A stretch of DNA of 64,000 bases, taken from NCBI GenBank assembly GCA_039801725.1, contig JBDRVE010000004.1:6992-70991 (forward strand), written 5' to 3'. This DNA comes from a candidate division WOR-3 bacterium (GTDB lineage: Bacteria; Hydrothermota; Tepidihabitantia; Tepidihabitantales; DTDR01). The notes below the pieces were generated by a model. That model made no database searches. It was not told the origin of the DNA and saw nothing but the letters and a program-made list of their open reading frames with translations. The position numbers and the translations under genes are program-made. Of the stretch, positions 1 to 64,000 are shown piece by piece (position 1 is the stretch's first letter; the number at the start of each line of letters is the position of its first letter).

Positions 1-211
1 AGGTCAACAGATAACTCAACAGATGGATAAATTAAATAATGAAATAACCCAATTAAAAGAAAAAATAAATATCCTAACTGCTACGTTAGATTCATTAAAG
101 GCTGTTTATGAAGAGCATTATCAACAATTCCATACGAAAAAACCAGTAACACCAGCACCAAAACCACCAACACCACCAGCGCCAAAGGTAAAACCACCAA
201 CAAGAAAGTAA
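1..211 (+). CDS. Hypothetical protein. Probably the C-terminal fragment of a gene that starts before the window: a coiled-coil segment followed by a Pro/Lys-rich tail.
   Basis: The frame is open from position 2 with no upstream stop. Heptad-like N-terminal segment, then a PAPKPPTPPAPK low-complexity tail. No recognisable family. Confidence 0.3.
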   Translation, partial: GQQITQQMDKLNNEITQLKEKINILTATLDSLKAVYEEHYQQFHTKKPVTPAPKPPTPPAPKVKPPTRK

Positions 212-223
212 AAGGAGGTAAAA

Positions 224-1006
224 ATGAAGAAATATATTAAACTCCTTTTTTTAATTTCATTATTTATAATTTTCCTTGCTTGCGAACAAGTGGTTGAAAG
301 ACCGGAAAAACCAACAGTTTCTTATCAACCGATTGATAATGGTGCAAAACTTCGTTTAACTTGGACTCAAGTGGCCAATGTTGATGGTTACTATATTTAT
401 GTAGATGGCATAAGAGATACTTCTTTACCATCAACCGTTACTTCTTATGATGTAAGCGGTCCAGCAAAACTAATTGAAGTATCCGCCTACAAAAAGAATG
501 AAGAAAGTGAAAAATGGAGTTTAGATCTAACACCGGTAGTAAGCGAAGTAAGTGTTTATGGTGCTAGCGATCCTTCGCCCGATCATCCAAGCGGTTTGCA
601 ATTAACTGATAATGGTGCCATTCCCTTGGCAATTGGCAATCAAGCGAATTGGCCTAATTTAGATTATATTTTTGATGACCGGGGCGAATTTGCACCAATG
701 TCTATTGTTAATCCCGGTGATTATACTTCTCCTCATTATAATGATAAAGGAAATGCAATTTCTCAAATCGCTTCCGGAAATTTTGATGCTGAAAATATGG
801 CACCTGAACCGGGTGTTTATTCGACTCAAAGAAAAAATATTGAAATAAATGGTGTCTATTATCTTTGGCTAGATAGAAATAACAACGGATATTCAGTGGA
901 TGATAATTTTGGTAAAATTTTAATAAAAGCAATTAGTGGCACCCGCGTTGATATCAAAGTCGCCTATCAAAAAGTTCCCGGACTCCGTTGGGTAAAAACT
1001 CAATAA
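224..1006 (+). CDS. Lipoprotein, hypothetical (signal peptide plus lipobox LAC, possible Fn3-like domain).
   Basis: AAAGGAGG ribosome-binding site 8 nt upstream. N-terminus MKKYIKLLFLISLFIIFLAC is a typical lipoprotein signal. No catalytic motif recognised. Confidence 0.5.
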   Translation: MKKYIKLLFLISLFIIFLACEQVVERPEKPTVSYQPIDNGAKLRLTWTQVANVDGYYIYVDGIRDTSLPSTVTSYDVSGPAKLIEVSAYKKNEESEKWSLDLTPVVSEVSVYGASDPSPDHPSGLQLTDNGAIPLAIGNQANWPNLDYIFDDRGEFAPMSIVNPGDYTSPHYNDKGNAISQIASGNFDAENMAPEPGVYSTQRKNIEINGVYYLWLDRNNNGYSVDDNFGKILIKAISGTRVDIKVAYQKVPGLRWVKTQ

Positions 1007-1024
1007 CCAAAATCTTTATTAGGA

Positions 1025-1060
1025 GGCCCCGAGATTAAATCCTCGGGGCTTTTTTATTTT
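1025..1060 (+). terminator. Rho-independent terminator downstream of the lipoprotein gene.
   Basis: Stem GCCCCGAG (1026-1033) pairs with CTCGGGGC (1042-1049), with an 8-nt loop followed by a run of T residues. Confidence 0.65.
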
Positions 1061-1714
1061 ATGCTTCTTTTATTTTTATTTAATCTCTTTAATGAAACAA
1101 TTCACTACGACCTTTATTTAGGATTTATTAAGGTTGGTTCTTTAAAATTAGAATGTAAAAAGATAATTTATCAAGAAAAAGAAGCTTATCGTCTCGCTTG
1201 TTATCTCCATTCAAATAAAAACTTATCCCCTCTCGTGGAAATTGCCGATACCTTAATAAGTTATGCTGACACTCATCTCAAAACTTTATTTGCTTATAAA
1301 AGTATTAATGAAAAAAATTTTAAGGAGAGATGCAGTATTTATTTTGATTATAAAAATAATAAAATTATTTACAGTGATAACACTATTTTTCCATTAATTA
1401 ATGAAATAAAAGATATCTTGACTTTTTGGTTTTATATACGTAAAATTATTGCCGAAGATAAAATGGCTAAAAATTGTTTTCTTCATTATAATAAGCAAAA
1501 TTACGAAGTAATTTTAGAAAAGAAAAGAAGATTGTTTATCAATACCAATATTGGTTCTTTTTATACATATGAAATTTACCCCAAAACAAAACCAAAAGCA
1601 AAAATTTTAGGAAGTATCTATATTCAAGAGGGAAAAGATTATTTACCTTTAATTATTAAAACAAATTTTCTTGGTGGACTTTTAAAAGCAATAATCAGAG
1701 ATTATGAGAGATAA
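1061..1714 (+). CDS. Hypothetical protein, DUF3108-like.
   Basis: 217-aa ORF. Sequence pattern (YDLYLGFIKVGSL..., C-terminal GS...L) resembles DUF3108-family proteins. The assignment is from memory of that family only. Confidence 0.35.
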   Translation: MLLLFLFNLFNETIHYDLYLGFIKVGSLKLECKKIIYQEKEAYRLACYLHSNKNLSPLVEIADTLISYADTHLKTLFAYKSINEKNFKERCSIYFDYKNNKIIYSDNTIFPLINEIKDILTFWFYIRKIIAEDKMAKNCFLHYNKQNYEVILEKKRRLFINTNIGSFYTYEIYPKTKPKAKILGSIYIQEGKDYLPLIIKTNFLGGLLKAIIRDYER

Positions 1715-2789
1715 TTTAAAAAGATATGCAATAATTATTGCTGGTGGTCGAGGAGAAAGATTTTGGCCCTTAAGCCGATTTAAAAGACCAAAACAATTCT
1801 TAAAACTTTTTTATAACGAATCTTTGTTAAAACTAACCAAAAAAAGAATTACTGGATTTATTTCTTTAAAATATCAGAAATATGTGGTCCCTAAAGATTT
1901 AGCAAAAAATACCAAAGATTTATTAAAATTAAAAGAAAATAATTTAGTAATTGAGCCCCAATCCAAAAATACTGCCATTGCTATCGCCTTGGCTTCTTTC
2001 CATATCAAAAAAGAGAGTAACGATGCCTTAACTATTGTGTTGCCTGCTGACCATTTAATTAAAAATCAAGAAGAATTTTATAAATGCGTTGATTTCGCTT
2101 TCCAAATTGCAAAGGAAAATTACCTGGTGACTTTCGGAATTCCGCCCACTTATCCAGCAACTGGTTACGGTTATATTGAGATTGATAATTTAATAGAGGA
2201 AAAAGATAATTTAAAAAGTTACCAAGTAAAACGATTTGTTGAAAAACCAAATTATGAAAAGGCAAAAGAATTTTTGGAAAGCCAAAGATTCCTTTGGAAT
2301 AGCGGAATGTTTGTTTGGAAAATAGATTATTTTTTAAAACAGGTAGAAAAATTTATGCCTTCCCTTTATGAAGATTTAAAATTATTGGAAAAATATTTGG
2401 GAACAAAAAAAGAAAGAAGGTTGTTAGAAAAAATTTATGAAAAGGCAGAAAATATTTCTGTTGATTATGCGATTATGGAAAAGGCTGAAAGAATTGCCGT
2501 AGTAAAGAGCACTTTTGATTGGGACGATGTAGGTTCAATTTTAGCCTTAGAAAGATATTTTGAGAAAGACGAAAAGAATAATATCAAAATCGGTAATATC
2601 CTTTCTTGGGAGACAGAAAATTCTATTTTTTATACAAAAGATTTACCGGTTTTTTCTTTAGGTATAAAAGATTTGATTTTGATAAAAGAAAAGGATCTAA
2701 TATTTGTTTGTGATAAAAAAGAATTTGATAAAATAAAAAATTTTTTAAAAATATTAAAAGAAAAAAAAGAATATCAAAAATATTTATGA
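1704..2789 (+). CDS. manC: Mannose-1-phosphate guanylyltransferase-like sugar nucleotidyltransferase.
   Basis: N-terminal AIIIAGGRGERFWPLSR nucleotidyltransferase signature (G-G-x-G-x-R-L/F-x-P-L). Length 361 aa. Start overlaps the upstream ORF stop. Confidence 0.6.
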   Translation: MRDNLKRYAIIIAGGRGERFWPLSRFKRPKQFLKLFYNESLLKLTKKRITGFISLKYQKYVVPKDLAKNTKDLLKLKENNLVIEPQSKNTAIAIALASFHIKKESNDALTIVLPADHLIKNQEEFYKCVDFAFQIAKENYLVTFGIPPTYPATGYGYIEIDNLIEEKDNLKSYQVKRFVEKPNYEKAKEFLESQRFLWNSGMFVWKIDYFLKQVEKFMPSLYEDLKLLEKYLGTKKERRLLEKIYEKAENISVDYAIMEKAERIAVVKSTFDWDDVGSILALERYFEKDEKNNIKIGNILSWETENSIFYTKDLPVFSLGIKDLILIKEKDLIFVCDKKEFDKIKNFLKILKEKKEYQKYL

Positions 2790-3373
2790 AGATTTTTTTA
2801 GCCACTAATAACAAGGGAAAGATAAGGGAAATAAAAGAAATCCTCTCTGATTTAAACGTCCAAATCTTAACTCCTCAGGATTTAAAAATTAAATTTATTT
2901 GTAAAGAAGATGGTGACAGTTTTTATGAAAATGCTTATAAAAAGGCAATTACTGGGTTATTACAAACGGGTTATATCTCAATTGGTGAAGACTCAGGTTT
3001 AATGATTGATTATTTAAATGGTGCCCCAGGTCTAAAATCGGCACGATTTACCAAAAAACGAAATTCCAAAGAAAATATCAAGAAAGTACTGAGTTTATTA
3101 AAAGGTGTGAAAAAAGAAAAAAGAAAGGCAAAATTTAAATGTGTAATGGCTTTGGCTTTATCCTTAAAAAAAGTAAAATTCTTTGAAGGTGAATGCGAAG
3201 GTTATATTAGCGATAAAGAAATGGGAAATAAAGGCTTTGGCTATGATCCAATCTTCATTCCAAAAGGTTATAATAAAACTTTTGCCCTTCTTGGAGAAGA
3301 AAAAAATAAAATAAGTCATCGGGCAAAAGCTCTTTTTCAATTAAAAAACTTTCTAAAAACTCTAATAAAATAA
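2786..3373 (+). CDS. rdgB: Non-canonical purine NTP pyrophosphatase (dITP/XTP pyrophosphatase, Ham1/RdgB family).
   Basis: Motifs ATNNKGKIREI, GYDPIF and SHRAKA. Length 195 aa. Confidence 0.85.
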   Translation: MKIFLATNNKGKIREIKEILSDLNVQILTPQDLKIKFICKEDGDSFYENAYKKAITGLLQTGYISIGEDSGLMIDYLNGAPGLKSARFTKKRNSKENIKKVLSLLKGVKKEKRKAKFKCVMALALSLKKVKFFEGECEGYISDKEMGNKGFGYDPIFIPKGYNKTFALLGEEKNKISHRAKALFQLKNFLKTLIK

Positions 3374-3374
3374 T

Positions 3375-4661
3375 TTAGGGATAAATTCTATCAATCATTC
3401 GAGGAAATGGTATCGCTTCTCTCACATGTTTAATTTTGCATATCCAAGCGACTGTTCTTTCAATTCCCAAACCAAATCCCGAATGAACAAAACTACCGTA
3501 TCTCCTTAAGTCTAAATACCATTCAAAAGGCTCTCTTGGTAGATTATATTCTATTAATCTTTTTTCCAATTCTTTTAAATCATCCTCTCTTTGACCGCCA
3601 CCGACAATTTCCCCATATCCTTCGGGTGCTAAAATATCAACAGAAAGCGAAATTTCTGGATTTTCTTTCAATCTTTTCATATAAAAGGCTTTGCATTTGG
3701 CCGGATAATGATAAATTATCAAAGGTTTATCATAAAGATTTGAGAGAAAAGTCTCCTCGTCGCCACCAAAATCATCTCCCCAATTTATTTTAAAACCACC
3801 TTCTTGTAATTTTTTTATCGCTTCATCATAAGTGATTCGAGGAAAAGGTTTTTTGATATTCAACAACGAATTTATATCTCTTTCTAAAATCTCCAATTCT
3901 TTTTTTCTTCTTTCTAATACTCTCTCCACAATATACACTATCATTTCTTCTGCTAAATCAACAATATCGAAAAGTTCCATAAAACTTGCTTCAGGCTCAA
4001 CCATCCAGAATTCAGTCAAATGCCTTCGTGTTTTTGATTTCTCTGCCCGGAAGGCAGGACCAAAGCAATAAACTTTTCCTAAGGCAGCTGCCGCTGCCTC
4101 ATTATAAAGTTGACCACTCTGAGAAAGATAAGCCTTTCTATCAAAATAATTAACCTCAAAGAGAGTGGTAGTACCTTCACAAGAAGTAGGGGTCAAAATT
4201 GGAGCATCAACTAAAATAAATCCTCGATTATCTAAAAAATCACGACAGGCTTTAATTATCTCTGCCCTGATTCTCAGGATAGCAAACTGTTTTCGCGAAC
4301 GAATCCAAAGGTGTCGGTGTTGCAAAAGAAAATCAATGCCGTGTTCTTTTTTAGTGATTGGATAATTTTCTGAAGAACTCAAAAGTTTTAATTCCTTGCC
4401 AATAATCTCAAAACCTCCTGGTGCTCGAGAATCTTTACGCACAATACCTTTAAGTTCTACTAAAGATTCCTGTGTAACTTTATCAGCCAGCTCGAAAGAT
4501 TCTTCATCTACTTCATTAGCAGAAAAAACTACTTGAATTATACCTGTACCATCTCGAACTAACACAAATCTCACTTTGCCCGAAGATCTTTTGTTATAAA
4601 CCCAACCTTTTAAAATAACTTCTTTCCCCTCATAATCACTGATATTTTCTATCCAAATCAT
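3375..4661 (-). CDS. asnS: Asparaginyl-tRNA synthetase.
   Basis: 428 aa. N-terminal OB fold, class II motifs and [21 protein letters not shown] (AsnRS-type, not the FRDE of AspRS). Convergent with rdgB with a 1-nt gap. Confidence 0.85.
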
Positions 4662-5173
4662 AATTTATATTTTATCTCTCGTAAAAATTTCTTTCTTTTC
4701 TCAATATCTTCTTCTTTTTCTATGCCTTTAGGAGCAAAACCATCAATCACACCTAAAATCCCACGACCTTCACCATCGTCAGCAATAATTACTTTTAAAG
4801 GATTAGCCGTTGCTGCATAAATAGAACATACTTCACACACTTGCTTTATACCATTTAGGATATTAATTGGATAAGCATCTCTCAGAAAAATAATAAATGA
4901 ATGACCAGCACCAATATTTAAGGCATTCTCAATTGCTAAACTTTTTAAATCTTCATCGTTTCCTTCACTTCGTACTAAACATGGACCGGAAGATTCACAA
5001 AAAGCAAGACCAAATTTGGCATGGGGGTTTGTCGCCACAATTACTTCGTATAAATCTTCCACCGTTTTAATAAAATGACTTTGTCCCAAAATTACATTTA
5101 CATCGGCTGGTTTTTTAATTTCAACTATTTTTATTTCCATACTTTCCCTCCTTAACTCTTTACTTGTTGACAA
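4658..5173 (-). CDS. Conserved hypothetical protein, possibly of the adenosine-specific-kinase (PF04008-like) family.
   Basis: 171-aa ORF whose stop overlaps the asnS start (ATGA). Globular, with conserved-looking GxGHSF and [10 protein letters not shown] segments. Family assignment is tentative and from memory. Confidence 0.35.
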
Positions 5174-5195
5174 ATCTTCAAATTTTTGGTATATT
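5167..5195 (+). promoter_or_regulatory. Sigma70-type promoter for the grpE-dnaK operon.
   Basis: TTGACA (5167-5172), 17-nt spacer, TATATT (5190-5195), about 28 nt upstream of the grpE ATG. No CIRCE/HrcA inverted repeat seen. Confidence 0.45.
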
Positions 5196-5222
5196 ATAAT
5201 AAATTAGATAGTAAAAGTCAAG

Positions 5223-5690
5223 ATGGAAAAGAAAAAGGTAGGGCCGGTTAGTTTACTAAAAGATAGTTATCTTCGTCTTTTAGCTGAATTTGATAACTTT
5301 CGAAAAAGAAAAGAGCGAGAAGTACTTATGGCTAAAGAACTTAGTTTAAAGGAGTTCTTTATCGATATTATCCCCGTTTTAGAGAATTTCAATCGGGCTT
5401 TATTTCACTCTCAATTAAATAATAGTTTTCAAAGTTTGAAAAGGGGATTAGAAATAATTTATAATCAGTTAAAAGGAGTATTAGAAAAATACGGATTAAA
5501 AGAATATTCTTTATTAGAAAAGGATTTTGATCCCAAATATGCTGAAGCCGTGGGATATGTAGAAACCGACAAAATACCGCCTAATAAAATAATAGAAGAG
5601 GTTAGCAAGGGATATTTATACAAAGATTATGTGTTAAAACCAGCTCAAGTGATTGTTAGTAAAGAAAAACAAAATCCTTCAGAAGAATAA
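5223..5690 (+). CDS. grpE: Nucleotide exchange factor GrpE.
   Basis: [17 protein letters not shown] GrpE signature. Immediately upstream of dnaK. Confidence 0.85.
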
Positions 5691-5728
5691 ATGAGTCTAA
5701 TAAATATGAAAAAAATAAAGGAGGTAAA

Positions 5729-7591
5729 ATGGGAAAAAGAGTAATCGGGATAGATTTGGGAACTACTTTTTCTGTCGTGGCAGTAATGGAAAAAGGTCAA
5801 CCAATAGTTATTCCTAATCCCGAGGGAGAAAGAACAACTCCATCAGTAGTGGCTTTTGGTAAAGAAAGATTGGTCGGAACTCTTGCTAAAAGACAGGCAA
5901 TAATAAATCCGGACAAAACAATTTATTCTATTAAGCGGTTTATGGGACGAAAATATTCCGAAGTGACTGAAGAAATAAAATTAGTTCCTTATAAGGTAGT
6001 ACCTGCTGATAATGGAGATGCCTGGGTAGAAGTAGAAGGAAAAAGGTATTCCCCTCCGCAGATTTCAGCAATGATCTTAGAATATTTAAAAAATGCTGCT
6101 GAACAATATTTGGGTGAAAAAATTGATAAGGCAGTAATTACCGTACCAGCCTATTTTAACGATGCCCAAAGGCAAGCTACTAAGGATGCTGGAAAAATTG
6201 CTGGGTTAGAAGTATTAAGAATTATTAACGAACCAACTGCGGCTGCTCTAGCCTATGGATTAGATAAAAAGAAAAACGAAAAAATTGCGGTTTATGATTT
6301 AGGTGGAGGTACTTTCGATATTTCTATTTTAGAAATAGGCGAAGGAGTATTTGAAGTAATCGCTACCAATGGTAACACTCATTTGGGTGGCGACGACTTT
6401 GATGCCCGAATTGTTGAATGGATTTTAGAAGAAGCAAAAAGAGAATTCAAAGTGGATCTTTCCAAAGATCGGACTGCTTTACAAAGGATTAGAGAAGCAG
6501 CAGAAAAAGCTAAAAGAGAACTTTCTACCAAATATGAAACTCTAATAAGCTTACCTTTTATCTATTCCGATCCTGAAAAAGGACCAATTCATCTAGAATT
6601 AAAGTTAACACGAGCTCGTTTAGAGGCAATGGTGGAAGATTTGATTCAAAAAACGTTAGAACCTGTAAGAAATTGTCTAGCCGATGCGAAATTGAGACCG
6701 GAAGATATTGATGAAGTTATCTTAGTGGGAGGGCAAACAAGAATGCCAAGAGTTCAAGAAGTCGTAAGAGATTTCTTTGGTAAAGAACCCCATAAAGGAA
6801 TCAATCCTGACGAGGTAGTTGCTATTGGTGCCGCTATTCAAGGAGCGGTGCTTGCTGGTGAAATCAAAGACATTGTTCTTTTAGACGTAACTCCTTTATC
6901 TTTGGGCATCGAAACGTTAGGGGGTGTTTTTACTAAAATTATCGAAAGAAACACAACTATTCCTGTAAGAAAAAGCCAAATATTTACTACCGCCGAAGAT
7001 AACCAAACAGCAGTTACTATTCATGTGTTACAAGGAGAAAGACCAATGGCTGCGGATAATAAAAGTTTAGGAAAGTTTGAACTTCATGGTATCCCTCCGG
7101 CTCCTCGTGGAGTACCCCAAATTGAGGTTATCTTCGATATCGATGCTGACGGAATCTTACACGTGACTGCTCGAGATTTAGCCACTAAAAAAGAACAAAG
7201 TATGAGAATTATCCCTTCTTCCGGTCTTACCAAAGAAGAGATCGAAAGAATGATCAAGGAAGCAGAAATGTATCGCGAAGAAGATCGTAAGAAAAAGGAA
7301 TTGGTAGAAACTAGAAATAAGGCTGATACGCTAGCTTATACAATCGAAAAAAATCTAAAAGAGTTTGGTGATAAAATCTCAGAAAGTGATAGGAGGGAAA
7401 TTGAGGAAAAATTAAATCGATTAAAGGAGGTGATGAAAGGAGATAACAAAGAAGAAATTGAACGAGCAATTGATGAATTGCAGAGGGCAAGTCATCGTTT
7501 AGCAGAAGCCATGTATCAGCGAACACAAAGTCAAAAAGAAGAAAAAGATAAAAAAGATTATGAAGTTTATGATGAAGATAGTAAATCTTAA
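5729..7591 (+). CDS. dnaK: Molecular chaperone DnaK (Hsp70).
   Basis: [18 protein letters not shown] and VGGQTRMP Hsp70 signatures. 620 aa. GGAGG ribosome-binding site. Confidence 0.97.
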
Positions 7592-7603
7592 AAAGGAGAA
7601 ACT

Positions 7604-8053
7604 ATGGTAAGTAATTTAGATGGAAAACTTGAAAAAATACTTAAATCTTTAACAAAAAGAGAAGAAGAAGTTATTAGATTACGTTACGGTTTAGGCGGCG
7701 AAATCCCTCATACTTTACAAGCAATCGGTAACAAACTTAATATCACCCGTGAACGGGTAAGACAAATTGAAGAGCGAATTCTAAGGAGATTTGGAAGCAA
7801 AGAGTTGATCGCTGCTCTTAAAGAACTAAAAAAACCATTGATGCGCGGACGTATTAAGTACTTCACTATTCAAAATAAACTAAAAAAATACGGCGATATT
7901 TTAGCAGCAAAAGAAAGAAAACAGATCGAAACCAAGCTGGAAAAATTGAAAAAAGCGCTGATTAAAAAAGATAAGAAACTAATTAATACCGCAATAAAAG
8001 AATTAGAAGAAGCCGCCAAACCATTATTAAAGGCTAAAAGGGTAAAGGTTTAG
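7604..8053 (+). CDS. Small protein made of a sigma-70 region-4 (HTH) domain plus a Lys-rich tail. Paralogous to the RpoD C-terminus.
   Basis: [54 protein letters not shown] aligns nearly residue-for-residue with RpoD region 4.2 at 13896..15485 ([57 protein letters not shown]). GGAGA ribosome-binding site. Located between dnaK and dnaJ. Confidence 0.6.
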   Translation: MVSNLDGKLEKILKSLTKREEEVIRLRYGLGGEIPHTLQAIGNKLNITRERVRQIEERILRRFGSKELIAALKELKKPLMRGRIKYFTIQNKLKKYGDILAAKERKQIETKLEKLKKALIKKDKKLINTAIKELEEAAKPLLKAKRVKV

Positions 8054-8121
8054 TTTAGTAGATTAAAGAAATTTTTGTTATTTAATTAAATTTTAAAGAT
8101 AACTAGATTTTCTTTATTCTT

Positions 8122-9270
8122 ATGGAAAAAACTAAAAAGGATTACTATGAAATTTTAGGTGTCTCCCGTAATGCTACAAAAGAAGAAATTAAACAGGCTT
8201 ACCGACGCCTGGCTAAAAAATATCATCCTGATATGAACCCTCATAATCGGAAGGAAGCAGAGGAAAAATTTAAAGAGATTTCCGAGGCCTATGAAGTTTT
8301 GATGGATGACGAAAAAAGAAAATTGTATGATCTGTACGGTCACGAAGGATTGTCTCAAAAATTTGGTCCGAGTGGCTTTACTTGGGAACATTTTACTCAC
8401 GCTGATGAATGGCGGGATATTTTCGGCAGCAGTTTTGATCCCTTTGATTTTCTTCGAAGATTTTTTGAAGAGGAAACGATTTTTGATTTTTGGGAACCGA
8501 AAACCAAAGAAAGAAAAAGAAAACCGGTCGGCGGAAATATAAGGGTAAAGATGAAATTAACATTAGAAGACATTGCCGAGGGTAGAGAAAAAACTTTTGA
8601 ATTAGAGCGGTATGAAAAGTGTCCTGATTGTGAAGGAATCGGAGGTAAAGGTAAAACTACATGTTCTGTTTGTAAAGGTAAAGGAGAAATTCAACAAATT
8701 CAAAGAACCGCTTTTAGTCAAATAATCAAAATTACTACTTGCCCTCATTGCGGTGGTAATGGCAAGGTAGTAAAAGAATTGTGCAAAACTTGCGGAGGAA
8801 GCGGACGAATTAAAAAGAAAAAAATATTTAAGATCAAGATTCCTCAAGAAATTACGGATAAAAACCATTTAATTCTCAAAGGCGAAGGACATTATGGCGA
8901 AGGAGGCAAAGGAGATATAATTATTGAGTTTGAAGAACTTCCCCATCCTCTTTTTTTAAGACAAGGAACGGATTTAATGGTCGAAGTCCCTATTCATTAT
9001 ACCACCGCTTTAATAGGTGGTGAGATTGAAGTACCTACTTTAGAGGGTAATAAAAAAATTAAGATTAGTCCTGGTGTCCGAGACGGACAAATAATTAGAA
9101 TTAAGGGATTAGGATTAAAAGGTCAAAATATTAGCGGTGATTTATTAGTGAAAATCAAAATTTTCTTCCCTACCCGACTCTCGGAAGAAGAAAAGAGATT
9201 ACTGGAAGAACTAAAAAAAATATCCTTAGAATCGCCTCCTAAACCTTATCGACCACAAGAGACTAAATGA
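8122..9270 (+). CDS. dnaJ: Chaperone DnaJ.
   Basis: J-domain DYYEILGV...KKYHPDMNP and four CxxCxGxG zinc-finger repeats. 382 aa. Confidence 0.9.
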
Positions 9271-10010
9271 AAAAAGATTTTTTATCTTGTGAAATTTATT
9301 TTTATCCTAATTCATTAGAAATTGGTGAAGAGATAATAATAAAAGACGAAGAAGCAAAACATATTTTAAAAGTAATGAGACATAAGGTTGGAGATAAAAT
9401 AAAACTAACCGATGGTTATGGTTACGAGTATGAATTTTTAATAACTTACACCCAAAAAGAAAAGTTAAAAGGGAAAATTTTAAATAAAAGATACTTGCCA
9501 CGGGAACCCAATATTGCTATCACTTTAGCATGTTCGCCATTAAAAGGCGAAAATACCGAAATAATGCTAGCAAAAACAACTGAACTGGGGATCAGCGGTT
9601 TTCTTCCTGTATATTTTCAAAATACAATAGCTTCACTAACCGAAAACAAATTAAAACGATTAAAAAAAATTGCTATTTCTTCTTTAAAAACTTCTGCCGG
9701 CACTCTTTTGCCTAAAATTTATCAACCATTAAGTTTTAGTCAATTAACAGAAAATTTTTCATCTTTTGATCTGGTTCTTTTAGCTTACGAAAATAGTGAA
9801 ACTAGATTAGCCGATATTATTGAAAATAGAGATGCTATTAAAAATATTTTGTTAATAATCGGTCCAGAAGGTGGTTTCGCTTCTGAAGAAATAAAAAAGG
9901 CTAAAGAAAAAGGAGCAAAATTTTTTACTCTAGGAAAAAGAAGACTAAAAAGCGAAACCGCAGGAATTGTGGCAGTGAGTTTAATTTTATATGAATTTAA
10001 TAATATTTAA
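9267..10010 (+). CDS. rsmE: 16S rRNA (uracil1498-N3)-methyltransferase RsmE.
   Basis: [12 protein letters not shown] motif. 247 aa. Start overlaps the dnaJ stop. Confidence 0.8.
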
Positions 10011-10024
10011 AAGGGGGTGAAAAA

Positions 10025-10216
10025 ATGACCAAGATTGAAGTAAGAGACGGCGAACCTTTTGAAAGCTTTATTCGTCGTTTCCGTCGGGCAGTAGAAAAAG
10101 CTGGGATTTTACAAGACATCAAAAGAAAAGAATATTATGAAAAGCCCAGCGAACGAAGAAAGAAACGCCTGGCGGAAGCAATTAGAAGATGGCGCAAAAA
10201 GATGCAACAAATGTAA
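10025..10216 (+). CDS. rpsU: 30S ribosomal protein S21.
   Basis: MTKIEVRDGEPFESFIRRFRRAVEKAGILQDIKRKEYYEKPSERRK matches the S21 consensus. GGGGG ribosome-binding site. Confidence 0.85.
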   Translation: MTKIEVRDGEPFESFIRRFRRAVEKAGILQDIKRKEYYEKPSERRKKRLAEAIRRWRKKMQQM

Positions 10217-10217
10217 A

Positions 10218-12254
10218 GTGATTTGCGATAAAGATACTCTTCATAATTTAGAATATCAGAAGGTTCTTAATTTAATTGCCGAATACTGTGAAACTTCTAT
10301 GGGGAGAGAACTGACTTTAAATCTTTCGCCTTTTTCAGAAATAGAAATAATCAAAAGAGAATTTTGTCATTTAGAATATTATCTTTCTTTAAAAGAAAAA
10401 CCTTCTTATAAACATTTTTTTAATCTGGCAGATTTTTTAAATGAAAAATTAAAAAAAGAACATTATTTTGATGGAAAAACTTTAGTTTTAATTAAAAATT
10501 TTTTAAAAGATGTAGAAAAACTGAAAAAGTATTTTCCCTTTAAAAATGCTCCTTTATCCTTTTCTTTTTATCTTAACAATTTAAAGGACTATCAACAATT
10601 AATTTCTTTAATTGAAGAAAAAATTGATGAAAATGGAGAAATCAAATATGAAGCTTCTCCAAAATTTTCCGAAATCTTTGAAGAAATAAAAAATTTACGA
10701 GAAAAAATTGTTAACAAACTAAAGAAAATAATTAAAGAAAAATCAAATTTTTTAACAATTAATAATTATACCTTATCAGGAGAAAGATACGTTTTGCCAA
10801 TAAAGGCTGATTCCATTGGCAAATTTCCCGGAATTATTCACGATTATTCCGAAACCGAAAAAACTGCTTTTTGTGAACCTATAGAAATTGTTGAAGAAAA
10901 TAATTTACTAATAAAAGCTAATTGCCAATTAGAGGAGGAAAAGAAAAAAATTTTAAAAAACCTTACTCAAGAAATAATCAAAATATATTCTGATATTAAG
11001 AAAACTTGTGAAACTATTGCCTATTTAGATTTTTTAAATGCTAAAGCAAAATTTGTTGAGGAGTATCGTTGCCAAAAAGTTGAATTTTCTAATAATTATG
11101 AATTTCAAATAAATGATGCTCGTCATCCACTTTTAGTGAAAATAAAGAAAGAGGTTGTTCCTCTTTCTTTTCAATTACCAGAGAATATAAAAATTCTTTT
11201 AATCTCTGGACCCAATGCTGGTGGTAAAACTGTAGTTTTAAAAACAATTGGCATAATTTCTCTTTTAGCCCAATCAGGAATATTTCCTCCGGTAGGAATA
11301 AATACCAAAATTCCGCTTTTTAAAAAAATTTTTGCGGATATTGGCGACGAACAATCATTAGAAAAAGGCGTCTCTTCATTCCATGCTCATATTACAAAAG
11401 TAAAAAATTTTCTTGAAAAAGCAGATGAAAACTCCTTAATTTTATTGGATGAATTAGGAAGAGATACAGCCCCGGAGGAAGGTGATGCGTTAGCGATGGC
11501 AATATTAGAAGAATTATCCCGAAGAAATGTTTTTGTTTTTGTTACTACTCATTCATTCCGATTGAAAATTTTTGCCCATAATTCATTAAATTTTTTAAAC
11601 GCAGCTATGGAATATAAAGAAAAACCTACTTACCGTCTCATCATCGGAATACCAGGAGAATCTAGCGCTTTAAAAATTGCCCAAACCGTTGGAATAAAAA
11701 AAGAAATTATTGAAAGAGCTAGCCGATATTTAAAATCTGATTTTTTCATATTGAAAACAAAATTAGAAGAATTAAGTAAAAAAAGTGCGGAATATGAACA
11801 AAAAATAAAAGAGTTAAAAAAGAAAGAAGAAAGAGTTGAAGAATTAATTAAAGAATACGAAAGAAAAAATAAGGAATTAGAAATAATTTCTAAAGATTAT
11901 ATTAAAAAATTTTTGAAAGAAAAAGAAAAATTTTTTTTGAATGCTCGCAAAGAAATTGAAAATTTTATAAAAAAAATTAAAATTGAAGAAAAAGAAACAA
12001 TAAAAGAAGCGAAAAAATTTGTTGAAACTAGTTTATCAGAAATTCAAGAGGAAAAGAAGCTTTTTTTATCTCCTTTAGAGGATCAAGAGTTAAAAGTAGG
12101 TACCAAAGTGTATATTGAAAAATTGAAACAAGTTGGTAAAATTATTGAAATTAAAGATAATCTATTAAAAGTTATAGCCGAAAAATTTGTATTCATTGTA
12201 CCTAAAACCGAAATAAAATTGGTAGAGGAAGATGTCCAAAAGAGAGATTGTTGA
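10218..12254 (+). CDS. mutS2: Endonuclease MutS2 (MutS domain III-V ATPase). Apparently lacks the C-terminal Smr domain.
   Basis: Walker A GPNAGGKT and MutS2-like N-terminus (LEYQKVLNLIAEYCETSMGRE). The ORF-track start at 10137 lies inside rpsU. The real start is probably GTG at 10218, 1 nt after the rpsU stop. The protein ends after a KOW-like segment with no Smr. Confidence 0.75.
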   Translation: MICDKDTLHNLEYQKVLNLIAEYCETSMGRELTLNLSPFSEIEIIKREFCHLEYYLSLKEKPSYKHFFNLADFLNEKLKKEHYFDGKTLVLIKNFLKDVEKLKKYFPFKNAPLSFSFYLNNLKDYQQLISLIEEKIDENGEIKYEASPKFSEIFEEIKNLREKIVNKLKKIIKEKSNFLTINNYTLSGERYVLPIKADSIGKFPGIIHDYSETEKTAFCEPIEIVEENNLLIKANCQLEEEKKKILKNLTQEIIKIYSDIKKTCETIAYLDFLNAKAKFVEEYRCQKVEFSNNYEFQINDARHPLLVKIKKEVVPLSFQLPENIKILLISGPNAGGKTVVLKTIGIISLLAQSGIFPPVGINTKIPLFKKIFADIGDEQSLEKGVSSFHAHITKVKNFLEKADENSLILLDELGRDTAPEEGDALAMAILEELSRRNVFVFVTTHSFRLKIFAHNSLNFLNAAMEYKEKPTYRLIIGIPGESSALKIAQTVGIKKEIIERASRYLKSDFFILKTKLEELSKKSAEYEQKIKELKKKEERVEELIKEYERKNKELEIISKDYIKKFLKEKEKFFLNARKEIENFIKKIKIEEKETIKEAKKFVETSLSEIQEEKKLFLSPLEDQELKVGTKVYIEKLKQVGKIIEIKDNLLKVIAEKFVFIVPKTEIKLVEEDVQKRDC

Positions 12255-13899
12255 AAAAATTTTAGAAAATTGTGACATCGTTGAATTAATAAGCTCCTAT
12301 CTTCCTTTAAAGAAAGTTGGGCGATATTATCGAGCATTATGTCCTTTCCATAATGATACTAAACCATCTTTTTATATAAATCCTTCCCAACAATTATTTC
12401 ATTGTTTTGGTTGCAAGGAGAGCGGCAACGTTCTCCATTTTGTGATGAAATATGAAAAAATAGAATTTTCGGAAGCAGTAAAGTTTTTAGCTGAAAAATT
12501 AGGAATAAGTATCTTTGAAGAAGAAAAAAAAGATACGAAACAAAAAGAAATTTACGAAATTCTTAACTTAGCGAGTAATTTTTATCAAGAACAGCTTTTC
12601 ACTCACTCTTTGGCTCTTAATTATGTTATAGAACAAAGAAAGTTATCTTTAGAAACCATCAAAAAATTTCAATTAGGTTATGCTCCTATGGGCAATCTAT
12701 TGATTAGAGTGCTTCAAAAAAAAGGTTATCCAGAAGAATTATTACTCGAAAGTGGAATAGCCTACCGAAAAGAAGGCGAACTCCGCGAATGGTTGTCAAA
12801 CCGTATCGTATTCCCTATTTTTAATCATCAAGGAAGGATTGTAGGTTTTGGGGGTCGGGCATTAGACGAGAAAACTGAACCAAAATACCTTAATTCGCCA
12901 GAAACGTTAATCTTTAAAAAGGGAGAAAATCTTTACGGCCTTTATCAAACTAAAGAATTTTTAACTAAGAATCAACCAATTTTAGTAGAAGGTTATTTTG
13001 ATTTACTATCTCTTTTCGATAAAGGAATTAAAAATTTGGTAGCGCCTTTAGGTACTGGTTTTACAATTGATCAAGCGAGATTATTAAAAAAATATAATGA
13101 AGAAATAATTATTTTATTCGATGGTGATAATGCTGGTCGAGAAGCCACCAAGAGAGCAATTGAAATTTCTTTAAAAACCGGCCTCAATCCCTTGGTGGCT
13201 TTTATTCCCGAAGGTTATGATCCCGATAAGTACATTAATGAAAAAGGATTAGAAGAATTTGAAAAGATAATCAAAAAACCTTATGATTTGATCGATTTTT
13301 ATCTGAAAATCTTAAACCCCCAAACAATTTCCGAAAAAAGAAAAGTTTTAAAACAACTTTTAGAAGTAATAAATTTTACTTGCGATTCGATGCTAAAAGA
13401 GCTATATTTAAATAAAATAAGTGAAATTTTTAATTACAAGAAAGTGGATTTAGGTATTAAAGAAATAAAGAGTACTTTTCTTTTTAAATATGAAGAGATT
13501 TCTAATCTTTTAAGAGATTTAAAAAATCAAATTATAAATGTGTTAATTAATTACCCTCAATATTTATGGATTGTGGAAAACGAATATGCCAAGGAAGATT
13601 TTCCTGAAGAAGTTCAAGAAATTATCAAGATAATTAAAAATTTTAATAACCAAGAAAAAATGTCTATTGGTTTAATCTTTGATGAAATTAAAAATCCAGA
13701 GCTTAAAAAAAGACTCACATTGATTTCCTTCTTACCTCCGGAATTAATCATCGGTATAAAAGAAAAAGATTTTAAAGATTTAGTAAGTAAGTATCTTTAT
13801 CATTATTATTTAGAAAAATGTGCACGGGGAGAAACTGACGAAAGAATTTTGAAAAAAATTTATGAAATTAAAAAAAAATTAATCAAAGGAGAAAAATGA
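12232..13899 (+). CDS. dnaG: DNA primase DnaG.
   Basis: Zinc finger [11 protein letters not shown]...CFGC and a TOPRIM region (EGYFD, DGDNAG). 555 aa. Confidence 0.9.
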
Positions 13900-15485
13900 A
13901 CGCTAGCAAAAACAAAAAGGCTCTTTTAGAAAAATTTTACAATGAAATTTTAAAGTATAAAAATAAAAAATTAACGTACGACCAATTGAATATGCTACTT
14001 CCGGAAGAATTAAATACTGCCGAAGAAGTGGAGGAAATTTTATTAAACCTTAATAAAATGGGTATCGAAATTATCGAAGAGGAAACTCCGGAGATCGCGT
14101 TAAGAAAACCCAAAAAAGTAACTATTGAACCTTTCGAAAGCGCTACTAAATTTTATTTTCGTGATTTATCAAAATTACCTCTCCTAACTAAAGAAGAAGA
14201 AATTAAATATTCAAAAATGATGGAAGAAGGTTATCGGGAAATTACTTTCTATTTATTTAACAGTTTGCCTCTGGTGGAAAGATTAATAGAACTTTGTGAA
14301 TTGGTAGAAAAGGGAGAAAAAGAATTGGAACAAATTGTGCGAGTAGAATATGAATATCTTATCAATCGCCGAGCAATGTCTCACAAAAAACAACAATTTA
14401 TTCGTCGGATAAAAACTTTAAAAAAATTAATTAATGTTCTTAGAGAGCTTTATGAAAAAAAACCTACACCTGCGGTATTAAAGAAAATACAAGAGAAAAA
14501 GAAAAGCATCTTAAGAAGAATTCAAAATTTAAGTTTACAACATTCTGTCATCAATGAATTTGTTGAAGAGTTTCGTCTCAAGATGAATGAAATGGAAACT
14601 GTTATGAATCAATTGAAGGTTACCAAAGATAAAAATGAAATTAAAAATCTTAAAGAAAAGTTAAAAGAATACGAAGATTTTTTTAATCAAAATTATGAAA
14701 AGGTAGTCGAAACATGGCAAAATATTGAAAAGTGTCAAAATAAAATTCTTTTTGCTCGCGATAAAATGATAAATGGCAATGTTCGTTTAGTTGTTTCTAT
14801 TGCTAAAAAATATGCTAATCGCGGTTTAGAATTTTCCGATTTAGTGGAAGAAGGAAATGTAGGTTTAATAAAGGCAGTTGAAAAATTTAATTATAAAAAG
14901 GGATATAAATTTTCTACCTATGCTACCTGGTGGATAAAACAAGCGATTACTCGAGCTTTGGCAGAACAATCTAAAACAGTTAGAATTCCATCTCATATTC
15001 AAGATGCGATTAACAAAATTACTCACGCTCGCCAAAAATTTTTACAAAAATTTGGCCGAGAACCCACGGATAGTGAAATCGCTCAACGATTAGGAATAAG
15101 CAAAGAAAAGATTGAACGATACCAAAAAATTGTTCAGCATGGCGTTTCTTTAGATAAACCAATAGATGACGAAGAATCTGGTTTCATCGGTGACTTTATA
15201 GCAGACGAAAAAACTACTTCTCCAGCAAGAAAAGCTGGTATTTCTCTGTTAAACGAAAAATTAGAAAAAATACTACAAACCTATTTATCAAAAAGAGAAG
15301 AAAAAATTTTAAAACTCCGCTTTGGCATTGGTGACGGTATTCAAAAAACTTTGGAAGAGGTTGGCCAAATCTTTAATATTACGCGTGAAAGAGTGAGACA
15401 GATTGAAGCTAAGGCCTTAAAAAAATTACGCCATCCAGCAATTTTAAAAGAATTTTCTTTTTTGAAAGAACTACTAGAAAAATAA
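13896..15485 (+). CDS. rpoD: RNA polymerase sigma factor RpoD (sigma-70).
   Basis: Region 2 ([27 protein letters not shown]), region 3 and region 4.2 ([21 protein letters not shown]). ATGA overlap with dnaG. Confidence 0.95.
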
Positions 15486-15791
15486 ATGAAAAAAACGGAA
15501 AAATTAACTTCCCTAAAGGAAATTTTACCCGAAGTTCTTAGAAAACTAGGACTGTGGGAAAAATTGATAGAAAAAGAAGTGGTATTTAAATGGAAAGAGA
15601 TTGTTGGCGAAAATTTTTATCCTCGAATAAAACCTATTGATGTCAAAGATAATATCCTTTACCTCCAAACTCCTTCGGCTGAATGGAAAACAGAATTAAA
15701 TTACCTTAAAGAAGAGTTAATTAATAAAATTAATGAAAAAATGGGGTTTAAAATAATAAAGGATATAAAAATTTTAATTCGTCATAAATAA
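15486..15791 (+). CDS. DUF721 (DciA-like) family protein.
   Basis: Pattern VLRKLGL..W.EIVGE...P..V.D..L.L...S..W..EL..LK..L...IN...G match the DUF721 consensus from memory. Start is 1 nt after the rpoD stop. Confidence 0.5.
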   Translation: MKKTEKLTSLKEILPEVLRKLGLWEKLIEKEVVFKWKEIVGENFYPRIKPIDVKDNILYLQTPSAEWKTELNYLKEELINKINEKMGFKIIKDIKILIRHK

Positions 15792-15799
15792 TTTTTAAA

Positions 15800-17130
15800 T
15801 TTTGGATTATCTTCTGTTTAATTTCTAATTTTGTTATCCTAAAAATCAAAAAATAACAATTAATTAAGTCATTGTTTTTTAGTAAAAATTTTTTAAGAAT
15901 TTTATCTTTAAAATAATTTATCGCTATTCGTGTAATTGGTTAAAACATCGTTACTAGCCATAAAGTGACAATAATCAGGAGCATAATAATCTAAAATAAT
16001 AACCGGAAAAATTAGCAAAATTTTCATTTAGATGAGTTAATCCTAAAGATTTAAGCTTTTCTAATGGAGTTAAATTATTAATACAATAGCCAAAAATGGG
16101 GTCTTTTGGTATTATAATATATCTGCCATTTCTGTGTTTCTTTAAGAAAATGGGAGCAATTTTTAAAAGTTGGTATCAAAGGAATATAAAATTCTTCGTC
16201 ATCGGTTTTATGCGACCTTTCTACCCTTCCTTGATATCCTTTCCTTCCTTTTGGTGCCTTTCCTAAAACAGCACCATAAATTTTATACCGCCTCTCATTA
16301 ATTAATCTCAATTTATGAGGATCATCACCGCCAAATTCCTTACCCCAATCCTCCTGCCAAAATACTTCTTTATCTATTCCCCAACATCTTAGCCACATCA
16401 TTACCAACCCAACAAAAAGAAAGCCGTTCTCCTGATTTAAATTATAACTATTAGGAAATAAATCTAAATCTGGAAATACTTTCACAAAATTTCCATTGGT
16501 ATATTGGTAGTTTAAGAAGAGAAAATATTCGGCATAATTCAGTTCCTAATGTTCCCTTATCCAAAATATCTTTGGTATCTACTTGAACATAGGTAAAAGG
16601 TTTTTTCATTTCATAACTCCAAGATGCTGAATAAAATCTTTTTCTTTCTTTTCTTTTTTCTTTCTCCTATTTTACCCGAAAGACATTTCTTTACTCTCCA
16701 TTCGTTTAAATTAAGTTTCAAAGCAATCCTTTTTTCCCAATTAGTTTTCTTATATAATTCCAGTATTTTCTCTTGGATTTCTTTAGGAATTCTTTTAGGT
16801 GAATTATGTGGCTTTCTTGTGAGTTCTTTAAGACTATCTTCTCCTTTTTCTTTGTATCTTTTTTATCCATTTTCTTAGGGTATTTCAGGAGACTCTGTAT
16901 TTTCTACTGATTTGGCTTATATTTTTACCTTTGTTGTATTCTTCTATCATTTTTACTTTTTACTTTTGTATGGAACCATAGGCGTCCCTTTTTAATTTCT
17001 TTATTTTCTTAATTCTTCTTGGGACGCCTATTATTTTAAGAAACTTATTGAATAATTTCAACACATCTTCTACCTCAATACCCTTATTAACCTGGTAACC
17101 ATGTCTTACCACAATTACTTTTTTGATCAT
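15800..17130 (-). mobile_element. Degenerate insertion sequence (IS481-like). Boundaries are approximate.
   Basis: Non-coding AT-rich flanks surround the transposase pseudogene. Terminal inverted repeats could not be identified by eye. Confidence 0.4.
16078..17120 (-). pseudogene. IS481-family (rve/DDE integrase) transposase, multiply frameshifted or stop-interrupted remnant.
   Basis: On the minus strand: an N-terminal HTH piece (MIKKVIVVRHGYQ..., EEYNKGKNISQISRKYRVS); an RPH-like segment (KELTRKPHNSPKRIPKEIQEKILELYKK) in another frame; and a DDE core (TYVQVDTKDI... then GRVERSHKTDDEEF...YNTKRPH) in two further frames. The plus-strand ORF 16624..16878 is antisense to it and judged spurious. 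Confidence 0.6.
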
Positions 17131-17158
17131 TGACTTATAAAAATTTTTGGGTTATAAT
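17130..17158 (+). promoter_or_regulatory. Sigma70-type promoter for the pilT paralog.
   Basis: TTGACT (17130-17135), 17-nt spacer, TATAAT (17153-17158), 36 nt upstream of the ATG. It abuts the 5' end of the IS transposase ORF on the opposite strand. Confidence 0.45.
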
Positions 17159-17194
17159 TAAGATAGTAAGTAAAAATATTTAGTAAAAATAATT

Positions 17195-18310
17195 ATGAAA
17201 GTAGAAAATGTAGAAGAATATTTTAACAAATTATTAATGGAATGTGTCCGAAGAAAAGCTTCTGATCTTCACCTCACAGTAGGACGACCTCCGACTTTAA
17301 GAATTGATGGTAAACTTTATCCTATTGAAGGAGAACCGGTTTTAACTCCGGAAATGACCGAAAAATTTAAAGATATTGCTGCTCAGCATGCTAAACATTT
17401 GAGAGCACAAATTAATGACGGGGGTGGTGGTGACTTTGGTTTAGATTTTGGTGAACACGGTAGATTTCGTGTGGCAATTTATAAACAGAAAGGATTTTTT
17501 GGTCTTGCTCTTCGTTTAATTCCTAAACATATTATGAGTTTTGAAGAAATTGGCTTTCTTCCCCATCTCGTTCCTAAAATTAAAGCGTTATTAGATCGGC
17601 CTCACGGTCTGATATTAGTAACTGGACCTACCGGTTCAGGAAAATCAACCACTCAAGCGTGTTTCATTGATTATATTTTAAATTCTCCTCGCCATGTTTT
17701 AACGATTGAAGACCCAATAGAATTTGTTCATGACCATAAAGCAGGAATTATTACCCAAAGAGAAGTGGGTGTGGATGTTTCTTCTTTCCGTGAGGCAATA
17801 ATGAAAGGATTACGATCCAACCCTAATGTAATTCTGGTAGGTGAGATTAGAGATTTAGCAACTGCTGAAGCTACTGTTTGGGCCGCTGAATCGGGACATT
17901 TGGTAATTGGAACTTTGCATACCACTAATGCTACCGAAACGGTAACGCGGTTTATCGATATCTTCCCGCCAGAAATCCGTGATCAAATTAGAATACAATT
18001 CTCAATTTCTTTATTAGCAGTATTTTCTCAAAGATTACTTTTAAGAGCAGAAGGAAAAGGAAGAATTGCTTGCTTTGAAATAATGATGGCAACACCGGCA
18101 GTTAGGAATTTAATCAGAGAAAAGAAAATCGAACATCTTCCTTCAGCAATTCAAACAGCTTCGGCTGAAGGAAGTATTACTTTTGATGCTTATCTTGCCG
18201 AACTTTACAAAATGGGAAAAATTACTTACGAAACAGCAATGCAGAATGCCTTTGACCCCAAAGCCCTCAGAGAATTAATCGAATACGGCAGTAGAAGGCA
18301 TCGTTCATAA
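17195..18310 (+). CDS. pilT: Type IV pilus retraction ATPase, PilT/PilU family.
   Basis: Walker A GPTGSGKST, Asp box, His box and AIRNLIRE. 371 aa. Has a Gly-rich insertion (DGGGGDFGLDFGEHG). Confidence 0.8.
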   Translation: MKVENVEEYFNKLLMECVRRKASDLHLTVGRPPTLRIDGKLYPIEGEPVLTPEMTEKFKDIAAQHAKHLRAQINDGGGGDFGLDFGEHGRFRVAIYKQKGFFGLALRLIPKHIMSFEEIGFLPHLVPKIKALLDRPHGLILVTGPTGSGKSTTQACFIDYILNSPRHVLTIEDPIEFVHDHKAGIITQREVGVDVSSFREAIMKGLRSNPNVILVGEIRDLATAEATVWAAESGHLVIGTLHTTNATETVTRFIDIFPPEIRDQIRIQFSISLLAVFSQRLLLRAEGKGRIACFEIMMATPAVRNLIREKKIEHLPSAIQTASAEGSITFDAYLAELYKMGKITYETAMQNAFDPKALRELIEYGSRRHRS

Positions 18311-18343
18311 ATATTTAAAGCAAAAAACAGAGTATCAGAATAT

Positions 18344-19744
18344 ATGATAAGAAAAAAAGAGATTTTATTTATTTATATCTTACTTTTTTGTTGTCAAAAG
18401 AAAGGTGTTTTTTTAAAAAATACGGAAAACTGGTTAAGTTATTATTTAAATGAGACAAAGATTGGTTACTCTTTACTAAAAATCAATAGAGGTGATACTT
18501 TAATAAAATTTTATAATAGAATCAAATTAAAATTAAAAGTAGGAAATCAATTAAAAGAAGTCATTGCAAATACTTCTTTTATCACTAATTTCAAATTAAA
18601 TTTAAAAATCATTGAATCTGAACAAATTTCTGGCAAGAATATTTTAAAAATAAATGGCAAAGTTAAAAAAGATACCCTTTATTATCTTATGCAAACTGGT
18701 TCAGAAGTTATAAAACATTATTTAACCCTTCCTCCCAATACTTATCCGATTAGTGTGTTGCCTTATTTAATCATTACACAAAATCTAAAAAATTGGAAAG
18801 GAAATATTTTAGATTTTACTCTCTTTTCTATTTTACCAGCGGAAATAAAATTTCAAAGAAAAGATACTGTGATTATAAATGATACAATCTATTCTTCATT
18901 TGTTTATGAAATTGAAATGGCCAATGTGAAATCTTTTTATTATTTAGATTCCCTAGGGAATTTATTAAAAGAAGTCTCTCCTGGAGGAATTATTGGTATC
19001 AAGGAATCACCACAAAAAGCAATGGCTGAATGGAATAAAGATTTTTTAGATATTCTTTCTTTCTTTTCTATTCCGATTGATACCTTTCTACCTGAACCGA
19101 ATAAAATTAAATCTTTAAAATTAGAAATTCAAGGAATTGATTCTTTTGAATATTTAGATTTAGATCTTCCTAATCAAAAGATAATCAGTAAAAAACCATT
19201 AATAATTAAAATTACAAAACCAAAATTAGAAGAAATTAAACAGTTAAAAATCTCCGAAAAAGAAAAAATTTATCTTGAACCCACACCGATAATTCAATCT
19301 ACCCATCCTCTTATCAAAAAGAAAGCAATAGAGATTACTCAAAATCTTTCTGAACCAAAAGCCCAAGCAGAAAGAATTCTATTTTGGGTTTTCCACAACC
19401 TTAAAAAGAAAGCAACTACATCTTATCCTTCGGCAATTGAAATTTTAAAAAATTTAGAAGGGGACTGTAACGAGCATGCTACTTTATATGCTGCCCTTTG
19501 TCGAAGCCTAGGAATTCCCACGAGAGTAGTAGTGGGATTAGTTTACGCTGGTAATGGTTTTTATTATCATGCGTGGAATCAAGTTTTTCTTAATGAATGG
19601 ATTTCTTGCGATCCCACCTTCGGCGAATTTCCTGCCTCTTCGGCTCACTTAATTTTAAAAGTGGGCGATGTGGAAGAACAAGTAAAAGTCCTAAATATTG
19701 TTGGTAATATTAAAGTAAAAATTTTATCTTTTGAGTATGAATAA
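18344..19744 (+). CDS. Transglutaminase-like cysteine-protease superfamily protein with an N-terminal domain of unknown function (secreted or membrane).
   Basis: C-terminal core GDCNEHATLYAALCRSLGIPTRVVVG...YHAWNQV carries the Cys-His-Asp transglutaminase-like triad. Hydrophobic N-terminus. Confidence 0.7.
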   Translation: MIRKKEILFIYILLFCCQKKGVFLKNTENWLSYYLNETKIGYSLLKINRGDTLIKFYNRIKLKLKVGNQLKEVIANTSFITNFKLNLKIIESEQISGKNILKINGKVKKDTLYYLMQTGSEVIKHYLTLPPNTYPISVLPYLIITQNLKNWKGNILDFTLFSILPAEIKFQRKDTVIINDTIYSSFVYEIEMANVKSFYYLDSLGNLLKEVSPGGIIGIKESPQKAMAEWNKDFLDILSFFSIPIDTFLPEPNKIKSLKLEIQGIDSFEYLDLDLPNQKIISKKPLIIKITKPKLEEIKQLKISEKEKIYLEPTPIIQSTHPLIKKKAIEITQNLSEPKAQAERILFWVFHNLKKKATTSYPSAIEILKNLEGDCNEHATLYAALCRSLGIPTRVVVGLVYAGNGFYYHAWNQVFLNEWISCDPTFGEFPASSAHLILKVGDVEEQVKVLNIVGNIKVKILSFEYE

Positions 19745-20222
19745 ATGCCTGTTAGGAATAATTTCTGATACCCACGATCACATAGAAAAAGTAAAAAGAG
19801 CGATAGAAATATTTAACCAACATAACTTAATCGGTGTAATTCATTGTGGCGATTTTGTTGCACCTTTCACTTTAAAAGAATTTGGCAATCTTCAGGCTAA
19901 ATTTTATGCTGTTTTTGGAAATTGTGATGGAGAAAAAGATGGCTTATTAAAAGTAGCAAAAGAAAATAACTTTTTGCTTACCGAAGCACCTTTAGAATTA
20001 TTTTTAAATGGCAAAAAGTTCCTTGTTTTTCACAAATTAAAGAAAGAAGATGTAAAAAATACTGATTATGTGATCTACGGACACACCCATCGATACGAAA
20101 TTAAAAAAGAAGATGACATACTTTATGTGAATCCCGGTGAAGCCTGTGGTCTCTTAACTGGCAAAGCAACAATCGCTATACTTGATACTAAAGAAAATAA
20201 AATTGATATCTTAGAAATTTAG
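19731..20222 (+). CDS. Metallophosphoesterase, YfcE/MJ0936 family.
   Basis: GIISDTHD, HCGDF, GNCDGE and GHTH motifs. 163 aa. Confidence 0.8.
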   Translation: MSMNKCLLGIISDTHDHIEKVKRAIEIFNQHNLIGVIHCGDFVAPFTLKEFGNLQAKFYAVFGNCDGEKDGLLKVAKENNFLLTEAPLELFLNGKKFLVFHKLKKEDVKNTDYVIYGHTHRYEIKKEDDILYVNPGEACGLLTGKATIAILDTKENKIDILEI

Positions 20223-20225
20223 AAT

Positions 20226-21407
20226 TTAGATTGTCAATCTTTTGATGAGAATTGTTGCATAGGAACCAGCTGGTAATATAAAATTTAAAATAATTTTATA
20301 TTTTCCCTTATATAACTCATCAGGCAATAAATCACTGGTCTTCATTTGGGTAGGTAAAATTATTGCTTTTCTTAAATAAGGCTTGAAATAGAGGCCACGG
20401 ATGCTCAATTTTATTTTAAGGTCTTTTAAAGAAAACCCATCTTTTTTTAGAACTTCTTCCATAATATTAATAATTTCGTTTTTTTCTTTTATTTTGGGAG
20501 AAGGTGCTGGAATAAAGAGATTTAATAATTTTTCTTTAAAGGAAGCTGGTAAAGTTTTATAAAAATATAATTCACCAAAACTGTATCTTACAGGAAAAAT
20601 CGAAATAGACAGATTTTTTAGATACAAATTTAAGGTTTCGTTCCAAATATAAGCCTGATAAGCATTAACAAAAATTTTCAGAAGTTCTAAAGGAATTTTT
20701 TTAATAGCTCCTTTATAGTCTGTTGGATTATTTATTAGATAATTTATAACTGGCAAATACTCCCGAATTGCCAAATTTTTTGCTTCCTCCCATTTTCCCC
20801 AATTTTCTCTCAAAAATTTTTTTAATTTTTTAATTTTACTTTCGTCAAAAGAAGAAGGAGTAGCAAGAAAAAGTTTCAAAGCCTTTTCATAATTCTTTTT
20901 TATTAAATAACAAGCAATAAATCCTTGTTTGTGCCGTGCACTCCCCATTCTCTGTTCGTCATAAAAATTTGGTAAACCATTAATCCTTGCTTCCCAAAAA
21001 TTATCAATCATTCTTTCTCCTTCTTCTTTTTTTAAATCTCTGATAGTAATTTGAAAATAATTTCCTAATAAATCCTCTTTTTTTAGGGGTCTATCTAAAA
21101 AACCTAAGAGAGTTAAAGAAAAATTTTTTTCTTTTATCGTTTCTTTCTCTACTGTGTTAGAAGCTAAATATTGAAAAGCATAAGAATACCGGTCTTTTAA
21201 CCCTAAACGATAGATTTTATCAAATTTATATTTCTTTTGTAAAATATAGATAACATCTAGCGTATTAAAATTTTTCTTTTCTAATAAATAAACTGCATAT
21301 TCTCCTTTTTCTTGTAAAGATAAATTTACAATTTCTTTAACAAAAAAATCTTCTGGTTTTACTTTTACTTTTATAGGTTTACCAAAAAAGGAAATTTTTG
21401 TTGAAAT
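20226..21407 (-). CDS. truD: tRNA pseudouridine(13) synthase TruD. Start uncertain: no ATG, GTG or TTG is available.
   Basis: PEDFFVKE...GEYAVY...LGLKDRYS (catalytic Asp region) and LPNFYDEQRMG motifs. The reading frame is open from 21422 to 20226. The ORF track reports only from the internal Met at 21011. The nearest plausible start is ATT at 21407..21405. Confidence 0.7.
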   Translation of the reverse strand: MSTKISFFGKPIKVKVKPEDFFVKEIVNLSLQEKGEYAVYLLEKKNFNTLDVIYILQKKYKFDKIYRLGLKDRYSYAFQYLASNTVEKETIKEKNFSLTLLGFLDRPLKKEDLLGNYFQITIRDLKKEEGERMIDNFWEARINGLPNFYDEQRMGSARHKQGFIACYLIKKNYEKALKLFLATPSSFDESKIKKLKKFLRENWGKWEEAKNLAIREYLPVINYLINNPTDYKGAIKKIPLELLKIFVNAYQAYIWNETLNLYLKNLSISIFPVRYSFGELYFYKTLPASFKEKLLNLFIPAPSPKIKEKNEIINIMEEVLKKDGFSLKDLKIKLSIRGLYFKPYLRKAIILPTQMKTSDLLPDELYKGKYKIILNFILPAGSYATILIKRLTI

Positions 21408-23002
21408 TCTTCTTTCCGATAATCAGGTAAAATCTTGGGTGACTTCCTCTTCTCATCTACACCGTTTTCTTTCAATTCTTTATGATAGGTAATTAAATGG
21501 TTCAAAGTTAATTTCTTAATTGGTGGTAATTCTTTAAAAATTTCACCAGCCCTTTTACCTGCTCTTTTACCAAATACTAATATATCTAATAAGGAATTCC
21601 CCATTAAACGGTTTCTGCCGTGAACTCCACCACTTACTTCCCCACAAACTAATAACCCCAAAACATTTGTCTCACAATTTTCATCAATTAAAATCCCACC
21701 ATTCTGATAGTGTTGCGTTGGGTAAGTTAACACCGGCTCTTTCCTCATATCAATCCCAAAACGTAAAAATTGACGAAACATTGCAGGCAATTCTTTTTCA
21801 ATTGTGCCTTCGCCTTGAAGGATTTCAATTAAAGGAGTATCAAGCCACACACCATAATAACCGCCAGGTGTTTTTATACCTTTTCCTCGCAAACATTCTC
21901 TAATTATTGCCGAAGAGACTACATCTCTAGTTTCTAATGAATAAATAAACTGTTCACCATCACAATTTACTAACTGGGCACCTAAACTTCGTACCTTTTC
22001 AGTAATCAATTGTCCTAACATTTGCTCAGGAAAAGCCACACCCGTGGGATGATACTGGATCGTATCAAGATAGATAAATTTGGCACCAGCTCGATAGGCT
22101 AATACCAAGCCATCAGCAGTTGCTCCATAATGATTAGAGGTAGGAAATCCTTGGACATGTAATCTACCGGCACCACCAGTTGCCAAAATTGTTACTTTAC
22201 TTTTAACAATGATTAATTTGCCATTTTCCAAATTTAACAAAACAGCGCCACAGCATTTTCCATCTTCATCAGTTAATAGTTCAATCGCACAAGTAAATTC
22301 TAAGAAATTAATTTTTTTATTTAAAAATTCGTCTCTAATTACCCGCATTATCTCCATTCCGGTATAATCTTTACAAGTATGCATTCTCTTTCGAGAAGTA
22401 CCACCACCGTGAATAGTAATCATACTACCATCTTCTTTTTTATCAAACATTACTCCTAAATCTTCTAACCATTTGATAATTTTGGGACCATCGGTAACTA
22501 AAGTGTAAACCAACTTAGGAATATTTTTATATCCTCCGCCACCAATCACATCTAAATAATGAATAGCCGGGGAATCATTCTCCTTATCGGCTGCTTGGAT
22601 ACCTCCCTGCGCCATTGTAGTATTAGCATCACCAATTCTTAATTTAGTAACTAAAAGGATATTTTTTGTGTATTCATAGGCAGATAACGCTGCTGCCACA
22701 CCCGCTCCTCCGCCACCAATAATTAAAATATCCACATCATAATCAATATTTTCTAATTTAAAATTTTCTGGATTTAAATAAGAATAACTTTCTAAAATAT
22801 CAGCAATTTCATTAACAACCAAATCTCCTTTATTTACTCCCACTTTAATCTCTCGGACTGTTCCCGGTTTATAATCAGGATGATAGTTTTTTAAAAGTTC
22901 TTGCTTTTCTTCTGCTTTTAATTTAGGGAAAATCTCCTTTCTTCTTCTCTCCCGAGTACTTTCTACTTTTTTTATTGACTCTTTCATATAATCAAAATAC
23001 AT
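21371..23002 (-). CDS. Succinate dehydrogenase/fumarate reductase-type flavoprotein subunit. FAD is probably non-covalent. Carries a 95-aa N-terminal extension.
   Basis: IIGGGGAG dinucleotide fold, GDANTTMAQGGI (Asp in place of the covalent-FAD His), HPTG, and RNRLMGNSLLDILVFGKRAG active-site/C-terminal motifs. 543 aa. Confidence 0.7.
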   Translation of the reverse strand: MYFDYMKESIKKVESTRERRRKEIFPKLKAEEKQELLKNYHPDYKPGTVREIKVGVNKGDLVVNEIADILESYSYLNPENFKLENIDYDVDILIIGGGGAGVAAALSAYEYTKNILLVTKLRIGDANTTMAQGGIQAADKENDSPAIHYLDVIGGGGYKNIPKLVYTLVTDGPKIIKWLEDLGVMFDKKEDGSMITIHGGGTSRKRMHTCKDYTGMEIMRVIRDEFLNKKINFLEFTCAIELLTDEDGKCCGAVLLNLENGKLIIVKSKVTILATGGAGRLHVQGFPTSNHYGATADGLVLAYRAGAKFIYLDTIQYHPTGVAFPEQMLGQLITEKVRSLGAQLVNCDGEQFIYSLETRDVVSSAIIRECLRGKGIKTPGGYYGVWLDTPLIEILQGEGTIEKELPAMFRQFLRFGIDMRKEPVLTYPTQHYQNGGILIDENCETNVLGLLVCGEVSGGVHGRNRLMGNSLLDILVFGKRAGKRAGEIFKELPPIKKLTLNHLITYHKELKENGVDEKRKSPKILPDYRKEEFQQKFPFLVNL

Positions 23003-23022
23003 TGAATACCTCCTTAATTATA

Positions 23023-23694
23023 TTAAGGCTCAATCTCTCTTTTCTCATATAGTTCTTTCAACTTTTCGACAGGCATCTTCATCAATTCTTGTAAATCCTT
23101 CTCAAATTTCCCATCCTCAATTTCCTTTATTCTTTTTTCTAAATCTTTTGCTTTTCTTTGAATTAATCGACCATAAATCCTTCTTCCTAAAAGGCCCACG
23201 TAATATTGCACAATTTCCGCTGGACAACGAGAGGCACATAAACCACACATAATACAATCAAAAGATAATTCAGCAACTTTTTTAACATCTCCCCTTATTG
23301 CTGCATTCACGTATTCCATAACTTTTAAATCTTGCGGACAGACTCGATTACAACTACCACAGGAAATACATCTTAAAATTTCAGGATAGTATTTTATAAA
23401 GATTTGAGTATCATAATCCAATTCTTCGAGATTATAAAGTGCTTTGTTAGCAGGATAGAAAGGAATTTGAGCTAAATACATTCCGTCTTCCACAGTGGTC
23501 TGACAAGCTAAACCAACTTTTAAACGAAAAGAATCTTTCTTACGATAGACAGTCGAACAAGCGCCACAAAAACCACCGCGACATCCTGCACCACGAATCA
23601 AAAGAAATCCGCAGTATTCTAATGCTCGCATAATTGTTAAACCTTCGGGTACCAAATACTCTTTTCCCATTATATAAATTTTTACTTCTTTCAT
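23023..23694 (-). CDS. SdhB/FrdB-like iron-sulfur subunit with a [2Fe-2S] cluster and two [4Fe-4S] motifs.
   Basis: CRGGFCGACS...C (plant-type 2Fe-2S), CISCGSCNRVCP and CIMCGLCASRCP. 223 aa with a Lys/Glu-rich C-terminal tail. Confidence 0.65.
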   Translation of the reverse strand: MKEVKIYIMGKEYLVPEGLTIMRALEYCGFLLIRGAGCRGGFCGACSTVYRKKDSFRLKVGLACQTTVEDGMYLAQIPFYPANKALYNLEELDYDTQIFIKYYPEILRCISCGSCNRVCPQDLKVMEYVNAAIRGDVKKVAELSFDCIMCGLCASRCPAEIVQYYVGLLGRRIYGRLIQRKAKDLEKRIKEIEDGKFEKDLQELMKMPVEKLKELYEKREIEP

Positions 23695-23708
23695 ATTTTT
23701 AACTTTAT

Positions 23709-24266
23709 TTATGCTTTAGCATACTTTTTAACACCCATTTCATACAAGTCATTACCATAAATATCATTAATCACAATTACCGGAAAATCTTCCACTACTA
23801 ATTCGGAAATTGCCTCCGGACCTAAATCTTCATAAGCAATTATTTTGGCACTCTTTATTTTCTTCATCGTTAAAGCCGCGACACCTCCAATCGCACCAAA
23901 ATAAACTCCTTTATACTGCATCATTGCTTTTTTTACTGCTTCGCTCCTATTGCCTTTTCCTATCATTCCTTTTAAACCATTGGCCAATAAAATTGGTGTA
24001 TAAGGATCCATCCTTCCGGAGGTGGTTGGACCTGCTGGACCAATAGGATAGCCTGGTTTTGCCGGCGCAGGACCTACATAATAAATTATTGCTCCTTTTA
24101 ATTCAAAAGGTAACTTTTCTTTTTTTTCGATCGCTTCTACCAATCTCTTATGGGCTAAATCTCTTGCGGAATAGATAACTCCGTTTATTAAAACCTGATC
24201 CCCTGCCTTCAAATTTTCCACTATTTCATCGGTTAGCGGAGTTACAATTCTTTTTACTTCCATCAT
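23709..24266 (-). CDS. fumB: Class I fumarate hydratase beta subunit (Fe-S hydro-lyase, tartrate/fumarate beta-type catalytic domain).
   Basis: GPAPAKPGYPIGPAGPTTSGRMD and GAIGGVAAL motifs. 185 aa. AGGAGGA ribosome-binding site. No alpha-subunit gene is adjacent. Confidence 0.75.
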   Translation of the reverse strand: MMEVKRIVTPLTDEIVENLKAGDQVLINGVIYSARDLAHKRLVEAIEKKEKLPFELKGAIIYYVGPAPAKPGYPIGPAGPTTSGRMDPYTPILLANGLKGMIGKGNRSEAVKKAMMQYKGVYFGAIGGVAALTMKKIKSAKIIAYEDLGPEAISELVVEDFPVIVINDIYGNDLYEMGVKKYAKA

Positions 24267-24286
24267 TTCCTCCTACTTAAAATTAA

Positions 24287-24315
24287 ATTATAATAATTTA
24301 TAAAATAAATTTCAA
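24287..24315 (-). promoter_or_regulatory. Sigma70-type promoter for the fumB/FeS/flavoprotein operon.
   Basis: On the minus strand: TTGAAA (24315..24310), 17-nt spacer, TATAAT (24292..24287). The AGGAGGA ribosome-binding site and tandem ATG start follow. Confidence 0.45.
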
Positions 24316-25045
24316 TGAAAATAAAATGTTTATATTAGAAGATACTTTTAAAATTGAAAACAATCTAACTATTAAACATGATAGTATATTATTATATTAT
24401 CATTTCTAAATATGTAAACACTTTTTTAACAACAGCTCCTTTATTAAATAGTTAAAAAATGGTAACCTTTTTGCCTTCTTTTACGTATATATTATATACG
24501 GGAAAAATTAACTATTTATCCTCTGGTGAATACCACAAAATAAATAAAATTAAAGATAATAAGATTAAAATGGCAACAATTATTGAAAGTTCAGTTAAGA
24601 TAGTTTTATTGAAAATAACTCTAAGATGGAGGTAGTTAGTGAAAGAAAGGCGCCTCCAGTCCAATAATTAATTAAATTTCTCACTTACCTATTTTTAGGC
24701 TTCATTCTTATTGAACAAAGGGATTTTATCCCTTTTTAAATAGGGAGCAGTATAGAATACTATATAGGTTTTTATTTAAGAAAAATTATTAAAAATAATT
24801 TATAATTACTAATCTTATATTTTAACAATTTCTATCAAAATAATTTGAAAAATAGTAGTAAATATAATTTTACGAAACTATCATAATTTTCTGTTAATTA
24901 CCATAGCAATTGATTCTTTTATGATTACCTTTTCATAAATAGCATAATTTTTGCGATATTAGAATTATTAAGTCTTCTTTATAATTTAATTTTGCTTTTA
25001 ACAGACAATTACTTATTTAACAACGATGTTTTGGTTGGCCAGAAA

Positions 25046-25882
25046 TTAAATGCCGGCCAGATAGGAACTTCTTACTTTGATTCCGCTAATAATTTTCTTT
25101 ATCCCAATCTTCTTACCCCATTCAACAAATTTTTTAAAATCTTCTTCTCTATAATATTTTTTCACCGGATAGTTACTTCTTGAAGGCATCAAATATTGAC
25201 CAATAGTAACTATATCCACATCGGCTTTTTTTAGATCAAGCAGAGTTTCATAAATTTCTTCTTCTTCTTCCCCTAAACCGACCATAAAACCACTTTTAGT
25301 AATAATTCTATTATCTAATTCTTTCGCCTTTTTTAAAATCCATAAAGAACGAAAGTAATCAGCTTTTTTATCCCTAATAATTTTTGTTAATCTCTTGGTA
25401 GTTTCAATGTTATGTGCCAAAACGTTAGGTCTTCTTAAAACCACTTTTTTAAGTGCCTCTAATTCACCCATAAAATCAGGTATCAATACTTCGATTAAAG
25501 TATTCGATGATATTTTTCTTATCTCTTCAATTGTTTTAACAAAAATTTCGGCGCCGTAATCTTCTAAATCGTCACGAGTAACAGAAGTTATTACGCAATA
25601 ATTAAGAGAAAGCTCTTTAACTGCTAAAGCAACTCTTTTTGGTTCATCTTCCGAAACCCTTTCGGGAACTCCTTTGGGCACACCACAAAAAACACACCTC
25701 CTTGTACAAATATTTCCCAAAATCAGAAAAGTTAAAGATCTTTTACTAAAACATTCTCCTAAATTTGGACACTTGGCATTTTCACAAACAGTGTGTAAAT
25801 TATATTTTTTTAAAATACTCTTCAAAAAAACGTAATCCTCTCCTCCTGGTAAAGAAGATAACTTAGCAAAATAGGATTCCAT
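25046..25882 (-). CDS. lipA: Lipoyl synthase (radical SAM).
   Basis: N-terminal CxxxxCxxxxxC plus the radical-SAM CTRRCVFCGV. 278 aa. Confidence 0.9.
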   Translation of the reverse strand: MESYFAKLSSLPGGEDYVFLKSILKKYNLHTVCENAKCPNLGECFSKRSLTFLILGNICTRRCVFCGVPKGVPERVSEDEPKRVALAVKELSLNYCVITSVTRDDLEDYGAEIFVKTIEEIRKISSNTLIEVLIPDFMGELEALKKVVLRRPNVLAHNIETTKRLTKIIRDKKADYFRSLWILKKAKELDNRIITKSGFMVGLGEEEEEIYETLLDLKKADVDIVTIGQYLMPSRSNYPVKKYYREEDFKKFVEWGKKIGIKKIISGIKVRSSYLAGI

Positions 25883-25975
25883 AAAAAAATTATAAAACTT
25901 TTAAGAAAAAAATCAAATTAAGAGAAATTCTTAATTCTTGACATTTTATAAATTTTAATTATCTTTTATATAAGG

Positions 25976-26368
25976 ATGCTTTTCTTATTTTTTTCTAAAC
26001 CAAAAATTAAAATTACGGTAAATAAACTTTATTATTTTTCTCCCAAAACTGATTACCGACATCAGATTATTGTAGAAATTCCTGATTACCAAAGTTCTTA
26101 TCAGGCATTGGTGGGAGTATATAATGGCGGTAAAAAAAGATTTATTCTCAAAGATATTATTCTTAAAATAGAAAATTTAACTCTTCGTTGTGCTAATCAT
26201 AAAATTTTAGAAATCAAACCAGACGAATATAAACAATTCTTATGGATTTTTCCTTCTCCGGCTTCTTTAAGTAAACAAAAAGGAAAATATATTTTGATTT
26301 TAATGGATGAAAAAAACCGTTTCTTTGCGGTATCTGGCCGGTTTCCCAAATTTGATATTTCTTATTAG
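25976..26368 (+). CDS. Hypothetical protein.
   Basis: 130-aa ORF with no recognisable motif. Start uncertain. Confidence 0.3.
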   Translation: MLFLFFSKPKIKITVNKLYYFSPKTDYRHQIIVEIPDYQSSYQALVGVYNGGKKRFILKDIILKIENLTLRCANHKILEIKPDEYKQFLWIFPSPASLSKQKGKYILILMDEKNRFFAVSGRFPKFDISY

Positions 26369-26384
26369 TTTACTATAATTACTT

Positions 26385-27320
26385 ATGCTAAAAAATGTCG
26401 TCAAATTTATTTATCAAAAAATTAATGAAATAAAAAATATTGTTGGTGATAAAAAAATAATTTGCGCTGTTTCTGGCGGTGTCGATTCGATGACCACGGC
26501 TGTCCTTGTACACAAAGCAGTTGGTGACAACTTAATTGCTGTCTTCATTAATGATGGTTTAATGAGAAAAGATGAAGACAAATTTGTTTGTGAAGAATTA
26601 AGGAAATTCGGTATTAAAGTAAAAATATATCATCGAGTTGAAAATTTTTTTAAAGCCTTAAAGGGGTTAACAGATCCCGAAGAAAAAAGAATTGCCTTTC
26701 GAGAAACTTTTTATAAAATTTTTCAAGAAATAATAAATGAAGAAAAGGCAGAGTTTTTAGCGCAAGGAACTATCAAGGCAGATATTATTGAAACGGAAGC
26801 AAAAATAAAAACTCAGCATAACGTCTTATCCCAAATTGGAATAAATCCACAAAAATATGGTTTAAAAATAATTGAACCATTAAAAGATTTATTAAAACCA
26901 GAAGTAAGAAGAGTAGCAAAGCGATTAGGATTATCAAAAGAAGTTTACCAAAGAAAACCTTTTCCGGGACCGGGATTGCTTTGTCGCGTACTTGGTGAAG
27001 TAACTGAAGAAAGAGTAGAAATTGTTAGAAAAGCAACCGAAATTGTTGAAAGATTAACAGAAAGAGTTAAAAGTTTTCAAACCTTTCCAGTGTTATTAAG
27101 TGACAAAGCCACTGGAATTAAAGATTATCAGAGGGTATTAGGTGACATCATTGTCATTCGTTCTGTTGAATCTAAGGATGCTTTATCGGCTAAAGCCAAA
27201 AGACTGCCTTATAAGTTATTATTAAAAATCCGTGATGAATTAATTAAAGAAATTCCTTCTTGTGTAAAAGTTTTATACGATATTACTGACAAACCACCTT
27301 CAACTATTGAGTATATCTAA
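26385..27320 (+). CDS. guaA: GMP synthase ATP-pyrophosphatase subunit (split GuaA, subunit-B type). No glutamine-amidotransferase domain present.
   Basis: PP-loop AVSGGVDSMTTAVL, RKPFPGPGLLCRVLGEV and the C-terminal dimerisation region. 311 aa. No glutamine-amidotransferase domain in this or the neighbouring genes. Confidence 0.7.
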   Translation: MLKNVVKFIYQKINEIKNIVGDKKIICAVSGGVDSMTTAVLVHKAVGDNLIAVFINDGLMRKDEDKFVCEELRKFGIKVKIYHRVENFFKALKGLTDPEEKRIAFRETFYKIFQEIINEEKAEFLAQGTIKADIIETEAKIKTQHNVLSQIGINPQKYGLKIIEPLKDLLKPEVRRVAKRLGLSKEVYQRKPFPGPGLLCRVLGEVTEERVEIVRKATEIVERLTERVKSFQTFPVLLSDKATGIKDYQRVLGDIIVIRSVESKDALSAKAKRLPYKLLLKIRDELIKEIPSCVKVLYDITDKPPSTIEYI

Positions 27321-27322
27321 TC

Positions 27323-27721
27323 ATGGATTGTCGAATATATTGTTTAGTTACTTTACTTGGTTGGGGACTTTGGGGATTTGGTACTAAATTATTAGGGAAA
27401 TTTTATCCTCCCTTTCCTCTATCTTTTTTTTCTAATGTGGGTACAGTAATTTTCCTCTGCTTTTTTATTTTTAAATTTCCTTTGCCGATTAATAAATTTT
27501 CCTTCTATTCTTTGATAAATGGTCTAGTTGCCGGTATTGGGACAATCGGTTTTTACTTTGCTTTAAACAAAGGTGAAGCTTCAGTAGTCTTTCCAATAAC
27601 TTCACTTTATATCGTTTTTCCCGTGATTTTAGGCTATATTTTTCTCAGGGAACCAATAACCCTCAAACATCTTTTAGGTTTTATTTTTAGTTTGATAGCA
27701 ATCTATCTTCTTAGCAGTTAA
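27323..27721 (+). CDS. Small integral membrane protein (4 TM helices, EamA/DMT-like half-transporter).
   Basis: 132 aa with four hydrophobic helices. Start is 2 nt after the guaA-like stop. Confidence 0.4.
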   Translation: MDCRIYCLVTLLGWGLWGFGTKLLGKFYPPFPLSFFSNVGTVIFLCFFIFKFPLPINKFSFYSLINGLVAGIGTIGFYFALNKGEASVVFPITSLYIVFPVILGYIFLREPITLKHLLGFIFSLIAIYLLSS

Positions 27722-27722
27722 G

Positions 27723-29030
27723 TTATTCAATCTTTTTAAGGAAATAAACTCGATACCAAGGATGAGAAAATATTGGTTCAAACATAAGATTCTCTTCTTC
27801 TAACGTATGAACACGAAATTGAGAAAGAAAATCAAAAAACGTTTCGACACCGGCAAAATCTTTTAACAAATAAAATACTAAAGAATTTTCGTAATCTTTT
27901 ATATTTTTCTTTAAAGCAATAATTTCTCGAAAACTTTCTAAATTATTACTTATCTCTGATTTTGAAAGATAATATTCAAAAATAACTTTTCTTCTAAAGG
28001 GTATAATTAAATATTTCGGTTTTAAAGTTAATAAATAATTTTTTATTACGGGAATAGAATTTTCGATTGCTATCATTTTATCTTCTTCATCTTTTAAATT
28101 CCATTTGATATTCTCTATCTTATCAATTGGTGGATTTATGAAAAAAAGGAGTAAAAACAAAATTATCGGTAATAAAAATTTAATATTTTTCTTCTTAAAA
28201 AAGATATCAAAAGTTTGGAATAAAAAGAAACTCAAAAAAAACAAAGATAGTAAAAAGAATCTTCTCATTGGTAAAACTCCGCCACGAAAGGAAAGAAGAA
28301 AATAAAAGACAAAGGGCGAAAAAATTGCCGCCAATAAAATCAAATAACTTTCAAGATTATTTCGACAATGATATATTGTTGAAATTATTGCCAAGAAACA
28401 GATTATCAGAAATAACCAGCCTGTTTGACTGCTAAGATCTTTAAAAACTATTGGAAAAAAATTTTGTGGTTTTACAAGAGGAATTCCCGTAATAATTGGA
28501 TAACGAGCAGTTATAATAAAAGAATAAAAGGGGGTAGAAAAAGCACGATAATCAAAAAAAAGCCAAACAACAGGAGCTAAAAAGGGCAAAAATAAAAATA
28601 ACGATTTTTTTTCTTTCCAAAAAAATACCGGTAATAAAAAGATAAAAGCGATAAACCAAGCATCCGGTCTTATTAAACCAGCAATAAGATTTAATACTCC
28701 GTATTTTAAATAATCTTTTATCAAGAAATAATAGAGAGAAATAATCATTATTGGAATATATAAAAACACCCAATACACGCTTAAAAGATTTTGCCAACTA
28801 TCTTCAAAGAAAAAAAGAGAGTAAAGGAAAGCCAAAAAACCAGCAAAGAAAGAATTAGAAAATTTTTCACTAATTTTTAAAAAATAAAAAAAACCTAACG
28901 AAATTAAAAAAGAGATAATGAGATAATTAATAAAAGAAGAAAAAAGATAACAGAAAAAAGCCATTAAAGGTTTTGGTGTTTCCGATAAAAAATAGGGGGG
29001 CGATTGGGAGATAATAAAATATTGAAACAT
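27723..29030 (-). CDS. Polytopic membrane protein, possibly a GT-C-type glycosyltransferase. Function unknown.
   Basis: 435 aa with about 10 predicted TM helices and a C-terminal soluble domain. Only a weak resemblance to PMT/ArnT-like enzymes. Confidence 0.35.
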   Translation of the reverse strand: MFQYFIISQSPPYFLSETPKPLMAFFCYLFSSFINYLIISFLISLGFFYFLKISEKFSNSFFAGFLAFLYSLFFFEDSWQNLLSVYWVFLYIPIMIISLYYFLIKDYLKYGVLNLIAGLIRPDAWFIAFIFLLPVFFWKEKKSLFLFLPFLAPVVWLFFDYRAFSTPFYSFIITARYPIITGIPLVKPQNFFPIVFKDLSSQTGWLFLIICFLAIISTIYHCRNNLESYLILLAAIFSPFVFYFLLSFRGGVLPMRRFFLLSLFFLSFFLFQTFDIFFKKKNIKFLLPIILFLLLFFINPPIDKIENIKWNLKDEEDKMIAIENSIPVIKNYLLTLKPKYLIIPFRRKVIFEYYLSKSEISNNLESFREIIALKKNIKDYENSLVFYLLKDFAGVETFFDFLSQFRVHTLEEENLMFEPIFSHPWYRVYFLKKIE

Positions 29031-29185
29031 CCTGCGATAAGTGATATTTACACTTTTTCCTAAATATCGGTACTGAAGGTTTAAAAAAAGTGGTAATAGT
29101 ATTAAAATTAAAAATAAAAATATAGTACTACATAATTTTAATTTAAAATCAAAAGATAATTTGGAAATCTTTAAAATCTTAACCC

Positions 29186-29944
29186 CTATTCTTTGGCGGC
29201 AAATTTTTCTAAAATATTTTCGTTAATATCAAAATTGGAATAAACCTGTTGAACTTCTTCTAATTCTTCAATTGCGGAAATCAATTTTAATATCTTTTCC
29301 GCCACTTTTTCATCAGTTATTGTTACGGTAGTTAAGGGTAATTTTGTTAATTCTGCGTGGTCAATAGGAACATTATTTTCCTTTAACCTTTCTTTTACTT
29401 TGGAAAAATCTTCTAAAGAAGTAATTATTTGATAAGAACTTTCATCGACTTTTATATCCTCCGCCCCTGCTTCCAAAGCAATATTAAAAATTGTTTCTTC
29501 ATCTACTTTTTCTTTACTTACCATAATTACTCCTTTAGGTCTAAATTGCCAAGATACCGAACCTGCTTGGCCTAGATTACCACCGTATTTAGAAAAAATA
29601 TGCCGAATATCATTAACTGTTCGATTGCGATTATCAGTAAGAGTCTTAACAATAATTGCTACTCCCTCTGGACCGTAACCTTCAAATTCGATCTCTTCAT
29701 AAACTACTCCAGGAAGTTCACCGGTTCCTCTTTTTATAGCTCTTTCAATATTCTCACTGGGCATATTCGCCTCTTTTGCTGCCTCGATCGCCATTCTTAA
29801 GCGAGGATTGAAATCAGGATTCCCCCCTCCTAATCGCGCCGCCGTGGTTATTTCTCTTGCTAATTTAGAAAATAACTTACCTCTCTGTTGATCCACCTTA
29901 GCCTTCTTATGTTTTATTTGTGCCCATTTAGAATGGCCAGCCAT
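29186..29944 (-). CDS. yebC: YebC/PmpR family DNA-binding transcriptional regulator.
   Basis: MAGHSKWAQIKHKKAKVDQQRGKLFSKLAREI... canonical YebC N-terminus. 252 aa. Confidence 0.9.
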   Translation of the reverse strand: MAGHSKWAQIKHKKAKVDQQRGKLFSKLAREITTAARLGGGNPDFNPRLRMAIEAAKEANMPSENIERAIKRGTGELPGVVYEEIEFEGYGPEGVAIIVKTLTDNRNRTVNDIRHIFSKYGGNLGQAGSVSWQFRPKGVIMVSKEKVDEETIFNIALEAGAEDIKVDESSYQIITSLEDFSKVKERLKENNVPIDHAELTKLPLTTVTITDEKVAEKILKLISAIEELEEVQQVYSNFDINENILEKFAAKE

Positions 29945-29967
29945 AATTCCTCCGTTTTTCTATAAAT

Positions 29968-29995
29968 ATTATAAAACAAATTTAATAATTGTCAA
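29968..29995 (-). promoter_or_regulatory. Sigma70-type promoter for yebC.
   Basis: On the minus strand: TTGACA (29995..29990), 16-nt spacer, TATAAT (29973..29968). GGAGG ribosome-binding site at 29953..29949. Confidence 0.45.
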
Positions 29996-30298
29996 TTTAT
30001 TAAATATTTAAAAAAACCTTCTAAAATTTTGATTTTTCTATTTTTCGCTATTAATAAAATAATCGACTCAAACACTAATTCCTCTACCGCCAAGATAGTA
30101 GATACTACCCAAAGGGTAGATTTTTTTAAATCTCTAATTTATATCACTTATAAAAATTTAAAATTGATTTGAAACAATCAGAAATTAAAAATTTTAATTA
30201 ATAAATTTATTTAACCTATCTAACGATACCGCATTTTATTAATTAGTTACTTCCCTCTAATTATTGACAAAAACTTTCTTTTAACTCATATTTTAAAG

Positions 30299-30730
30299 AT
30301 GGCAGAGAGGCCTTATGAAGAATTAGTAATCCATGATAAATTAATCCTTTGTTTAAAACAAACAGTTTATCGATATCCTAATGAAAAGTATCCTTATTTA
30401 AAAACTTATGCCAATCATCCTGATAAGCATCGAGGGATATACAGCGCCAACAATGGTAATTATTATTATCCTGATCTGGTAGTAATTGATTTAAGAAATG
30501 AAAAAATAATTATGATTGCTGAAGTAGAAACCATTTCTACTTTAAATGAACAAGAGGCAGAGGAATGGAAAAATTTCTCTTATCTCTCTTCTCATTTTGC
30601 TCTTTTTTATCCTAAAGGTTATGAGTTTAAAATTCGTCAACTTTGTAAAAATATTAAAATTGATTCTTTCTTGGAATATAGCGAAATAGAAGGTAAATTT
30701 AAATTAGAGAAAAAAAGAATTATCTTTTAA
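30299..30730 (+). CDS. Hypothetical protein.
   Basis: 143-aa ORF. TTGACA at 30264 with a weak -10 lies just upstream, implying an essentially leaderless transcript. No family recognised. Confidence 0.35.
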   Translation: MAERPYEELVIHDKLILCLKQTVYRYPNEKYPYLKTYANHPDKHRGIYSANNGNYYYPDLVVIDLRNEKIIMIAEVETISTLNEQEAEEWKNFSYLSSHFALFYPKGYEFKIRQLCKNIKIDSFLEYSEIEGKFKLEKKRIIF

Positions 30731-31484
30731 AAAGATTTATATACCAATAAAAAAGGTACTCACCAAACAAAAAATTTAAAACTGTACTCACTGCTAAAAA
30801 GCTTCCAAAGGGAATATAATCTTTTATACTCCTCTTTTTAAGTATTAATAAGAATAAAGAAACAACCAATCCTAAAATAGCTCCACAAAATATAATAAAA
30901 AGCACATTTTTATAACCAAAATAACTACCTAAAAAACCAGCCATTTTTATATCGCCACCCCCTATCGCTTCTTTTTTTCTTAATAATAGCCATATTAATC
31001 TCAAAAGAAATAAAAAACCCGCTCCGACAACGATTCCGTACAAAGAAAATAAGGGGAATTTATCAATATTAAACAAAAAACCAAACAATATTCCTGGATA
31101 ATTTAGCCAATCAGGAATTATTTGAAATTCCCAATCAATAAAAAATATTATTAATAAAGCGCTAAACAAGAATATTAGCAAAATAGTTTTAAAAGAAAAA
31201 TTATGCCTTTCGTAACTAAATAGAAAAATGAAACCAGTTAACAATTCGACAATTGGGTAGCGAAAAGAAATTGATCTTTTACAACAACGGCATTTACCAC
31301 CTAAGAGAAGAAAACTTATTAAAGGAATATTATCATAAAACTTTATTTTTTTTTGACAAAAAGGGCAAAAGGAACTCGGTTTTATAATAGAAATCCCTCT
31401 GGGAGTTCGATAAATTAAAACATTAAAAAAACTACCGAAGACTAACCCAATGACAAAGGCAAAAATTTTATTAAAAACCGCCAC
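30720..31484 (-). CDS. pilD: Prepilin peptidase (A24 family, PilD).
   Basis: N-terminal CPFC...CRCC zinc motif and a multi-TM peptidase core with GGGDIKM. 254 aa. Confidence 0.85.
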   Translation of the reverse strand: MAVFNKIFAFVIGLVFGSFFNVLIYRTPRGISIIKPSSFCPFCQKKIKFYDNIPLISFLLLGGKCRCCKRSISFRYPIVELLTGFIFLFSYERHNFSFKTILLIFLFSALLIIFFIDWEFQIIPDWLNYPGILFGFLFNIDKFPLFSLYGIVVGAGFLFLLRLIWLLLRKKEAIGGGDIKMAGFLGSYFGYKNVLFIIFCGAILGLVVSLFLLILKKRSIKDYIPFGSFLAVSTVLNFLFGEYLFYWYINLFKR

Positions 31485-32595
31485 TCAAAACACTCCTAAC
31501 AAATTTTTCATCGTTACAATATTCAAACAAAGTTTCCCGAGTAATTATCCCTTGTTGATAAAGTTTAATCAGAGATTGATCTAAAGTTTGCATTCCAAAT
31601 TCGGTACCAGTTTGCACCAAAGAAGGAATCTGATAAGACTTATTTTCTCTAATAAGATTTTTTATTGCTGGTGTGCCAACCAAAATTTCCATTGCTGCTG
31701 CTCTTCCGCCTTCCTTTCTGGGAACCAAAATTTGAGAAATAATACCAACAATTACGTTAGCAAAAATGTGCCTAATAAAATTTTGTTGTTCGGCAGGAAA
31801 AACATCAATTACCCGATCGACAGTCTCTGCGACATTATTAGTATGAAGAGTAGAAAGGACCAAATGACCAGTCTCGGCAGCAGTAAGCGCTAAAGAAATT
31901 GTTTCCAAATCTCGCATTTCGCCAATTAAAATCACATCCGGGTCTTCTCGTAGACATGCTCTTAAAGCCGAAACAAAAGAACGAGAGTGAACCCCTATCT
32001 CTCTCTGGCTTATTAAACAGTTTCTTCCTTTAAAAACATATTCTATCGGATCTTCAATGGTAATTATCCTTAAAGCCTTTTCCCTGTCCAACAAATCAAT
32101 CATACTCGCCAAGGTGGTAGATTTACCACATCCAGTGGGACCCGTAACCAAAATTAATCCTCTCTTTTTTCTCACCAATTCAGCAACTATCGGTGGAGCC
32201 GGTAGTTCTTCCAAAGTTCTTATTCTTGCCGGAATAATCCGAAAGGCAGCACCAATACCATTCATATCCAAAAAAACATTTACCCGTGCTCGGATTCGAT
32301 CTTTGCTCACATACTCCAATCTCATCCCCTCGGTAGCTTCTCCCCAAGTATAGGAAAAATCAAGTTCTCTTTTTTTTTCCAACGTTTCAATCTGTTCTTT
32401 ATTCAAAATTGAATAAATTATTTCTTTTGTATCTTCTTTTTTTAAAGGAGGTCCAGGAATTCTTTTTAATTCGCCATTTACTCTAATTATTGGTGGATTA
32501 TTAGCGGTAATATGTAAATCTGACGCCCCATAAGCAGCTGCATATTTCAATAATTCATCAATTTTCTTAACATATTTCTCTTCTTTTTTTTCCAT
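31471..32595 (-). CDS. pilT: Type IV pilus twitching-motility ATPase PilT.
   Basis: GLILVTGPTGCGKSTT, DVILIGEMRD and AIKNLIRE. 374 aa. Confidence 0.85.
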   Translation of the reverse strand: MEKKEEKYVKKIDELLKYAAAYGASDLHITANNPPIIRVNGELKRIPGPPLKKEDTKEIIYSILNKEQIETLEKKRELDFSYTWGEATEGMRLEYVSKDRIRARVNVFLDMNGIGAAFRIIPARIRTLEELPAPPIVAELVRKKRGLILVTGPTGCGKSTTLASMIDLLDREKALRIITIEDPIEYVFKGRNCLISQREIGVHSRSFVSALRACLREDPDVILIGEMRDLETISLALTAAETGHLVLSTLHTNNVAETVDRVIDVFPAEQQNFIRHIFANVIVGIISQILVPRKEGGRAAAMEILVGTPAIKNLIRENKSYQIPSLVQTGTEFGMQTLDQSLIKLYQQGIITRETLFEYCNDEKFVRSVLSGGF

Positions 32596-32626
32596 TTAAT
32601 TAAAACTAAATTATTGAAGTGAAAAA

Positions 32627-34177
32627 TTATCCTTGGCTTTCTATAACTCTCGGGATTATAAAAATAAGTAATTCACTTTCTTCTTTTCTTATAGAAGTTC
32701 GAGTAAATAATTTTCCTAAAATTGGTATAGAACCCAAAATCGGAATCCTCGTTTCCGCCCTAGTCTCTTGTTCTCGCTTCAAACCACCGATTACAATCAC
32801 TTCACCATCTTTGGCCGCTACTTGAGTTTTTGCTTCCCGCGTAGCAATTATTGGGACCTCCTGCTCGCCAGCAGTTCGCCAACCAATGATCGCTTCTACT
32901 TTTGGTTCTATTTCCATTGTAATACTTCCATCTTTCGTTAAATGAGGAGAAACTGTTAACATAATCCCTATCGATCTTTCTCGCCAAGTATAAACTCTTT
33001 CTCGTGTCTCAGGATCGACGCGAACTTCTAATAAAGGAACCTTCGTCACCATTTCCACCGTAGCCTTTTGATTGTCCATAGTTAAGGTATGAGGATTAGC
33101 GAGTAATTTTGCCTTTCCTTTTGATTGCAATAATTCCAAAGCCGCTGACATCTGAGCAAAAGAAAGTTTACCAATTATTAAATGCTTAAAAGTTATTGGT
33201 ATTGCTATCTCTTTACCAATATCAGGAACAGTAGCAGTGGCTGCAGTTCGTATTGACCAGTCAATTCCATAAATTTCATCCGAAGATATTGTTGTTTCAA
33301 TAAATTTAGCCTCAATAGAAATTTGTGGCGCCGGCCGGTCAAGTTCAGCAATTAATTTCTCGATTTCTGCTAATTTTTCAGGAATATCAGTAATTATTAA
33401 ATAAGAAGCTCTTTTACTTCCGCCTCCTTCGCCAATCTTCTTTTCCACTGCTTCTACTCTCCCCTTGGAAGAAAGAAATTTATCTATTACTTTTTTAATA
33501 TCATTTGCTTCAGCATAATTTAAATTGTATACTCGGGTATGAAGTTCTCCTTCAATATCTTTTTTAAAAGGTTTTACCATTATTACCCCTTCACTAATTT
33601 CTACTGCATTACATTCTACCGCTCTTAAAATAGCAGAAAAGGCAACCGAAAAAGGAACATCATCAAAACGCATAGTTACTGTTCCTTTTACTTCGGGTGA
33701 AGCAATTATATTAATATTTCCTAAACGTGAAAGCATTCTCAACACATCAATGATATCAGCATCTTTTACCTCTAAAGAAACTGTTTTTTCTGTCATCTTC
33801 TTTTCGGTAGGTAATGAAACGGTTTCTTTACTTAATTCCAAAACTATTAAATTATTTTGACGAAAGGCATTATAAGCATAAGGAGCTTCCAAGTTTATAT
33901 TTACTTTTGTTCCTTCTTTATCCTCTTTGATTATAAAATTTTTTATACCAAATTTTGCTACCTCGATTGTCTCCTTTGTTGAAGATTTTACACCGAATAA
34001 AATTATATTAATTGTGGGCGGAAACAAATTAAGAGAAGTTTGAAACTCGCAAAAAGTATCGCAACTCAAAGTAATTCTGATTTTTTCTAAAAGTTCTTCG
34101 TAATAAATATTTCTTAAAAAATTTCCGTAAGAAAAACAGCACATTATTAAAATTAATAGAAAAATATATTTTCTCAT
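32627..34177 (-). CDS. pilQ: Type IV pilus secretin PilQ.
   Basis: STN-like N-domain (DADIIDVLRMLSRLGNINII) and the C-terminal secretin motif IPILGSIPILGKLF. 516 aa with a signal peptide. Confidence 0.8.
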   Translation of the reverse strand: MRKYIFLLILIMCCFSYGNFLRNIYYEELLEKIRITLSCDTFCEFQTSLNLFPPTINIILFGVKSSTKETIEVAKFGIKNFIIKEDKEGTKVNINLEAPYAYNAFRQNNLIVLELSKETVSLPTEKKMTEKTVSLEVKDADIIDVLRMLSRLGNINIIASPEVKGTVTMRFDDVPFSVAFSAILRAVECNAVEISEGVIMVKPFKKDIEGELHTRVYNLNYAEANDIKKVIDKFLSSKGRVEAVEKKIGEGGGSKRASYLIITDIPEKLAEIEKLIAELDRPAPQISIEAKFIETTISSDEIYGIDWSIRTAATATVPDIGKEIAIPITFKHLIIGKLSFAQMSAALELLQSKGKAKLLANPHTLTMDNQKATVEMVTKVPLLEVRVDPETRERVYTWRERSIGIMLTVSPHLTKDGSITMEIEPKVEAIIGWRTAGEQEVPIIATREAKTQVAAKDGEVIVIGGLKREQETRAETRIPILGSIPILGKLFTRTSIRKEESELLIFIIPRVIESQG

Positions 34178-34198
34178 AATATTTCCTCCTTTTATTAA

Positions 34199-34714
34199 TT
34201 ATTCACCCAAAAAAATTGTGAATCTTTTTCCACCTTTTTCTACAATTACTCTATCTTTCTCAATAGCAACTATCTTTTTTCCATCAATAATGTCCCCAAC
34301 ACGAACTACTTGATTGTTAATAACTGCGTAAGCCTCGTTTTTACTTATGGTAATTGCTGAAACAACCAACGATTTCATTTCAGCAGCATAAGAAAAATCT
34401 CTTACAAAAGGATCCTCTCCCCATTTCTCAGTATCTTCTTCTATCTTGGCGGTACCCATCGGTTTAAACTCTAAAGTCTCTTTTTTTGCCGAAATTTTAA
34501 CGACAGTTAATGTTTCCTTTTTAACCACTGAAGGAACTATCGATTCTTTTTTAATTTCTTGTTTTTGCAAAACTGCCAATGTTTCTTGTTTTACTTTTGA
34601 CTTCGTAATTCTAGTAACCGAAGTAATTTTTGATTTGGGTTTTGGCCGCAATAAAGTAAAAAAAATCAAAACGACTACTAAAATTCCAATCAAAATAATT
34701 AACCTTTGTCGCAT
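34199..34714 (-). CDS. PilP-like pilus assembly protein (N-terminal TM anchor plus a C-terminal beta domain).
   Basis: TM helix, then a C-terminal AYAVINNQVVRVGDIIDGKKIVAIEKDRVIVEKGGKRFTIF domain. Paralogous to the C-terminus of the adjacent 34750..35286 product. Position between pilO and pilQ. Confidence 0.4.
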   Translation of the reverse strand: MRQRLIILIGILVVVLIFFTLLRPKPKSKITSVTRITKSKVKQETLAVLQKQEIKKESIVPSVVKKETLTVVKISAKKETLEFKPMGTAKIEEDTEKWGEDPFVRDFSYAAEMKSLVVSAITISKNEAYAVINNQVVRVGDIIDGKKIVAIEKDRVIVEKGGKRFTIFLGE

Positions 34715-34749
34715 ATTATTATAGTAATAAAATTTTTAAAAATGTCAAT

Positions 34750-35286
34750 TTATCTCCTTTTTTTACTTCTTAATGTTGTTAAGGGAACGCAATTCTCGCC
34801 AACACGCACAGTAGTAATTTCGCCAAGATAGTCAAGAGTAATCTTATCAGATTCAATTTTTACAATTCTTCTTCCCATTATTTCATCACCCACTTTATAT
34901 TGTTTTCCATCGATTAGAGCGTATGGAGTATTTTCTACTGTTATAATTGCTTGTAAGATATACATTCCCTTAGTTCTTTTTCTTCTCGCTTTCTTTCTAC
35001 CTTCTCTTTGTAATTTTTGTAATTCTCTCTGTCTCCTTCTTTCTTCTTTTAATCGTTTTCTTTCTAATTTTCTTAATTCTCTCTCCTTTCGTCTTTCTTC
35101 TCTACTTTTCTTTTCCCTTTTTTCTAAACTCCCTACTCTTCTTCCAGCTTTTCTTGCTCGCTTACTTCCTTCAACAACCTCCTGTGTTTTTCGGACAGCC
35201 TGTTGAACAGGCTTTTTCTTTAAAATTCGTGAACCAACAAAAATTAGAATAAACAAAAGAATCAAAATAGGTATTAATCTTCGCAT
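34750..35286 (-). CDS. PilP-like pilus assembly protein with a long Arg/Lys/Glu-rich charged linker.
   Basis: TM helix; about 65 aa of RKERELRKLERKRLKEERRRQRELQKLQREGRKKARRK; then C-terminal PYALIDGKQYKVGDEIMGRRIVKIESDKITLDYLGE, homologous to the neighbouring gene. Confidence 0.4.
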   Translation of the reverse strand: MRRLIPILILLFILIFVGSRILKKKPVQQAVRKTQEVVEGSKRARKAGRRVGSLEKREKKSREERRKERELRKLERKRLKEERRRQRELQKLQREGRKKARRKRTKGMYILQAIITVENTPYALIDGKQYKVGDEIMGRRIVKIESDKITLDYLGEITTVRVGENCVPLTTLRSKKRR

Positions 35287-35294
35287 AATACCTC

Positions 35295-35867
35295 CTACAA
35301 AATTTTTCCTACTAAACTAGAAGCAAATATGTTAACCAGAATTCTTGCTTCAATTAATGGTTTTATCTCATCTTTACCGGTAAATTCTAATTCGTAAACT
35401 TTAATAAAATAAGGGAATTTCCTTAAATCAGCAATAAATTTTCCAATATCTAAATACCTTCCTTGAAGAGTAATTTCAAAAGGAATTGGTCTTAAAGGAT
35501 TTTCTTTTGTTTCTTGTGTTAAAAGAGTATCCAAACCCGGTGGTCGAATACTGAGAAATTTTATATTATATTTTTTGGCTTCTTCTGACAATTGTCTAAC
35601 CAATTGTAAAACCTCGCTTCGTGGGGCAATACGGGCAACAAATTCTCTATTCTCTTCCTCTAATTTAGCGATTCTCTGTTTTAAAACTTCTGTCTCCTTA
35701 GCCAATTTTCTTAATTCCTCAATCTTTGTTTTTAACGCTTTAGCTTCTGATTTTAATTTTGCCCGCGAAGCAATTTTGGGCTGATAAAAGAAAATTACAA
35801 AAATCACAATTATTAAAAAAAGTACAATCAATCCACCCACTAGCCATTTTCTTTGTAAAAGATTCAT
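35295..35867 (-). CDS. pilO: Type IV pilus assembly protein PilO.
   Basis: N-terminal TM helix, coiled coil and C-terminal ferredoxin-like region. 190 aa. Position after pilMN. Confidence 0.55.
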   Translation of the reverse strand: MNLLQRKWLVGGLIVLFLIIVIFVIFFYQPKIASRAKLKSEAKALKTKIEELRKLAKETEVLKQRIAKLEEENREFVARIAPRSEVLQLVRQLSEEAKKYNIKFLSIRPPGLDTLLTQETKENPLRPIPFEITLQGRYLDIGKFIADLRKFPYFIKVYELEFTGKDEIKPLIEARILVNIFASSLVGKIL

Positions 35868-35877
35868 CTTTACCTCC

Positions 35878-37488
35878 CTATTCTAATAGGCATTCCAATT
35901 CAAAATTCAAAACTTCTTCTCCGATAAGATAAGTTTTTGTTTTATTAATCAAATTAACCTCTTTTACCATTTTGCTGTTTTCTAACTTCCACATAAAATC
36001 TGCTAAATCAACTTCCAAATATTCCGGTCTGCCGGTCACTACACCTTTAATATTAATTTTAGAAAGCCCGGTAAATGTAAGGCTATTAAGCTGAATATTA
36101 GAAGGTACCTCCCTTGAGAAAAATCTTAAGAGAGGTGTCACTACTTCTGTTTCACCAACAATTCCTTTAAGTAATTTTTGCTGAGCCTCTAATTCATCTA
36201 CTTTATTCTTTAAATTAGTATACTCCTGAGAAATTACTTCGACTTCTTTTAGTTCCCTTTGGAGTTTTTTTATTTGACCTTGCTCTATGGCTTTTTGAAC
36301 TTCTAAGCCGATATTTATAAGAATAAGCAAAGGAATTAAAACTATGGCTATCGCACCCACTATTTGTAAGTCTCTAGCTGCATATCTTCTGAATTTAATC
36401 TCAGAAGGCAAAAGATCTACCGCCTCTGGATCATAATGTAGTCCTAAACAAGCAACCAATCGGTGACCAATATTTTGGGGATAATTTGGTAAATAAAGGT
36501 TATAATTTTTAAAAGGATCAAACACCTCAACACTAATTTTTAAATTCTCTTCTAAAAATTCTTTTAAACCTTTAAGTTCTGCGCCGCCACCACAAATTAA
36601 AATTCGGTTTATCGCTGGTATGCCATATTCTCTTTTATAAAAATCAATGGTTCGATTTATCTCTCCTAAAAATCTTTCTAAAGCCGGACGTTGCAAACTA
36701 AGTAATCTTTTTACTTTTACTCCGTTAGGCAAAGTCTCTTCATTAGTCTCTTCCGGAATACCATATATTCTTTTATATCTTTCCGCTTCTTCCAAACTTA
36801 AAGCCAATTCTCCTTCCTCGGTCATAATTGCTACAGTCATTGCTTCAGTAATAGAATTTCCGGCAGTGGTAACCGTTCGTGTAAATTCTAATTGTTTATT
36901 TCTAATAAAGATTATGTCGGTAAATTCAGCGCCAATATCTAAAAGAGCAACTACTTCTTCTTCTTTAAGATTTCCAAATTTCTTCGCGGCCGCAGCTAAG
37001 GCAAAAGGAATTACCGAAATAGCTGTTGGTTCTAAACCAACTTTTCTTAAAGTGGCAATATGATCGGCAATAATATCTTTTCTTACTGACACCACCATTA
37101 CGTTGTTAGCTTCTTTTCCTGCTTCTTCTATTGTTCCTAAAGTTTTATAATCCAAAATTGCTTCATCAATAGTAAAAGGAGAGTATTTATCTAATCGTAG
37201 AAAAATTGCGTCTCGCAATTCTTTTTTTGACATTTTAGGAAAAGGTGCCTGACGTAAACTTACCGAAGGGCCACTAACAAAAGAATACACCTTTGCTGGT
37301 TTCACGTCTTTAATCAATTCTCTAATAATTCCGCTAATATCAGGAATCTCAACAAATTCTCTTAAACCATAAGCACAAACTTTATCTTTTTCCATATAAA
37401 CAAATTTAACTGATTGAGAACCAATATCAATTGACAAAGCACCTTTTCCTTCTTTTTGAAACAGTGTCTTAAAATCAATACCTTTCAC
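35878..37488 (-). CDS. pilM: PilM-PilN fusion protein (actin-like ATPase-fold PilM fused to a TM/coiled-coil PilN).
   Basis: N-terminal ~350 aa with SIDIGSQSVKFVYM and ILICGGGAELKGLKEFLEE (PilM/FtsA fold), then a TM helix (IVGAIAIVLIPLLILINIG) and a coiled-coil PilN-like tail. 536 aa. Confidence 0.7.
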   Translation of the reverse strand: MKGIDFKTLFQKEGKGALSIDIGSQSVKFVYMEKDKVCAYGLREFVEIPDISGIIRELIKDVKPAKVYSFVSGPSVSLRQAPFPKMSKKELRDAIFLRLDKYSPFTIDEAILDYKTLGTIEEAGKEANNVMVVSVRKDIIADHIATLRKVGLEPTAISVIPFALAAAAKKFGNLKEEEVVALLDIGAEFTDIIFIRNKQLEFTRTVTTAGNSITEAMTVAIMTEEGELALSLEEAERYKRIYGIPEETNEETLPNGVKVKRLLSLQRPALERFLGEINRTIDFYKREYGIPAINRILICGGGAELKGLKEFLEENLKISVEVFDPFKNYNLYLPNYPQNIGHRLVACLGLHYDPEAVDLLPSEIKFRRYAARDLQIVGAIAIVLIPLLILINIGLEVQKAIEQGQIKKLQRELKEVEVISQEYTNLKNKVDELEAQQKLLKGIVGETEVVTPLLRFFSREVPSNIQLNSLTFTGLSKINIKGVVTGRPEYLEVDLADFMWKLENSKMVKEVNLINKTKTYLIGEEVLNFELECLLE

Positions 37489-37501
37489 TTTTCACCCCCT
37501 T

Positions 37502-38635
37502 TTAAGGAATTAAAAATTGATTCACTGAACCATCACTAGTTCTAATTTTTACTAATTTATTTCTTAAATTAACTGGCATATCGCCATTAGGTCTACGATT
37601 ATTATAAAAACCTAATAATGTAAACATTCTAATAGCATGGGGAAAAAACACAACCATACTATCTATTCTATTAAAATCTACATTTTCATTTGTCCCAAAC
37701 CTATTACCGCCATCAAAATCGGCAACAATAACACTATCAATAACAATAGTTTCATAAAATATACTATCAGAAGATGATAACGAAATTAAATTAAAACTAT
37801 TAATTCTTATTGTTTCAGTCGTAGGATTAAATAATTTAAAAGAGAAATTGTTAAAATTTGTATCTGGAGCAATAGAAAAAGAGACAGCAGAATTGTTTAC
37901 GTAAACCAAACTTCCCCGGAAAATTCCTGGCAATCGAAATTCCACAAAAACTTGAGACTTAGGTAGCACCGTTACATATTTACGCAAAGTTTCCTTAGGA
38001 GAATAAACTTTTACTAAATGAATACCTATCGGAATATTCTCAAAAGAAAAAAAACCATCCCAATGAGGTATAGATTCTACATATACTATTTCTCCATCTT
38101 TAGGATATTCGCAGCTTACTCGAAAATTAACCGCCATATTTCCCGGTGGATTTTTTTCGCTATCATAAACATAGCCATAAATTTTGTTATTAAATAAATC
38201 ATTATAATTTTCGGCAATTTTATAGGTTAAAGTAAATCGGCCATTAGCAAAACTTCTAATCGCTAGATCTTCGGGAGTATATTGATAATATCTTCCCCAA
38301 GCATCAATTTTATAACTCTCTTTATCTTCTAAAAAATCTAATTTCAAATAAGGACCTTTCCATAAACCACCTTCATTATTTACTAAAGCGCCTAAACTAT
38401 CAGGTAACTTTCCCATATCACCCACATAACCAAAATCCACTCTTTTTCCATCAATAATTAATTCCGGATCACCAGTAATCGCTTTACCAAGTTTTTTTAA
38501 TTCTTCCATTGTTTCATCTATCTGGGAACGTTCACGAATTCGATCAATCGCGCTTAAGGAAATACCGGCAAGAATACCAATGATCACCATCACAACAATC
38601 ATTTCTAATAACGTAACTCCTTTATTTCTTTTCAT
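37502..38635 (-). CDS. Prepilin-type pseudopilin (GspG/PulG-like domain) with an extended C-terminal domain.
   Basis: N-terminal methylation motif KG|VTLLEMIVVMVIIGILAG, plus GspG-like LWKGPYL and DAWGRYYQY. 377 aa. Confidence 0.6.
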   Translation of the reverse strand: MKRNKGVTLLEMIVVMVIIGILAGISLSAIDRIRERSQIDETMEELKKLGKAITGDPELIIDGKRVDFGYVGDMGKLPDSLGALVNNEGGLWKGPYLKLDFLEDKESYKIDAWGRYYQYTPEDLAIRSFANGRFTLTYKIAENYNDLFNNKIYGYVYDSEKNPPGNMAVNFRVSCEYPKDGEIVYVESIPHWDGFFSFENIPIGIHLVKVYSPKETLRKYVTVLPKSQVFVEFRLPGIFRGSLVYVNNSAVSFSIAPDTNFNNFSFKLFNPTTETIRINSFNLISLSSSDSIFYETIVIDSVIVADFDGGNRFGTNENVDFNRIDSMVVFFPHAIRMFTLLGFYNNRRPNGDMPVNLRNKLVKIRTSDGSVNQFLIP

Positions 38636-38642
38636 AATTAAA

Positions 38643-39410
38643 TTATTCCTGAAAATTAACTCGGCTAAATTTTATTTCAATATTTTTGGCTCCAATTCGA
38701 GGATAAACGTTGATAACTTTTTCAATGGAGTCATATTGAAGAGTATCTCGATATACACACACCAATCTTCTTTTTCCGATAGGAACTCCGGCATACATAA
38801 AATTTCCACCACTTTGTGGATGAATAGAATCAATAATCATTCTACCTTCTCGTGGATAGAAAAAAGTTATTGATATATAAGTAGCTTTTATTGAGTCAGG
38901 CGGATTTCCTAAAGCATCGTATACTATTCCACTTACTTCATTATTAAAAAGGTCGGAAAAGGAACTTGCTAATTTTTTTGTTAGCCATTTTTGATAATTA
39001 ACATCGCCACCACCCGCATAACTTCTGATAATTAAACTTTCAGGATAATATTTATAAGAGTCACCCCAGGCATCTATCAAAAACCCTCTAGGATTCTCAG
39101 CAAATGCCGGCTTTAAATAAGGTCCTTTCCACAAAGCACTATCTACATAATCTGGTTTAACAACAAGATCTATTAAATTTTTAGGCAACATTCCGCAATC
39201 GCCAACGAAACCAAAATCGATTCTTGTTCCCATGTATGTTAATCGTTCATCACCTACAATGGCTCTGCCAATTTCATCTAACTCTTTTATCGTCTCTTCG
39301 ATTCTTTGCCTTTCTAATGTTACATCCCATGTTTTTACTGCTGCCGAAGCTAATATTCCAATAATTACCATTACAATCAACAGTTCTAAAAGAGTGACAC
39401 CTTTCTTCAT
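38643..39410 (-). CDS. Prepilin-type pseudopilin (GspG-like). Paralog of the 37502..38635 product.
   Basis: KG|VTLLELLIVMVIIGILA, LWKGPYL and DAWGDSYKYYP. 255 aa. Confidence 0.6.
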   Translation of the reverse strand: MKKGVTLLELLIVMVIIGILASAAVKTWDVTLERQRIEETIKELDEIGRAIVGDERLTYMGTRIDFGFVGDCGMLPKNLIDLVVKPDYVDSALWKGPYLKPAFAENPRGFLIDAWGDSYKYYPESLIIRSYAGGGDVNYQKWLTKKLASSFSDLFNNEVSGIVYDALGNPPDSIKATYISITFFYPREGRMIIDSIHPQSGGNFMYAGVPIGKRRLVCVYRDTLQYDSIEKVINVYPRIGAKNIEIKFSRVNFQE

Positions 39411-39413
39411 TAA

Positions 39414-39926
39414 TTAAAATAATACAATAATGTCATCGTTTACCTGATGTCTTTGAGGATCGTACCATTCGCCATCAGGACCAGCACTTTTTAATCCTAA
39501 AGTTTCACCATTTGGTCCTAAATAATACATAATCGGGGTACCCCAAGGATCATATAAAAAGGAGTGCTCAGGATCATCTCGTACATAGGGACCGTTCCAA
39601 CCTTTTTTAGTAAAAGGATTCCAAGCAGGTATCGATTCTTTTCCCGGATAGATAAATTCTCTTAATGTATCTGGACGATTTGTTGCTAATTCAATCAAGT
39701 GCCTCGGAAATCTACCAACATCCCCTTTAAATCCATAATCAACATAATTTGCGCCAACTTCACCAACTATCGCTTTCCTCAACTGATATAATCGATTTTT
39801 AACCACAGTAATTCGAGCATTCTGAGTTACTCGAGATACAATCGGAGGAACTAAAAAACTAATTAAAATGCCAATAATAAAAATTACTACTAATAATTCA
39901 ACTAAAGTAAACCCTTTATTTCTCAT
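39414..39926 (-). CDS. Type IV pilin / pseudopilin.
   Basis: RNKG|FTLVELLVVIFIIGIL N-terminal cleavage/methylation motif. 170 aa. Confidence 0.65.
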   Translation of the reverse strand: MRNKGFTLVELLVVIFIIGILISFLVPPIVSRVTQNARITVVKNRLYQLRKAIVGEVGANYVDYGFKGDVGRFPRHLIELATNRPDTLREFIYPGKESIPAWNPFTKKGWNGPYVRDDPEHSFLYDPWGTPIMYYLGPNGETLGLKSAGPDGEWYDPQRHQVNDDIIVLF

Positions 39927-39934
39927 AAATTTAA

Positions 39935-40471
39935 TTAATTATGCAAAACAAAAATTATCACTTCATCGTGTTCAGGATTATAACTTCTTATGGATTCACC
40001 GGCAATATTGAAACCAATTAACCCATAATTAGAAGGATATTGTGAACCTGGGGGATACCACATACCATATCTAATAGTACCAGGATCGTATCCCCAAACA
40101 TCATTAGGGCCGTCCTCTCTGGTATCAAAACAATCTTCTTTATTATCATAATCTTCTTCGTCAAAATCTTCCGGTGTTAATTCTTTACCGGTATAAGGAT
40201 TTGTAGGAAATTTTCCTAATTTCACTTCAAAAATTCCACCTGGGAAATAAGAACCATAACCATCTTCATAAAAATCCTCAGCGTAGTGCCCTTGCTCTAA
40301 ATGAAAGGTCTCAATAACAACTTGACAAAGATGCATATTAGCTTTAACTGCTGTCTGTCTGGCTCTTTCTCGCATTAAGTTGAAATTAGGTACTTGAAGA
40401 GAGATTAAAACACCAATTATAGTTATGACTATTAACAACTCCACTAATGTAAAACCATTTTTTTCCATCAA
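39935..40471 (-). CDS. Type IV pilin (candidate major pilin).
   Basis: MMEKNG|FTLVELLIVITIIGVL class III signal with Glu at +5. 178 aa. First gene behind a strong promoter. Confidence 0.7.
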   Translation of the reverse strand: MMEKNGFTLVELLIVITIIGVLISLQVPNFNLMRERARQTAVKANMHLCQVVIETFHLEQGHYAEDFYEDGYGSYFPGGIFEVKLGKFPTNPYTGKELTPEDFDEEDYDNKEDCFDTREDGPNDVWGYDPGTIRYGMWYPPGSQYPSNYGLIGFNIAGESIRSYNPEHDEVIIFVLHN

Positions 40472-40474
40472 ACA

Positions 40475-40503
40475 ATTATAATCTAATTTTTTTGTTATGT
40501 CAA
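40475..40503 (-). promoter_or_regulatory. Strong sigma70-type promoter for the pilin operon. The transcript is leaderless or nearly so.
   Basis: On the minus strand: TTGACA (40503..40498), 17-nt spacer, TATAAT (40480..40475). The predicted transcription start site falls on or next to the tandem ATG ATG at 40471..40466. Confidence 0.5.
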
Positions 40504-41064
40504 TAAATATAAATAAATGTGCTAGAAGGGTTATTAAGTTAATGGAATATCTTAATCACGAGAGAAAAATTTTTCGATAATTTTGTCTGGAAATATTATA
40601 AAAAATCTATTAAAGTTATTAGTGAGAAATTATTTGAAAAGATTGGCAGGAAATTATTAACAGGAGCAGTTTAAAGCTATTCTTTGTCCCATTTTAGGGA
40701 TTGTTAAAAAAATCATTTTGAAAATTGGTGTTATTTCTTTCTCCAAACCTTTCTCTTTAGATCTTCTCTTGCTTTTTCAACGGTGTTTAAAACTTCGGCA
40801 CAAGAATTTTAGATAAAAAGCAATAAAGCAAAATTTTTATCATCATTATGATATGTTATAGCAAAAATATAATAATTGTAAAAAAAGCAAGGATATTAAT
40901 GTGAAAAGTGCTTTCATTAATTTTTCGATTATTTAAACTTATGTAATTTTAGCATGTACTTAAAATTGAAGTTTTAGCAATCTATTTATAATCATTTAGA
41001 AAGATTATTTTAATAACTTTTTGATAACAAGTGAATACCAAAGCAAGAAAATAGTTAAGGTTAT

Positions 41065-42177
41065 CTAAAAATTAATAAATTTATTAACAAAAAAATTAAA
41101 AAAGGCACCGAAAATGATTATATAAAAAGGATCTAAATTTGTTAGAATTAAAAGAGAAAAAATTATCAAGAAGAAAATAGTTGACCACCAATTACTAAGG
41201 ATTTTTAAAAAGAAAAATAAACCTGTTTGAAAAATAAATCCAATTATCGCTGGTTTGACGCCAAATAAAAAACTTCGAATATAGAAGTTCTTTTCAATTT
41301 TTTGATAAAGTTTTATCGCAAAATAAAGCATTATTGCTGAGGGCAAGAAAATTGCAATGGTAGCGATAATACTACCTAAAATACCTTCTAATCGATAACC
41401 AATGAAAGTAGCAATAATTGCTACCGGTCCAGGAGTAATTTGGCTAATGCTTATCCCAATAAGAAAATCCTTTTCTGAAAGATAGTTACGAAAATCAACA
41501 AATTCCTGCTTAATAAAAGGAATTGCTGCGTAACCGCCTCCAAAAGTTAAAGCACCGATTTTAAAGAAAAGAATAAATAGTATAAATAAAGAAGCAAAAG
41601 AAAATAGAAAATTTGAGGGCTCTTTATTTTCTAACCCTTTTACTAATATTCCCAAAAAACCACAAATAATTATTATAAAAAAAATTTCTACTTTTAAACT
41701 TATTAATAGAAAAGCTAAAATAGTAATTATTATTGAAAAAATAATATCTCTCGTTTCTTTATTTCTAAAAATATATTTTGCTAAAGCCACTCCTCCTGAA
41801 AACAAAATTGCGGGAATTACCGGTGATAAACATTTATAAACTTTTTCAATTAAACTCAACTCTTGGTAACGAAAATACAAAATGCTTAAAATTAAAGTGA
41901 GAAAATAAGCAGGTAATAAAAAAGAAACCACTGAGATAACCATCCCTTTAATCTTTCTTAAAGAATATCCGATAAATTCTACGTAGTTGGGCACAAAAGG
42001 ACCAGGAAGCATTTGACCAATCGCGACAGCAGTTAATAACTCTTCATCGCTAATCCATCTTTTCTTTTTCACGCAATATTCTCTTATTAAGGACAACATT
42101 GCTATACCTCCACCAAAACCTATAAACCCAATTTTAAGAAAAACCATTGCTAATTCTTTGAGACTAACCTTTTTCAT
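41065..42177 (-). CDS. chrA: Chromate transporter ChrA (CHR family, two-domain).
   Basis: LKIGFIGFGGGIAMLSL in the first half and FKIGALTFGGGYAAIPF in the second. 370 aa. Confidence 0.8.
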   Translation of the reverse strand: MKKVSLKELAMVFLKIGFIGFGGGIAMLSLIREYCVKKKRWISDEELLTAVAIGQMLPGPFVPNYVEFIGYSLRKIKGMVISVVSFLLPAYFLTLILSILYFRYQELSLIEKVYKCLSPVIPAILFSGGVALAKYIFRNKETRDIIFSIIITILAFLLISLKVEIFFIIIICGFLGILVKGLENKEPSNFLFSFASLFILFILFFKIGALTFGGGYAAIPFIKQEFVDFRNYLSEKDFLIGISISQITPGPVAIIATFIGYRLEGILGSIIATIAIFLPSAIMLYFAIKLYQKIEKNFYIRSFLFGVKPAIIGFIFQTGLFFFLKILSNWWSTIFFLIIFSLLILTNLDPFYIIIFGAFFNFFVNKFINF

Positions 42178-42817
42178 CTTTTAATTTTGCCATTTTTGCC
42201 TTATTATGAACATATCTTAAAGGTTCAGGAATACGAAAATTTCTACAACAATTGATAATGACTTCTAACGCTTTTTCTTTAGTAATCAAATTTCCTGGAG
42301 AAACATAGATTGGTTTTGTCTTTGCTCGGGATCTTAACACAAAGCCAAAAACTTCGTCATTAAGAAAAACGGGTAAATAGGAAAATCTATCCTCTTTTAA
42401 ACTTCCTACTATTTCGCCAATCAATAAGGACTTAGCGACACCTATTGTTGGTTTATTAAGAATGACCCCTAAATGGGTCGCTATTCCGGCTTTCCGGGGA
42501 TGTAATATTCCTTGACCATCTACTAAAATTACATCGGGTTTCTTTTTTATTTGCTGGTAAGCTTTTATAATAAACTTTAATTCTCGATAGCTTAAAAATT
42601 CTGGTATATAAGGAAAATCAATTGTATCTTTTATAACAACCTCTTCTAAAATAGTTAAATCAGAATAATTAAAAGTAGCAAAACAAGCATACCCATAATT
42701 TGAAGAAAAAGCAACATCGCAGGCGCCAATAATTTTTATATTTTTTATTACATCAATTAATTTTACCTTTTGGGCAATTTTCTTTTGTTCTCTTTTTAAG
42801 ACTTCAATATTTATCAA
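42164..42817 (-). CDS. nfi: Endonuclease V.
   Basis: GACDVAF, YIPEFLSYRE, DGQGILHPRKAGIATHLGV and PTIGVAK align with the Nfi consensus. 217 aa. Confidence 0.8.
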   Translation of the reverse strand: MINIEVLKREQKKIAQKVKLIDVIKNIKIIGACDVAFSSNYGYACFATFNYSDLTILEEVVIKDTIDFPYIPEFLSYRELKFIIKAYQQIKKKPDVILVDGQGILHPRKAGIATHLGVILNKPTIGVAKSLLIGEIVGSLKEDRFSYLPVFLNDEVFGFVLRSRAKTKPIYVSPGNLITKEKALEVIINCCRNFRIPEPLRYVHNKAKMAKLKDEKG

Positions 42818-43536
42818 AGAGTAAAATATTGTTTCTCCAGATTAATTAGTTCTTCTATTCCTTTTTTTGCTAATTGAAAAAGTTTTAAAAAAGTTTCCAA
42901 AGAGAAAGATGCTTTTTCAGCTGTTGCTTGAATTTCAACAATTTTCTCGCTTCCTGTCAAAACAACATTCATATCTACTTCGGCATTAAAATCTTCTTCA
43001 TAATTTAAATCCAAAAGTATTTCGCCATTAACAACTCCCACAGAAATTGCTGCTAAGTAATCGATAATTGGATTTTTTTCTATCATTCCCATACGAAGCA
43101 TTTTTTTAACAGCATCCATAAGAGCAAAAAAACCACCGGTAACAGAAATCGTCCTCGTACCTCCGTCAGCTTGTAAAACATCACAATCCACATAAAGAGT
43201 GATATCTTTAAGAATTGATAAATCAATAACTGCCCTCAGAGAACGGCCAATAAATCTTTTTATTTCTTGAGACCGAGAATTTACTCGCAGGATTGTTGCT
43301 TCCCGTGGAATTCTTTGAGAAGTAGAACCAGGCAACAGAGAATACTCAGCTGTAAGCCAACCGCTCTCTTTCCCTAATAAAAAAGGTGGAACCTTCTTTT
43401 CATAACTTACAGTACATAATACAATTGTATTCCCAGCTTTTATTAAACAAGAACCTAAAGGATTTTCTAAATATCCAATGTTGACTTCAATTTTTCTTAT
43501 CTCATCATATCTTCTACCATCTTTTCTTATTACCAT
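42814..43536 (-). CDS. rph: Ribonuclease PH.
   Basis: MVIRKDGRRYDEIRKIEVNIGYLENPLGSCLIKAGNT... RNase PH/PNPase core. 240 aa. Confidence 0.9.
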   Translation of the reverse strand: MVIRKDGRRYDEIRKIEVNIGYLENPLGSCLIKAGNTIVLCTVSYEKKVPPFLLGKESGWLTAEYSLLPGSTSQRIPREATILRVNSRSQEIKRFIGRSLRAVIDLSILKDITLYVDCDVLQADGGTRTISVTGGFFALMDAVKKMLRMGMIEKNPIIDYLAAISVGVVNGEILLDLNYEEDFNAEVDMNVVLTGSEKIVEIQATAEKASFSLETFLKLFQLAKKGIEELINLEKQYFTL

Positions 43537-43538
43537 TG

Positions 43539-44321
43539 TTATTCTTGGGGCGCTACTCGCATAACTTTTTCTGGTGAAAAACCTAAAAAATTACGAGCAA
43601 TTTTTTCAAATTCCGGTGGAATATCGGTAAGGTAGATTATTAATTCTCCTTTTTCTTTTTCTATTTTTTTATAATCTAAAAAACCTACTATTGATCTAGC
43701 CAACTCTTCAGCAGAATCAACAACAGCAATTTTGTTTTTAAATATTTCTTTTATTGTTTTTTTTAATAAAGGGTAATGAGTACACCCTAAAAGTAAAGTA
43801 TCTATTTTCTCTTCTTTTAAAGGTTGAAGATATAACTTTAAAACTTCTTTAGTGATATAATGATTTATCCAACCCTCTTCCACCAACGGTACTAATAAAG
43901 GTGTTGGTCGAGCGATAATTTCTATCTCCTTATCATAATTTTTAAAAACTCTCTCATAAGCTCCTGATTTAATTGTGATGCGAGTACCAATCACACCAAC
44001 TCTTTTACTTTTAGTTTTCTTAATAGCGGCTTTTACTCCTGCTTCAATCACACCGATTATCGGCAAAGAAATTTTGCTCTTTACGTAATCAAGAGCAACT
44101 GAAGAAGCAGAATGGCAGGCAATAACAATTACTTTTACTTTTCTTCTCTTCAAAAAATTACAGGCAGCCAAAGTGTATTTTTTAATGATTTCCTCAGACT
44201 TTTCTCCATAAGGCAAATGAGCTGTATCGCCAAAATAAAGAATTTTAATTTCCGGCATTATTTTTTTTATCTCTTTTACTACGGTTAAACCTCCTAAACC
44301 TGAGTCAAAAACGCCAATCAT
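43539..44321 (-). CDS. murI: Glutamate racemase.
   Basis: IGVFDSGLGGLTV, ACHSAS and GCTHYP motifs. 260 aa. Confidence 0.9.
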   Translation of the reverse strand: MIGVFDSGLGGLTVVKEIKKIMPEIKILYFGDTAHLPYGEKSEEIIKKYTLAACNFLKRRKVKVIVIACHSASSVALDYVKSKISLPIIGVIEAGVKAAIKKTKSKRVGVIGTRITIKSGAYERVFKNYDKEIEIIARPTPLLVPLVEEGWINHYITKEVLKLYLQPLKEEKIDTLLLGCTHYPLLKKTIKEIFKNKIAVVDSAEELARSIVGFLDYKKIEKEKGELIIYLTDIPPEFEKIARNFLGFSPEKVMRVAPQE

Positions 44322-45682
44322 TTCTTTTGACTAATAAACCTCTTTATTCCTTCAGCAATACCTTTTGCTAATTTATCTTGATACCAATCTTTTATTAAAA
44401 GAGCTTCTTCTTTTCGGTTGCTTAAAAAACCACACTCGATTAACACCGCCGGCATGAAAGCACCTTTTAAAACATAAAACCCTGCCTGCTTAACTCCTCG
44501 ATTCTCGATATCCAGAACTTCACATACCGCATCCTGGATGGCGGCGGCTAGTTCTTGGGATTCTTTTAAAAATTCTTGTTGTGCTAAGTCCGCAAGAATA
44601 AAAGCTAAAAGATCATCGTTGACATCACTTTTAGTAATTTCGTATTTAATTACTTCATTCTCGGCTTGCGCTACAGCCCTTTCCCAATCACTCCTCGCTT
44701 CTGAAAGAAAATAGACTTCAAAACCACTAGCATAAGAATTTTTTTTTGGTGCCGAATTACAGTGGATACTGATAAATAAATCTGCTTTATTATCGTTAGC
44801 AATCTTTGCCCTTTCTGATAAAGAAAGAAAAATATCGCTATTCCTCGTTAAAATGACATCCAAGCCATATTTTTCTAAATACTTTTTTAACTTCCTAGCA
44901 ATCTTTAAATTTAAATCTTTTTCTTTCGTTCCCATTTTACCAATTGCCCCTGGATCTTTTCCGCCATGTCCCGGATCAATCACTACTAATTTTATTCCCT
45001 CTTTTAATCGAGGTAAAAATTTCAATACTACTACGCCTTTCTCTTTATTAATTCGAACATCGCATTCTTTTTTTAAATAAAATTTAATATTAAAACCATC
45101 CTCTTTTTTTATTTCATAACTTTTTAAATGCCCCAGCACCGGTAATTTATTAATTTGAGATTTAGCTTGAAAACTTATCTCATAGTCCCGATGGGAGGAA
45201 CTTTTGGTAGAAAAATAAGCCTCGGAATTTAAATAAAAAGTTATTATAGTGGTGTCCTTTTTTTCATAAACTTTGATTTGAGTAACTTCGGGCACAATAG
45301 ATTTTTTTTCTATTGGAAATTCCGGTTGAGGAATTTTTATTTTCTCTAAAATTTTTTCACAAGTAAACAAGGATAAAAAATAATTGTTTCCTATTTTTAA
45401 AACTGGATAAGGAACTTTTATTTCTTCAAAATTTATTTTTATCAACGGCTTTTCTAAATCAATAATTATTTCTGTCTTTAATGAATCATCAAAAATTAAA
45501 AAAACTTTGTTTTCAACAAACCAAGATTGTACGTTTAATCCTTTAATGAAATCGGTTAACAATAAATATTCTTTATCTTCAAAAACGATAGTTTCTGTCG
45601 TTTCGTTACCAACAATAATTTTTCGGGCAAAAAGAAAATTAAGAAATAAAAGGAATAAGAAAAAGGATTTTCTTATTACCAT
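44318..45682 (-). CDS. N-acetylmuramoyl-L-alanine amidase (Amidase_3) with an N-terminal targeting domain.
   Basis: VVIDPGHGGKDPGAIG, ADLFISIHCNS and GFEVYF motifs. Signal peptide. 454 aa. Confidence 0.8.
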   Translation of the reverse strand: MVIRKSFFLFLLFLNFLFARKIIVGNETTETIVFEDKEYLLLTDFIKGLNVQSWFVENKVFLIFDDSLKTEIIIDLEKPLIKINFEEIKVPYPVLKIGNNYFLSLFTCEKILEKIKIPQPEFPIEKKSIVPEVTQIKVYEKKDTTIITFYLNSEAYFSTKSSSHRDYEISFQAKSQINKLPVLGHLKSYEIKKEDGFNIKFYLKKECDVRINKEKGVVVLKFLPRLKEGIKLVVIDPGHGGKDPGAIGKMGTKEKDLNLKIARKLKKYLEKYGLDVILTRNSDIFLSLSERAKIANDNKADLFISIHCNSAPKKNSYASGFEVYFLSEARSDWERAVAQAENEVIKYEITKSDVNDDLLAFILADLAQQEFLKESQELAAAIQDAVCEVLDIENRGVKQAGFYVLKGAFMPAVLIECGFLSNRKEEALLIKDWYQDKLAKGIAEGIKRFISQKK

Positions 45683-46125
45683 TTATATTTATGATAATAC
45701 CGTTCTTCTCTTTTAAGTGCCCTTTCTCTTAATTCCTTTCTTTTATCAACAACCTTCTTCCCCTTTGCTAAAGCAATTTCAATTTTACACCTTCCTTTAT
45801 CATTAAAATAGACTTTTAAGGGAATTAAGGTATATCCCTTCCTCTCTATTTTACCGACCAATCTTTTTATCTCATTTTTATGAAGTAGTAATTTTCTTTT
45901 TCTTTTGGGATCGGGATTAAAAACGCTTCCTTTTTCATAAGGAGCAATATGGACATCTTTTAAAAACATTTCGCCATTTTCAATTGTACAATAACCTTCT
46001 TCAATAGAAATCTTACCTTCTCTTATTGATTTTACTTCACTTCCTTTTAATTCAATTCCTGCTTCGTATTTTTCTTCAATAAAATAATTATGAATAGCCT
46101 TTCGGTTTTGAGCAACAATTTTCAT
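45676..46125 (-). CDS. smpB: SsrA-binding protein SmpB.
   Basis: IAQNRKAIHNYFIEEKYEAGIELKGSEVKS and the C-terminal basic tail. 149 aa. Confidence 0.9.
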   Translation of the reverse strand: MKIVAQNRKAIHNYFIEEKYEAGIELKGSEVKSIREGKISIEEGYCTIENGEMFLKDVHIAPYEKGSVFNPDPKRKRKLLLHKNEIKRLVGKIERKGYTLIPLKVYFNDKGRCKIEIALAKGKKVVDKRKELRERALKREERYYHKYKW

Positions 46126-46140
46126 TCCTTAGAAATACTC

Positions 46141-46458
46141 TTATTTTTTCTTAGCTTTCTCCCGATTTTTGAGAAATTTTTCTTTTAACTCAGGATATTT
46201 TTTAAGATGCCAACGAATTACCGTTTCGCTCACAGCAATTTTATCTGCCAATTCTTTGATTGAACCTACTCCTTTATTAAGAAGTTTTTTAATTTTATCA
46301 TACGTACTTTCATCCTCAATCAAAAGAGATTTATAATGAACAAGATAATAAGCCTTTTTATAAGAAATCCCCAACCTTTCGGCTAATTTCGCTACGTTAA
46401 AACCAGCCTTCTCGTACTCTTTTTTAATTTTATTATAATCGAATTTTTCTTTTTTCAT
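46141..46458 (-). CDS. Small putative DNA-binding protein (two HTH-like segments).
   Basis: 105 aa. Two candidate helix-turn-helix segments: FNVAKLAERLGISYKKAYYLV and GSIKELADKIAVSETVIRWHLKK. First gene of the smpB-amidase-murI-rph-nfi-chrA string. Confidence 0.35.
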   Translation of the reverse strand: MKKEKFDYNKIKKEYEKAGFNVAKLAERLGISYKKAYYLVHYKSLLIEDESTYDKIKKLLNKGVGSIKELADKIAVSETVIRWHLKKYPELKEKFLKNREKAKKK

Positions 46459-47267
46459 AGTAATAAATTATAATAAAGAAATATATAAAATCAAGTAAAT
46501 ACAGAGTATAACTCTAAAATATCGTTGTTATTGGAATTTGATAAGTTCAAGTAGAAATACGCTTCTCATTGGCAATCTATATACTTCAGTTTCAATTTAT
46601 CAGACAAAGGTTGATATTATTCAAAGTAAAGATTATCTCGAACAGAGGGTCTCTGAGTAAGTGATACTATTCTTTTTAGAAACAAAAGAAAAATTTTCAT
46701 ATAAAATATTACTATTAAAAACTGACTCTTTCAAGTAAAAGCCAGGTATCTATTTATTAAGGTTTAAAACAGGAGATTAGGAAGCAAGAAAGAAATTTAT
46801 ATTGACGTAAGAAAATCAAGATAGAATATAAATACTTCATAAAACTGAAATCAATTTTTAGGAAATTATCTTATTTATCTTTAGAAACTAATATTGAGAG
46901 TTTATTCAATTCTTAATTCTAATTATTAATTAATATATCTTTCTTAACTCTCATTTTATCGATAATGAAGACTAAATACTATAATATCTCCTATACAGTC
47001 CCCTATCCAATAGAAAACAAACTCCTCCTGCTTTATTAAGGTAAATTTTAGAAAATATATTATTTAGTTATTAAATATAGAAAATAGACCGCGTTAAGCA
47101 CCTCCCTTTTAGGTTTATTTTCAATAACTTATCTAACGAAACTTTCAACATCAACTACTCCTTTTTTCCTTCTATATATAAGACGAAAAAATACCCCTTT
47201 AGGTTACCAGTTTTTTTAATTTTTATTAACTTGGTAAAACACGCGCTAACACATTTACTTTTTTCAT

Positions 47268-47296
47268 TTGACTTTTGTATTAAGTATTGATATAAT
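47268..47296 (+). promoter_or_regulatory. Sigma70-type promoter for the cytoplasmic hydrogenase operon. The transcript is near-leaderless.
   Basis: TTGACT (47268-47273), 17-nt spacer, TATAAT (47291-47296). The ATG at 47306 is only about 3 nt past the predicted transcription start site, with no Shine-Dalgarno sequence. Confidence 0.5.
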
Positions 47297-47305
47297 TTTT
47301 ATGTT

Positions 47306-48334
47306 ATGAAGGCTTATAAATTAAAAAAGGAATATTTAAAGGAATATCTAAAAAGTTTAGAAGACTTTGGAGAAGTTTGGGGACCGATAAAGAAAGGAGA
47401 TATTGATGTCTATGAAAAAATTAGTGATTATTCCCTATTAAATCTCAATGCCTTAAGACCTATTTTACCTTTAAAAAAATTTCTTATTCCACCAAAATTT
47501 AATACCTTCTTTTATACCAAAGATGGTAAATACGAAAATGCCTTAAAGGATGTTAAAAAAAGAATTATCTTTGGTGTCCATCCTTGCGAAATTCATGCTC
47601 TTTTAATTTTAGATCGATTGTATAAAGAAAGATATCCTGATTATTATTATTTAATCCATAGGAAGTCAACATTGATCGTTGCTCTTTCGTGTGTTCCTGA
47701 CGAAAAGTGCTTTGCTCGGTCCTTGAATACTCACTTTGTCGAAGAAGGTTTTGATTTAGGATTTACTGACTTAGATGATTACTATCTTGTTTGGGTTGGC
47801 TCTTCAGAAGGAGATGATTTATTACGTTGTCGTTTAGATCTATTTGAAGAAAAAATCACCTCTCAGGATTTAAATCGTTATATTGAATGGCGGAAGTGGC
47901 GAGATAATCAATACCAACTTAATTTAGACCTTACTGCGATGCCGGATATTATGGAATTAAGTTATGATTTAGAAATCTGGGAAGAAATTGGCGAAAAGTG
48001 TCTTTCTTGTGGAACTTGTAGTATGGTCTGCCCTACCTGTACGTGTTTTAATATTGCTGATTATTTAGGCATCGAAGATGAACCTGGAAAAAGGGAAAGA
48101 TTTTGGGATAGTTGTATGTTAAAAACTTTTGCCTTGGTTGCTGGTGGCTTTAACTTTCGTGAAAGAAGAGCAGATCGGGTAAAACTTTGGTACACTCATA
48201 AATTAAAAGCCTTCATTACCGAATTTGGCAAACCAGCATGTGTGGGTTGTGGTCGCTGTATCGCTAATTGTCCAGTGAATATTAATGTGACTGAAATAAC
48301 AAAAATTTTAAAAGGAGAGGGAGCTAAAAAATGA
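47306..48334 (+). CDS. Sulfhydrogenase beta-subunit-like (HydB/AsrA-like) iron-sulfur protein.
   Basis: Two 4Fe-4S motifs: CLSCGTCSMVCPTC and CVGCGRCIANCP. 342 aa. First gene of a four-gene hydrogenase operon. Confidence 0.65.
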   Translation: MKAYKLKKEYLKEYLKSLEDFGEVWGPIKKGDIDVYEKISDYSLLNLNALRPILPLKKFLIPPKFNTFFYTKDGKYENALKDVKKRIIFGVHPCEIHALLILDRLYKERYPDYYYLIHRKSTLIVALSCVPDEKCFARSLNTHFVEEGFDLGFTDLDDYYLVWVGSSEGDDLLRCRLDLFEEKITSQDLNRYIEWRKWRDNQYQLNLDLTAMPDIMELSYDLEIWEEIGEKCLSCGTCSMVCPTCTCFNIADYLGIEDEPGKRERFWDSCMLKTFALVAGGFNFRERRADRVKLWYTHKLKAFITEFGKPACVGCGRCIANCPVNINVTEITKILKGEGAKK

Positions 48335-49167
48335 ACGAAAATTTGTACCAACCTATTCCAATGAGAATTGTAAGAAGATATGATTTAATTGAAAATGTAC
48401 GTTTCTTCCAAGTAAGGCCGATAGATATTGAAAAAGCCTTAACTATAAACTACAAACCTGGCCAATTTATGATGATCTCTCTTTTTGGAGCTGGGGAAGC
48501 CCCTTTTTCTATTTCCTCCTCACCATCTCGTCCTGGTTTATTAGAATTTGGTATTAGGAAAATTGGTGTTCTAACAGAGCAACTGTTTAAATTAAAAGAG
48601 AATGAAATAATTCATATTCGGGGACCTTATGGCAATGGATTTCCAATTGAAAAAATGTATGGTTATAATCTAATTATTGTTGCTGGCGGTTTAGGAGCAG
48701 TGCCTTTGCGTTCTTTACTTTTGTATGCTTTAGATAACCGTGATTTATTTAAAAAGATCTATTTTCTTTATGGTGCCCGACGACCAAAGGAAATGTTATT
48801 TTTAAGGGAATTTTTAGAATTAAAAGAACGAGAAGATTTAGAATGTCTTTTAACAGTAGACAAAGATGATACCGGAACTTGGACCGAGAAAATTGGGGTG
48901 GTAACCGAACTTTTCAAATATTTAAAAGATATTGATCCGCAAAAAACCTATGCGGCAGTGTGTGGTCCGCCGATAATGTATCGATTTGTAATTGATAAAT
49001 TAGTAAGTTTAGAAATCCCTAAACACCAAATTTTAATGACCTTAGAGAGAAGGATGCGGTGCGGTATGGGAAAATGTGGACATTGTGTTATTGGTTCCAT
49101 TTATACTTGTGTTGACGGACCAGTTTTTACTTATTGGGATGTATTACATATGAAAGATTTAATATAA
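48331..49167 (+). CDS. Sulfhydrogenase gamma-subunit-like FNR-family protein (FAD/NAD(P)-binding plus a C-terminal [2Fe-2S] cluster).
   Basis: FNR-like beta-barrel and Rossmann halves (IIVAGGLGAVP) with a C-terminal CGMGKCGHC cluster motif. 278 aa. Confidence 0.7.
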   Translation: MNENLYQPIPMRIVRRYDLIENVRFFQVRPIDIEKALTINYKPGQFMMISLFGAGEAPFSISSSPSRPGLLEFGIRKIGVLTEQLFKLKENEIIHIRGPYGNGFPIEKMYGYNLIIVAGGLGAVPLRSLLLYALDNRDLFKKIYFLYGARRPKEMLFLREFLELKEREDLECLLTVDKDDTGTWTEKIGVVTELFKYLKDIDPQKTYAAVCGPPIMYRFVIDKLVSLEIPKHQILMTLERRMRCGMGKCGHCVIGSIYTCVDGPVFTYWDVLHMKDLI

Positions 49168-49178
49168 AATTTAAGAAT

Positions 49179-49955
49179 ATGGAAAAGAAATTAAAAGTTG
49201 GTTTTTATGAATTTACCGGCTGTGCCGGTGATTTATTAACTATTGTTCACAATGAAGATTATCTTCTAAAAGTTTGGAATTCGGTAGAAATTGTCAGTTT
49301 TCGTTTGGCAACAAGCAAACGAAATGAAAAAACAAATTTAGACATTGCCTTCGTTGAAGGTTCGATAACCAGCGAAGAGCAAATAGAAGAACTTAAAAAA
49401 ATAAGAGAAAAAAGCAAAATTTTAGTAGCCTTAGGGACTTGTGCTTCTTTTGGTGGTTTACAATCAATGTATTCTCACCAAGAGGATTTTTTAACCCGTT
49501 TCAACTCCGTTTATCCTCATAAATTTGCTATTTTAAAACCCTTGGAATCAAAACCATTAGAAAATTATGTAAAAGTAGATTATTTTATTCCGGGTTGCCC
49601 TATTGATTTTAAACTTTTTCTTTTTAACTTTACAAGACTTTTGAGAAATCTGCCGGTAGAATTACCTTATTATCCTGTCTGTTTAGAATGCAAATGGCGA
49701 GAAAACAATTGTCTCCTTTTAAAAAGGATTCCCTGTTTAGGTCCTTTAACTCGTGCCGGCTGCTCAGCAAGATGTCCAACTAACAATCTACCTTGTGTTG
49801 GCTGTTTCGGTCCTTACGAAGATTTAAACCTTTCTTCTTGGTTAAAAATCTTTCAAGAAAATAACATTCCTTTTAAGGAATTAGAAAAAAAAGTGAGACT
49901 ATTTTGGGGAACAAAAGCAAAAGAAATTTTAAAACAACTTAAAAATAAAAGATGA
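49179..49955 (+). CDS. [NiFe] hydrogenase small (delta) subunit, group 3b type.
   Basis: GCAGD and GTCASFGG proximal-cluster motifs, plus further Cys clusters. Start set at Met 49179 because the 49134 start would overlap the upstream gene. Confidence 0.7.
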   Translation: MEKKLKVGFYEFTGCAGDLLTIVHNEDYLLKVWNSVEIVSFRLATSKRNEKTNLDIAFVEGSITSEEQIEELKKIREKSKILVALGTCASFGGLQSMYSHQEDFLTRFNSVYPHKFAILKPLESKPLENYVKVDYFIPGCPIDFKLFLFNFTRLLRNLPVELPYYPVCLECKWRENNCLLLKRIPCLGPLTRAGCSARCPTNNLPCVGCFGPYEDLNLSSWLKIFQENNIPFKELEKKVRLFWGTKAKEILKQLKNKR

Positions 49956-51241
49956 AGAAAATAAAAGTAGATTTAGTTACCCGTGTTGAGGGACACGGAA
50001 ATATTTATATTGAAATTTACAAGAATAAATTTAAAAGCATCAAATTTGAAATTCCCGAAGGTCCCAGGCTTTTTGAAACCTTGGTCCTTAACAAAACCCC
50101 AGAAGAAGTACTGAATATAGTATGTCGGATTTGCGCAATCTGTAATGTTTCCCATCGTTACTCAGCGATTCGGGCATTAGAAAAAATTGGTAATATTAAA
50201 GTTCCTAACGAAATTATCCTTTTACGAGATTTAGCTCATTATGGAGAAATGTTAGAAAGTCATGCCTTACATCTTTTCTTTCTTGCCTTGCCTGACTTCT
50301 TGGGATTTCCCGATGCTATTAGTATGGCAGAAAAATTTCCGGATCTCGTTCAAATTGGTTTGAGAATTAAGAAATTTGGAAATTCCATAATGGAAAAAAT
50401 TTTAGGTAGAATGATGCATGGTGAAAATATGATTATTGGGGGTTTTGGCAGATATTTAACCGCTGAAGAACTAATGGACATTAAAAAGGAAGCCGAGCAA
50501 TTGTTACCGGAAGCAATAAAATCTTGGGAAGTTACTCGTGACCTTCATTATACCACTTTTTGTGAAGAAAGCATGCTTTTTGTTTGTCTAAAACCGCCAA
50601 CCGATGAATATGGTTTCTGGGGTGATGAAGTATTGATCTCCAATGGAGAAGAATATCCAATTGAAAAATTTTATTCTTTAATTGAAGAAAGAATTGTTCC
50701 CCATTCCTCCGCTAAACATTCTTATTATCAAAATCGTCCTTATATGGTTGGTGCTTTGGCAAGAATGAGTTTATTAGGAGAAAGATTACACAATGCCTCG
50801 GCAGAAGCTTTTAAAAAGAGTTATAGTTTAAGTTGGATAAGAAATCCGTTATATAACAATCTTGCCCAAGCAATTGAGATTATTTTTTCGTTAGAAAAAG
50901 TAATTTCGACGGCGGAAGAACTTTTAAAGAAAACACCCTTCAAAGAAACATTAATAACTTATCAAAAATTTAATGGGAAAGCGGTCGGCAGCGTTGAAGC
51001 ACCCCGGGGAACACTTTTCCACTATTATGAATTTAAAAATAAAAAATGCGCGAAAGCAAACTTAATTATTCCAACAGCCCAAAATTATGCCTCTATTGAA
51101 CAGCATCTGAAAGTTTGTGTTTGTAATATAATTAAAAAATTTGGAGTAAAAGAAGAAGAATTAATTAGTGAATCAGAAAAAATTATTCGCGCCTATGACC
51201 CCTGTATTTCTTGTTCTTGTCATATTGTAAGAACTTCTTAA
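49952..51241 (+). CDS. [NiFe] hydrogenase large (alpha) subunit, group 3-like.
   Basis: N-terminal RVEGHG and RICAICNVSH (L1 CxxC). C-terminal DPCISCSCH (L2 DPCxxCxxH). 429 aa. Confidence 0.85.
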   Translation: MKKIKVDLVTRVEGHGNIYIEIYKNKFKSIKFEIPEGPRLFETLVLNKTPEEVLNIVCRICAICNVSHRYSAIRALEKIGNIKVPNEIILLRDLAHYGEMLESHALHLFFLALPDFLGFPDAISMAEKFPDLVQIGLRIKKFGNSIMEKILGRMMHGENMIIGGFGRYLTAEELMDIKKEAEQLLPEAIKSWEVTRDLHYTTFCEESMLFVCLKPPTDEYGFWGDEVLISNGEEYPIEKFYSLIEERIVPHSSAKHSYYQNRPYMVGALARMSLLGERLHNASAEAFKKSYSLSWIRNPLYNNLAQAIEIIFSLEKVISTAEELLKKTPFKETLITYQKFNGKAVGSVEAPRGTLFHYYEFKNKKCAKANLIIPTAQNYASIEQHLKVCVCNIIKKFGVKEEELISESEKIIRAYDPCISCSCHIVRTS

Positions 51242-51846
51242 TATCCCCAAACTTCTTCCAGATAAACTTTTCTTCGACAGGTAGGGCAAAGAATTTGTAA
51301 ATGGGAAGCCCGGTAAGGAAATTCTTTAGTTTCTATTTTTGGCTCGTAAACCAAACCTAATTCTTTATAATAAGTTAAAAATAAAGTTGGGTTAGCCGAA
51401 ATTAAAGTTCCAACTTTTTTGGCAACCCAAATTATTTGGTCTTTGGGAGCAATTATTTCGCCACAAGAAGCACAAAGGATTAATTCTTTTTCTATTTCGT
51501 TTTTATAATTATCTTTTTTTAAAGAGGCTAAATCAAATTCCGGTGTGTGTTTAATCCCTTCGCCCGTAATACAATATCTTACACATTGACCACAATAAAT
51601 ACATTTTTCTTGATAATGAATAACTTTTCTAATTTTTTTATCTTTATCGTCAATTATCTCTCTTGCCTTAGAAGGACAAACTTCCGCACAAGCACCGCAC
51701 CCAACACATTTCTCTTCATTGAAAACGATTTTTCCCCGAAAATTAGGAAAAACTTTTGCTGGCCGATAAGGAAATTTTATTGTATAAGGACCCTTAAAAA
51801 TTGCTTTGATGGCTTCTTTTAATTCTCTTAATTTAGGTTGTCTCAT
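51238..51846 (-). CDS. NuoI/HycF/MbhN-like 2x[4Fe-4S] ferredoxin subunit of the membrane-bound hydrogenase.
   Basis: CVGCGACAEVCP and CIYCGQCVRYC motifs. 202 aa. Last gene of the minus-strand hydrogenase/Mrp operon. Confidence 0.7.
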   Translation of the reverse strand: MRQPKLRELKEAIKAIFKGPYTIKFPYRPAKVFPNFRGKIVFNEEKCVGCGACAEVCPSKAREIIDDKDKKIRKVIHYQEKCIYCGQCVRYCITGEGIKHTPEFDLASLKKDNYKNEIEKELILCASCGEIIAPKDQIIWVAKKVGTLISANPTLFLTYYKELGLVYEPKIETKEFPYRASHLQILCPTCRRKVYLEEVWGY

Positions 51847-52198
51847 CTTCTTTGCTTATTTGAGAATAACCTTTTTTATCTTCACTAAATTTATCAACAA
51901 TACTTTTGTACCAAAGTTTTGTTCCAAAAAGTAGTGAACCACGGGATAAAGCATGGGCAGCAACCGGCATTGTAAAAAGAATGAATAAGGCACAAATCAA
52001 CGCTTTAATTCCCATTTGGGTAAAACCACTAATAAAAAAGATACCAAACATTATACCACAAGTACCAATAGTAACGCATTTTGTTGATGCTTGCATACGA
52101 TTATATAAATCAGGAAATTTCACTAATCCCAAAGCACCCAATAAATCAAAGATTACGCCCACAATAATAAATATCCAACCTAAATAATAAAAGAACAT
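51833..52198 (-). CDS. mrpG: Mrp antiporter subunit G-like (MnhG).
   Basis: LGALGLVKFPDLYNRMQASTKCVTIG matches the MnhG consensus. 121 aa, 3 TM helices. Confidence 0.65.
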   Translation of the reverse strand: MFFYYLGWIFIIVGVIFDLLGALGLVKFPDLYNRMQASTKCVTIGTCGIMFGIFFISGFTQMGIKALICALFILFTMPVAAHALSRGSLLFGTKLWYKSIVDKFSEDKKGYSQISKEDETT

Positions 52199-52210
52199 AA
52201 ATTCTCCTTT

Positions 52211-52465
52211 TTAATCATCTAAATTTCTTCCCTCTAAATATTTTGCTAATGCCAAAGTTCCAACAAAAGCCAATATGGCAATGGTAATTGAAAGGTCTAA
52301 TAAATAAGGTAAATTATAACGAAAAGCCATCAAAGCAGTTATTCCACAGAAAAGAATTGACATAATATCAACAGCAATTGCGCGGTCAGAGATAGACGGT
52401 CCTCTTAATGCCCGATAAAGACTAAAAAAGGCAGCCAATGATAAAATAGTAATTAATATACTCAT
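52211..52465 (-). CDS. mrpF: Mrp antiporter subunit F-like (MnhF).
   Basis: 84 aa, 3 TM helices. LYRALRGPSISDRAIAVD is a MnhF-like motif. Confidence 0.6.
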   Translation of the reverse strand: MSILITILSLAAFFSLYRALRGPSISDRAIAVDIMSILFCGITALMAFRYNLPYLLDLSITIAILAFVGTLALAKYLEGRNLDD

Positions 52466-52467
52466 AT

Positions 52468-52956
52468 TTACTCAAAAATCCTTTTTAAATATTTTTCAAA
52501 AGTTTGGGCAATTATTTTCTTTGCCTTTTCCTCATCTTCTTCTTTTATCCAAATCCAATGGATATAAAGAGTATCGCCATCTATTTCACAAGTCATTGTT
52601 CCCGGTGTCAAAGTAATAGAATTGGCTAAAAAAGTTTTAGCAATATCCGTTTTTAAAGATGTTTTTATTTTTATAATCCCTGGTTTTAAAGGCATACCAG
52701 GATGCAAAACTCTTAAAGCAACATCTAAATTCGCTTCTAAACACTTATAAGCAAAGATGGGGATGTAAACTAAAAGCCAAAACCACCGGTGGACTTGGAA
52801 AATTTTTATTGGCTTTTCAATAAAATAACCACCAAAAATAATACCGCTCAATAAAGAAACCACAACACCGACAATAATTTCATCGTAATTTAAACTAAAA
52901 GTAAGTAAAAACCATAAAATTAAAGCAACAATAAAAAAGATAACCTTTCTCATCAT
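52468..52956 (-). CDS. mrpE: Mrp antiporter subunit E-like (MnhE).
   Basis: 162 aa. Two N-terminal TM helices plus a soluble domain. Its position between mrpD and mrpF is conserved. Confidence 0.55.
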   Translation of the reverse strand: MMRKVIFFIVALILWFLLTFSLNYDEIIVGVVVSLLSGIIFGGYFIEKPIKIFQVHRWFWLLVYIPIFAYKCLEANLDVALRVLHPGMPLKPGIIKIKTSLKTDIAKTFLANSITLTPGTMTCEIDGDTLYIHWIWIKEEDEEKAKKIIAQTFEKYLKRIFE

Positions 52957-54452
52957 CTCATTAAAACTAATCTTGCGTATTCAATACCTCTAATTATTGC
53001 CTCGCTTGCCTTACTAATTAAATTTGGTTCTAGATAATTAAAATAGAAAATACCAAGAATAAGAATTAGAAAGACCAAAAATAGAAAACTTATCGCTATC
53101 AAACCCGACTCTTTCACTTCTTCGCCCTCTCTTTTTGTGAAAACTTTATTGGTAATTTTTAATAAATAAGCCAAAGTTAATAATGAAAATATTCCTAAAA
53201 CAATTGCCAGCCAAAACATTTTTTCTTTGATGGCTCCTAAAATTAAAAATAGTTTTGGGAAGAACCCTAAGAAAGGCGGAATTCCTGCCAAAGAAAGAGC
53301 ACCTAAAGTATATACTATTCCGGAAAAAGGCATTCTCTTTTTTAAAAAAGCAAGTTCATTAATATCCAAAGTACCCATTTCTCTTTCTACTGGTCCAGCA
53401 GTCAAAAATAAAAGACCCTTACCCAAAGCGTGGGCGAAAATTAAAGATAAAGCACCGGTAATTCCCCAAAAGTTGGCAATGCCCAATCCTACAAATATAT
53501 ATCCTATTTGACTTACACTAGAATAGGCTAACAATCTTTTATAATTTTCTTGTTTTAAGGCAATAAAACCAGCAATTATAATCGATAAAATCCCGAGGAT
53601 AATTAGAATATCAAAATAATGGGAAGCATTATTTCTATTTAAACCAAATACATTAAAGATTAAACGGGAAAGAGCATAAACACCCAAGGTCTTAATGAAC
53701 ACACCAGAAAGCATTGCTGAAATTGGAGCCGGTGCCTGAGAATGAGCATCTGGTAGCCAAAAATGGAAAGGAAAGAGAGCAGATTTTATTAGAAATCCAA
53801 AGGTTAGAAGGGAGATAATAAACCAGAATAAAGTTCCCTTATTTTCATTTATAAAAGTATTAGCAATATCTGCCATATTTAATGTGGAAGTCTTTGAATA
53901 AATGAGGGCAATCGCTAAAAGAATAGTTAAACCCGCAATCTCACCAATAACCTGGTATTTGAAACTGGCTTCCAAGTCTTCTTTTTCTACACCAAAAGCA
54001 ACTAACGCATAGGAAGAAATTGCTGAAATTTCAATAAAGACAAAAAGGTTAAATAAGTCACCGGTGATTGCGATACCATTTAAACCAGCAACCATTAATA
54101 AGAATAATGTCCAGAATTTCCAGCGACCAGTATAATTATCTAAATAAGTAATCGAATAAATAGCGCAAGCAAAACTCAAAAGATTGATTATCAAAACCAT
54201 TAACAATGATAAACTATCAAAAGTGAAAACAATTCCTAAGGGAATCGGTTTTATCGGCCATTTACCAATCTCATAGACATAAATATTACCGAAAATTGGC
54301 AATAGAAAAAGGGAATAAATACTTAAAATCAATAGTAATGTAGTAATAATATTTCCAATAATATCTGATAATCTTTCCCATATTTTAGAAAGTAAGGGAA
54401 TTAAAAAAGCACCTAATAAAGGTAAAGCAGTAAATAACGGTAAATAATTCAT
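52953..54452 (-). CDS. mrpD: MrpD/NuoM-like antiporter-type membrane subunit.
   Basis: 499 aa. Proton-pumping antiporter-like fold (broken-helix Lys/Glu pattern). SQIGY-type motif (YSSVSQIGYIFVGLG). Confidence 0.7.
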   Translation of the reverse strand: MNYLPLFTALPLLGAFLIPLLSKIWERLSDIIGNIITTLLLILSIYSLFLLPIFGNIYVYEIGKWPIKPIPLGIVFTFDSLSLLMVLIINLLSFACAIYSITYLDNYTGRWKFWTLFLLMVAGLNGIAITGDLFNLFVFIEISAISSYALVAFGVEKEDLEASFKYQVIGEIAGLTILLAIALIYSKTSTLNMADIANTFINENKGTLFWFIISLLTFGFLIKSALFPFHFWLPDAHSQAPAPISAMLSGVFIKTLGVYALSRLIFNVFGLNRNNASHYFDILIILGILSIIIAGFIALKQENYKRLLAYSSVSQIGYIFVGLGIANFWGITGALSLIFAHALGKGLLFLTAGPVEREMGTLDINELAFLKKRMPFSGIVYTLGALSLAGIPPFLGFFPKLFLILGAIKEKMFWLAIVLGIFSLLTLAYLLKITNKVFTKREGEEVKESGLIAISFLFLVFLILILGIFYFNYLEPNLISKASEAIIRGIEYARLVLMR

Positions 54453-54787
54453 TCTTTTAACCTTTTTATTTCTTTAATATCAAAAGTTTTATATTTTTCA
54501 TAAATTCTTATTGCTACGGATAAAAGCAAAGCAGTAGTACCCAAACCAATTACGATTGCTGTCAAAACCAAAGCCTGAGGAATTGGATCAACGAAATTCC
54601 TTGCTTGTTGAGCATTAGTATAAATTGGTGCTAAGGCATCTTTTTTATAACCAATAAACGCAAAAAATAGATTTACCGCATATTCCAATAAGCAAAAGCC
54701 AATAGCAATTTTAATCAAATTCCTTTTTGTTAATATCGCATAAATACCAATTAGAAAAAGAATTATACAACCTAAATAAGGTAACAT
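54449..54787 (-). CDS. mrpC: MrpC/NuoK-like subunit.
   Basis: 112 aa, 3 TM helices. LIGIYAILTKRNLIKIAIGFCLLEYAVNLF resembles NuoK/MnhC. Confidence 0.65.
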   Translation of the reverse strand: MLPYLGCIILFLIGIYAILTKRNLIKIAIGFCLLEYAVNLFFAFIGYKKDALAPIYTNAQQARNFVDPIPQALVLTAIVIGLGTTALLLSVAIRIYEKYKTFDIKEIKRLKE

Positions 54788-54789
54788 AA

Positions 54790-55224
54790 TTACTCCTTCA
54801 TTATAAATCTTGTTGCAGCAATTGCTAAAAAGATAGCAAAAAGTCCAGCCCCAACTTTTATGCCAATCGCTACATTACATAAAGGTATTATTCCCGAAGA
54901 AAAAAGCATAAAGACTTTTCCTTTTGGTAAAAAATTATAGAAAAATTGAGAACCTAAAATAAGACCAAATAAAGCAATAAGAACAAACAAAAGTCCACCA
55001 ATACTTTCGAAAATTGAAGAATAAATATAACTTATCCTTTCTTTTATCTCTTCACTACCGAAGGCGAGGATTAAAAGAATAAAGGAAGCAGAAATTATTA
55101 CTCCGCCAGCAAAACCACCGCCAGGAGTTAGATGACCGTGAAAAATAATATATATCCCATAAAGAAAGATTAAACCTACCAAAAGTTTCGTTATTGTTTT
55201 TACAATAATTGTCATTCCCCTCAT
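54790..55224 (-). CDS. mrpB: MrpB-like subunit (MnhB domain).
   Basis: GHLTPGGGFAGG is the hallmark MnhB motif. 144 aa. Confidence 0.7.
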   Translation of the reverse strand: MRGMTIIVKTITKLLVGLIFLYGIYIIFHGHLTPGGGFAGGVIISASFILLILAFGSEEIKERISYIYSSIFESIGGLLFVLIALFGLILGSQFFYNFLPKGKVFMLFSSGIIPLCNVAIGIKVGAGLFAIFLAIAATRFIMKE

Positions 55225-55754
55225 TTTATTTTCCCTATCTTTCTTAAAATTGTTAATACTCCAATTACCGAAGTAAAAAGAACAGTTGCTTCTCCTAAAG
55301 TATCATATCCCCGAAAATCTAAAATAACTGCTGCCACTTGATTGGCTGCCCTTATCTCTTCAAATCCTTTCGCTAAATAATGGGAAGCAATTTTCATAAT
55401 TGGCATTCCAAATTGAGGTAATTCTTTTAACGCCAAAATAGAAAGAATTAAAAAGAATATTCCAAAAAGGACAAAAACTCCTTTTGTTAAATAATCTCTT
55501 ACTTTCATTCTCTCTTCTAAGGTTGTATCAATATGGGTAGTTTTTAATATCACTCCAACAAAGATAACTACTGTTAAAACTTCAACAACTATTTGGACAA
55601 TTGCCAAATCAGGTGCCTGGGTTAAAATAAACATAATCGCTACTGAAAAACCAACAATTCCTAAAGAGATTGCTGAAGCAAGTAAATCTTTAATCTCTAC
55701 CGCAACAATTCCAGCACCAATAGCCACTATTAATAAAATATAAAGTTCAATCAT
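55221..55754 (-). CDS. MbhD-like (DUF4040) membrane subunit.
   Basis: 177 aa and polytopic. Its position between the NuoL-like and MrpB genes matches MbhD/MrpA C-terminal domain modules. Confidence 0.45.
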   Translation of the reverse strand: MIELYILLIVAIGAGIVAVEIKDLLASAISLGIVGFSVAIMFILTQAPDLAIVQIVVEVLTVVIFVGVILKTTHIDTTLEERMKVRDYLTKGVFVLFGIFFLILSILALKELPQFGMPIMKIASHYLAKGFEEIRAANQVAAVILDFRGYDTLGEATVLFTSVIGVLTILRKIGKIK

Positions 55755-57634
55755 AAAACTAAAATTAATAAAATTATAATAATTCCGATAAATATTACAA
55801 CTAAATAATCACTCAGAATTCCTGATTGAATTTTTCTTAATAAACCACCAAAAATTTCTGAAAGATAAGCAATTACCTGATAGATTAATTCTAAAATGTA
55901 ATCAATCACTTTTTTAAACAATAAAGATAAAACACCAAAAATTGCCTTAAAATAATTGTAAAAATCAAAACTACCTTCTTCGCCAAATTCATATCCTTTA
56001 CTTAATAGTGGTGCTTCTTTGATTGGTGAATAGAATTGGTCGCCAGAAAAATGTCTCTCTTCCTCTTTTAACATTTCACCACCAACAAAAATTTCCTTTC
56101 TTTCGACTTTCTTTATCGTTCTCAATAAATAAATAATAAATCCAATAATAGTTCCCAAGATAATTAAGATAAATGCCAATAATGGTTGCCAAAATCCAAA
56201 TTCTTCAATTTTAAATGGTAAAGAAGGATAAATAAGTCCCTTTAAAGGCAAAGGAATTGCTAATATACCAAATAAAACACATAAAAATGCCAATAAAGTT
56301 GAAGGAAACCATAATGAAAAATTAACCTCTTTTATCCTTTCATATTCTTTTGGTCTTTCACCAAGAAAGATAGAATGGGTTAACTTTAAAAAGGAAGCCA
56401 AAGTAAGGATACTACCAAGCATTGCTGCCAAGAGATATAAAGGAAATAGATAATTTCCTTCTTTATATAAATAAATAACTCCTTGATAAACCATCCATTT
56501 TGAGAAAAAGCCGTTTAATGGCGGAATTCCCGAAATTGCTAAAGCAGAAATCAAAAAGGAGGTAAAGGTTATTGGCATATTAGTTGCTAAACCACCTAAC
56601 TTTTCAATTTTTGTTTCTTTAGTCCAGAACTCCACTTGACCAGTAGTTAAAAAGAGAGCAGTTTTATAAATCACATTATTAAGCATATGGAAAAGACCGC
56701 CAGCAATACCAATAGGAATTCCAGTACCAATTCCTAAAACCATATAACCAACTTGGGATACAGCATGGAACGAAAGTAACCTCATCGCCTCTTTTTGGAT
56801 TAGCGCCATTAATACTGCTGCTAAAATTGTTATTGAGCCAATTATCATTAAATAATTTTTCAATATAAAATTGGTATTCAAATCAAAAAGATAATAACTT
56901 GCTCTTAAAAGAAGATAAATTCCCAAAAGTTTATCTAAGGACGCTGGAATAAATGCCATTGTTGATGCTGGCATAACTTTGCTAATATCTGGTATCCAAG
57001 AGTGGAGCGGAATAGCACCTGCCTTCGCAAAGCAACCGATTGTAATTAGAATAAAAGCAAGGATATTTATAGTATTATTTAAAGATAATCGCCAATTTAA
57101 AGAAATATTGCCGTAGGAAATGAATAATAAGGCAAGCCCAAGGATTAATAGAAAATCACTCAATCCTAAAATAAAGATACTCTTTATAAAAGCAGATTCA
57201 CCGTTATTTTTAGTAGTAAGTTGGAAAAAGCCAAAGATTAAAGAAAGCAAGATTCCCCAAAAGATTATTAGGGTTAAAATATCTCCTGCCAAAGCAATTC
57301 CGCAACCAATTGCGCCGATTAAAAGCAGATAATAAAAGTATTCTTTTTTCTTTTCATAGTATTTTAAATAACGGATAGAATAAATTAAAATCAAAAGGGT
57401 AAAAAGGGAAATAAATAAAATAATAAAACCACTTAATTTATCAATACTAAAATTTAATACATCAAAAATCTTTCTTGTTATTTCTATTTTTCTTGACATA
57501 AGGAAAATTCTTATTGCGTAATAAAAGTTTAAGAAGGCTCCTAAGAAATAAAACTCATTTCTTAAAAAATTAATTAAATAACCTAAAAATCCAAAAATTA
57601 TCGGTAAAACAATTAAAAGTTCAAAACTGCTCAT
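55751..57634 (-). CDS. mrpA: NuoL/MrpA-like antiporter-type membrane subunit.
   Basis: 627 aa. VSQVGYMVLGIGTG motif and a long C-terminal extension. Confidence 0.7.
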   Translation of the reverse strand: MSSFELLIVLPIIFGFLGYLINFLRNEFYFLGAFLNFYYAIRIFLMSRKIEITRKIFDVLNFSIDKLSGFIILFISLFTLLILIYSIRYLKYYEKKKEYFYYLLLIGAIGCGIALAGDILTLIIFWGILLSLIFGFFQLTTKNNGESAFIKSIFILGLSDFLLILGLALLFISYGNISLNWRLSLNNTINILAFILITIGCFAKAGAIPLHSWIPDISKVMPASTMAFIPASLDKLLGIYLLLRASYYLFDLNTNFILKNYLMIIGSITILAAVLMALIQKEAMRLLSFHAVSQVGYMVLGIGTGIPIGIAGGLFHMLNNVIYKTALFLTTGQVEFWTKETKIEKLGGLATNMPITFTSFLISALAISGIPPLNGFFSKWMVYQGVIYLYKEGNYLFPLYLLAAMLGSILTLASFLKLTHSIFLGERPKEYERIKEVNFSLWFPSTLLAFLCVLFGILAIPLPLKGLIYPSLPFKIEEFGFWQPLLAFILIILGTIIGFIIYLLRTIKKVERKEIFVGGEMLKEEERHFSGDQFYSPIKEAPLLSKGYEFGEEGSFDFYNYFKAIFGVLSLLFKKVIDYILELIYQVIAYLSEIFGGLLRKIQSGILSDYLVVIFIGIIIILLILVL

Positions 57635-58749
57635 AATATTTTAAAAAAGTAAACTAAAAATATAATTCCAAATATTAATAATAAAAGTCCAAAAATATAA
57701 ACAATGGAATTAGCGATAATATTTTCTCCTTTCTCTTTTTTTAATAGCGGATAAAATTTTAAGGTATAAAGTAAAGTGAAAAGGGAACTAATTATTGCTA
57801 AAATTCCTAAAAAGATATTTATTTTTAAACTACCAATAATAATCAGTAGTTTGCCAACAAAACCTAAAAGAGGTGGAATTCCCATTAAAGATAACGATAA
57901 GAGTGCTAATCCAAAATTAGTTCCGTTATCTTCTTTTGCTTCCATTTTATAAAATAATCCAGGCTTGGCTAAGGCATGGGAAAGGATTAAAATTAAACCA
58001 CCAATTATTCCGTATTCATTTTTTAAAGCGAAACCTAATAAAATAAAAGAAAGTTGGCTGATTGTGGAATATGCCAAAATCCTTTTTATCTCCTTCTCAA
58101 AATAGGCAATTCCACCAGCAATTATTGAAGTAAGAATTGCTAAAATAATAACAAAATAATAGAAACTACTTTCCACTTCCAACCAAAAAGAAGTAAATAT
58201 TTTGTAAAAGATAATTAAACCTAAATTTTCAGCAATTCCGCAAAGAAGGGCAATCACTGGTATTGGCGAAACTTCGTAAACCGGAGGTAGCCAATTATAA
58301 AAAGGAACAATCGCTGATTTCGTAAAGATACCACAGGAGAGTAAAATACCTGAAGTTAAAGAAATATTGTAAATATTTTCTAAATTAAAAGCCTCAAAGG
58401 AAATTCTCTCAATATTATTCTCTGTTAAAATCAATAAAATTCCGATTAACATCAATATCGCACCAGCAAAATTAAAGTATAAAAGGTAATTACCTGCCTT
58501 AATATTCTCTCTTCTTATTAATACCAATCGCCAAGTTGCTAACGTGGATATTTCAAAGAAGATATAGATTAATAAGAGATTGTTAGAGATAATGATAAAA
58601 TAACTGGCAATAATAAGCAGAATTAAAAAGAGATAGAATTCAAAATTCCTCACTAATTTATCTTTAAAAGAATAAATTAAGGTTGCCAAGAAGGGAAGGA
58701 GAAAGGTAAATAATAAGTATTGATTTACAAAATTTTTATCTAAAATCAT
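57631..58749 (-). CDS. Short NuoN/HycC-like antiporter-type membrane subunit.
   Basis: 372 aa. AYSTISQLSFILLGFAL motif. A truncated relative of the antiporter-like fold. Confidence 0.5.
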   Translation of the reverse strand: MILDKNFVNQYLLFTFLLPFLATLIYSFKDKLVRNFEFYLFLILLIIASYFIIISNNLLLIYIFFEISTLATWRLVLIRRENIKAGNYLLYFNFAGAILMLIGILLILTENNIERISFEAFNLENIYNISLTSGILLSCGIFTKSAIVPFYNWLPPVYEVSPIPVIALLCGIAENLGLIIFYKIFTSFWLEVESSFYYFVIILAILTSIIAGGIAYFEKEIKRILAYSTISQLSFILLGFALKNEYGIIGGLILILSHALAKPGLFYKMEAKEDNGTNFGLALLSLSLMGIPPLLGFVGKLLIIIGSLKINIFLGILAIISSLFTLLYTLKFYPLLKKEKGENIIANSIVYIFGLLLLIFGIIFLVYFFKIL

Positions 58750-59924
58750 ATTTTATTATATTTCCTTTTTAATTTTTCGGTCAATTCCCAAGATAATTTT
58801 AAGATATCTTCATAATCCATAATCTTTTTTTTATCAGCATACACCGCAATCCTTTCGGTACAACAATAGCAAGGGTCAACAGCGGCCAAGGTTAATGCCG
58901 CATCAGCAATTGAATAACCAACACAGGCATAAGCATTAGAAGCAATATTCATATAACTTGGCGCCCTTATTTTATGTCTAATCGGATGGTTCATTCCGCT
59001 TGTCCTTACATAGTGAAAAACTTCTCCTCTTGGTGCCTCTGCCCTGCCAATTCCTTCGCCCATTGGAATCTCATCAACTTTCGTCTCAATCTCTCCTTTA
59101 GGCATCTTTTTTAAACATTGTCTAATTATCTTTATTGATTCTAAACATTCTAACAATCTTACTTTTGCTTTTGCTAATACATCTCCCTCTTCAAAGGTAA
59201 TCACATCCCATTCAATTCTATCATATGCCGCGTGTGGATCATCTTTTCTCACATCTATTTTTAAACCACTTGCCCGCGCGGTCGGACCAACAACACCATA
59301 ATCAATTGCCACCTCTTTTGGTAAAATCCCAACATCCTTTAATCTTGCTAAAATTACCGGATCATCTAATATTGCCTTGGTAAACATCCAAGTTGCCTTT
59401 TCTACTTCTAATAGGATATTCTCAATCACTGGTATCTGTTCATCTTTTATATCCCATCTGACACCACCAACTTTATTCATCGCATAATGGTTTCTATTTC
59501 CCGTAACCATTTCAAAAATGTCTAATATTGGTTCCCGATATTTCCATGCCCACATCCAAACGGTATTATAACCAATAAAATGACCAGCCAGTCCCAGCCA
59601 GAGAAAATGAGAATGGATTCTTTCTAATTCGTGATTTATTGTCCTTATATATAATGCCCTTTCTGGTACCTGGATTTTTGCCGCATCCTCTACCGCCTGA
59701 ACAAAAGCCAAAGGATGGGAATTGGAACAGATACCACATATCCTTTCTACTAAATAGGCAATTTGCTCATAAGTCATTTTTGGTGATAAAAATTCGTGTC
59801 CCCGATGATTATAACCAATATTTATCTCTACCTCTACCACCTTTTCTCCTTCAACAATTAATTTAAAGAATTCTGGCTCTTCTTGTAAAGGATGATAAGG
59901 ACCAATTGGAATAACTCTTCTCAT
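58746..59924 (-). CDS. Group 4 [NiFe] hydrogenase large subunit (NuoD/HycE/MbhL-like).
   Basis: N-terminal RICGICSNSH (Ni-binding CxxC) and C-terminal DPCYCCTER (DPCxxCxxR). 392 aa. Confidence 0.85.
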   Translation of the reverse strand: MRRVIPIGPYHPLQEEPEFFKLIVEGEKVVEVEINIGYNHRGHEFLSPKMTYEQIAYLVERICGICSNSHPLAFVQAVEDAAKIQVPERALYIRTINHELERIHSHFLWLGLAGHFIGYNTVWMWAWKYREPILDIFEMVTGNRNHYAMNKVGGVRWDIKDEQIPVIENILLEVEKATWMFTKAILDDPVILARLKDVGILPKEVAIDYGVVGPTARASGLKIDVRKDDPHAAYDRIEWDVITFEEGDVLAKAKVRLLECLESIKIIRQCLKKMPKGEIETKVDEIPMGEGIGRAEAPRGEVFHYVRTSGMNHPIRHKIRAPSYMNIASNAYACVGYSIADAALTLAAVDPCYCCTERIAVYADKKKIMDYEDILKLSWELTEKLKRKYNKI

Positions 59925-60352
59925 ATCCCTTCGTAATCTCTCCTTAAAGGATGTTTATCTCTTGGCCAATCTTCACTTGTTAGTAATGGTTTTAAGTTTT
60001 TATGACCAATAAAATTAACTCCCAGAAGTTCCCAAATCTCCCTTTCAATCCACTCGCTTGCCTTTGTTATATCAGAAATTGTATCAACTTCTGGATTATC
60101 TCGATCAGTAATAATTTTTACCGTGTAATATGTGCCGGTTTTATCTTCGGAAAAATGGTAAAGGATTTCTATACCATCTCTCGTATCAACACCGGTCATA
60201 ATAGATAACCTTAAACCTTTCTCTTTATGTAAAAAATAAGCAATCTCTCTAATCTTTTCTTTACTTATTTTTAGATATAATCTTCTTTTGTTATGTTCGT
60301 AAACTTCTATTTCGGGAAATCTATTTTTTATCTCTGTTAACAATTCACTCAT
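59921..60352 (-). CDS. NuoC/MbhK-like 30-kDa-type subunit.
   Basis: 143 aa. NuoC-like fold. Conserved position between the small and large subunits. Confidence 0.65.
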   Translation of the reverse strand: MSELLTEIKNRFPEIEVYEHNKRRLYLKISKEKIREIAYFLHKEKGLRLSIMTGVDTRDGIEILYHFSEDKTGTYYTVKIITDRDNPEVDTISDITKASEWIEREIWELLGVNFIGHKNLKPLLTSEDWPRDKHPLRRDYEGI

Positions 60353-60762
60353 AATTTACTTAATGCCTTAACCACACCAGCAATTATCGCTTCTGGTTTT
60401 GGAGGACAACCAGGAATATAAACATCCACTGGTATATGTTTATCATAAGGTCCAACAACATTATAAGAGTCTTTAAACATATGACAATCACAGGCACAGG
60501 TGCCGACCGCAATCACTAAACAAGGTTTTGGTGTCTGATTATAAACTTCTAAAACCCTCGGTAAAGTCTTTCGATTGATAACTCCGGTAACCAACAAAGC
60601 ATCCGCATGTCTTGGTGAGCCAACCAATAAAATACCAAATCTCTCAACATCAAAACGGGGAGTTAAGGCAGCCAAAATTTCAATATCACAATTATTACAA
60701 GAGGCTGCCGCTACATGGAAAACCCAAGGAGATTTCTTTAATGCCTTTAACTTAATACTCAT
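60349..60762 (-). CDS. Group 4 [NiFe] hydrogenase small subunit (NuoB/HycG/MbhJ-like).
   Basis: CNNCDIE, GTCACDC and DVYIPGCPP proximal-cluster motifs. 137 aa. Confidence 0.85.
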   Translation of the reverse strand: MSIKLKALKKSPWVFHVAAASCNNCDIEILAALTPRFDVERFGILLVGSPRHADALLVTGVINRKTLPRVLEVYNQTPKPCLVIAVGTCACDCHMFKDSYNVVGPYDKHIPVDVYIPGCPPKPEAIIAGVVKALSKL

Positions 60763-61688
60763 AAGCCACTCAATACTAAAATAATTCCTAAAATTGAAAA
60801 AGGTCCTAATATAAACCAGAAAAATTTCAATGCCTGGTCAATCCTTAACCTCGGATTAGTATTTTTCATTAAAACGATTAATAAGAAAATAATTAGGAAT
60901 TTGATAATAAATGTAAAAATATTTCTTGCTGGCCATAATAATGATATTAATAAAGCAGGTAAAGATAAAAGTAATATCGCTCTTGCCAATTTAAAAAGCG
61001 CCAAACAAACTCCTGAATATTCTAAAATTGTTCCCGCCATTATCTCTTGTTCTGCTTCGGCAATATCAAAAGGCACATAGCCCAATTTTGCTTGAAAGAT
61101 AAAAAGTAAGGTTAAGGCACTGATTATTCCTGATAAAGAATAAAGAAAAGGTAAATTCGTTTGTGCCAAAATTATTTCTCCCATTTTAATCTTGCCACCT
61201 GCTTTTATTATCGGAATAAGTAAGGCAAAAATAAAAGGAAGTTCATAACTAATTAACAATGTCATTTCCCTACTGGCACCACAAGCACTTAACGGATTAC
61301 GCGAAGAAGAAGCACCTAAAATAAAACCAACAGGCACCATAGTTAGAAAATATAAAATAACAATTATATCACCTAAAAAAGATTTCTGAGGATATAAAAG
61401 AAAATAGTAAATCATTGTGCCACTAATCAAGGCACTCAAAAAAGATAAAATTGGCGCAAAAAGAAAGGTTAATTTACTACTATTAACTGGAATAATTACT
61501 TCTTTTAATAATAGTTTAAGAAAATCAGCATAAGGTTGATACCAAGGTGGACCAACCCGCCACTGGATCCTTGCGGTTATCTTTCTATCAAGAAAGGTTA
61601 AAAACATTCCAATAACTGTTAAGAAAAGAAAACCAGGGAAAATTAGGAAATTAAATAATAGAGTTAATACATTCATACCCTTCGCCAA
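60759..61688 (-). CDS. NuoH/HycD/MbhM-like membrane subunit.
   Basis: 309 aa with 8 TM helices. NuoH-like loops (PFDIAEAEQEI). Confidence 0.75.
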   Translation of the reverse strand: MAKGMNVLTLLFNFLIFPGFLFLTVIGMFLTFLDRKITARIQWRVGPPWYQPYADFLKLLLKEVIIPVNSSKLTFLFAPILSFLSALISGTMIYYFLLYPQKSFLGDIIVILYFLTMVPVGFILGASSSRNPLSACGASREMTLLISYELPFIFALLIPIIKAGGKIKMGEIILAQTNLPFLYSLSGIISALTLLFIFQAKLGYVPFDIAEAEQEIMAGTILEYSGVCLALFKLARAILLLSLPALLISLLWPARNIFTFIIKFLIIFLLIVLMKNTNPRLRIDQALKFFWFILGPFSILGIILVLSGL

Positions 61689-62146
61689 TAAGGTGAACGG
61701 GATATATATCTTACACCAACCTTAACTTTTTCCACTTCCTTTTCGGTGATAAATCTCAAAGCACCAGTCGCACAAGAATTGGCACATCTTGGACCTTGCT
61801 CATTTTGATAGCAGAGATTACATTTTTGGGTTACATGGTTAAGTAAACTATTTTCAATCACACCAAAAGGACAGGCCAAAGCACAACTTTTACAACCAAC
61901 ACAATGAAAACTTGCCTGAAAGATAATATTTCTCTCTTTGTCCCTTTTAATCACATCAAAAGGACAGGCAGCAGCACACAAAGGCTCTTCACAATGCTTA
62001 CAAGCATGCGATAAGATAACCGTTGGTTTAATCTCATTAATTGTTATCCTTCTTTCATTCTCAAAATAACTACGACAAGCCGATTCACAAGACCGACAAC
62101 CAATACACAAATCTAAATCTAAAAAGAGATATCTCCTTTCACTCAT
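61673..62146 (-). CDS. HycB-like 4Fe-4S ferredoxin electron-transfer subunit.
   Basis: Four Cys clusters (CIGCRSCESAC, CKHCEEPLCAAACP, CVGCKSCALACP, CNLCYQ...C). 157 aa. Confidence 0.7.
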   Translation of the reverse strand: MSERRYLFLDLDLCIGCRSCESACRSYFENERRITINEIKPTVILSHACKHCEEPLCAAACPFDVIKRDKERNIIFQASFHCVGCKSCALACPFGVIENSLLNHVTQKCNLCYQNEQGPRCANSCATGALRFITEKEVEKVKVGVRYISRSPYWRRV

Positions 62147-63678
62147 TCTAATATTAAAGGATTAATTATAATAAATTTTTCTTTCTCGTCAAGAGAAATC
62201 GGAAAATACCTTCTACTTGTTAAATCTTCCAATTCTAAAATTGCCAGATTCTCCGGAAGTTCCTCTTTAATCTTTATCGGCAAAGAAATTTTTGTTTCTC
62301 TTTCCCTTTTCAAATATAAATAATTATCCTTCTCAAAGAGCTCTAAGAAATAAAAGGGCTCCCTTTTACCAACTACTACCAAATTATTTTCTATTCTCTC
62401 TTTATTCTCTTTGTAAAAACTTAGATAATTATTAAACCTTTCTAAAATATCCTTCTCTTTATAAACTTTCTCTTTTAAGTAATCAAAATCCTGAATATCT
62501 ATCTTTAAATGAGAATTAATCTCTTCTAAGATTTCCGAAATAGTCCGACTTCCCGAATAAGGAGGAATTAAATTTTTATCTTCTATTGGCAAACTTTGGG
62601 GTAAAAGATAGATAGAAGAAAGAGTATCCAAAGGCATCTGATAGAAACTTGTTAAATATATCTTCTCACAATTTTTAAGTTTTTCATAAACTTGGGGATA
62701 AAAGAAGGATAAGATACTACCAAAGTTTATCAAAACTCTTATCTCTCCTTTTTCTATTTTTTCTAAAATCTCGCCAAAACTAATAGCCAAAGGAAGATGG
62801 TTGAAATTCTTTAAGCCAATAAAATATAAGTTGGTTTTTTTATTACAAAGAAGTTGTGCCAATAAGGAGTATAAGATGGGCTCAAAACTTTTACCACTTT
62901 CCAAAGAGATTATTACCACACCATTTTTAGATGCCAAAATCTTTTCGGAATACAATTCAATTAAAAAGGGATTTATACCGGAAAGTTTTTCTATCTCTTC
63001 TATTTTAAAACCTTTTGTTTTTATTATCTGGGCTTTTTCTAAAATCAAAAATAATACCAATAACTCAGTACCGATTTTTGGAACTAAAAATTGATTAGTA
63101 AAACCGGCTGCCCGATTTCTAAATACATCTATTCCGTATAATAAAACATTCTTATCTTCATACTTCCTTTTTAAAATCCTTCTTGCGACAATGGGAAAAC
63201 TACCAAAGAGATCGCCAATCATTAAAATGAAATCTGCCTTGTCAATCTTTTCTAAATCACCTTCTTTTACACCATTTGCTTTAAAGGAAAAGAAGATATC
63301 AGGCTCTAAATAACTGGAAAAGATATTTTCAATCCCAAAGGATTTAAAGAAACTATATATCTTTTTCTTATCTTCCTCTTTTAAATAGGCATCTAAACCA
63401 ATTGCTACTTCTTCTTTCTTATAGGTCTTTAAATCTTTTACAAGTTCTTTGAGGACATCTTTAAAGTTTTTCTCTTCTTTCTTACCATTATTTATAAAAA
63501 GGGGAAGGGATAACCTCTTTGGACTATCTAACAAAATTGGAATGGTATTACCTCGGGCACAAAGGGGTCCTTCATAATGAATAGCAAACTTAAATTTCTC
63601 TTTCTTGATTGTTAAGGGGCAATTCAAAAAACAGAAAGGACAATTTATTTTTACCATATCAGATAAAGGGGTCTTCAA
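62143..63678 (-). CDS. Molybdopterin-oxidoreductase (Mo-bisPGD) family protein, short form (FdhA/FwdB-like). Possibly non-catalytic.
   Basis: N-terminal CPFCFLNCPL...(x22)...CARG 4Fe-4S motif and the domain-II signature KADFILMIGDLFGSFPIVARRI. Only 511 aa. No recognisable Cys/Sec Mo ligand. Confidence 0.45.
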   Translation of the reverse strand: MKTPLSDMVKINCPFCFLNCPLTIKKEKFKFAIHYEGPLCARGNTIPILLDSPKRLSLPLFINNGKKEEKNFKDVLKELVKDLKTYKKEEVAIGLDAYLKEEDKKKIYSFFKSFGIENIFSSYLEPDIFFSFKANGVKEGDLEKIDKADFILMIGDLFGSFPIVARRILKRKYEDKNVLLYGIDVFRNRAAGFTNQFLVPKIGTELLVLFLILEKAQIIKTKGFKIEEIEKLSGINPFLIELYSEKILASKNGVVIISLESGKSFEPILYSLLAQLLCNKKTNLYFIGLKNFNHLPLAISFGEILEKIEKGEIRVLINFGSILSFFYPQVYEKLKNCEKIYLTSFYQMPLDTLSSIYLLPQSLPIEDKNLIPPYSGSRTISEILEEINSHLKIDIQDFDYLKEKVYKEKDILERFNNYLSFYKENKERIENNLVVVGKREPFYFLELFEKDNYLYLKRERETKISLPIKIKEELPENLAILELEDLTSRRYFPISLDEKEKFIIINPLILE

Positions 63679-64000
63679 TATCTTTTATCTCTTGCCAAGT
63701 TAATACCGGACCATCTTTACAAACAAAATATCTTCCCATCCGACAATGGCCGCACATCCCAACCGCACAAGACATATTCTTTTCCATTGATAAGTAAATA
63801 TTCTCTTCTTTAAAGTTCTTTTCCAATAATTTTTGTAAGGTAAATTTCATCATCAATGGTGGTCCACAAACAACCGCACAAGCGGTATTCACATCACAAG
63901 GAATCTCATCTAACAAAATAGTAACAACACCAACTTTCCCCTTCCAAGTCTCATCACCAACATCAACGGTCAATTCAATATCCACATTCTCAATCTTCTG
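63659..64000 (-). CDS. FNR-family [2Fe-2S] FAD/NAD(P)-binding subunit (HydG/AsrB-like). C-terminal part only: the 5' end lies beyond the window.
   Basis: C-terminus CGPPLMMKF...CAVGMCGHCRMG is paralogous to the 48331..49167 product. The ORF is open to the window edge. Confidence 0.5.
   Translation of the reverse strand, partial: QKIENVDIELTVDVGDETWKGKVGVVTILLDEIPCDVNTACAVVCGPPLMMKFTLQKLLEKNFKEENIYLSMEKNMSCAVGMCGHCRMGRYFVCKDGPVLTWQEIKDIEDPFI

Follow-up and report, generated by a model that had tools for sequence, protein, structure and literature searches.

Results

The locus and its genes

The stretch analysed here (the window; 64,000 nucleotides) carries a chaperone operon in which an open reading frame of 149 codons, here called X, lies on the plus strand between dnaK and dnaJ, exactly where an earlier note on this sequence had placed it. 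The heat-shock operon order that the earlier note had read, grpE-dnaK-X-dnaJ, was likewise verified by Pfam matches to the neighbouring genes. The features of this part of the locus are as follows.

5223..5690, plus strand: grpE, first gene of the operon (Pfam GrpE, E 5e-41)
5729..7591, plus strand: dnaK, 620 aa (Pfam)
7593..7598, plus strand: AAGGAG, Shine-Dalgarno sequence of X, within the 12-nt dnaK-X spacer
7604..8053, plus strand: X, a 149-aa chimeric ORF (sigma domain 4 followed by a DnaK-lid-like domain)
8122..9270, plus strand: dnaJ (Pfam), 3′ of X across a 68-nt spacer

The X-dnaJ spacer is AT-rich and poorly conserved, and neither a terminator-like site nor a conserved promoter was found in the dnaK-dnaJ interval. 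X is almost certainly co-expressed with the other genes of the operon and is probably translationally coupled to dnaK or co-translated with it. Strong Shine-Dalgarno sequences precede X, dnaK, rpoD and rpsU and are absent from grpE, dnaJ, rsmE and dnaG; because X possesses such a site, its amounts are probably comparable to those of DnaK. The genome is AT-rich (31% GC).

Database entries name X a "sigma factor-like HTH DNA-binding protein", a "sigma-70 region 4 domain-containing" protein or a member of the "CsgD family", the last being a JGI name and a generic automatic label. No match to a GerE-type HTH (PF00196) was obtained at E values up to 1, and no MerR-type HTH was matched in Pfam or NCBIfam; an HrcA domain is absent by Pfam, and scans of X with Pfam and NCBIfam gave none of the accessory families of the DnaK system of the Thermus DafA or E. 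coli CbpM type. By its defining features X stands outside the sigma-factor, Hsp70, HspR/MerR, HrcA and LuxR/CsgD families.

Conservation and selection

The dnaK-X-dnaJ arrangement, which the earlier note had suggested looking for in related genomes, recurs at seven loci (L001-L005, L049 and L050), the carriers of X being six species-level genomes (the window and L001-L005) and two further contigs (L049 and L050). Database relatives of X at 81-100% identity fall into 7 protein clusters, and the copies at the related loci are 81-93% identical. The shared context consists of asnS and an adenosine-kinase-like gene on the minus strand, followed by grpE-dnaK-X-dnaJ-rsmE-rpsU-mutS2-dnaG-rpoD-dciA. 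Pairwise dN/dS, in comparisons in which synonymous divergence is saturated (dS >1), is 0.057 for X as a whole, 0.026 for its N-terminal half and 0.13 for its C-terminal half, as against 0.024 for dnaK, 0.034 for grpE, 0.082 for dnaJ and 0.137 for rsmE. X is a real gene, and both of its halves are under purifying selection.

X and dnaK share a reading frame, with a single TAA between them, which is what one would expect if X were an annotation artefact or a decaying pseudogene produced by wrongly splitting off the end of dnaK or the beginning of dnaJ; the earlier note had considered a mis-split piece of a longer protein. The probability of such an origin is negligible. The stop codon of dnaK, the ATG of X and the 12 nt between them, Shine-Dalgarno sequence included, are kept in six species, AlphaFold2 predicts a two-domain fold, and X is no mis-split piece of DnaK or DnaJ, both of which are complete and end and start, respectively, as do their orthologues in out-groups that lack X. 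The conserved spacer, the dN/dS of 0.057 and the intact neighbours effectively refute this reading.

The N-terminal half is a complete sigma domain 4

The N-terminal half of X and its counterpart in the window are laid out as follows.

7604..7819, plus strand: sigma-A domain 4 of X (aa 1-72; helices H1-H5, regions 4.1 and 4.2)
7745..7789, plus strand: HTH recognition helix of X (aa 48-62), in which T48, R49, E50, R51, R53 and Q54 are identical to T583, R584, E585, R586, R588 and Q589 of sigma70
15240..15476, plus strand: region 4 of the bona fide rpoD (aa 449-527; gene 13896-15485), possible parent of this half

A Sigma70_r4 domain in X was borne out by the HMM check, with a Pfam match (PF04545) to aa 13-62 at an E value of 1.2e-14 and 53.9 bits, above the gathering cutoff of 24.1 bits. 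The best NCBIfam matches are RpoD models, in their C-terminal ~60 positions only, the RpoD equivalog giving 66 bits, below its cutoff of 555 bits. In pairwise comparison (BLASTP), X 2-79 and residues 449-527 of the RpoD encoded 6 kb downstream share 36 of 79 residues (46%; E 6e-17), and their alignment score of 165 lies far above that of composition-preserving shuffles (38 +/- 5.9; z 21.6). The shared motifs listed in the earlier note (LEKIL, REE, LRxGxG, TL and a stretch of 11 residues) are all present. X is also, as claimed, a free-standing sigma region 4, of group-1 type and without the rest of sigma. The description of its product as essentially region 4.2 held for the presence of the region 4 HTH and failed for its extent, which is all of region 4, H1-H5 (sigma70 536-613). 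Sigma region 2, responsible for core binding, -10 recognition and melting, is absent, since Pfam and NCBIfam give Sigma70_r4 alone. Residue n of X corresponds to residue n+535 of E. coli sigma70, and X therefore begins where domain 4 naturally starts and spans H1-H5.

Contacts of sigma70 with the -35 element are reportedly made, according to work by Campbell and colleagues in 2002, by R554, R562, L573, E574, T583, R584, E585, R586, R588 and Q589. With the exception of E574, replaced by Q, X has the same residue at each of these positions, and none of the retained residues varies across its family, and the six recognition-helix residues T48, R49, E50, R51, R53 and Q54 are unchanged in 7 of 7 family members. 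Relative to group-1 sigmas, the TLEEVG motif has become TLQAIG, thereby replacing two acidic residues that are near-universal in that group, and L598 and R599 have become F and G. Because of the changes in TLEEVG and at R599, the specificity or the partners of X may differ from those of sigma-A. The hydrophobic face of H5 (L68, I69, L72, L75 and L79) is kept relative to the organism's own RpoD, and H5 passes unbroken into an alphaB-like helix.

These features bear on the idea that X acts on proteins, whether as a domain-4 decoy at the RNAP beta-flap tip, as a sink for anti-sigma factors or activators that bind sigma-4, or as a domain 4 provided in trans to a truncated sigma. Sigma-4 contacts to the beta-flap tip lie in H1, H2 and H5, and these surfaces are complete in X, where L72 takes the place of sigma70 L607 (PMC2988021). 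The extreme conservation of the N-terminal half (dN/dS 0.026) and the coincidence of the N-terminus with the domain boundary point in the same direction. However, the DNA-contact residues, which a pure decoy would not require, are conserved just as strictly, the 34-residue helix and the bundle into which H5 directly continues could clash with the flap, and a free domain should compete poorly with the tethered domain 4 of the holoenzyme; nor was a sigma lacking region 4, which could be a partner of X, seen in the window. We regard an action of X purely on proteins as quite unlikely.

The C-terminal half is a diverged DnaK lid

The features of the C-terminal half are these.

7820..8035, plus strand: homologue of the DnaK SBD-alpha (lid), aa 73-144 of X corresponding to DnaK 523-594 (alphaB-alphaE); strongly basic
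7844..7870, plus strand: RGRIKYFTI (aa 81-89) in the alphaB-like helix, invariant in the family; candidate DnaK-binding pseudo-substrate
7295-7510, plus strand: dnaK codons 523-594, putative parent of this half

The earlier note had called this part of X a Lys-rich tail, a description that BLASTP, hhalign, shuffles and PDB matches contradict, as it is actually a diverged copy of the DnaK lid, alphaB to alphaE. X 87-144 is 38% identical to residues 537-594 of the adjacent DnaK (BLASTP, E 5e-9), and the ungapped 72-residue alignment of X 73-144 with DnaK 523-594 scores 112 (z ~11.6), compared with 38-41 +/- 6 and a maximum of 68 in 2000 shuffles; the score stands above shuffles even against the K/E-rich lid alone. 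In hhalign, a profile of the X family matched one of WOR-3 DnaK C-termini with a probability of 97.3% (E 1.9e-11). When all PDB sequences were searched with the C-terminal half by phmmer, the top 15 matches were DnaK residues ~544-600, each of them individually weak (E ~0.1), and Pfam HSP70 (PF00012) aligned over positions 540-595 of its 599 at 12.7 bits, below the 20.6-bit cutoff. The nucleotide-binding domain, SBD-beta and alphaA of Hsp70 are absent from X.

The lid-derived part retains the hydrophobic core positions and the (Y/F)GD turn of the lid. Its net charge is +17 (27 K+R vs 10 D+E), as opposed to -3 (16 vs 19) in the parental DnaK segment. The sequence KKPLxRGRIKYFTI is invariant throughout the X family, and its RGRIKYFTI portion is aligned with the alphaB segment of DnaK that contains a conserved Leu. 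An AlphaFold2 model of moderate confidence (pLDDT 74, pTM 0.58) places helices at 3-15, 18-28, 38-45 and 49-62, followed by a long helix of 34 residues at 66-99 and by helices at 102-121, 124-137 and 139-143; the predicted structure thus has a sigma-4 fold first, then a long helix like alphaB and a bundle of helices. The long helix extending from H5 might, for steric reasons, change how X binds the flap or DNA.

Because both halves show homology, X is a chimera of two parents, uniting a full sigma domain 4 with a lid from DnaK. The alignments to RpoD and to DnaK both include the tripeptide KEL (X 73-75), where they overlap and which occurs in RpoD as ...FLKELLEK-stop and in DnaK as ...KKKELVETR, and KEL may be the recombination junction.

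Derivation of the C-terminal half from DnaK itself, together with the position of X between dnaK and dnaJ and its probable coupling to dnaK, would fit an accessory factor of the DnaK-DnaJ-GrpE machine comparable to Thermus DafA or E. coli CbpM, in which the sigma-4 fold served merely as a scaffold or DNA tether; CbpM offers the precedent of a transcription-factor-like fold regulating a J-protein (PMC4063869). A scaffold role would nevertheless leave the perfect conservation of the base-contacting residues unexplained, the charge of +17 makes binding to the basic helix II of a J-domain unlikely, and the same chaperone system operates in sister lineages that lack X, all of which makes this role distinctly unlikely. 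X might instead bind nucleic acids generally or serve as a nucleoid protein, unconnected in any specific way with sigma function or heat shock, and lie in the operon only as a relic of its birthplace. While its net charge over the whole protein (~ +22; 41 K+R vs 19 D+E), its probably high translation and the AT-rich genome would suit such a protein, constraint is strongest on the residues for sequence-specific recognition, and the position is kept in every genome seen across saturated synonymous divergence; we consider this very unlikely.

Distribution and origin

Among 5.8 billion clustered proteins, full-length matches to X were confined to seven 90%-identity clusters, the remaining matches all being to ordinary sigma factors, in their region 4. 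When 1.84 billion representatives were searched exhaustively with an HMM, one full-length 50%-identity cluster (295 bits) was returned, the next match, a multi-r4 repeat protein, reaching 156 bits. With the C-terminal half as sole query, the same seven family clusters were recovered and nothing else, and a scan of viral contigs gave no relatives of X. The domain architecture of X is unique in the databases searched. Its known carriers belong to a narrow, uncultured WOR-3 lineage.

DnaJ identity is 81-100% in the X-bearing genomes and then falls to <=59%. In three of the nearest out-group WOR-3 genomes the cluster reads grpE-dnaK-dnaJ-rsmE-(rpsU)-mutS2-dnaG-rpoD, with a dnaK-dnaJ gap of only 25-78 nt. 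Because these out-groups keep the cluster without X, X is an insertion peculiar to one genus-level WOR-3 clade.

Both candidate parents, rpoD and dnaK, sit in the same cluster as X. The lid part scores equally against in-group and out-group WOR-3 DnaK (112-115) and lower against E. coli DnaK (73), and because of this difference the lid part is likely to have come from a WOR-3 DnaK. A partial duplication of the local rpoD, as proposed in the earlier note, is not demonstrable, since region 4 of X scores 165 against its own RpoD and up to 194 against other group-1 sigmas; local duplication is, on these alignments, a plausible source of X. Identity to the putative parents at third codon positions is 45% for the region 4 part and 29% for the lid part, which is near background, and the chimera event must therefore be old.

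The putative operon promoter and its surroundings

Two promoter-like sites face each other upstream of grpE.

5167..5195, plus strand: putative operon promoter, TTGACA-17 nt-TATATT with a TGn extended -10 (11/12 match to consensus)
5193..5221, minus strand: opposing, overlapping promoter-like site TTGACT-17-TATAAT, for the divergent adenosine-kinase-like gene

The operon promoter (-35 TTGACA at 5167-5172, -10 TATATT at 5190-5195) is kept in all six in-group species, as is the minus-strand site, so that the 82-nt region between the ATG of the adenosine-kinase-like gene (5140) and grpE holds two -35-like hexamers on opposite strands. The grpE promoters of the out-groups (n=3) have TTGACAAA in common but lack TGn, while TGn and a consensus -35 are found at grpE in all six in-group species. 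The correlation between TGn and X depends on a single evolutionary event.

Judged by its promoter-like sequences, the organism has -35 elements of the canonical TTGACA type. Intergenic DNA makes up 10% of the window but is enriched in this hexamer, with 8 of the 22 copies, and ~10 candidate promoters of the form TTGAC(A/T)-N16-18-TAnnnT precede genes in the window, two of them with TGn, including that of grpE. Pfam found no other heat-shock genes for promoter comparison in 20 further ORFs of the window. With as many as 3-4 mismatches allowed for CIRCE (TTAGCACTC-N9-GAGTGCTAA) and 2 for HAIR (CTTGAGT-N7-ACTCAAG), neither element was found in the window or at 10 related loci, in-group or out-group. 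A scan of three intergenic spacers for inverted repeats gave short AT-rich matches only, and no specific operator for X beyond ordinary -35 hexamers, including an extended one specific to the in-group, was found.

This control region is the natural place to consider X as an operon-specific autorepressor analogous to HspR, which would bind the -35 region of its own promoter and perhaps of a few other heat-shock promoters, with DnaK as co-repressor acting through the lid-derived domain, and derepression following when heat titrates DnaK. HspR and HrcA are the classic cases of DNA-binding proteins whose genes lie within a dnaK operon (PMC8223512), the two opposite-strand hexamers (TTGACA at 5167, TTGACT at 5221) are conserved, the near-consensus promoter is plausibly in need of repression, and neither CIRCE nor HAIR is there as another known control. 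Yet a recognition helix that is the same as that of sigma-A should leave X unable to tell this promoter from other TTGACA promoters, and no extended in-group-specific operator accompanies it. Furthermore, the strong Shine-Dalgarno sequence suggests an abundant protein, whereas dedicated repressors are typically present in few copies, and the TGn extended -10 would make occlusion of the -35 element less effective here. An autorepressor of this kind is, in our estimation, rather unlikely.

Discussion

We tentatively propose that X ("sigma4-lid") is a lineage-specific mimic of sigma-4 for TTGACA-type -35 hexamers, made together with DnaK and possibly gated by it through the lid segment, an interpretation of the sequence that we consider quite possible, although still short of probable. 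More broadly, X is probably a new stress-linked transcription regulator. Because the sigma-4 half is the more constrained of the two and shares its base-contacting residues with sigma-A, X should recognize the targets of sigma-A domain 4; its recognition helix would bind TTGACA-type -35 hexamers, and other sigma-4 partners, e.g. the beta-flap tip, may also be bound. Since it has no region 2, X would be unable to initiate transcription and should act as a mimic or competitor, dampening -35-dependent promoters to an extent proportional to chaperone-operon expression. Isolated sigma-4 binds DNA weakly, and because of this, competition with holoenzyme would need high levels of X; the basic lid-derived domain may contribute non-specific DNA affinity. 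At TGn/-10 promoters the contact between sigma-4 and the -35 element is dispensable (PMC2988021), and because its own promoter has a TGn extended -10, the chaperone operon should be comparatively resistant to X.

The second element of the proposed mimicry concerns control by DnaK. Peptides that bind DnaK are said, following Rudiger and colleagues in 1997, to show a classic pattern of hydrophobic residues with basic flanks. The RGRIKYFTI segment of X has hydrophobic residues with basic ones on either side and is a candidate handle for DnaK. The X peptide PLMRGRIKYFTIQ is a candidate for DnaK binding. When the lid of Hsp70 is destabilized, the alphaB segment around its conserved Leu enters the substrate cleft of SBD-beta (PMC7294093), and the corresponding RGRIKYFTI segment of X may be captured by the DnaK substrate cleft in the same manner. 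Such capture would make the activity of X dependent on free DnaK, resulting in a chaperone-titration feedback with the same logic as that of HspR/DnaK or sigma32/DnaK. There is precedent for an operon-encoded DNA-binding regulator for which DnaK is the co-repressor (PMC8223512).

Taken to its full extent, the proposal would be that X was born from the 3′ ends of rpoD and dnaK, both essential genes of one conserved cluster, and serves as a chaperone-titrated sigma-4 decoy, a novel kind of heat-shock circuit, such that when free DnaK is scarce or the operon is induced, -35 elements or the beta-flap are occupied and transcription as a whole moves away from -35-dependent housekeeping promoters and towards those with an extended -10, e.g. 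that of the chaperone operon itself. This complete scenario is, as it stands, unlikely.

If the mechanism is true, X would be a cellular rather than a phage-encoded regulator that mimics a sigma-factor domain, and it would represent a fourth independent case of chaperone-feedback control of heat shock, after sigma32/DnaK, HspR/DnaK and HrcA/GroEL. No earlier cellular regulator of the sigma-domain-mimic type is known to us. Our literature search gave no account of sigma-4-only regulators, sigma/DnaK fusions or heat-shock control in WOR-3, and among the databases and literature searched the composition and mode of origin of X are unprecedented. Regardless of its function, X is a clean natural case of gene birth by fusion of two housekeeping-gene fragments, and because the out-groups preserve the dnaK-dnaJ state, the steps of its neofunctionalization are traceable, the lid having inverted its charge and the TLEE motif having been lost. 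X is also a ready-made minimal sigma-4 module for studies of -35 recognition and flap binding.

Comparison with known systems

X shares with domain 4 of the group-1 sigmas (RpoD/SigA) the same fold and length (H1-H5), ~46-50% identity, identical residues of the -35 recognition helix and the hydrophobic face of H5. Unlike these sigmas, it lacks regions 1-3, and hence has neither core binding through region 2 nor DNA opening, and it has TLQAIG for TLEEVG, G for R599 and an H5 that runs into a helical domain derived from DnaK. With the lid of DnaK/Hsp70 it shares a colinear, ungapped homology of 72 residues and, by prediction, the long helix followed by a three-helix bundle, but it is without the NBD, SBD-beta, alphaA and acidic C-terminal tail of that protein, and its charge is inverted from -3 to +17. 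Free-standing or tandem Sigma70_r4 proteins from metagenomes (P0133, P0148, P0205 and the 938-aa multi-r4 protein P0121) and YlxM-like HTH proteins resemble X in carrying a sigma-4 HTH without the rest of sigma; none of these, all of which are uncharacterised, has a DnaK lid or was found in a dnaK operon.

The outcome predicted for X, a selective loss of -35-dependent transcription that spares TGn/-10 promoters, resembles that brought about by phage T4 AsiA and by Rsd (PMC2988021). Those proteins bind and remodel sigma-4, whereas X is a copy of sigma-4 that would compete for its ligands; there is no kinship of sequence or fold, and no matches to AsiA, Rsd or T4 gp33 were among the top PDB fold matches of X. 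HspR, the MerR-family repressor of actinobacterial and Helicobacter dnaK operons, differs from X in that the HTH of X is of the sigma-4 class rather than MerR, no HAIR repeat is present and the predicted target is a generic -35 hexamer. Like HspR, X is a small protein, predicted to bind DNA, that is encoded in a dnaK operon, and its C-terminal part may likewise mediate dependence on DnaK (PMC8223512).

The dnaK-X junction

The gene for X, the 149-aa chimera of sigma domain 4 and a DnaK-lid-like segment, lies in frame with dnaK, from which it is separated by only the dnaK TAA stop codon and 12 nt, and this in-frame layout is kept across six species.

Window 7589-7606: dnaK-X junction, translated as …DSKS*KGETMVSN…

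The shared frame could be a trace of the origin of the X gene; alternatively, it could permit rare read-through of the dnaK stop to yield a DnaK-X fusion.

Proteins composed of sigma region 4 without a DnaK lid also occur, as uncharacterised metagenome proteins built solely from region-4 (r4) repeats (P0121, P0133, P0148 and P0205). The r4-only proteins include small ones with a tandem r4-r4 arrangement (~155-180 aa) and one large protein of 938 aa that has nine or more r4 copies.

Promoters upstream of grpE

Two near-consensus promoters in opposite orientation, with overlapping -10 boxes, lie upstream of grpE. Because the -35 element of each is located downstream of the start site of the other, occupancy of the two by RNA polymerase should be mutually exclusive. 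The leftward gene is listed as a 171-aa ORF with a TTG start (window 4658-5173, minus strand), which is over-extended; homologues and a GGAGGG Shine-Dalgarno sequence indicate an ATG start instead.

Window 5140-5223: facing promoter pair, rightward for grpE and leftward for the adenosine-kinase-like gene
Window, start ATG 5140, minus strand: adenosine-kinase-like gene, 160 aa, PF04008 adenosine-specific kinase family

The grpE promoters of the X-bearing clade carry a TGn motif, whereas those of the three out-group WOR-3 loci, which have the same cluster without X, lack it. In the out-group, a -10-like box overlaps the annotated grpE ATG or sits a few bases away, which suggests that these mRNAs are leaderless or that the starts were mis-called.

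L052 3500-3550, L053 3470-3515, L054 3320-3360: out-group grpE promoters

Neighboring genes

MutS2 of the X-bearing clade (~673 aa) contains MutS domain V and lacks the Smr nuclease domain. Smr is kept in two of the three out-group loci (MutS2 of 770-795 aa); in the third, L053, the gene runs off the end of the locus. The mutS2 ORF listed for the window (10137-12254) is too long, as it runs across rpsU.

Window ~10230-12254, L049 3514-5535, L050 10635-12656: mutS2, X-bearing clade, without Smr
L052 8106-10418, L054 8083-10470: mutS2, out-group, with Smr

In the window genome, dciA and the T2SSE ATPase gene are separated by 1.4 kb, and this gap holds an rve_3 integrase-core fragment (window 16078-16485, minus strand). 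Because only ~85 nt separate the two genes in the relative L050, the fragment is, on that comparison of sequences, the remnant of an IS and peculiar to the window genome.

The dnaJ gene of the X-bearing clade (window 8122-9270) has no Shine-Dalgarno site. Its product is named by NCBI only as 'DnaJ C-terminal domain-containing protein', while the out-group proteins are named DnaJ, and, instead of a typical Gly/Phe region, the linker that follows its J domain has a high content of F, D, E and W.

Follow-up and report, generated by a model that had tools for sequence, protein, structure and literature searches.

The truD gene of a candidate division WOR-3 bacterium probably begins translation at a near-cognate AUA codon (ATA in the DNA, 21374..21372 on the minus strand), most likely through translational coupling to termination of the flavoprotein gene that lies directly upstream. 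This assignment rests on the alignment of TruD orthologs and on the overlap of the codon with the upstream stop. All coordinates refer to the window, the whole 64,000-nt stretch of contig DNA that was analysed, and are mostly given in descending order where they are read along the minus strand.

The truD reading frame and its N-terminal domain

Read along the minus strand, the truD frame is bounded by an in-frame TGA (21425..21423), and no further stop interrupts it between 21422 and the stop codon at 20228..20226. The earliest ATG, GTG, TTG or CTG in this frame is the ATG at 21011..21009, and the only start-like codons ahead of it are ATT, ATA and ATC. These observations bear out the first-pass annotation, as does the position of the N-terminal catalytic region upstream of the first ATG: the catalytic Asp (D61 in GLKDRYS) is encoded at 21194..21192, compared with 21011 for the ATG. 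With the ATA as start, the inferred coding sequence (20226..21374, minus strand) comprises 382 codons plus the TAA stop at 20228..20226, and the predicted protein would open with (f)M-KVKVKPEDFFVK.

The 398-residue open frame matches the TruD family profile PF01142 (E=1.9e-60) over residues 18–395, scoring 205.4 bits where the gathering cut-off is 27 and covering profile positions 17–411 of 412, a full-length match. Because this alignment starts at residue 18, its N-terminal end falls immediately behind the ATA at 21374; in NCBIfam NF002160, profile position 3 is aligned to residue 1 of the ATA-started protein. The scores stay under the NCBIfam equivalog cut-offs (NF002160, 278.1 versus 428 bits; TIGR00094, 137.1 versus 172.2 bits). 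Judged by its sequence, the protein is a member of a divergent subgroup below these cut-offs, and its sister proteins are nevertheless named TruD by NCBI. Among solved structures of the family, which include 1z2z and 1sb7, the closest by sequence is 1z2z (E=5.8e-35). The protein falls in a short-N-terminus WOR-3/Spirochaetota subgroup that starts at MK[IVL]K-x-x-P-E-D-F and lacks the N-terminal lead of roughly 20 residues seen in E. coli and archaeal TruD.

Across 12 aligned TruD orthologs, K60, D61 and R62 do not vary, with the Asp lying within a G-x-K-D motif. Codons 2–121 show dN/dS of 0.06–0.16 at dS of 0.5–1.2, equal to the values for the rest of the gene, so purifying selection acts on the N-terminal domain no less strongly than on the remainder. 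The protein is 99% identical to the NCBI-annotated P0001 (382 aa), whose DNA likewise opens with ATA. As predicted from these features, truD is an intact gene for a functional tRNA pseudouridine-13 synthase.

A stretch of 121 codons without a canonical start codon has a probability of about 0.005 per stretch in a genome of 31% GC. Other genes in the window contain internal runs of 137–169 codons without one, so the 121-codon run of truD is not unusual by itself; its unusual feature is that the canonical codon is absent at the N-terminus, and its start-less lead is by far the longest among the roughly 60 long ORFs of the window. Ten further ORFs in the window have leads of 18–29 codons, and their Pfam domains all start after the first canonical start, which indicates that non-canonical starts are not rampant here. 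An unusual initiator tRNA was also sought; no tRNA genes were found within the window. Separately, a second gene in the window (27723..29189) is likewise without a canonical start, a hint that truD may not be unique.

Ortholog starts and the flavoprotein junction

Alignment with TruD orthologs, which the first-pass annotation had put forward as a check, points to the ATA. This codon aligns with the ATG or GTG (Met1 or Val1) of more than 35 orthologs with the pattern MK[IVL]KVKPEDF (outgroup loci L009–L012, L018–L052 and L098–L103), and TruD orthologs outside the clade all open with M/V-K-[IVL]-K-...-P-[ED]-D-F. Within the clade (at least 74% identity), the aligned codon is ATA in about six species-level lineages, a further one (L008/L013) having ATT, counted over at least 13 independent assemblies and about seven species-level lineages. 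MAGs of this group, for example GCA_039801625.1 and GCA_025060715.1, come from hot springs and sediments. The flavoprotein gene lies immediately upstream of truD in every ATA or ATT locus, whereas the orthologs with ATG or GTG have different upstream neighbours.

Conservation of A and T at the first two positions of the ATA is partly forced by the flavoprotein Leu codon and stop codon that overlap them, so conservation of the ATA alone is no proof of start function. Selection against reversion to ATG was also considered: ATGA is absent from these junctions, but with about eight non-independent lineages and a strong AT bias this absence is statistically uninformative.

The flavoprotein gene (FAD-binding fumarate reductase/L-aspartate oxidase family, 543 aa; 21371..23002, minus strand) matches PF00890 (E=4e-68), and its best NCBIfam match is TfrA, under the curated cut-off. 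Its ATG is preceded by a strong AAGGAGG Shine–Dalgarno (SD) motif. In the list of open reading frames it ends with the TAA at 21373..21371, which forms with the ATA a 4-nt overlap of the two coding sequences, ATAA at 21374..21371. An overlap of 12–17 codons had been described earlier; the truD frame is indeed open across that stretch, but the real overlap of coding sequences is confined to these 4 nt. The junction (...aaacctATAAaag...) is kept as cTATAAa or tTATAAa in relatives, the exception to the ATAA overlap being L008/L013, in which the flavoprotein stop lies 7 nt past the ATT. Four-nucleotide ATGA overlaps occur at least 18 times in the window and are the standard operon junction of this genome.

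An SD-like motif before the ATA is found in no clade member within 20 nt upstream. Many genes in the window have no SD motif, and AAGGAGG is used at others, including the flavoprotein gene. RNA structure was sought at the junction, and the minimum free energy (MFE) of −16.4 kcal/mol is close to the shuffle mean of −15.25 (z=−0.40); the region is unstructured and A/U-rich. A promoter search directly upstream of truD returned chance-level matches only; the best candidate promoter sequences precede the fumarase-beta gene. truD is the last gene of a fumarase-beta/Fe–S/flavoprotein/truD operon.

Proposed coupled initiation at the AUA and competing explanations

Reading the locus as a whole, we infer AUA initiation, dependence on upstream termination and low truD expression as the most likely state of affairs. 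Ribosomes finishing the well-translated flavoprotein gene would re-initiate on the adjacent AUA via initiator tRNA, and coupling of this kind would yield a low, fixed output of TruD. The junction probably arose from an ancestral ATGA by a G-to-A change in an AT-rich lineage, a change that would preserve the upstream stop as it passed from TGA to TAA. Termination–reinitiation is documented at overlapping stop/start pairs, sometimes without an SD (PMC6728339, PMC12548453, PMC3592434); in the literature searched, no report was found of reinitiation specifically at AUA. The first-pass annotation had itself listed rare ATT initiation and translational coupling or reinitiation among its possible explanations. 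Initiation at an Ile codon with coupling finds support in kind, with the ATA at 21374..21372 in place of the ATT at 21407.

A bolder extension, which we regard as doubtful, is that terminating ribosomes throughout the clade routinely re-initiate on overlapping AUA or AUU codons without an SD, so that ATAA and ATAG would be equivalent to ATGA. Were this true, the clade would use near-cognate starts repeatedly, perhaps under selection, to keep expression ratios low and fixed, and IF3 might discriminate less strictly between start codons in this lineage.

The AUA could instead be used without coupling, by de novo, SD-independent initiation on the A/U-rich, unstructured junction, as in SD-poor bacteria. 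The many SD-less genes of the window fit such a mode, and A/U-rich enhancers in E. coli act independently of the SD and of start codon identity (PMC3592434). We nonetheless consider it unlikely: an uncoupled near-cognate codon without an SD would be expected to initiate extremely weakly, and near-cognate truD starts are confined to lineages with an overlap between truD and the flavoprotein stop. In L008 the ATA has become ATT, yet there too the stop has shifted by just 7 nt.

Initiation at one of two in-frame ATT codons upstream, 21407..21405 or 21395..21393, would extend the protein by 7–11 residues overlapping the end of the flavoprotein. The former had been taken by the first-pass annotation as the best candidate. 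Both codons lie in the open truD-frame extension within the flavoprotein gene (21375..21422, minus strand), with no stop between, and among non-canonical starts in bacteria AUU has the best documentation (infC, pcnB; 10.1101/063800). ATT 21395, seven codons upstream of the ATA, is even found in all clade members, but the conserved KFPF motif of the flavoprotein fully accounts for this, and ATT 21407 is replaced by GTT in L004. Among six lineages, the 51 nt that precede the ATA show 5 synonymous and 93 nonsynonymous substitutions when read in the TruD frame, versus 59 and 31 in the flavoprotein frame. The stretch therefore evolves as flavoprotein and not as TruD coding sequence, with no TruD-frame constraint ahead of the ATA. 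Neither ATT has an SD at a suitable distance, the first codon of every TruD ortholog is precisely the one aligned with the ATA, and neither the Pfam nor the NCBIfam profile reaches as far as these two codons, which together make a start there quite improbable. The GKP that had been called conserved is NKL, DKP or SKS in relatives and falls outside the Pfam alignment.

TruD might need no start codon at all if programmed −1 frameshifting joined it to the C-terminus of the flavoprotein, giving a fusion of about 105 kDa. Relative to the flavoprotein, truD lies in the −1 frame, and a formally slippery X_XXY_YYZ heptamer, T_TTT_TTG (21383..21389, minus strand), lies 9 nt ahead of the flavoprotein stop; L002 carries T_TTT_TTA at this site. 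The heptamer is not conserved, however (C_TTT_TTG in L004, T_TTC_TTG in L005 and L006, C_TTT_TTA in L007, A_TTT_TTA in L008), its TTT-TTR just encodes a conserved flavoprotein Phe-Leu, and the same folding result leaves it with no stimulatory structure downstream. Other TruD proteins all stand alone and start exactly at the ATA-aligned codon, and frameshifting would make it a coincidence that a one-step neighbour of ATG occupies the Met1 position. We therefore hold frameshifting to be very unlikely.

That an assembly or sequencing indel conceals a canonical start in another frame, as the first-pass annotation had allowed, or that truD is a decaying pseudogene from which only a Met122 fragment is made, is effectively ruled out, notwithstanding a T6 homopolymer 10 nt upstream of the ATA and an AAGGAG-like string ahead of ATG 21011: at least 13 independent assemblies from various samples and species share the frame arrangement despite differing T-runs nearby (T6, T5, TTTCTT), the N-terminal 120 codons are as constrained as the remaining gene, and the fragment would be without the catalytic Asp61. 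Met122 itself (ATG at 21009..21011, minus strand), the first canonical ATG but not the gene start, is not conserved; relatives have Ile or Val there, which also speaks against orthologs that begin at this Met, named by the first-pass annotation as a possible refutation. The AAGGAG-like string (21022..21017), considered as an SD for a Met122 start, encodes a conserved EEGE. An alternative code with read-through of TGA was also discarded: upstream of the TGA at 21425 the frame has another TGA and then a TAA, and no ATG.

Relation to known near-cognate starts and to annotation

Conserved near-cognate Ile starts like that proposed for truD are found at infC and pcnB in E. coli (AUU) and at infC, ccpN and citZ in S. 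aureus and B. subtilis (AUA). As with truD, these are ordinary protein-coding genes that have no canonical alternative and a start codon conserved across species; the natural AUA starts of infC, ccpN and citZ are described for S. aureus in PMC13009471. Low initiation efficiency would be expected: AUA, AUU, AUC and CUG each initiate at about 1–2% of AUG in E. coli, and S. aureus reporters give about 10–30% (bioRxiv 10.1101/063800; PMC13009471).

The likeness has limits. The known AUU and AUA genes have an SD, extended in S. aureus, whereas truD has none and its start codon overlaps an upstream stop; the strong or extended SD of infC, ccpN and cvfC1 is not matched. The dependence of documented natural AUA and AUU starts on such an SD counts against an AUA start at truD. 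Further, the near-cognate start of infC serves IF3 autoregulation, and no comparable regulatory logic is evident for truD, which encodes a tRNA modification enzyme. By contrast, the geometry at truD is identical to that of AUGA termination–reinitiation (Huber et al. 2019, PMC6728339; PMC12548453), with both genes on the same strand, a −4 overlap and the stop within the start. The SD is dispensable for some of these AUGA-coupled pairs (PMC6728339; PMC12548453), from which truD, a candidate for the same coupling, differs by its AUA restart codon (AUAA).

As predicted here, truD would offer, in an uncultured phylum, a clear natural case of an AUA start that lacks an SD and is merged with the stop of the preceding gene. 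The truD/flavoprotein arrangement has persisted while the sequences diverged substantially (dS of about 1). If the coupling is real, termination–reinitiation can sustain a gene that contains an essential domain on a near-cognate codon, and the junction would usefully inform models of how start codons are selected and of how ATGA junctions erode under AT mutational pressure.

The AUA start opens no new kind of system, and it is already known to annotation: the NCBI pipeline calls the same start in sister MAGs, where P0001–P0003 are 382 aa each with this ATA as first codon. Prodigal-type gene callers, in turn, shorten truD to 261–365 aa (P0004–P0007), and the catalytic domain is lost from the annotated protein.

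The truD start codon

On the minus strand, the frame of truD, the gene for tRNA pseudouridine-13 synthase, follows an in-frame TGA (21425..21423) and has no further stop between 21422 and the TAA at 20228..20226. Its earliest ATG, GTG, TTG or CTG is the ATG at 21011..21009, preceded in frame by just ATT, ATA and ATC, and the catalytic Asp codon of GLKDRYS (21194..21192) lies upstream of this ATG, as the first-pass annotation had accurately described. Judged by its catalytic motif and its match to PF01142 (Pfam TruD, E = 1.9e-60; residues 18–395 of the 398-residue frame, profile positions 17–411 of 412), the product is a bona fide TruD-family member; its score does not reach the NCBIfam equivalog cut-offs, and the nearest solved structure by sequence is 1z2z. 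The four canonical codons have a combined per-codon frequency of 4.3% in this 31% GC genome, giving p ~0.005 for 121 codons free of them, and internal runs without them reach 137–169 codons in other genes of the window. By itself the run is unremarkable at this GC content; the exceptional part is the absent start: of ~60 long ORFs in the window, none comes close to truD in the length of frame that precedes the first canonical start codon.

A search for TruD orthologs returned matches nearly all from candidate division WOR-3. The nearest, the database proteins P0001 (99% identity), P0002 and P0003 (both 81%), are annotated by NCBI as 382-aa proteins with the N-terminus MKVKVKPEDF, and the codon beneath this 'M1' is ATA in all members of the clade of close relatives whose DNA was fetched. 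The ATA that aligns with it in the window (21374..21372, minus strand) overlaps the stop of the FAD flavoprotein gene upstream, a TAA at 21373..21371, the two frames reading ...AAC CTA TAA and CCT ATA AAA; residue 1 of the ATA-start protein aligns to position 3 of the NCBIfam profile NF002160. The ATGA stop/start overlap is a familiar junction type, and on sequence the truD junction is such an overlap with the G replaced by A, a single G/A difference that turns TGA into TAA and ATG into ATA. Several equally close relatives carry truncated TruD calls (313–365 aa) from other pipelines, which suggests that a canonical start is missing there too.

The ATA start is thus already in databases through NCBI annotation of sister metagenome-assembled genomes; no description of it was found in the literature searched. 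As a near-cognate start, that of truD belongs to an already known category, and its SD-less AUAA overlap is an uncommon configuration kept across the clade. Its nearest known counterparts are infC and pcnB of Escherichia coli, which start at AUU, and infC, ccpN and citZ of Staphylococcus aureus, which start at AUA (PMC13009471). These depend on Shine–Dalgarno (SD) motifs, extended in S. aureus, whereas truD lacks one and has its start fused to a stop codon instead.

Distribution among relatives

Searches across species representatives in GTDB and metagenomes from JGI, plus contig look-ups, place ATA in every ortholog of at least 74% identity (the window and loci L001–L007, L014–L017, L097, L100 and L104), except for ATT in L008 and L013. 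This near-cognate set spans around seven species-level lineages and at least 13 independent assemblies, all with the flavoprotein gene directly upstream of truD. In L008 and L013, the change from ATA to ATT abolished the TAA, and the flavoprotein is two codons longer, with its stop 7 nt past the ATT. In orthologs of at most 59% identity, over 35 loci from WOR-3 and Spirochaetota, the identical aligned codon is without exception ATG or GTG, and genes other than that for the flavoprotein lie upstream; one, L012, has a plain ATGA overlap. Public Logan, JGI and ENA gene calls for the TruD proteins of L005–L008 (P0004–P0007) begin at internal TTG codons and lack 17–69 N-terminal residues, in P0007 also the catalytic Asp, a systematic mis-annotation due to the ATA or ATT start.

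Initiation at the junction

No SD-like motif precedes the truD ATA in any lineage; AAGGAGG is used at a subset of the organism's genes, the flavoprotein gene among them. RNA around the junction is rich in A and U and shows no excess of structure over shuffled controls (z = −0.40). No convincing promoter was found directly 5′ of truD. The sites that most resemble a promoter lie ahead of the fumarase-beta gene, so the minus-strand operon runs from fumarase-beta (23709..24266) through an Fe–S protein (23023..23694) and the flavoprotein (21371..23002) to truD as its last gene, beyond which lies a convergent phosphoesterase gene. This four-gene cluster is kept in all clade members.

AUA supports ~1–2% of AUG activity in E. 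coli reporters (bioRxiv 10.1101/063800), and an SD-less near-cognate codon would be expected to initiate very poorly de novo. Termination–reinitiation is the most economical explanation: ribosomes ending flavoprotein translation would already sit over AUAA. AUGA-coupled pairs offer a precedent (PMC6728339, PMC12548453, PMC3592434), whose geometry truD shares, differing by its non-AUG restart codon. Consistent with such coupling, the near-cognate start is seen only where truD overlaps the flavoprotein gene; uncoupled, SD-independent de novo initiation at AUA is a minor alternative.

Programmed −1 frameshifting, producing a flavoprotein–TruD fusion, is formally possible, as truD lies in the −1 frame relative to the flavoprotein and the window contains a T_TTT_TTG heptamer (21389..21383), but the heptamer is disrupted in four lineages, the junction has no stimulatory structure and other TruDs are all stand-alone, starting at exactly the ATA-aligned codon. 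Nor is a start at an upstream ATT supported. In the 51 nt 5′ of the ATA, six lineages show 5 synonymous and 93 nonsynonymous substitutions in the TruD frame, against 59 and 31 in the flavoprotein frame, a pattern by which this stretch codes for the flavoprotein only. The ATT at 21407 is GTT in locus L004, and conservation of that at 21395 is owed solely to its place inside the flavoprotein KFPF motif. The first-pass annotation, which had listed an Ile-codon start and translational coupling among its possible explanations, was right in kind and wrong in choosing ATT 21407..21405.

Across truD codons 2–121, dN/dS is 0.06–0.16 at dS 0.5–1.2, indistinguishable from the remaining gene, evidence that every lineage translates a functional N-terminal catalytic domain. 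Relatives have Ile or Val in place of Met122 (ATG 21011), and the AAGGAG-like string before it codes for a conserved EEGE; the selection analysis excludes a pseudogene or shortened product. An assembly indel, also raised by the first-pass annotation, is refuted because T-runs beside the junction vary between assemblies (T6, T5, TTTCTT) with the frame relationship unchanged.

Other junctions and a second gene

The window holds at least 18 4-nt ATGA overlaps, the dominant operon junction of this genome, for example at 2786, 9267, 13896, 48331 and 49952 (plus strand) and at 62146, 60762, 60352, 59924, 58749, 57634, 55754, 55224, 54452, 52956, 44321 and 4661 (minus strand), with a long run spanning a Nuo/Mnh-like operon (~52–63 kb). 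This prevalence suggests that the genome leans heavily on translational coupling. AAGGAGG-type SD sequences occur at a subset of genes only, and at several others a hexamer resembling TATAAT ends within a few nucleotides of the ATG, such as 'ttattactataataatATG' (surveyed examples upstream of ATG: 34714, 26385, 40468, 47306 and 62146), suggesting leaderless or very short-leader mRNAs.

The cluster that truD ends (21371..24266, minus strand) encodes a class-I fumarate hydratase beta subunit, a 2Fe–2S/4Fe–4S protein and a TfrA/NadB-like FAD flavoprotein with a ~90-residue N-terminal extension ahead of its FAD domain. It resembles a soluble thiol-type fumarate reductase, with NCBIfam scores all under curated cut-offs. 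A short integrase-like ORF (16078..16545, minus strand), in which an integrase core domain is represented by its C-terminal part alone (rve_3, profile positions 16–59 of 67), is probably what remains of a transposase.

A conserved multi-pass membrane protein gene (27723..29222, minus strand; no Pfam match) also lacks a canonical start. Its first ATG, GTG or TTG, at 29030, is codon 64 of the open frame, and a conserved N-terminal transmembrane helix and YLGKSVNITYR motif lie upstream. Candidate starts are an ATA (29189..29187) that overlaps yebC/TACO1, the gene upstream, at its TAG stop (ATAG), and an ATT (29177..29175) with an SD-like AGGGG 5 nt before it. At this junction (29175..29189), SD and ATT are kept in the homologous loci L093 (1438–1560) and L094 (1301–1420); in L093, the ATA is out of frame and a TTG is present 11 codons further on. 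The NCBI annotation of a 100% identical protein, P0121, begins at the internal Met.

Follow-up and report, generated by a model that had tools for sequence, protein, structure and literature searches.

The DNA analysed here (the window, 64,000 nt) belongs to a metagenome-assembled genome (MAG) of candidate division WOR-3 and is 99.995% identical to contig JBDRVG010000002.1 of GCA_039801705.1 over 21,632 bp. On its minus strand lie the beta subunit of a fumarase of the class-I two-subunit type (23709-24266, 185 aa), an iron-sulfur (FeS) subunit with 2Fe-2S and two [4Fe-4S] cluster motifs (23023-23694, 223 aa), a FrdA/SdhA/TfrA-like flavoprotein (21371-23002, 543 aa) and truD, which encodes tRNA pseudouridine synthase D (20226-21374, 382 codons). 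The first three open reading frames (ORFs) are co-oriented, with intergenic gaps of 14 nt and 20 nt, and a preliminary description had taken them as a three-gene unit. The ORFs lie where that description placed them but the unit is larger. The truD gene shares 4 nt (ATAA) with the stop of the flavoprotein gene and is translationally coupled downstream of the flavoprotein gene, so the unit contains at least four genes. The full truD ORF matches positions 17-411 of 412 of PF01142, starting at residue 2, with no canonical start codon upstream of 21011. Gene callers give truD as 382, 393 or 261 aa on identical DNA. The same ATA/stop overlap of flavoprotein and truD is found in two sister species (loci L015 and L016).

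The upstream neighbour on the same strand is lipA, the lipoyl synthase gene (25046-25882, minus strand; Radical_SAM and LIAS_N Pfam matches). An AT-rich non-coding spacer of 779 bp (24267-25045), without assigned strand, separates lipA from the beta gene. The spacer is confined to this species and is 100% identical in L007-L010; in the sister species L015 and L016, lipA abuts beta directly, with a gap of about 50 bp. A search of the spacer for a relic of the fumarase alpha subunit gene found none, there is no Rfam match in it, and its fold z-score is -1.3. A TTGAAA-17-TATAAT motif on the minus strand (24315..24287) matches 11 of the 12 promoter consensus positions and precedes the beta gene and its AGGAGG ribosome-binding site. 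Although this motif was first described as a clear promoter, it is not distinctive. A second site about 100 nt upstream (24418..24391) is equally good at 11/12, and promoter-like sites are not enriched in the region (23 observed vs 20.6 +/- 4.0 in shuffles).

The assignment of the first gene to the fumarate hydratase beta (C-terminal) subunit is secure. It matches PF05683 at 7e-59 (199 bits, cutoff 22) and exceeds the cutoff of NF005310 (271 bits vs 238). It also matches the Leishmania major fumarate hydratase (FH) at 5e-35 and the Methanocaldococcus jannaschii subunit 7XKY_B at 2e-30. Residues R35, T81, T82, R85 and K104 align with R457, T503, T504, R507 and K527 of L. major FH, and the substrate-binding residues of 7XKY_B are listed as R32, T80, T81, R84 and K104 (PMC13147460). 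The dN/dS of beta is 0.03-0.075 against sister species that likewise have no adjacent alpha gene. As the preliminary description reported, no alpha gene is present in the window (tblastn of the 64 kb).

The FeS subunit is SdhB-like, with 2Fe-2S and two 4Fe-4S motifs, as had been proposed. The 2Fe-2S cysteines are C38/43/46/64, there are two CxxCxxCxxxCP motifs, and none of the 12 Cys varies among 9 relatives. Pfam matches are to Fer2/Fer2_4 (2Fe-2S) and the Fer4 dicluster families. The protein resembles the N-terminal half of SdhB/TfrB and has no CCG domain. It scores under the cutoffs of the curated models: the TfrB model aligns with the 2Fe-2S part only (1e-11, 44 bits vs 385) and the dhsB model gives 34.5 bits (cutoff 88).

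The flavoprotein is covered by PF00890 (FAD_binding_2) over residues 91-471 (4e-68). Past residue 471 there is no Pfam match, and a short C-terminal tail takes the place of the Succ_DH_flav_C domain. The reported replacement of the covalent-FAD His is borne out, as Asn127 aligns to His44 of Escherichia coli FrdA and all 36 relatives compared have Asn there. Also kept, and without variation in the family, are the residues at the positions of FrdA H232, T244/E245, R248, R287, H355 and R390. Among curated models TfrA scores highest (367 bits, 1e-109), with its cutoff of 718 missed; the nadB (TIGR00551, 288 bits vs 453) and sdhA_frdA (282 bits vs 567) models are also under cutoff. The nearest solved structures are Sdh1 SdhA, FrdA and SdhA (7d6v at 2e-61, E. 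coli FrdA at 4e-50, Foldseek TM about 0.65). The AlphaFold model has a mean pLDDT of 78, with the N-terminal 90 aa at 74-94. These 90 aa match no Pfam family and correspond to an extension previously estimated at about 95 aa and called unique. The extension exists but is not unique: it is kept in homologues (98-100% coverage, 63-70% identity) from many bacterial phyla and an archaeal MAG. No membrane anchor gene is present in the operon, in agreement with the preliminary description, since its flanking genes are lipA and truD. The earlier reading of a soluble pair of the fumarate reductase type is supported: the two proteins look like an anchor-less enzyme of that type with non-covalent FAD. 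The FeS/flavoprotein pair is part of an enzyme family that is widespread and recognisable although uncharacterised.

The missing fumarase alpha subunit is encoded elsewhere in the same genome. The gene (P0241) stands in the order rpmA-MBL-alpha on JBDRVG010000021.1, JBDRUZ010000011.1 and one contig of run SRR21619494. The assemblies and run that carry it are those that carry the beta-FeS-flavoprotein operon, on separate contigs. The assignment of both loci to one organism comes from MAG binning in three independent assemblies or runs, GC content (0.33 vs 0.31) and accession pairing. NCBI protein accession numbers also pair alpha with the flavoprotein, assembly by assembly, in three sister species. 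The alpha protein is intact (280 aa) and matches the M. jannaschii FH alpha subunit (7XKY_A) at 9e-69. The CQDTG, CPP and NCH motifs, which hold the three Cys cluster ligands, are all kept, as are the catalytic motifs. Its dN/dS is 0.03-0.05, next to 0.03-0.075 for beta, with dS at least about 0.7-1.4 in these comparisons, and purifying selection on alpha and beta is as strict as on the FeS and flavoprotein genes. The claim of half a fumarase in an unusual wiring therefore does not hold. This differs slightly from the refuting case named in the preliminary description, a normal fumAB pair elsewhere: alpha stands alone at its locus, with no second beta within 8 kb. The beta in the window is thus most likely the working partner of the remote alpha rather than a spare copy.

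Beta is directly adjacent to alpha in 73 of the 80 genomes sampled via alpha; of the seven exceptions, two are truncated where a contig ends. The order rpmA-MBL-alpha-beta-FeS-flavoprotein is found in WOR-3 loci L011, L013/14, L017, L018, L019, L023 and L039, while lipA-beta-FeS-flavoprotein-truD, without alpha, is found in the window, L015 (91% identity) and L016 (85%). The genetic coupling of the reductase pair to fumarase noted earlier is accordingly conserved in those seven other WOR-3 loci, and in one MAG each of Syntrophomonadaceae and Desulfotomaculales. The operon has been split between alpha and beta in a low-GC WOR-3 clade that includes this genome. The ancestral WOR-3 operon would have comprised rpmA, an MBL-fold gene, alpha, beta, FeS and flavoprotein, and the window genes would be its downstream half. 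A rearrangement in the low-GC clade would have severed this operon, leaving alpha behind rpmA-MBL at another locus and bringing beta, FeS and flavoprotein to lie between lipA and truD.

We consider it probable that a split operon gave rise to this locus and that a fumarase encoded by separated genes acts with a soluble, quinone-independent fumarate reductase to convert malate to fumarate and then to succinate. Alpha, which supplies the three Cys of the [4Fe-4S] cluster, and the beta of the window would form a normal heteromeric class-I fumarase interconverting malate and fumarate. The flavoprotein, with non-covalent FAD, would reduce fumarate to succinate, with electrons passing through the FeS subunit in the order [4Fe-4S], [4Fe-4S], [2Fe-2S], FAD. 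The proposed reductase shows neither a membrane anchor nor a quinone site, and its electrons probably come from a soluble low-potential carrier (ferredoxin, for instance) or from a partner module encoded elsewhere. The physiological role may be a reductive branch to succinate that serves as an electron sink or in biosynthesis. A group-3b-like NiFe hydrogenase and an Mbh/Mrp-type complex, likewise encoded in the window, fit a ferredoxin-based anaerobe.

It is possible, if somewhat doubtful, that the pair supplies just the catalytic core, and that the HdrC-like, CCG (HdrB-like) and perhaps NAD(P)H-binding subunits of a larger soluble enzyme are dispersed in the genome. On this reading, electrons would come from NAD(P)H, a thiol or a bifurcating module of the Hdr type. 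HdrC-like and CCG genes are frequent neighbours of the pair elsewhere: it directly follows them in Desulfotomaculales, another bacterium and Geothermarchaeales (57-65% identity), and in the latter two HdrA/FlpD-type genes lie beside the HdrC-like/CCG genes. FeS subunits with and without such adjacent genes share 57-61% identity and the same tail, and no feature distinguishes them. Because the FeS subunit here is near-identical in type to the partnered ones, a partner may be encoded elsewhere in the genome. Dispersal would have precedents: this lineage has already split alpha from beta, and Hydrogenobacter thermophilus reportedly has the five genes for its NADH-dependent fumarate reductase scattered over its genome. 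Against this, no CCG/HdrB-like or HdrC-like gene is found in the 64-kb window (tblastn), within 8 kb of the alpha locus or, in seven other WOR-3 genomes, in the 4-8 kb around the operon.

The proposed direction of catalysis also has an alternative, namely that in the cell the enzyme oxidises succinate, as a succinate dehydrogenase, which we regard as improbable. The Desulfotomaculales MAG has the pair flanked by fumarase alpha-beta and sucCD/mcm, in a cluster resembling that of propionate oxidation by the methylmalonyl-CoA pathway, where succinate is expected to be oxidised. Non-covalent FAD therefore does not by itself fix the direction. Efficient succinate oxidation nevertheless requires covalent flavin, as known from E. 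coli FrdA H44 variants, and the covalent-FAD His is missing throughout the family. There is no quinone-binding anchor in the operon, and the other redox genes of the window point to a fermentative, ferredoxin-based anaerobe.

That beta is a true orphan, either a decaying remnant or a subunit co-opted by the reductase (for example in substrate channelling) without any alpha, is very unlikely. The window holds neither alpha nor, in the spacer, its relic, and when the operon broke, beta remained linked to the reductase genes and not to alpha. An intact, strongly constrained alpha in the same assemblies largely refutes this reading, and beta itself is under strong purifying selection with all fumarase substrate-binding residues retained. 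In class-I fumarases the [4Fe-4S] ligands reside in alpha, and beta alone therefore cannot catalyse the reaction.

The suggestion that the flavoprotein is an L-aspartate oxidase (NadB-like), serving NAD biosynthesis with fumarate as acceptor, has similarly little to recommend it. NadB also carries non-covalent FAD, and E. coli NadB, in a sequence checked by its length of 540 aa and seven literature-numbered residues, aligns at 32% identity. The nadB score is however below both its own cutoff and the TfrA score, NadB ranks 33rd among fold matches, after FrdA/SdhA, and a three-cluster FeS subunit accompanies the gene in every case and fumarase or sucCD frequently, neither of which is known for NadB. 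The NadB-specific catalytic base for the amino group, Glu121 (PMC10249383), falls on Gly199 in the ungapped alignment via FrdA and on His198 by BLASTP.

The preferred reading, a split-gene fumarase with a soluble fumarate reductase, can be set against known systems. Both fumarase subunits match the heteromeric class-I enzyme of M. jannaschii (7XKY) and have in common with it the substrate-binding residues and the three cluster-ligand motifs. In such fumarases the alpha and beta genes are usually adjacent, whereas here they are on separate contigs. With FrdABCD, SdhABCD and the Mycobacterium smegmatis Sdh1 the flavoprotein shares its fold and active-site residues, and the FeS subunit has the same order of cluster motifs as theirs. 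The pair differs from them in that the covalent-FAD His, the Succ_DH_flav_C domain and the anchor genes are not found at this locus. The third cluster motif has four Cys and thus fits a [4Fe-4S] rather than a [3Fe-4S] cluster.

The pair also resembles the thiol:fumarate reductase TfrAB of methanogens. TfrA is the best model for the flavoprotein, the FeS subunit is the counterpart of TfrB's N-terminal half (2Fe-2S and two [4Fe-4S]), and both systems are soluble and without an anchor. However, the flavoprotein reaches only half the TfrA cutoff and has the 90-aa N-terminal extension. The HdrB-like CCG half of TfrB, at which thiols are reportedly oxidised, is missing from the window and the alpha locus, and in other phyla it forms a gene of its own. 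The soluble five-subunit NADH-dependent fumarate reductase of H. thermophilus, described as an anchor-less enzyme, likewise has A and B subunits; no C-, D- or E-type genes of its FrdABCDE are found near the operon (64-kb window; 8 kb around alpha). The HdrC-like/CCG/FeS/flavoprotein module of other phyla presumably resembles its C and D subunits. A 2026 survey found AB-only fumarate reductases often co-located with rTCA genes, and those co-located with TCA genes were called likely novel forms (PMC13147460). The pair described here appears to be a soluble fumarate-reductase-like module shared across phyla, and its link to fumarase is a conserved association rather than an unusual wiring.

This genome has a whole fumarase, not half of one, encoded by split genes. 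Three closely packed ORFs lie on the minus strand of the window, at exactly the coordinates reported earlier. The first (24266..23709, 185 aa) encodes the C-terminal (beta) subunit of a class I fumarase, with matches to PF05683 (7e-59) and to the NCBIfam model NF005310 "Fe-S-containing hydro-lyase" (271 bits, above the cutoff of 238). Beta retains the fumarase substrate-binding residues R35, T81, T82, R85 and K104 (residue list from PMC13147460). The second ORF (23694..23023, 223 aa) encodes an iron-sulfur (FeS) protein that combines a ferredoxin domain of the 2Fe-2S kind (C38, C43, C46, C64) with two CxxCxxCxxxCP motifs; its twelve cysteines are all invariant among nine relatives. The third (23002..21371, 543 aa) encodes a flavoprotein with a FAD_binding_2 domain at residues 91-471 (4e-68). 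Among curated models the flavoprotein scores best with TfrA, the flavoprotein of thiol:fumarate reductase, at 367 bits (cutoff 718), followed by nadB at 288 (cutoff 453) and sdhA_frdA at 282 (cutoff 567). When the protein is aligned with HMMER to FrdA of E. coli, Asn127 occupies the position of the covalent-FAD His44, and equivalents of H232, T244/E245, R248, R287, H355 and R390 are all retained. None of these positions, Asn127 included, varies among 36 aligned relatives. The profile matches and the FrdA alignment confirm the gene assignments of the preliminary description, including the replaced covalent-FAD His; its observations were largely right, while its interpretation holds only in part.

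The part that does not hold is the reading of beta as an orphan half-fumarase in an unusual wiring of the cycle. No alpha, HdrC-like or HdrB-like cysteine-rich (CCG) gene was detected in the 64-kb window by tblastn with several queries, and the spacer of 779 bp that lies 5' of beta showed no relic of alpha (tblastn with three or four alpha queries, at a word size of 2 and E values up to 50). A pattern-dependent scan of genome contigs with a WOR-3 alpha gave at least 80 loci; those listed do not include the window's genome, which has no bearing on absence. Within the clade lacking alpha at this locus, dN/dS of beta is 0.03-0.075 at dS >= 1, a constraint tighter than that on lipA and as tight as that on the genes for FeS and flavoprotein. 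Because beta is under strong selection and keeps its substrate-binding residues, a partner alpha was expected elsewhere in the genome.

Alpha was tracked by a search with WOR-3 alpha, after which the homologues were ordered by AT-biased amino-acid composition (FYMINK/GARP). This ranking isolates four candidates, and the same measure isolates the flavoproteins of this clade. The four were verified through cluster members and contig look-ups, and their loci read rpmA, a metallo-beta-lactamase-fold (MBL) gene and alpha, then a convergent gene, with beta absent. Among the cluster members, P0241 shares its source profile with the window's flavoprotein, and its NCBI accession numbers lie within a few hundred of those of the flavoprotein in four assemblies. 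Direct look-up places P0241 on GCA_039801705.1 (JBDRVG010000021.1), GCA_039801635.1 (JBDRUZ010000011.1) and Logan run SRR21619494, which stems from a hot-spring site, and both assemblies and the run also carry the beta-FeS-flavoprotein operon. The first of these assemblies includes the locus L007 (JBDRVG010000002.1), which matches the window at 99.995% identity across 21,632 bp; MAGs of "candidate division WOR-3 bacterium" contain a protein with 100% identity to the window's flavoprotein, and the window has a GC content of about 30%. The alpha protein (280 aa), encoded at 3655-4497 of locus L110 on JBDRVG010000021.1, is similar to the fumarase alpha of M. jannaschii (7XKY_A, 9e-69), retains the CQDTG, CPP and NCH motifs, and has a dN/dS of 0.03-0.05 within the clade. 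Out to 8 kb from the gene there is no beta, FeS or flavoprotein gene, and no CCG or HdrC-like one. The subunit that was to be sought elsewhere in the genome is thus present, standing alone behind rpmA and the MBL gene. One flank of the alpha locus (L103-L108; locus positions 1-3092) encodes a GltD/SudA-like Fer4_20 + Pyr_redox_2 protein of 559 aa and 2-oxoacid:ferredoxin oxidoreductase subunits, and the other (~15970-16843) a PycB/OadA-like carboxylase subunit of 621 aa; these metabolic genes are consistent with a reductive C4 branch.

The gene order in other genomes points to how the two subunits came apart. Seven independent loci from distant WOR-3 bacteria (flavoprotein 60-70% identical) share the order rpmA (L27) - MBL-fold gene (Lactamase_B_3) - alpha - beta - FeS - flavoprotein. 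Beta directly adjoins alpha in 73 of the 80 genomes sampled through the alpha gene, and in two of the other seven a contig end cuts the locus. The order lipA - beta - FeS - flavoprotein - truD, lacking alpha, is found in the window and in the close relatives L015 (91%) and L016 (85%). An ancestral operon was broken between alpha and beta in this lineage specifically, and both halves persist at unlinked loci under strong selection. The MBL-fold gene (~217 aa) lies directly 5' of alpha in WOR-3 and several other phyla (linkage at L011, L013, L017, L018, L019, L023, L028, L030, L031, L033, L039, L094 and L098-L110) and was kept with alpha once the operon had split. An apparent orphan subunit in one window can stem from an operon break, a lesson for annotation. 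The presence of a TCA cycle in WOR-3 is debated (PMC12542636), and pathway calls for this group should score fumarase as present.

The transcription of the remaining operon was also considered. The TTGAAA-17-TATAAT motif described as a clear promoter is there (24315..24287), and AGGAGG precedes the beta ATG, but the motif is not distinctive: the 4.3-kb region contains 23 promoter-like sites against 20.6 +/- 4.0 in shuffled sequence, which is no excess, and an equally good second site lies 100 nt upstream. Between lipA and beta is an AT-rich non-coding spacer of 779 bp (24267-25045), found only in this species; the sister species have ~50 bp at this place. Because the spacer is species-specific, it is plausible that the beta operon has its own promoter in this species. 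The spacer contains only short AT-rich repeats, and none of its ORFs exceeds 58 aa; it matches no Rfam family, its fold is not significant (z = -1.3), and the search for copies elsewhere gave a single 51-nt, 80% match. Downstream, truD (20226-21374, minus strand) is open from an ATA at 21374 that overlaps the TAA stop of the flavoprotein gene as ATAA, and the TruD profile match begins at residue 2. No ATG, GTG or TTG occurs before codon 122, and the first ATG is 121 codons downstream; gene callers assign 382, 393 or 261 aa to identical DNA. Neither a frameshift nor a truncation explains this, as all strains share the same DNA and the reading frame stays open, with no canonical start codon. The same ATA/stop arrangement in two sister species suggests ATA initiation or termination-reinitiation coupling. 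As truD overlaps the flavoprotein stop and the arrangement is conserved, the transcription unit comprises at least four genes; the three genes are co-oriented, but the unit is not limited to them.

Elsewhere in the window, a four-gene cluster (47306-51241, plus strand) encodes a group-3b-like (sulfhydrogenase-type) NiFe hydrogenase, made up of a Fer4_22 protein, a FAD/NAD-binding protein with a DHODB-type Fe-S domain, an Oxidored_q6 small subunit and a NiFeSe_Hases large subunit. A long operon (52468-63985, minus strand) encodes a Mbh/Mbx/Mrp-type membrane complex with three Proton_antipo_M subunits, a Complex1_49kDa / NiFe-like subunit and small subunits. Both systems fit a ferredoxin-based anaerobe. 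A ferredoxin-like protein of 202 aa is encoded at 51238-51846. The counterpart of a 135-aa ORF (16078-16485, minus strand) in the loci L007 and L008 is a gene with a weak integrase-core (rve_3) match, and the ORF is possibly an IS remnant. It lies near a strain-variable stretch, and the alignments of L008 and L010 break at about 18191-18319.

The N-terminal extension of the flavoprotein had been called unique. Judged from sequence comparison, it is a family trait: homologues with 63-70% identity in WOR-3, Latescibacteria, Elusimicrobia, Armatimonadota, Desulfotomaculales and an archaeal Geothermarchaeales MAG span 98-100% of the query, extension included. R17, R20 and H41-P42-D43 of the extension, and likewise the C-terminal L-P-D-Y motif, are invariant among the 36 aligned relatives. 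No Pfam family matches the extension. A search of 1.8 billion representative proteins gave 387 matches to it; among the 150 listed, nearly all are at the protein N-terminus and most of the target proteins are short. The AlphaFold model of the flavoprotein has a mean pLDDT of 78, and residues 1-90 are confident (pLDDT 74-94). Of the 543 residues, Foldseek aligns ~450 to structures of FrdA and SdhA, the top ranks being E. coli FrdA, human SDHA and M. smegmatis Sdh1.

The FeS/flavoprotein family itself is the more interesting part. One Desulfotomaculales MAG has the genes arranged as alpha - beta - HdrC-like - CCG - FeS - flavoprotein - sucC - sucD - methylmalonyl-CoA mutase, followed by more genes. 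The order HdrC-like - CCG - FeS - flavoprotein stands beside HdrA/FlpD-type genes in another bacterium and an archaeal MAG, and HdrC-like - CCG follows alpha - beta in several other phyla. Only the FeS and flavoprotein genes are found in WOR-3 and in one Syntrophomonadaceae MAG. These neighbourhoods tie the family consistently to the malate / fumarate / succinate / succinyl-CoA segment. As was proposed, the pair is a soluble system of the fumarate reductase type with a link to fumarase. One option, which we put forward tentatively and with some doubt, is that the WOR-3 two-subunit form is a complete soluble fumarate reductase, ferredoxin-dependent or otherwise non-quinol, non-thiol and non-NADH. 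The architecture of such an enzyme would be distinct: a conserved module of 90 aa at the N-terminus, and a short 'LLPDYR' tail replacing the usual C-terminal domain. The other option is that the partner genes are dispersed in the WOR-3 genome; the WOR-3 FeS subunit resembles those with neighbouring partners. Because no feature separates it from them, neither option is preferred. Assignment to L-aspartate oxidase (NadB) is disfavoured, as the nadB score is under its cutoff and under that of TfrA, NadB ranks 33rd in Foldseek, lower than FrdA/SdhA, a three-cluster FeS subunit always accompanies the flavoprotein, and the NadB-specific Glu121 (PMC10249383) is absent, with Gly199 (ungapped register shared with FrdA) or His198 (BLASTP) in its place. 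The NadB query sequence is validated by its length of 540 aa, equal to PDB 1chu, and by seven residues at their literature numbers.

The family is 63-70% identical across bacterial phyla and an archaeal MAG, has no covalent FAD and no membrane anchor, and is annotated merely as "FAD-binding protein". If the two-subunit reading is true, a class of soluble fumarate reductase would be widespread in uncultured anaerobes. No biochemical characterisation of the family was found in the literature, and we know of no enzyme of this fumarate reductase class that has been described biochemically. The identity of the electron donor would clarify how many uncultured anaerobes carry out the fumarate-to-succinate step. 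A 2026 survey of rTCA genomes reported AB fumarate reductases that are "incomplete" and sit together with genes of the cycle, and took them for probable novel forms (PMC13147460); that AB-only pattern is the same as that of the FeS/flavoprotein pair described here. Among known systems the family is similar to TfrAB, but the two halves of TfrB are separate genes in the family.

Follow-up and report, generated by a model that had tools for sequence, protein, structure and literature searches.

Which electron partner serves a membrane-bound nickel-iron hydrogenase whose genes are preceded by those of an FNR-like protein and a molybdenum-enzyme-like (Mo-like) protein? The question is raised by an operon from an uncultured hot-spring bacterium of candidate division WOR-3. 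The analysed window is a stretch of 64,000 nucleotides, and its minus strand carries, at positions 51238–64000, 17 open reading frames that each fit the family assigned to them by an earlier sequence-only reading. In the direction of transcription they are:

63659..64000, minus strand: FNR-type subunit, C-terminal 113 codons, HydG/ShyC/AsrB-like (Pfam DHODB_Fe-S_bind 1.3e-9)
62143..63657, minus strand: FDH-derived Mo-bisPGD-fold subunit, 504 aa (AF2 fold, Foldseek, family profile)
61673..62146, minus strand: HycB/CooF-like ferredoxin, 16 Cys, four cluster motifs (Pfam Fer4_11 2.1e-14; NCBIfam HydN, DmsB, FDH-beta type)
60759..61688 (gene caller's ATG 61676), minus strand: NuoH/HycD/MbhM-like membrane subunit (Pfam NADHdh 1e-62)
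60349..60762, minus strand: NuoB-type hydrogenase small subunit (Pfam Oxidored_q6 1.1e-30)
59921..60352, minus strand: NuoC/MbhK-like subunit (Pfam Complex1_30kDa 1e-28)
58746..59924, minus strand: group-4 [NiFe] large subunit, NuoD-like (Pfam Complex1_49kDa and NiFeSe_Hases)
57631..58749, minus strand: shortened antiporter-like subunit, 372 aa (Pfam Proton_antipo_M 2e-42; aligns to MbhH residues 88–480)
55751..57634, minus strand: long antiporter-like subunit, 627 aa, NuoL/HycC/MbsH'-like (Pfam Proton_antipo_M; PDB matches)
55221..55754, minus strand: fused MbhD and MbhE-like subunit, C-terminal part of MrpA (Pfam MbhD 1.1e-15, MbhE 8.8e-9)
54790..55224, minus strand: MnhB/MbhF-like subunit (Pfam MnhB 1.8e-28)
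54449..54787, minus strand: MnhC/NuoK/MbhG-like subunit (Pfam Oxidored_q2 8.7e-28)
52953..54452, minus strand: MrpD/MbhH-type antiporter-like subunit, 499 aa (Pfam Proton_antipo_M 7.5e-68)
52468..52956, minus strand: MrpE/MbhA-like subunit (Pfam MNHE 1.6e-41)
52211..52465, minus strand: MrpF/MbhB-like subunit (Pfam MrpF_PhaF 1.4e-15)
51833..52198, minus strand: MrpG/MbhC-like subunit (Pfam PhaG_MnhG_YufB 2.5e-22)
51238..51846, minus strand: NuoI/HycF/MbhN-like 2x[4Fe-4S] subunit, last gene (NCBIfam formate hydrogenlyase Fe-S subunit 8.5e-27, NuoI 1.9e-20; Pfam Fer4_7)

Extent of the operon

Extension of the window past position 64000 with the identical contig L001 recovered the operon start. 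An additional gene, whose product is homologous to the beta subunit of sulfhydrogenase (HydB/AsrA-like), is located upstream of the FNR-like gene beyond the window edge, and the operon therefore comprises 18 genes. This first gene and its promoter lie at about window-equivalent positions 64471–65545. The predicted sigma-70 promoter (TTGACA-16-TATAAT, 12/12 consensus) is positioned directly 5' of the gene.

Neighboring genes overlap by 4 nt at 11 junctions, as derived from the reading frame coordinates and contig L001, which agrees with the single string of mostly overlapping genes described before. The FNR-like and Mo-like genes are separated by a 1-nt spacer; the remaining junctions are two 2-nt gaps, one 12-nt gap, which is the largest between operon genes, and one 14-nt overlap. 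The upstream genes could have belonged to a separate unit with its own promoter; instead, there is no intergenic space, and the sole strong promoter of the locus precedes the first gene, consistent with the proposed co-transcription of the FNR-like subunit. In the related locus L010, the HydB/AsrA-like first gene follows a divergent intergenic region. Judged by the junctions, the promoter, and this relative, the 18 genes are one operon. At its far end, the stop codon of the NuoI-like gene overlaps by 4 nt that of the large subunit gene of a convergent group-3b hydrogenase. This adjoining soluble enzyme, of the NADP type, is encoded at 47306–51241.

Hydrogenase core and membrane arm

The encoded Mbh-like catalytic core is complete, with homologues of NuoB, NuoC, NuoD, NuoH, and NuoI and intact Ni-Fe and Fe-S ligands. 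The CxxC and DPCxxCxxR motifs pointed out earlier in the large subunit are parts of RICGICSNSH and DPCYCCTER, which align with the motifs that ligate Ni-Fe in MbhL and HycE. All four cysteines are kept, as opposed to a complex-I-like protein lacking them. The large subunit matches MbhL (6cfw_L, 7.9e-89) and HycE (7z0s_E, 6.9e-74), its nearest solved relative being Pyrococcus MBH, and continues past DPCYCCTER in a HycE-like C-terminal extension of 34 aa. The proximal [4Fe-4S] cysteines of the NuoB-type subunit are found in SCNNC, GTCAC, and PGCPP of the translation, and the NuoI-like subunit has a Cys-rich C-terminal extension.

The membrane arm is a full Mrp-type module containing three Proton_antipo_M proteins (372, 627, and 499 aa). 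The 627-aa subunit matches 6cfw_H (8.5e-49), 6u8y_X (2.6e-40, residues 3–543), and HycC (7z0s_C, 4.3e-35), and the MrpD/MbhH-type subunit matches 6cfw_H (1.7e-78) and MrpD (7qru_D, 1.5e-61). The sequence GHLTPGGGFAGG is part of the translated MnhB-like protein. The matches to MbhL/HycE and MbhH/MrpD, together with the Pfam and NCBIfam families, bear out a group-4 membrane-bound [NiFe] hydrogenase with an Mrp module.

The best solved match is the MBH of P. furiosus (PDB 6CFW), as measured by the large subunit and MbhH, and all 14 of its subunit types have homologues in the operon. P. furiosus MBH belongs to HydDB group 4d and is ferredoxin-coupled and Mrp-linked. The operon differs from it in gene order, in two added antiporter-like subunits (372 and 627 aa), in four added peripheral proteins, and in the HycE-like extension of the large subunit.

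FHL-1 of E. coli (PDB 7Z0S/7Z0T) belongs to group 4a and Fdh2-Mfh2-Mnh2 of Thermococcus onnurineus to group 4b. In both, as here, genes for a Mo-bisPGD-fold protein and a HycB-type four-cluster protein precede those of a group-4 hydrogenase, whereas Mrp genes follow only in Thermococcus; the layout was aptly likened to the formate hydrogenlyase, Mbh, and Fdh-Mfh-Mnh class. In contrast to these systems, the operon adds a beta/gamma pair of the NAD(P)H type and lacks a formate transporter, and its Mo-fold subunit is about 200 residues shorter and without the Sec/Cys, His, and Arg.

Four peripheral proteins at the start of the operon

Four extra peripheral proteins, which are beta-like, gamma-like, Mo-like, and HycB-like, are encoded ahead of the core. 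The gamma-like FNR-type subunit, product of the second gene, has a full length of 271 aa; the 113-codon part in the window contains an NAD(P)-binding domain (NAD_binding_1 fragment) and a C-terminal [2Fe-2S] motif. The full-length copy (L001 1639–2454) matches the gamma subunit of P. furiosus sulfhydrogenase I (9nez_C, 3.6e-45, residues 10–263), and the beta-like protein matches 9nez_B (3.7e-25). In NCBIfam the two match ShyC/HydG and ShyB/HydB, respectively. They are 37% and 28% identical to the gamma and beta subunits of the group-3b hydrogenase of the same genome. By sequence similarity, the pair is homologous to the NADP(H) module of soluble sulfhydrogenase I (PDB 9NEZ; group 3b; related to AsrA/AsrB), and the homology is full-length. 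In sulfhydrogenase I, beta and gamma sit with group-3b alpha and delta subunits, whereas gene context ties the operon pair to a membrane group-4 enzyme. Of the NuoF/NuoG-style input module suggested earlier, the input module stands, whereas the NuoF style gives way to a group-3b sulfhydrogenase type.

The Mo-like subunit most likely starts at the ATG at 63657, which gives the N-terminus common to all relatives, and not at the TTG at 63678. Pfam and NCBIfam searches returned the expected families for the operon subunits with this one exception: it has no Pfam match and only sub-threshold NCBIfam matches, to NuoG (42.5 bits, cut-off 470) and Fdh-alpha (24.9 bits, cut-off 666), so that family membership had to be sought by profile and fold searches. 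Its AF2 model (pLDDT 92, 27-sequence alignment) displays a confident Mo-bisPGD fold. Foldseek relates it to Nap, FDH, FdhH, and NuoG (E 4e-21 to 1e-16), with FdhH (1fdi, 7z0t_A) among the best matches. The TM-scores are 0.71–0.77 when normalized to the query and 0.52–0.55 when normalized to the target, the subunit having about 200 residues fewer than FdhH. A profile built from the family finds F420-FDH at 1e-50.

Cysteines C6, C9, C13, and C33 of one [4Fe-4S] cluster are conserved in the Mo-like subunit, and the catalytic Sec/Cys, His, and Arg of FDH are all replaced. Tyr116 and Leu117 occupy the Sec/Cys-His position of FDH; none of the 27 family members has Cys in the Sec/Cys column, and the gene contains no in-frame TGA. 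The FDH segment PLRGQNNVQG is aligned with plaesasalgk, followed by a deletion of about 40 residues. With a mean identity of 38%, the subunit is the least conserved of 16 compared (68–84% for the HydG-, HycB-, NuoB-, and NuoD-like subunits). Pfam Molybdopterin is matched by 9 and Molydop_binding by 18 of its 27 relatives. The family also retains a basic residue that follows the fourth Cys (CA[RK]GN) and that in FdhH links the pterin to the cluster. The pterin cofactor may therefore not have been lost. The subunit seems to be a catalytically dead FDH relic, in line with the probable degeneracy assumed at first, and we propose that it serves in electron transfer or as a scaffold.

A similar FDH-derived Mo-bisPGD fold without the FDH catalytic residues occurs in the electron-input arm of respiratory complex I, which descends from group-4 hydrogenases, as subunit NuoG (Nqo3). 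The two proteins match in fold (E about 1e-16) and weakly in NCBIfam. However, the Mo-like subunit lacks the N-terminal [2Fe-2S] and extra [4Fe-4S] domains of NuoG, is nearer to FDH and Nap by both sequence and fold, and has an FNR-type (FAD) dehydrogenase partner in place of the NuoF-type (FMN) one.

Proposed electron path and alternative readings

We infer from the conserved, translationally coupled gene order that the four extra proteins are physically attached to the hydrogenase. On balance, we favor a complex in which they form an extended peripheral arm on the Mbh-like core, and in which interconversion of NAD(P)H and H2 would be coupled to Na+ or H+ movement through the Mrp arm. Electrons would be exchanged between NAD(P)H, FAD and the [2Fe-2S] cluster of the gamma-like protein, the Fe-S clusters of the beta-like protein, the [4Fe-4S] cluster of the FDH relic, and the HycB-like clusters, and from there through the NuoI-like and NuoB-like subunits with the [NiFe] site. 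The relic would serve both as a scaffold and as a conducting link, by analogy with the cofactor-less FDH-like domain of NuoG. The two couples, NAD(P)+/NAD(P)H at −320 mV and H+/H2 at −414 mV (standard potentials), differ by about 18 kJ/mol per two electrons, and therefore two directions are possible: H2-driven reduction of NAD(P)+ might pump roughly one ion, or NAD(P)H might be disposed of as H2 with assistance from the ion gradient. An NAD(P)H-linked, ion-translocating hydrogenase, as the sequence-only reading had put forward, is the most likely function, supported by the sulfhydrogenase-type pair and the Mrp module. Against the link to NAD(P)H count the endergonic formation of H2 from NAD(P)H under standard conditions and the neighboring group-3b hydrogenase, which looks redundant. 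As in MBH, ferredoxin could also be a partner of the HycB-like and NuoI-like proteins, and NAD(P)H may therefore be neither the sole nor the main one.

It is less probable that the enzyme is a ferredoxin-dependent, H2-evolving pump of the MBH type, in which the beta-like, gamma-like, Mo-like, and HycB-like proteins form a side branch for NAD(P)+ reduction from ferredoxin or H2, or a separate co-transcribed soluble enzyme. Among solved structures, the catalytic and membrane subunits are indeed nearest to a ferredoxin-dependent enzyme, the core is constant among related loci while the membrane arm varies, and a promoter-like site (11/12) just 5' of the HycB-like gene (L001 3921–3948) could express the core separately. 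Such sites are, however, not commoner than in shuffled sequence (67 found, 58 ± 8 expected). Translational coupling ties the four extra genes to the core, with which they are kept in every full-length locus recovered (Mo-like identity about 25–50%), and in FHL a bound dehydrogenase is connected through HycB-type four-cluster proteins (PDB 7z0s).

The 504-aa subunit might still work as a Mo/W-bisPGD enzyme, its metal bound unusually by Tyr or Ser, with the complex linking an unknown substrate, NAD(P)H, and H2. The family profile match to FDHs extends over their pterin-binding domains, most relatives keep Molydop_binding and Molybdop_Fe4S4 matches, and SSY is strongly conserved at the ligand position. 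We regard this as improbable, given that the protein and its WOR-3 relatives lack any Pfam Mo-enzyme match and have lost additional stretches of the pterin-contact region and C-terminal barrel, that the subunit is the fastest-evolving one, and that it is so much shorter than FdhH. It is very unlikely that the complex is a genuine formate hydrogenlyase or respires formate as a group-4b enzyme, even though the gene order mirrors FHL and Fdh-Mfh-Mnh and the Mo-like family is closest in sequence to FDHs. The formate-linked alternative offered earlier is unlikely because the FDH catalytic residues are replaced; in addition, the Sec-type TGA and Pfam Mo-domain match are absent, Pfam finds no formate transporter among the 18 genes, and the NAD(P)H-type pair is foreign to FHL.

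The order of beta-like, gamma-like, Mo-like, and HycB-like genes is kept in 15 metagenomic loci, most of which run on into NuoH and hydrogenase genes, while three short contigs stop earlier, and in four genome loci (L007–L010). The locus matches a kind known from genome surveys, in Saganbacteria RX5A as an 'enigmatic' group-4 [NiFe] hydrogenase (Matheus Carnevali et al. 2019, PMC6349859, Suppl. Note 5) and in groundwater Elusimicrobia as the 'Mbh-Mrp-oxidoreductase type' (Meheust et al., 10.1101/765248). The architecture is therefore less new than first assumed; both surveys called its function unknown, in accord with a poorly characterized subtype. By their described component lists, these types share asrA-like, asrB-like, cooF/HycB-like, NuoB/C/D/H/I-homologous, and Mrp antiporter-like components, and include a protein resembling Mo-oxidoreductases, with one 4Fe-4S domain and not classifiable as FDH, as the counterpart of the Mo-like subunit. 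The WOR-3 locus differs from them in its shorter Mo-like subunit, undetected by Pfam, in its host, and in a membrane arm with three antiporter-like subunits.

Extent and catalytic core of the operon

The group-4 hydrogenase operon runs on the minus strand as 17 consecutive ORFs from 64000 down to 51238 of the window. Eleven of the junctions are 4-nt overlaps, and the rest comprise a 1-nt spacer, two 2-nt gaps, one 12-nt gap and one 14-nt overlap. The subunit families named in the sequence-only reading were all borne out by Pfam and NCBIfam HMM searches run for each subunit.

ORFs of the operon within the window, in transcription order; all lie on the minus strand
ORF 1, FNR-type C-terminal fragment
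ORF 2, 504-aa protein, no Pfam match
ORF 3, HycB-like four-cluster ferredoxin
ORF 4, NuoH-like (Pfam NADHdh)
ORF 5, NuoB-like (Pfam Oxidored_q6)
ORF 6, NuoC-like (Pfam Complex1_30kDa)
ORF 7, 58746-59924, NuoD-like large subunit (Pfam Complex1_49kDa, NiFeSe_Hases)
ORF 8, truncated antiporter-like protein, 372 aa
ORF 9, antiporter-like protein, 627 aa
ORF 10, MbhD+MbhE (Pfam MbhD/MbhE)
ORF 11, MnhB (Pfam MnhB)
ORF 12, MnhC/NuoK (Pfam Oxidored_q2)
ORF 13, MrpD/MbhH, 499 aa (Pfam Proton_antipo_M; PDB matches MrpD and MbhH)
ORF 14, MrpE (Pfam MNHE)
ORF 15, MrpF (Pfam MrpF_PhaF)
ORF 16, MrpG (Pfam PhaG_MnhG)
ORF 17, NuoI/HycF-like protein (Pfam and NCBIfam)

The start of the operon lies past 64000 and was recovered in L001, a contig of assembly GCA_039801685.1 that has 3 differences from the window in 12,328 bases and extends 2.1 kb beyond it. 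In L001, the FNR-type gene is complete, encodes 271 aa (gamma-like subunit), and is preceded, with a 4-nt overlap, by the gene of a 345-aa Fer4_22 protein (beta-like subunit), the one gene added to the operon. A predicted sigma-70 site, TTGACA-16-TATAAT, with a 12/12 match is located at L001 569-605 (equivalent to about 65508-65544, outside the window). From the end of the site it is only 2 nt to the earliest ATG of the first gene and 8 nt to the ATG selected by the gene caller; this spacing suggests that the transcript may be leaderless or nearly so. In L010, a genome locus of a 64%-identical relative, the beta-like gene likewise comes first, behind a divergent intergenic region, and the neighbors beyond it, a purQ-like gene, a ferredoxin and a pyridine nucleotide-disulphide oxidoreductase, are unrelated. 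Based on the L001 extension, with its extra first gene and promoter, and on the gene start in L010, the operon comprises 18 genes. The same observations, together with the lack of intergenic space, lead us to reject a separate upstream transcription unit and support the proposed co-transcription of the FNR-type and Mo-like genes with the hydrogenase.

On the minus strand at 62165-62192 (L001 3921-3948), a promoter-like site with an 11/12 match falls within the last part of the Mo-like gene, 19 nt upstream of the HycB-like start codon. This site might serve the hydrogenase core as an internal promoter, although sites of this type show no overall excess over shuffled sequence.

The HycB-like protein is present on 23 public contigs. 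Assemblies of the strain and its close relatives (loci L001-L004, L007-L009 and L090-L092) mostly break just upstream of the operon, at most about 600 bp from its start where this is reached, and in L008 inside the first gene. The last ORF before the break (L001 1-572; at least 189 aa, rich in Asn, Lys and Glu) has no Pfam match. In the sibling MAG GCA_039801745.1, both the NuoC-like gene and the MbhD/E-like gene are broken up or shortened (L002/L090 5519-6177 and 10344-10759), either through misassembly or because the complex has been inactivated in that strain.

The large subunit contains the motifs RICGICSNSH and DPCYCCTER, which in a PDB sequence search align with the Ni-Fe ligand motifs of MbhL and HycE. 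It matches Pyrococcus furiosus MbhL, of subgroup 4d, with an E-value of 7.9e-89 and 301.7 bits, versus 6.9e-74 and 252.5 bits for Escherichia coli HycE, of subgroup 4a, which has a C-terminal extension like that of the large subunit described here. The operon encodes the components of a group-4 enzyme: a NuoD-like large subunit with both Ni-Fe-ligating CxxC motifs, a NuoB-type small subunit, and homologs of NuoC, NuoH and NuoI. Homologs of Mrp A (A-like), B, C, D, E, F and G are all present, as in the Mrp-linked subgroups 4b and 4d of HydDB (PMC5037454). Since the large subunit keeps both Ni-Fe motifs, the complex is a hydrogenase and not a relative of the Mbx/Mbs/Ehr type, and its designation as a group-4 [NiFe] hydrogenase with Mrp subunits stands. 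A search with the large subunit yielded approximately 8000 clusters at E ≤ 1e-50, the best 120 of which are all at least 71% identical to it.

The beta/gamma pair and the Mo-like subunit

In sulfhydrogenase I (SHI) of P. furiosus and in AsrABC, FAD and NAD(P)H are bound by the gamma/AsrB-type protein, and the beta/AsrA-type protein serves as an Fe-S wire. The beta-like and gamma-like proteins of the operon match SHI beta (9nez_B, 3.7e-25) and SHI gamma (9nez_C, 3.6e-45) over their full length. They also match the NCBIfam models ShyB/HydB/AsrA and ShyC/HydG/AsrB, at scores under the equivalog cut-offs, and the Pfam domains NAD_binding_1, DHODB_Fe-S_bind and Fer4_22. The pair thus resembles the diaphorase pair of group-3b enzymes, with a predicted NAD(P)-binding domain and a C-terminal [2Fe-2S] motif in the gamma-like protein. 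The proposed NuoF/NuoG-style input module is supported insofar as an FDH-fold relic parallels NuoG, but the dehydrogenase is an FNR-type FAD protein homologous to SHI gamma.

A complete operon for a group-3b (sulfhydrogenase-type, NADP-coupled) [NiFe] hydrogenase, in the order beta, gamma, delta, alpha, lies on the plus strand at 47306-51241 and is convergent to the group-4 operon. The terminal genes of the two operons overlap by 4 nt (51238-51241), leaving no space for a terminator. The cell therefore has two different hydrogenases, each with a beta/gamma-type module. The beta-like and gamma-like proteins of the group-4 operon are 28% and 37% identical to their group-3b counterparts, and are thus diverged paralogs rather than near-identical copies.

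The 504-aa Mo-like subunit has no Pfam match, Mo-domain models included, and its description as a short Mo-bisPGD-family protein holds for the fold and the family profile but not for Pfam Mo-domains. A word-indexed search identified only eight clusters of close relatives (63-99% identity), each of them from WOR-3 or from unnamed MAGs; the same type of search with a profile of the Mo-like protein added nothing beyond these clusters except one unrelated 982-aa Mo-enzyme. Among 1.84 billion representatives, a profile search recovered 152 relatives, of which 22 fall below 1e-30, with lengths of mostly 500-570 aa. Among 27 aligned family members, Molybdop_Fe4S4 is found in 20, Molydop_binding in 18 and Molybdopterin in 9. 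The structure predicted by AlphaFold2 from the 27-sequence alignment has a pLDDT of 92 and replaced a model based on nine close relatives alone (pLDDT 37). In Foldseek, the predicted fold resembles Nap, FDHs, FdhH of formate hydrogenlyase (FHL) and NuoG (E-values of 4e-21 to 1e-16, with TM-scores on the query reaching 0.77). Matches of the family profile include F420-dependent FDH (1e-50) and HDCR FdhF (2e-43).

The FDH segment CAR[LI][U/C]H is aligned with ASSYLEP in the Mo-like family profile, and the Sec/Cys-His position is occupied by Tyr116 and Leu117 in the window protein. The Sec/Cys column contains Tyr, Phe or Trp in 23 of the 27 members and Cys in none, and the column of the catalytic His contains Leu or Ile in 20. 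The Arg-bearing segment PLRGQNNVQG of FDHs is also replaced, and about 40 residues are deleted after it. The suspected degeneracy of the protein is therefore confirmed for all three catalytic positions. The four N-terminal cysteines of the [4Fe-4S] cluster are invariant in the close WOR-3 alignment and retained in 26 or 27 of the 27 wider family members. In a comparison of nine distant loci (36 pairs), the Mo-like protein has the lowest mean pairwise identity of the subunits, 38%, and is the lowest in 25 pairs; the means for HydB-like, HycB-like, HydG-like, NuoD-like and NuoB-like are 53, 68, 69, 77 and 84%. We take the Mo-like subunit to be derived from an FDH, to have lost formate chemistry, and to be kept as a one-cluster scaffold or wire. 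The pterin was likely lost in the WOR-3 branch of the family.

The Mo-like subunit is not a NuoG ortholog, as judged from its domain architecture and score. In NuoG, the FDH-like domain comes after an N-terminal [2Fe-2S] domain and two [4Fe-4S] domains, whereas the Mo-like protein begins directly at the FS0-type CxxCxxxC...C motif. It scores 42.5 bits against TIGR01973, for which the cut-off is 470, and matches profile positions 268-451 alone.

Related loci and previous reports

A close relative of the Mo-like protein turned up in only 4 of 185,579 species genomes, and metagenomes scanned with distant members of the family as seeds gave 79 loci. The seeds were A1 for species genomes and A3 for metagenomes, as the Mo-like protein (A2) has no sufficiently conserved stretch; gene content was read by tblastn with the 18 operon proteins. 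The order beta-like, gamma-like, Mo-like, HycB-like is kept in 15 metagenomic loci (L011-L024 and L061) and in the genome loci L007-L010. Most of these continue to NuoH, B, C, D, antiporter-like, Mrp and NuoI genes as far as the contig reaches; L015, L022 and L024 stop before NuoH. The membrane arm occurs in three variants.

Membrane-arm variants among the related loci
Without Mrp genes: L011, L016
One antiporter-like subunit with MrpB, C, E, F and G: L014, L017, L018, L061
Three antiporter-like subunits, as in the window: L020, L023, WOR-3 loci

In L011 and L016, the four-gene module and the core are kept, and a single antiporter-like subunit is followed directly by NuoI. The input module therefore goes with the catalytic core more strictly than with the Mrp arm.

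An "enigmatic" group-4 hydrogenase from Saganbacteria RX5A was described by Matheus Carnevali et al. (PMC6349859, main text and Supplementary Note 5). It includes Mrp-like subunits, cooF-like, asrA-like and asrB-like genes, and a molybdopterin oxidoreductase that has a single 4Fe-4S domain and resisted classification as an FDH; the authors proposed that the extra genes provide an Mbh-type enzyme with an oxidoreductase module. Meheust et al. (10.1101/765248) named the type "Mbh-Mrp-oxidoreductase type" and stated that the function of the oxidoreductase was unknown. Judging by the published description of RX5A, all of its components are present in the single operon studied here, which is a WOR-3 member of this known kind. 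Within the kind, the WOR-3 operon differs by its unusually eroded FDH-like subunit and expanded membrane arm. Our literature search found no other paper combining these features, and none on WOR-3 with hydrogenase and Mrp. The kind is thus known from genomics and uncharacterized, in agreement with the poorly characterized subtype suggested initially.

Proposed electron path and alternatives

The operon encodes the components and their cofactor-ligand motifs in a conserved, translationally coupled order. We propose one peripheral arm for the complex, with NAD(P)H being oxidized at the FAD of the gamma-like subunit. Electrons would pass through the clusters of the beta-like subunit, the cluster of the FDH relic, and the HycB-like, NuoI-like and NuoB-like subunits to the [NiFe] site, and their transfer would be coupled to ion movement via the Mrp arm. 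The standard potentials, -320 versus -414 mV, give approximately 18 kJ/mol for the reaction. In the favored sense, from H2 to NAD(P)+, about one ion could be pumped; the opposite sense, from NAD(P)H to H2, could be driven by an ion gradient or low H2.

The suggested NAD(P)H- or formate-linked ion-pumping hydrogenase is supported in its NAD(P)H part by the beta/gamma homology to SHI, and its formate part is unlikely. The operon encodes no catalytic FDH subunit with a Sec/Cys ligand, adjacent His and active-site Arg, and neither its 18 genes nor the annotated flanking genes include a formate transporter (FocA/FdhC). Because the catalytic residues are absent, we reject a true FHL as highly improbable. 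The Mo-like subunit might instead be a still-active Mo or W enzyme acting on some other substrate; we regard this as improbable, if less so than an FHL. A ferredoxin-driven enzyme of the MBH type, to which the large subunit is closest by score, with NAD(P) as a side branch, is somewhat more credible, but still unlikely.

More boldly, this widespread complex may, with a probability somewhat short of even, represent a present-day counterpart of the transition from group-4 hydrogenases to complex I. It would be an NAD(P)H-exchanging, ion-translocating [NiFe] hydrogenase with a cofactor-less FDH relic as scaffold, analogous to NuoG, but one that arose separately and in which an FNR-type FAD dehydrogenase from a soluble sulfhydrogenase takes the place of NuoEF. 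The characterized energy-converting hydrogenases, including those in the HydDB table, have ferredoxin, formate or CO as partners, and direct use of NAD(P)H is not known for any of them; in that case, this complex would be the first coupled directly to pyridine nucleotides. Its catalytically stripped FDH-fold subunit would be a second, independent case of NuoG-type recruitment and would matter for models of how complex I evolved. The core of the complex is abundant in uncultured FCB-related phyla, and its function therefore bears on the balance of NAD(P)H, H2 and ion gradients in these anaerobes. The "enigmatic" annotation is thereby turned into a specific, testable wiring diagram.

Rfam and ARAGORN searches identified no tRNA, tmRNA or Rfam family at the gathering threshold in the whole 64-kb window. 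An AT-rich stretch of about 850 nt (46459-47305), with no ORF of at least 50 aa, is situated between a 105-aa ORF, beside a putative SmpB-like gene read from the translation, and the group-3b operon. The minus strand at 30720-40471 carries a type IV pilus/type II secretion cluster with genes for a prepilin peptidase, T2SSE ATPase, secretin, PilO, PilM and four pseudopilins with N-methyl motifs.
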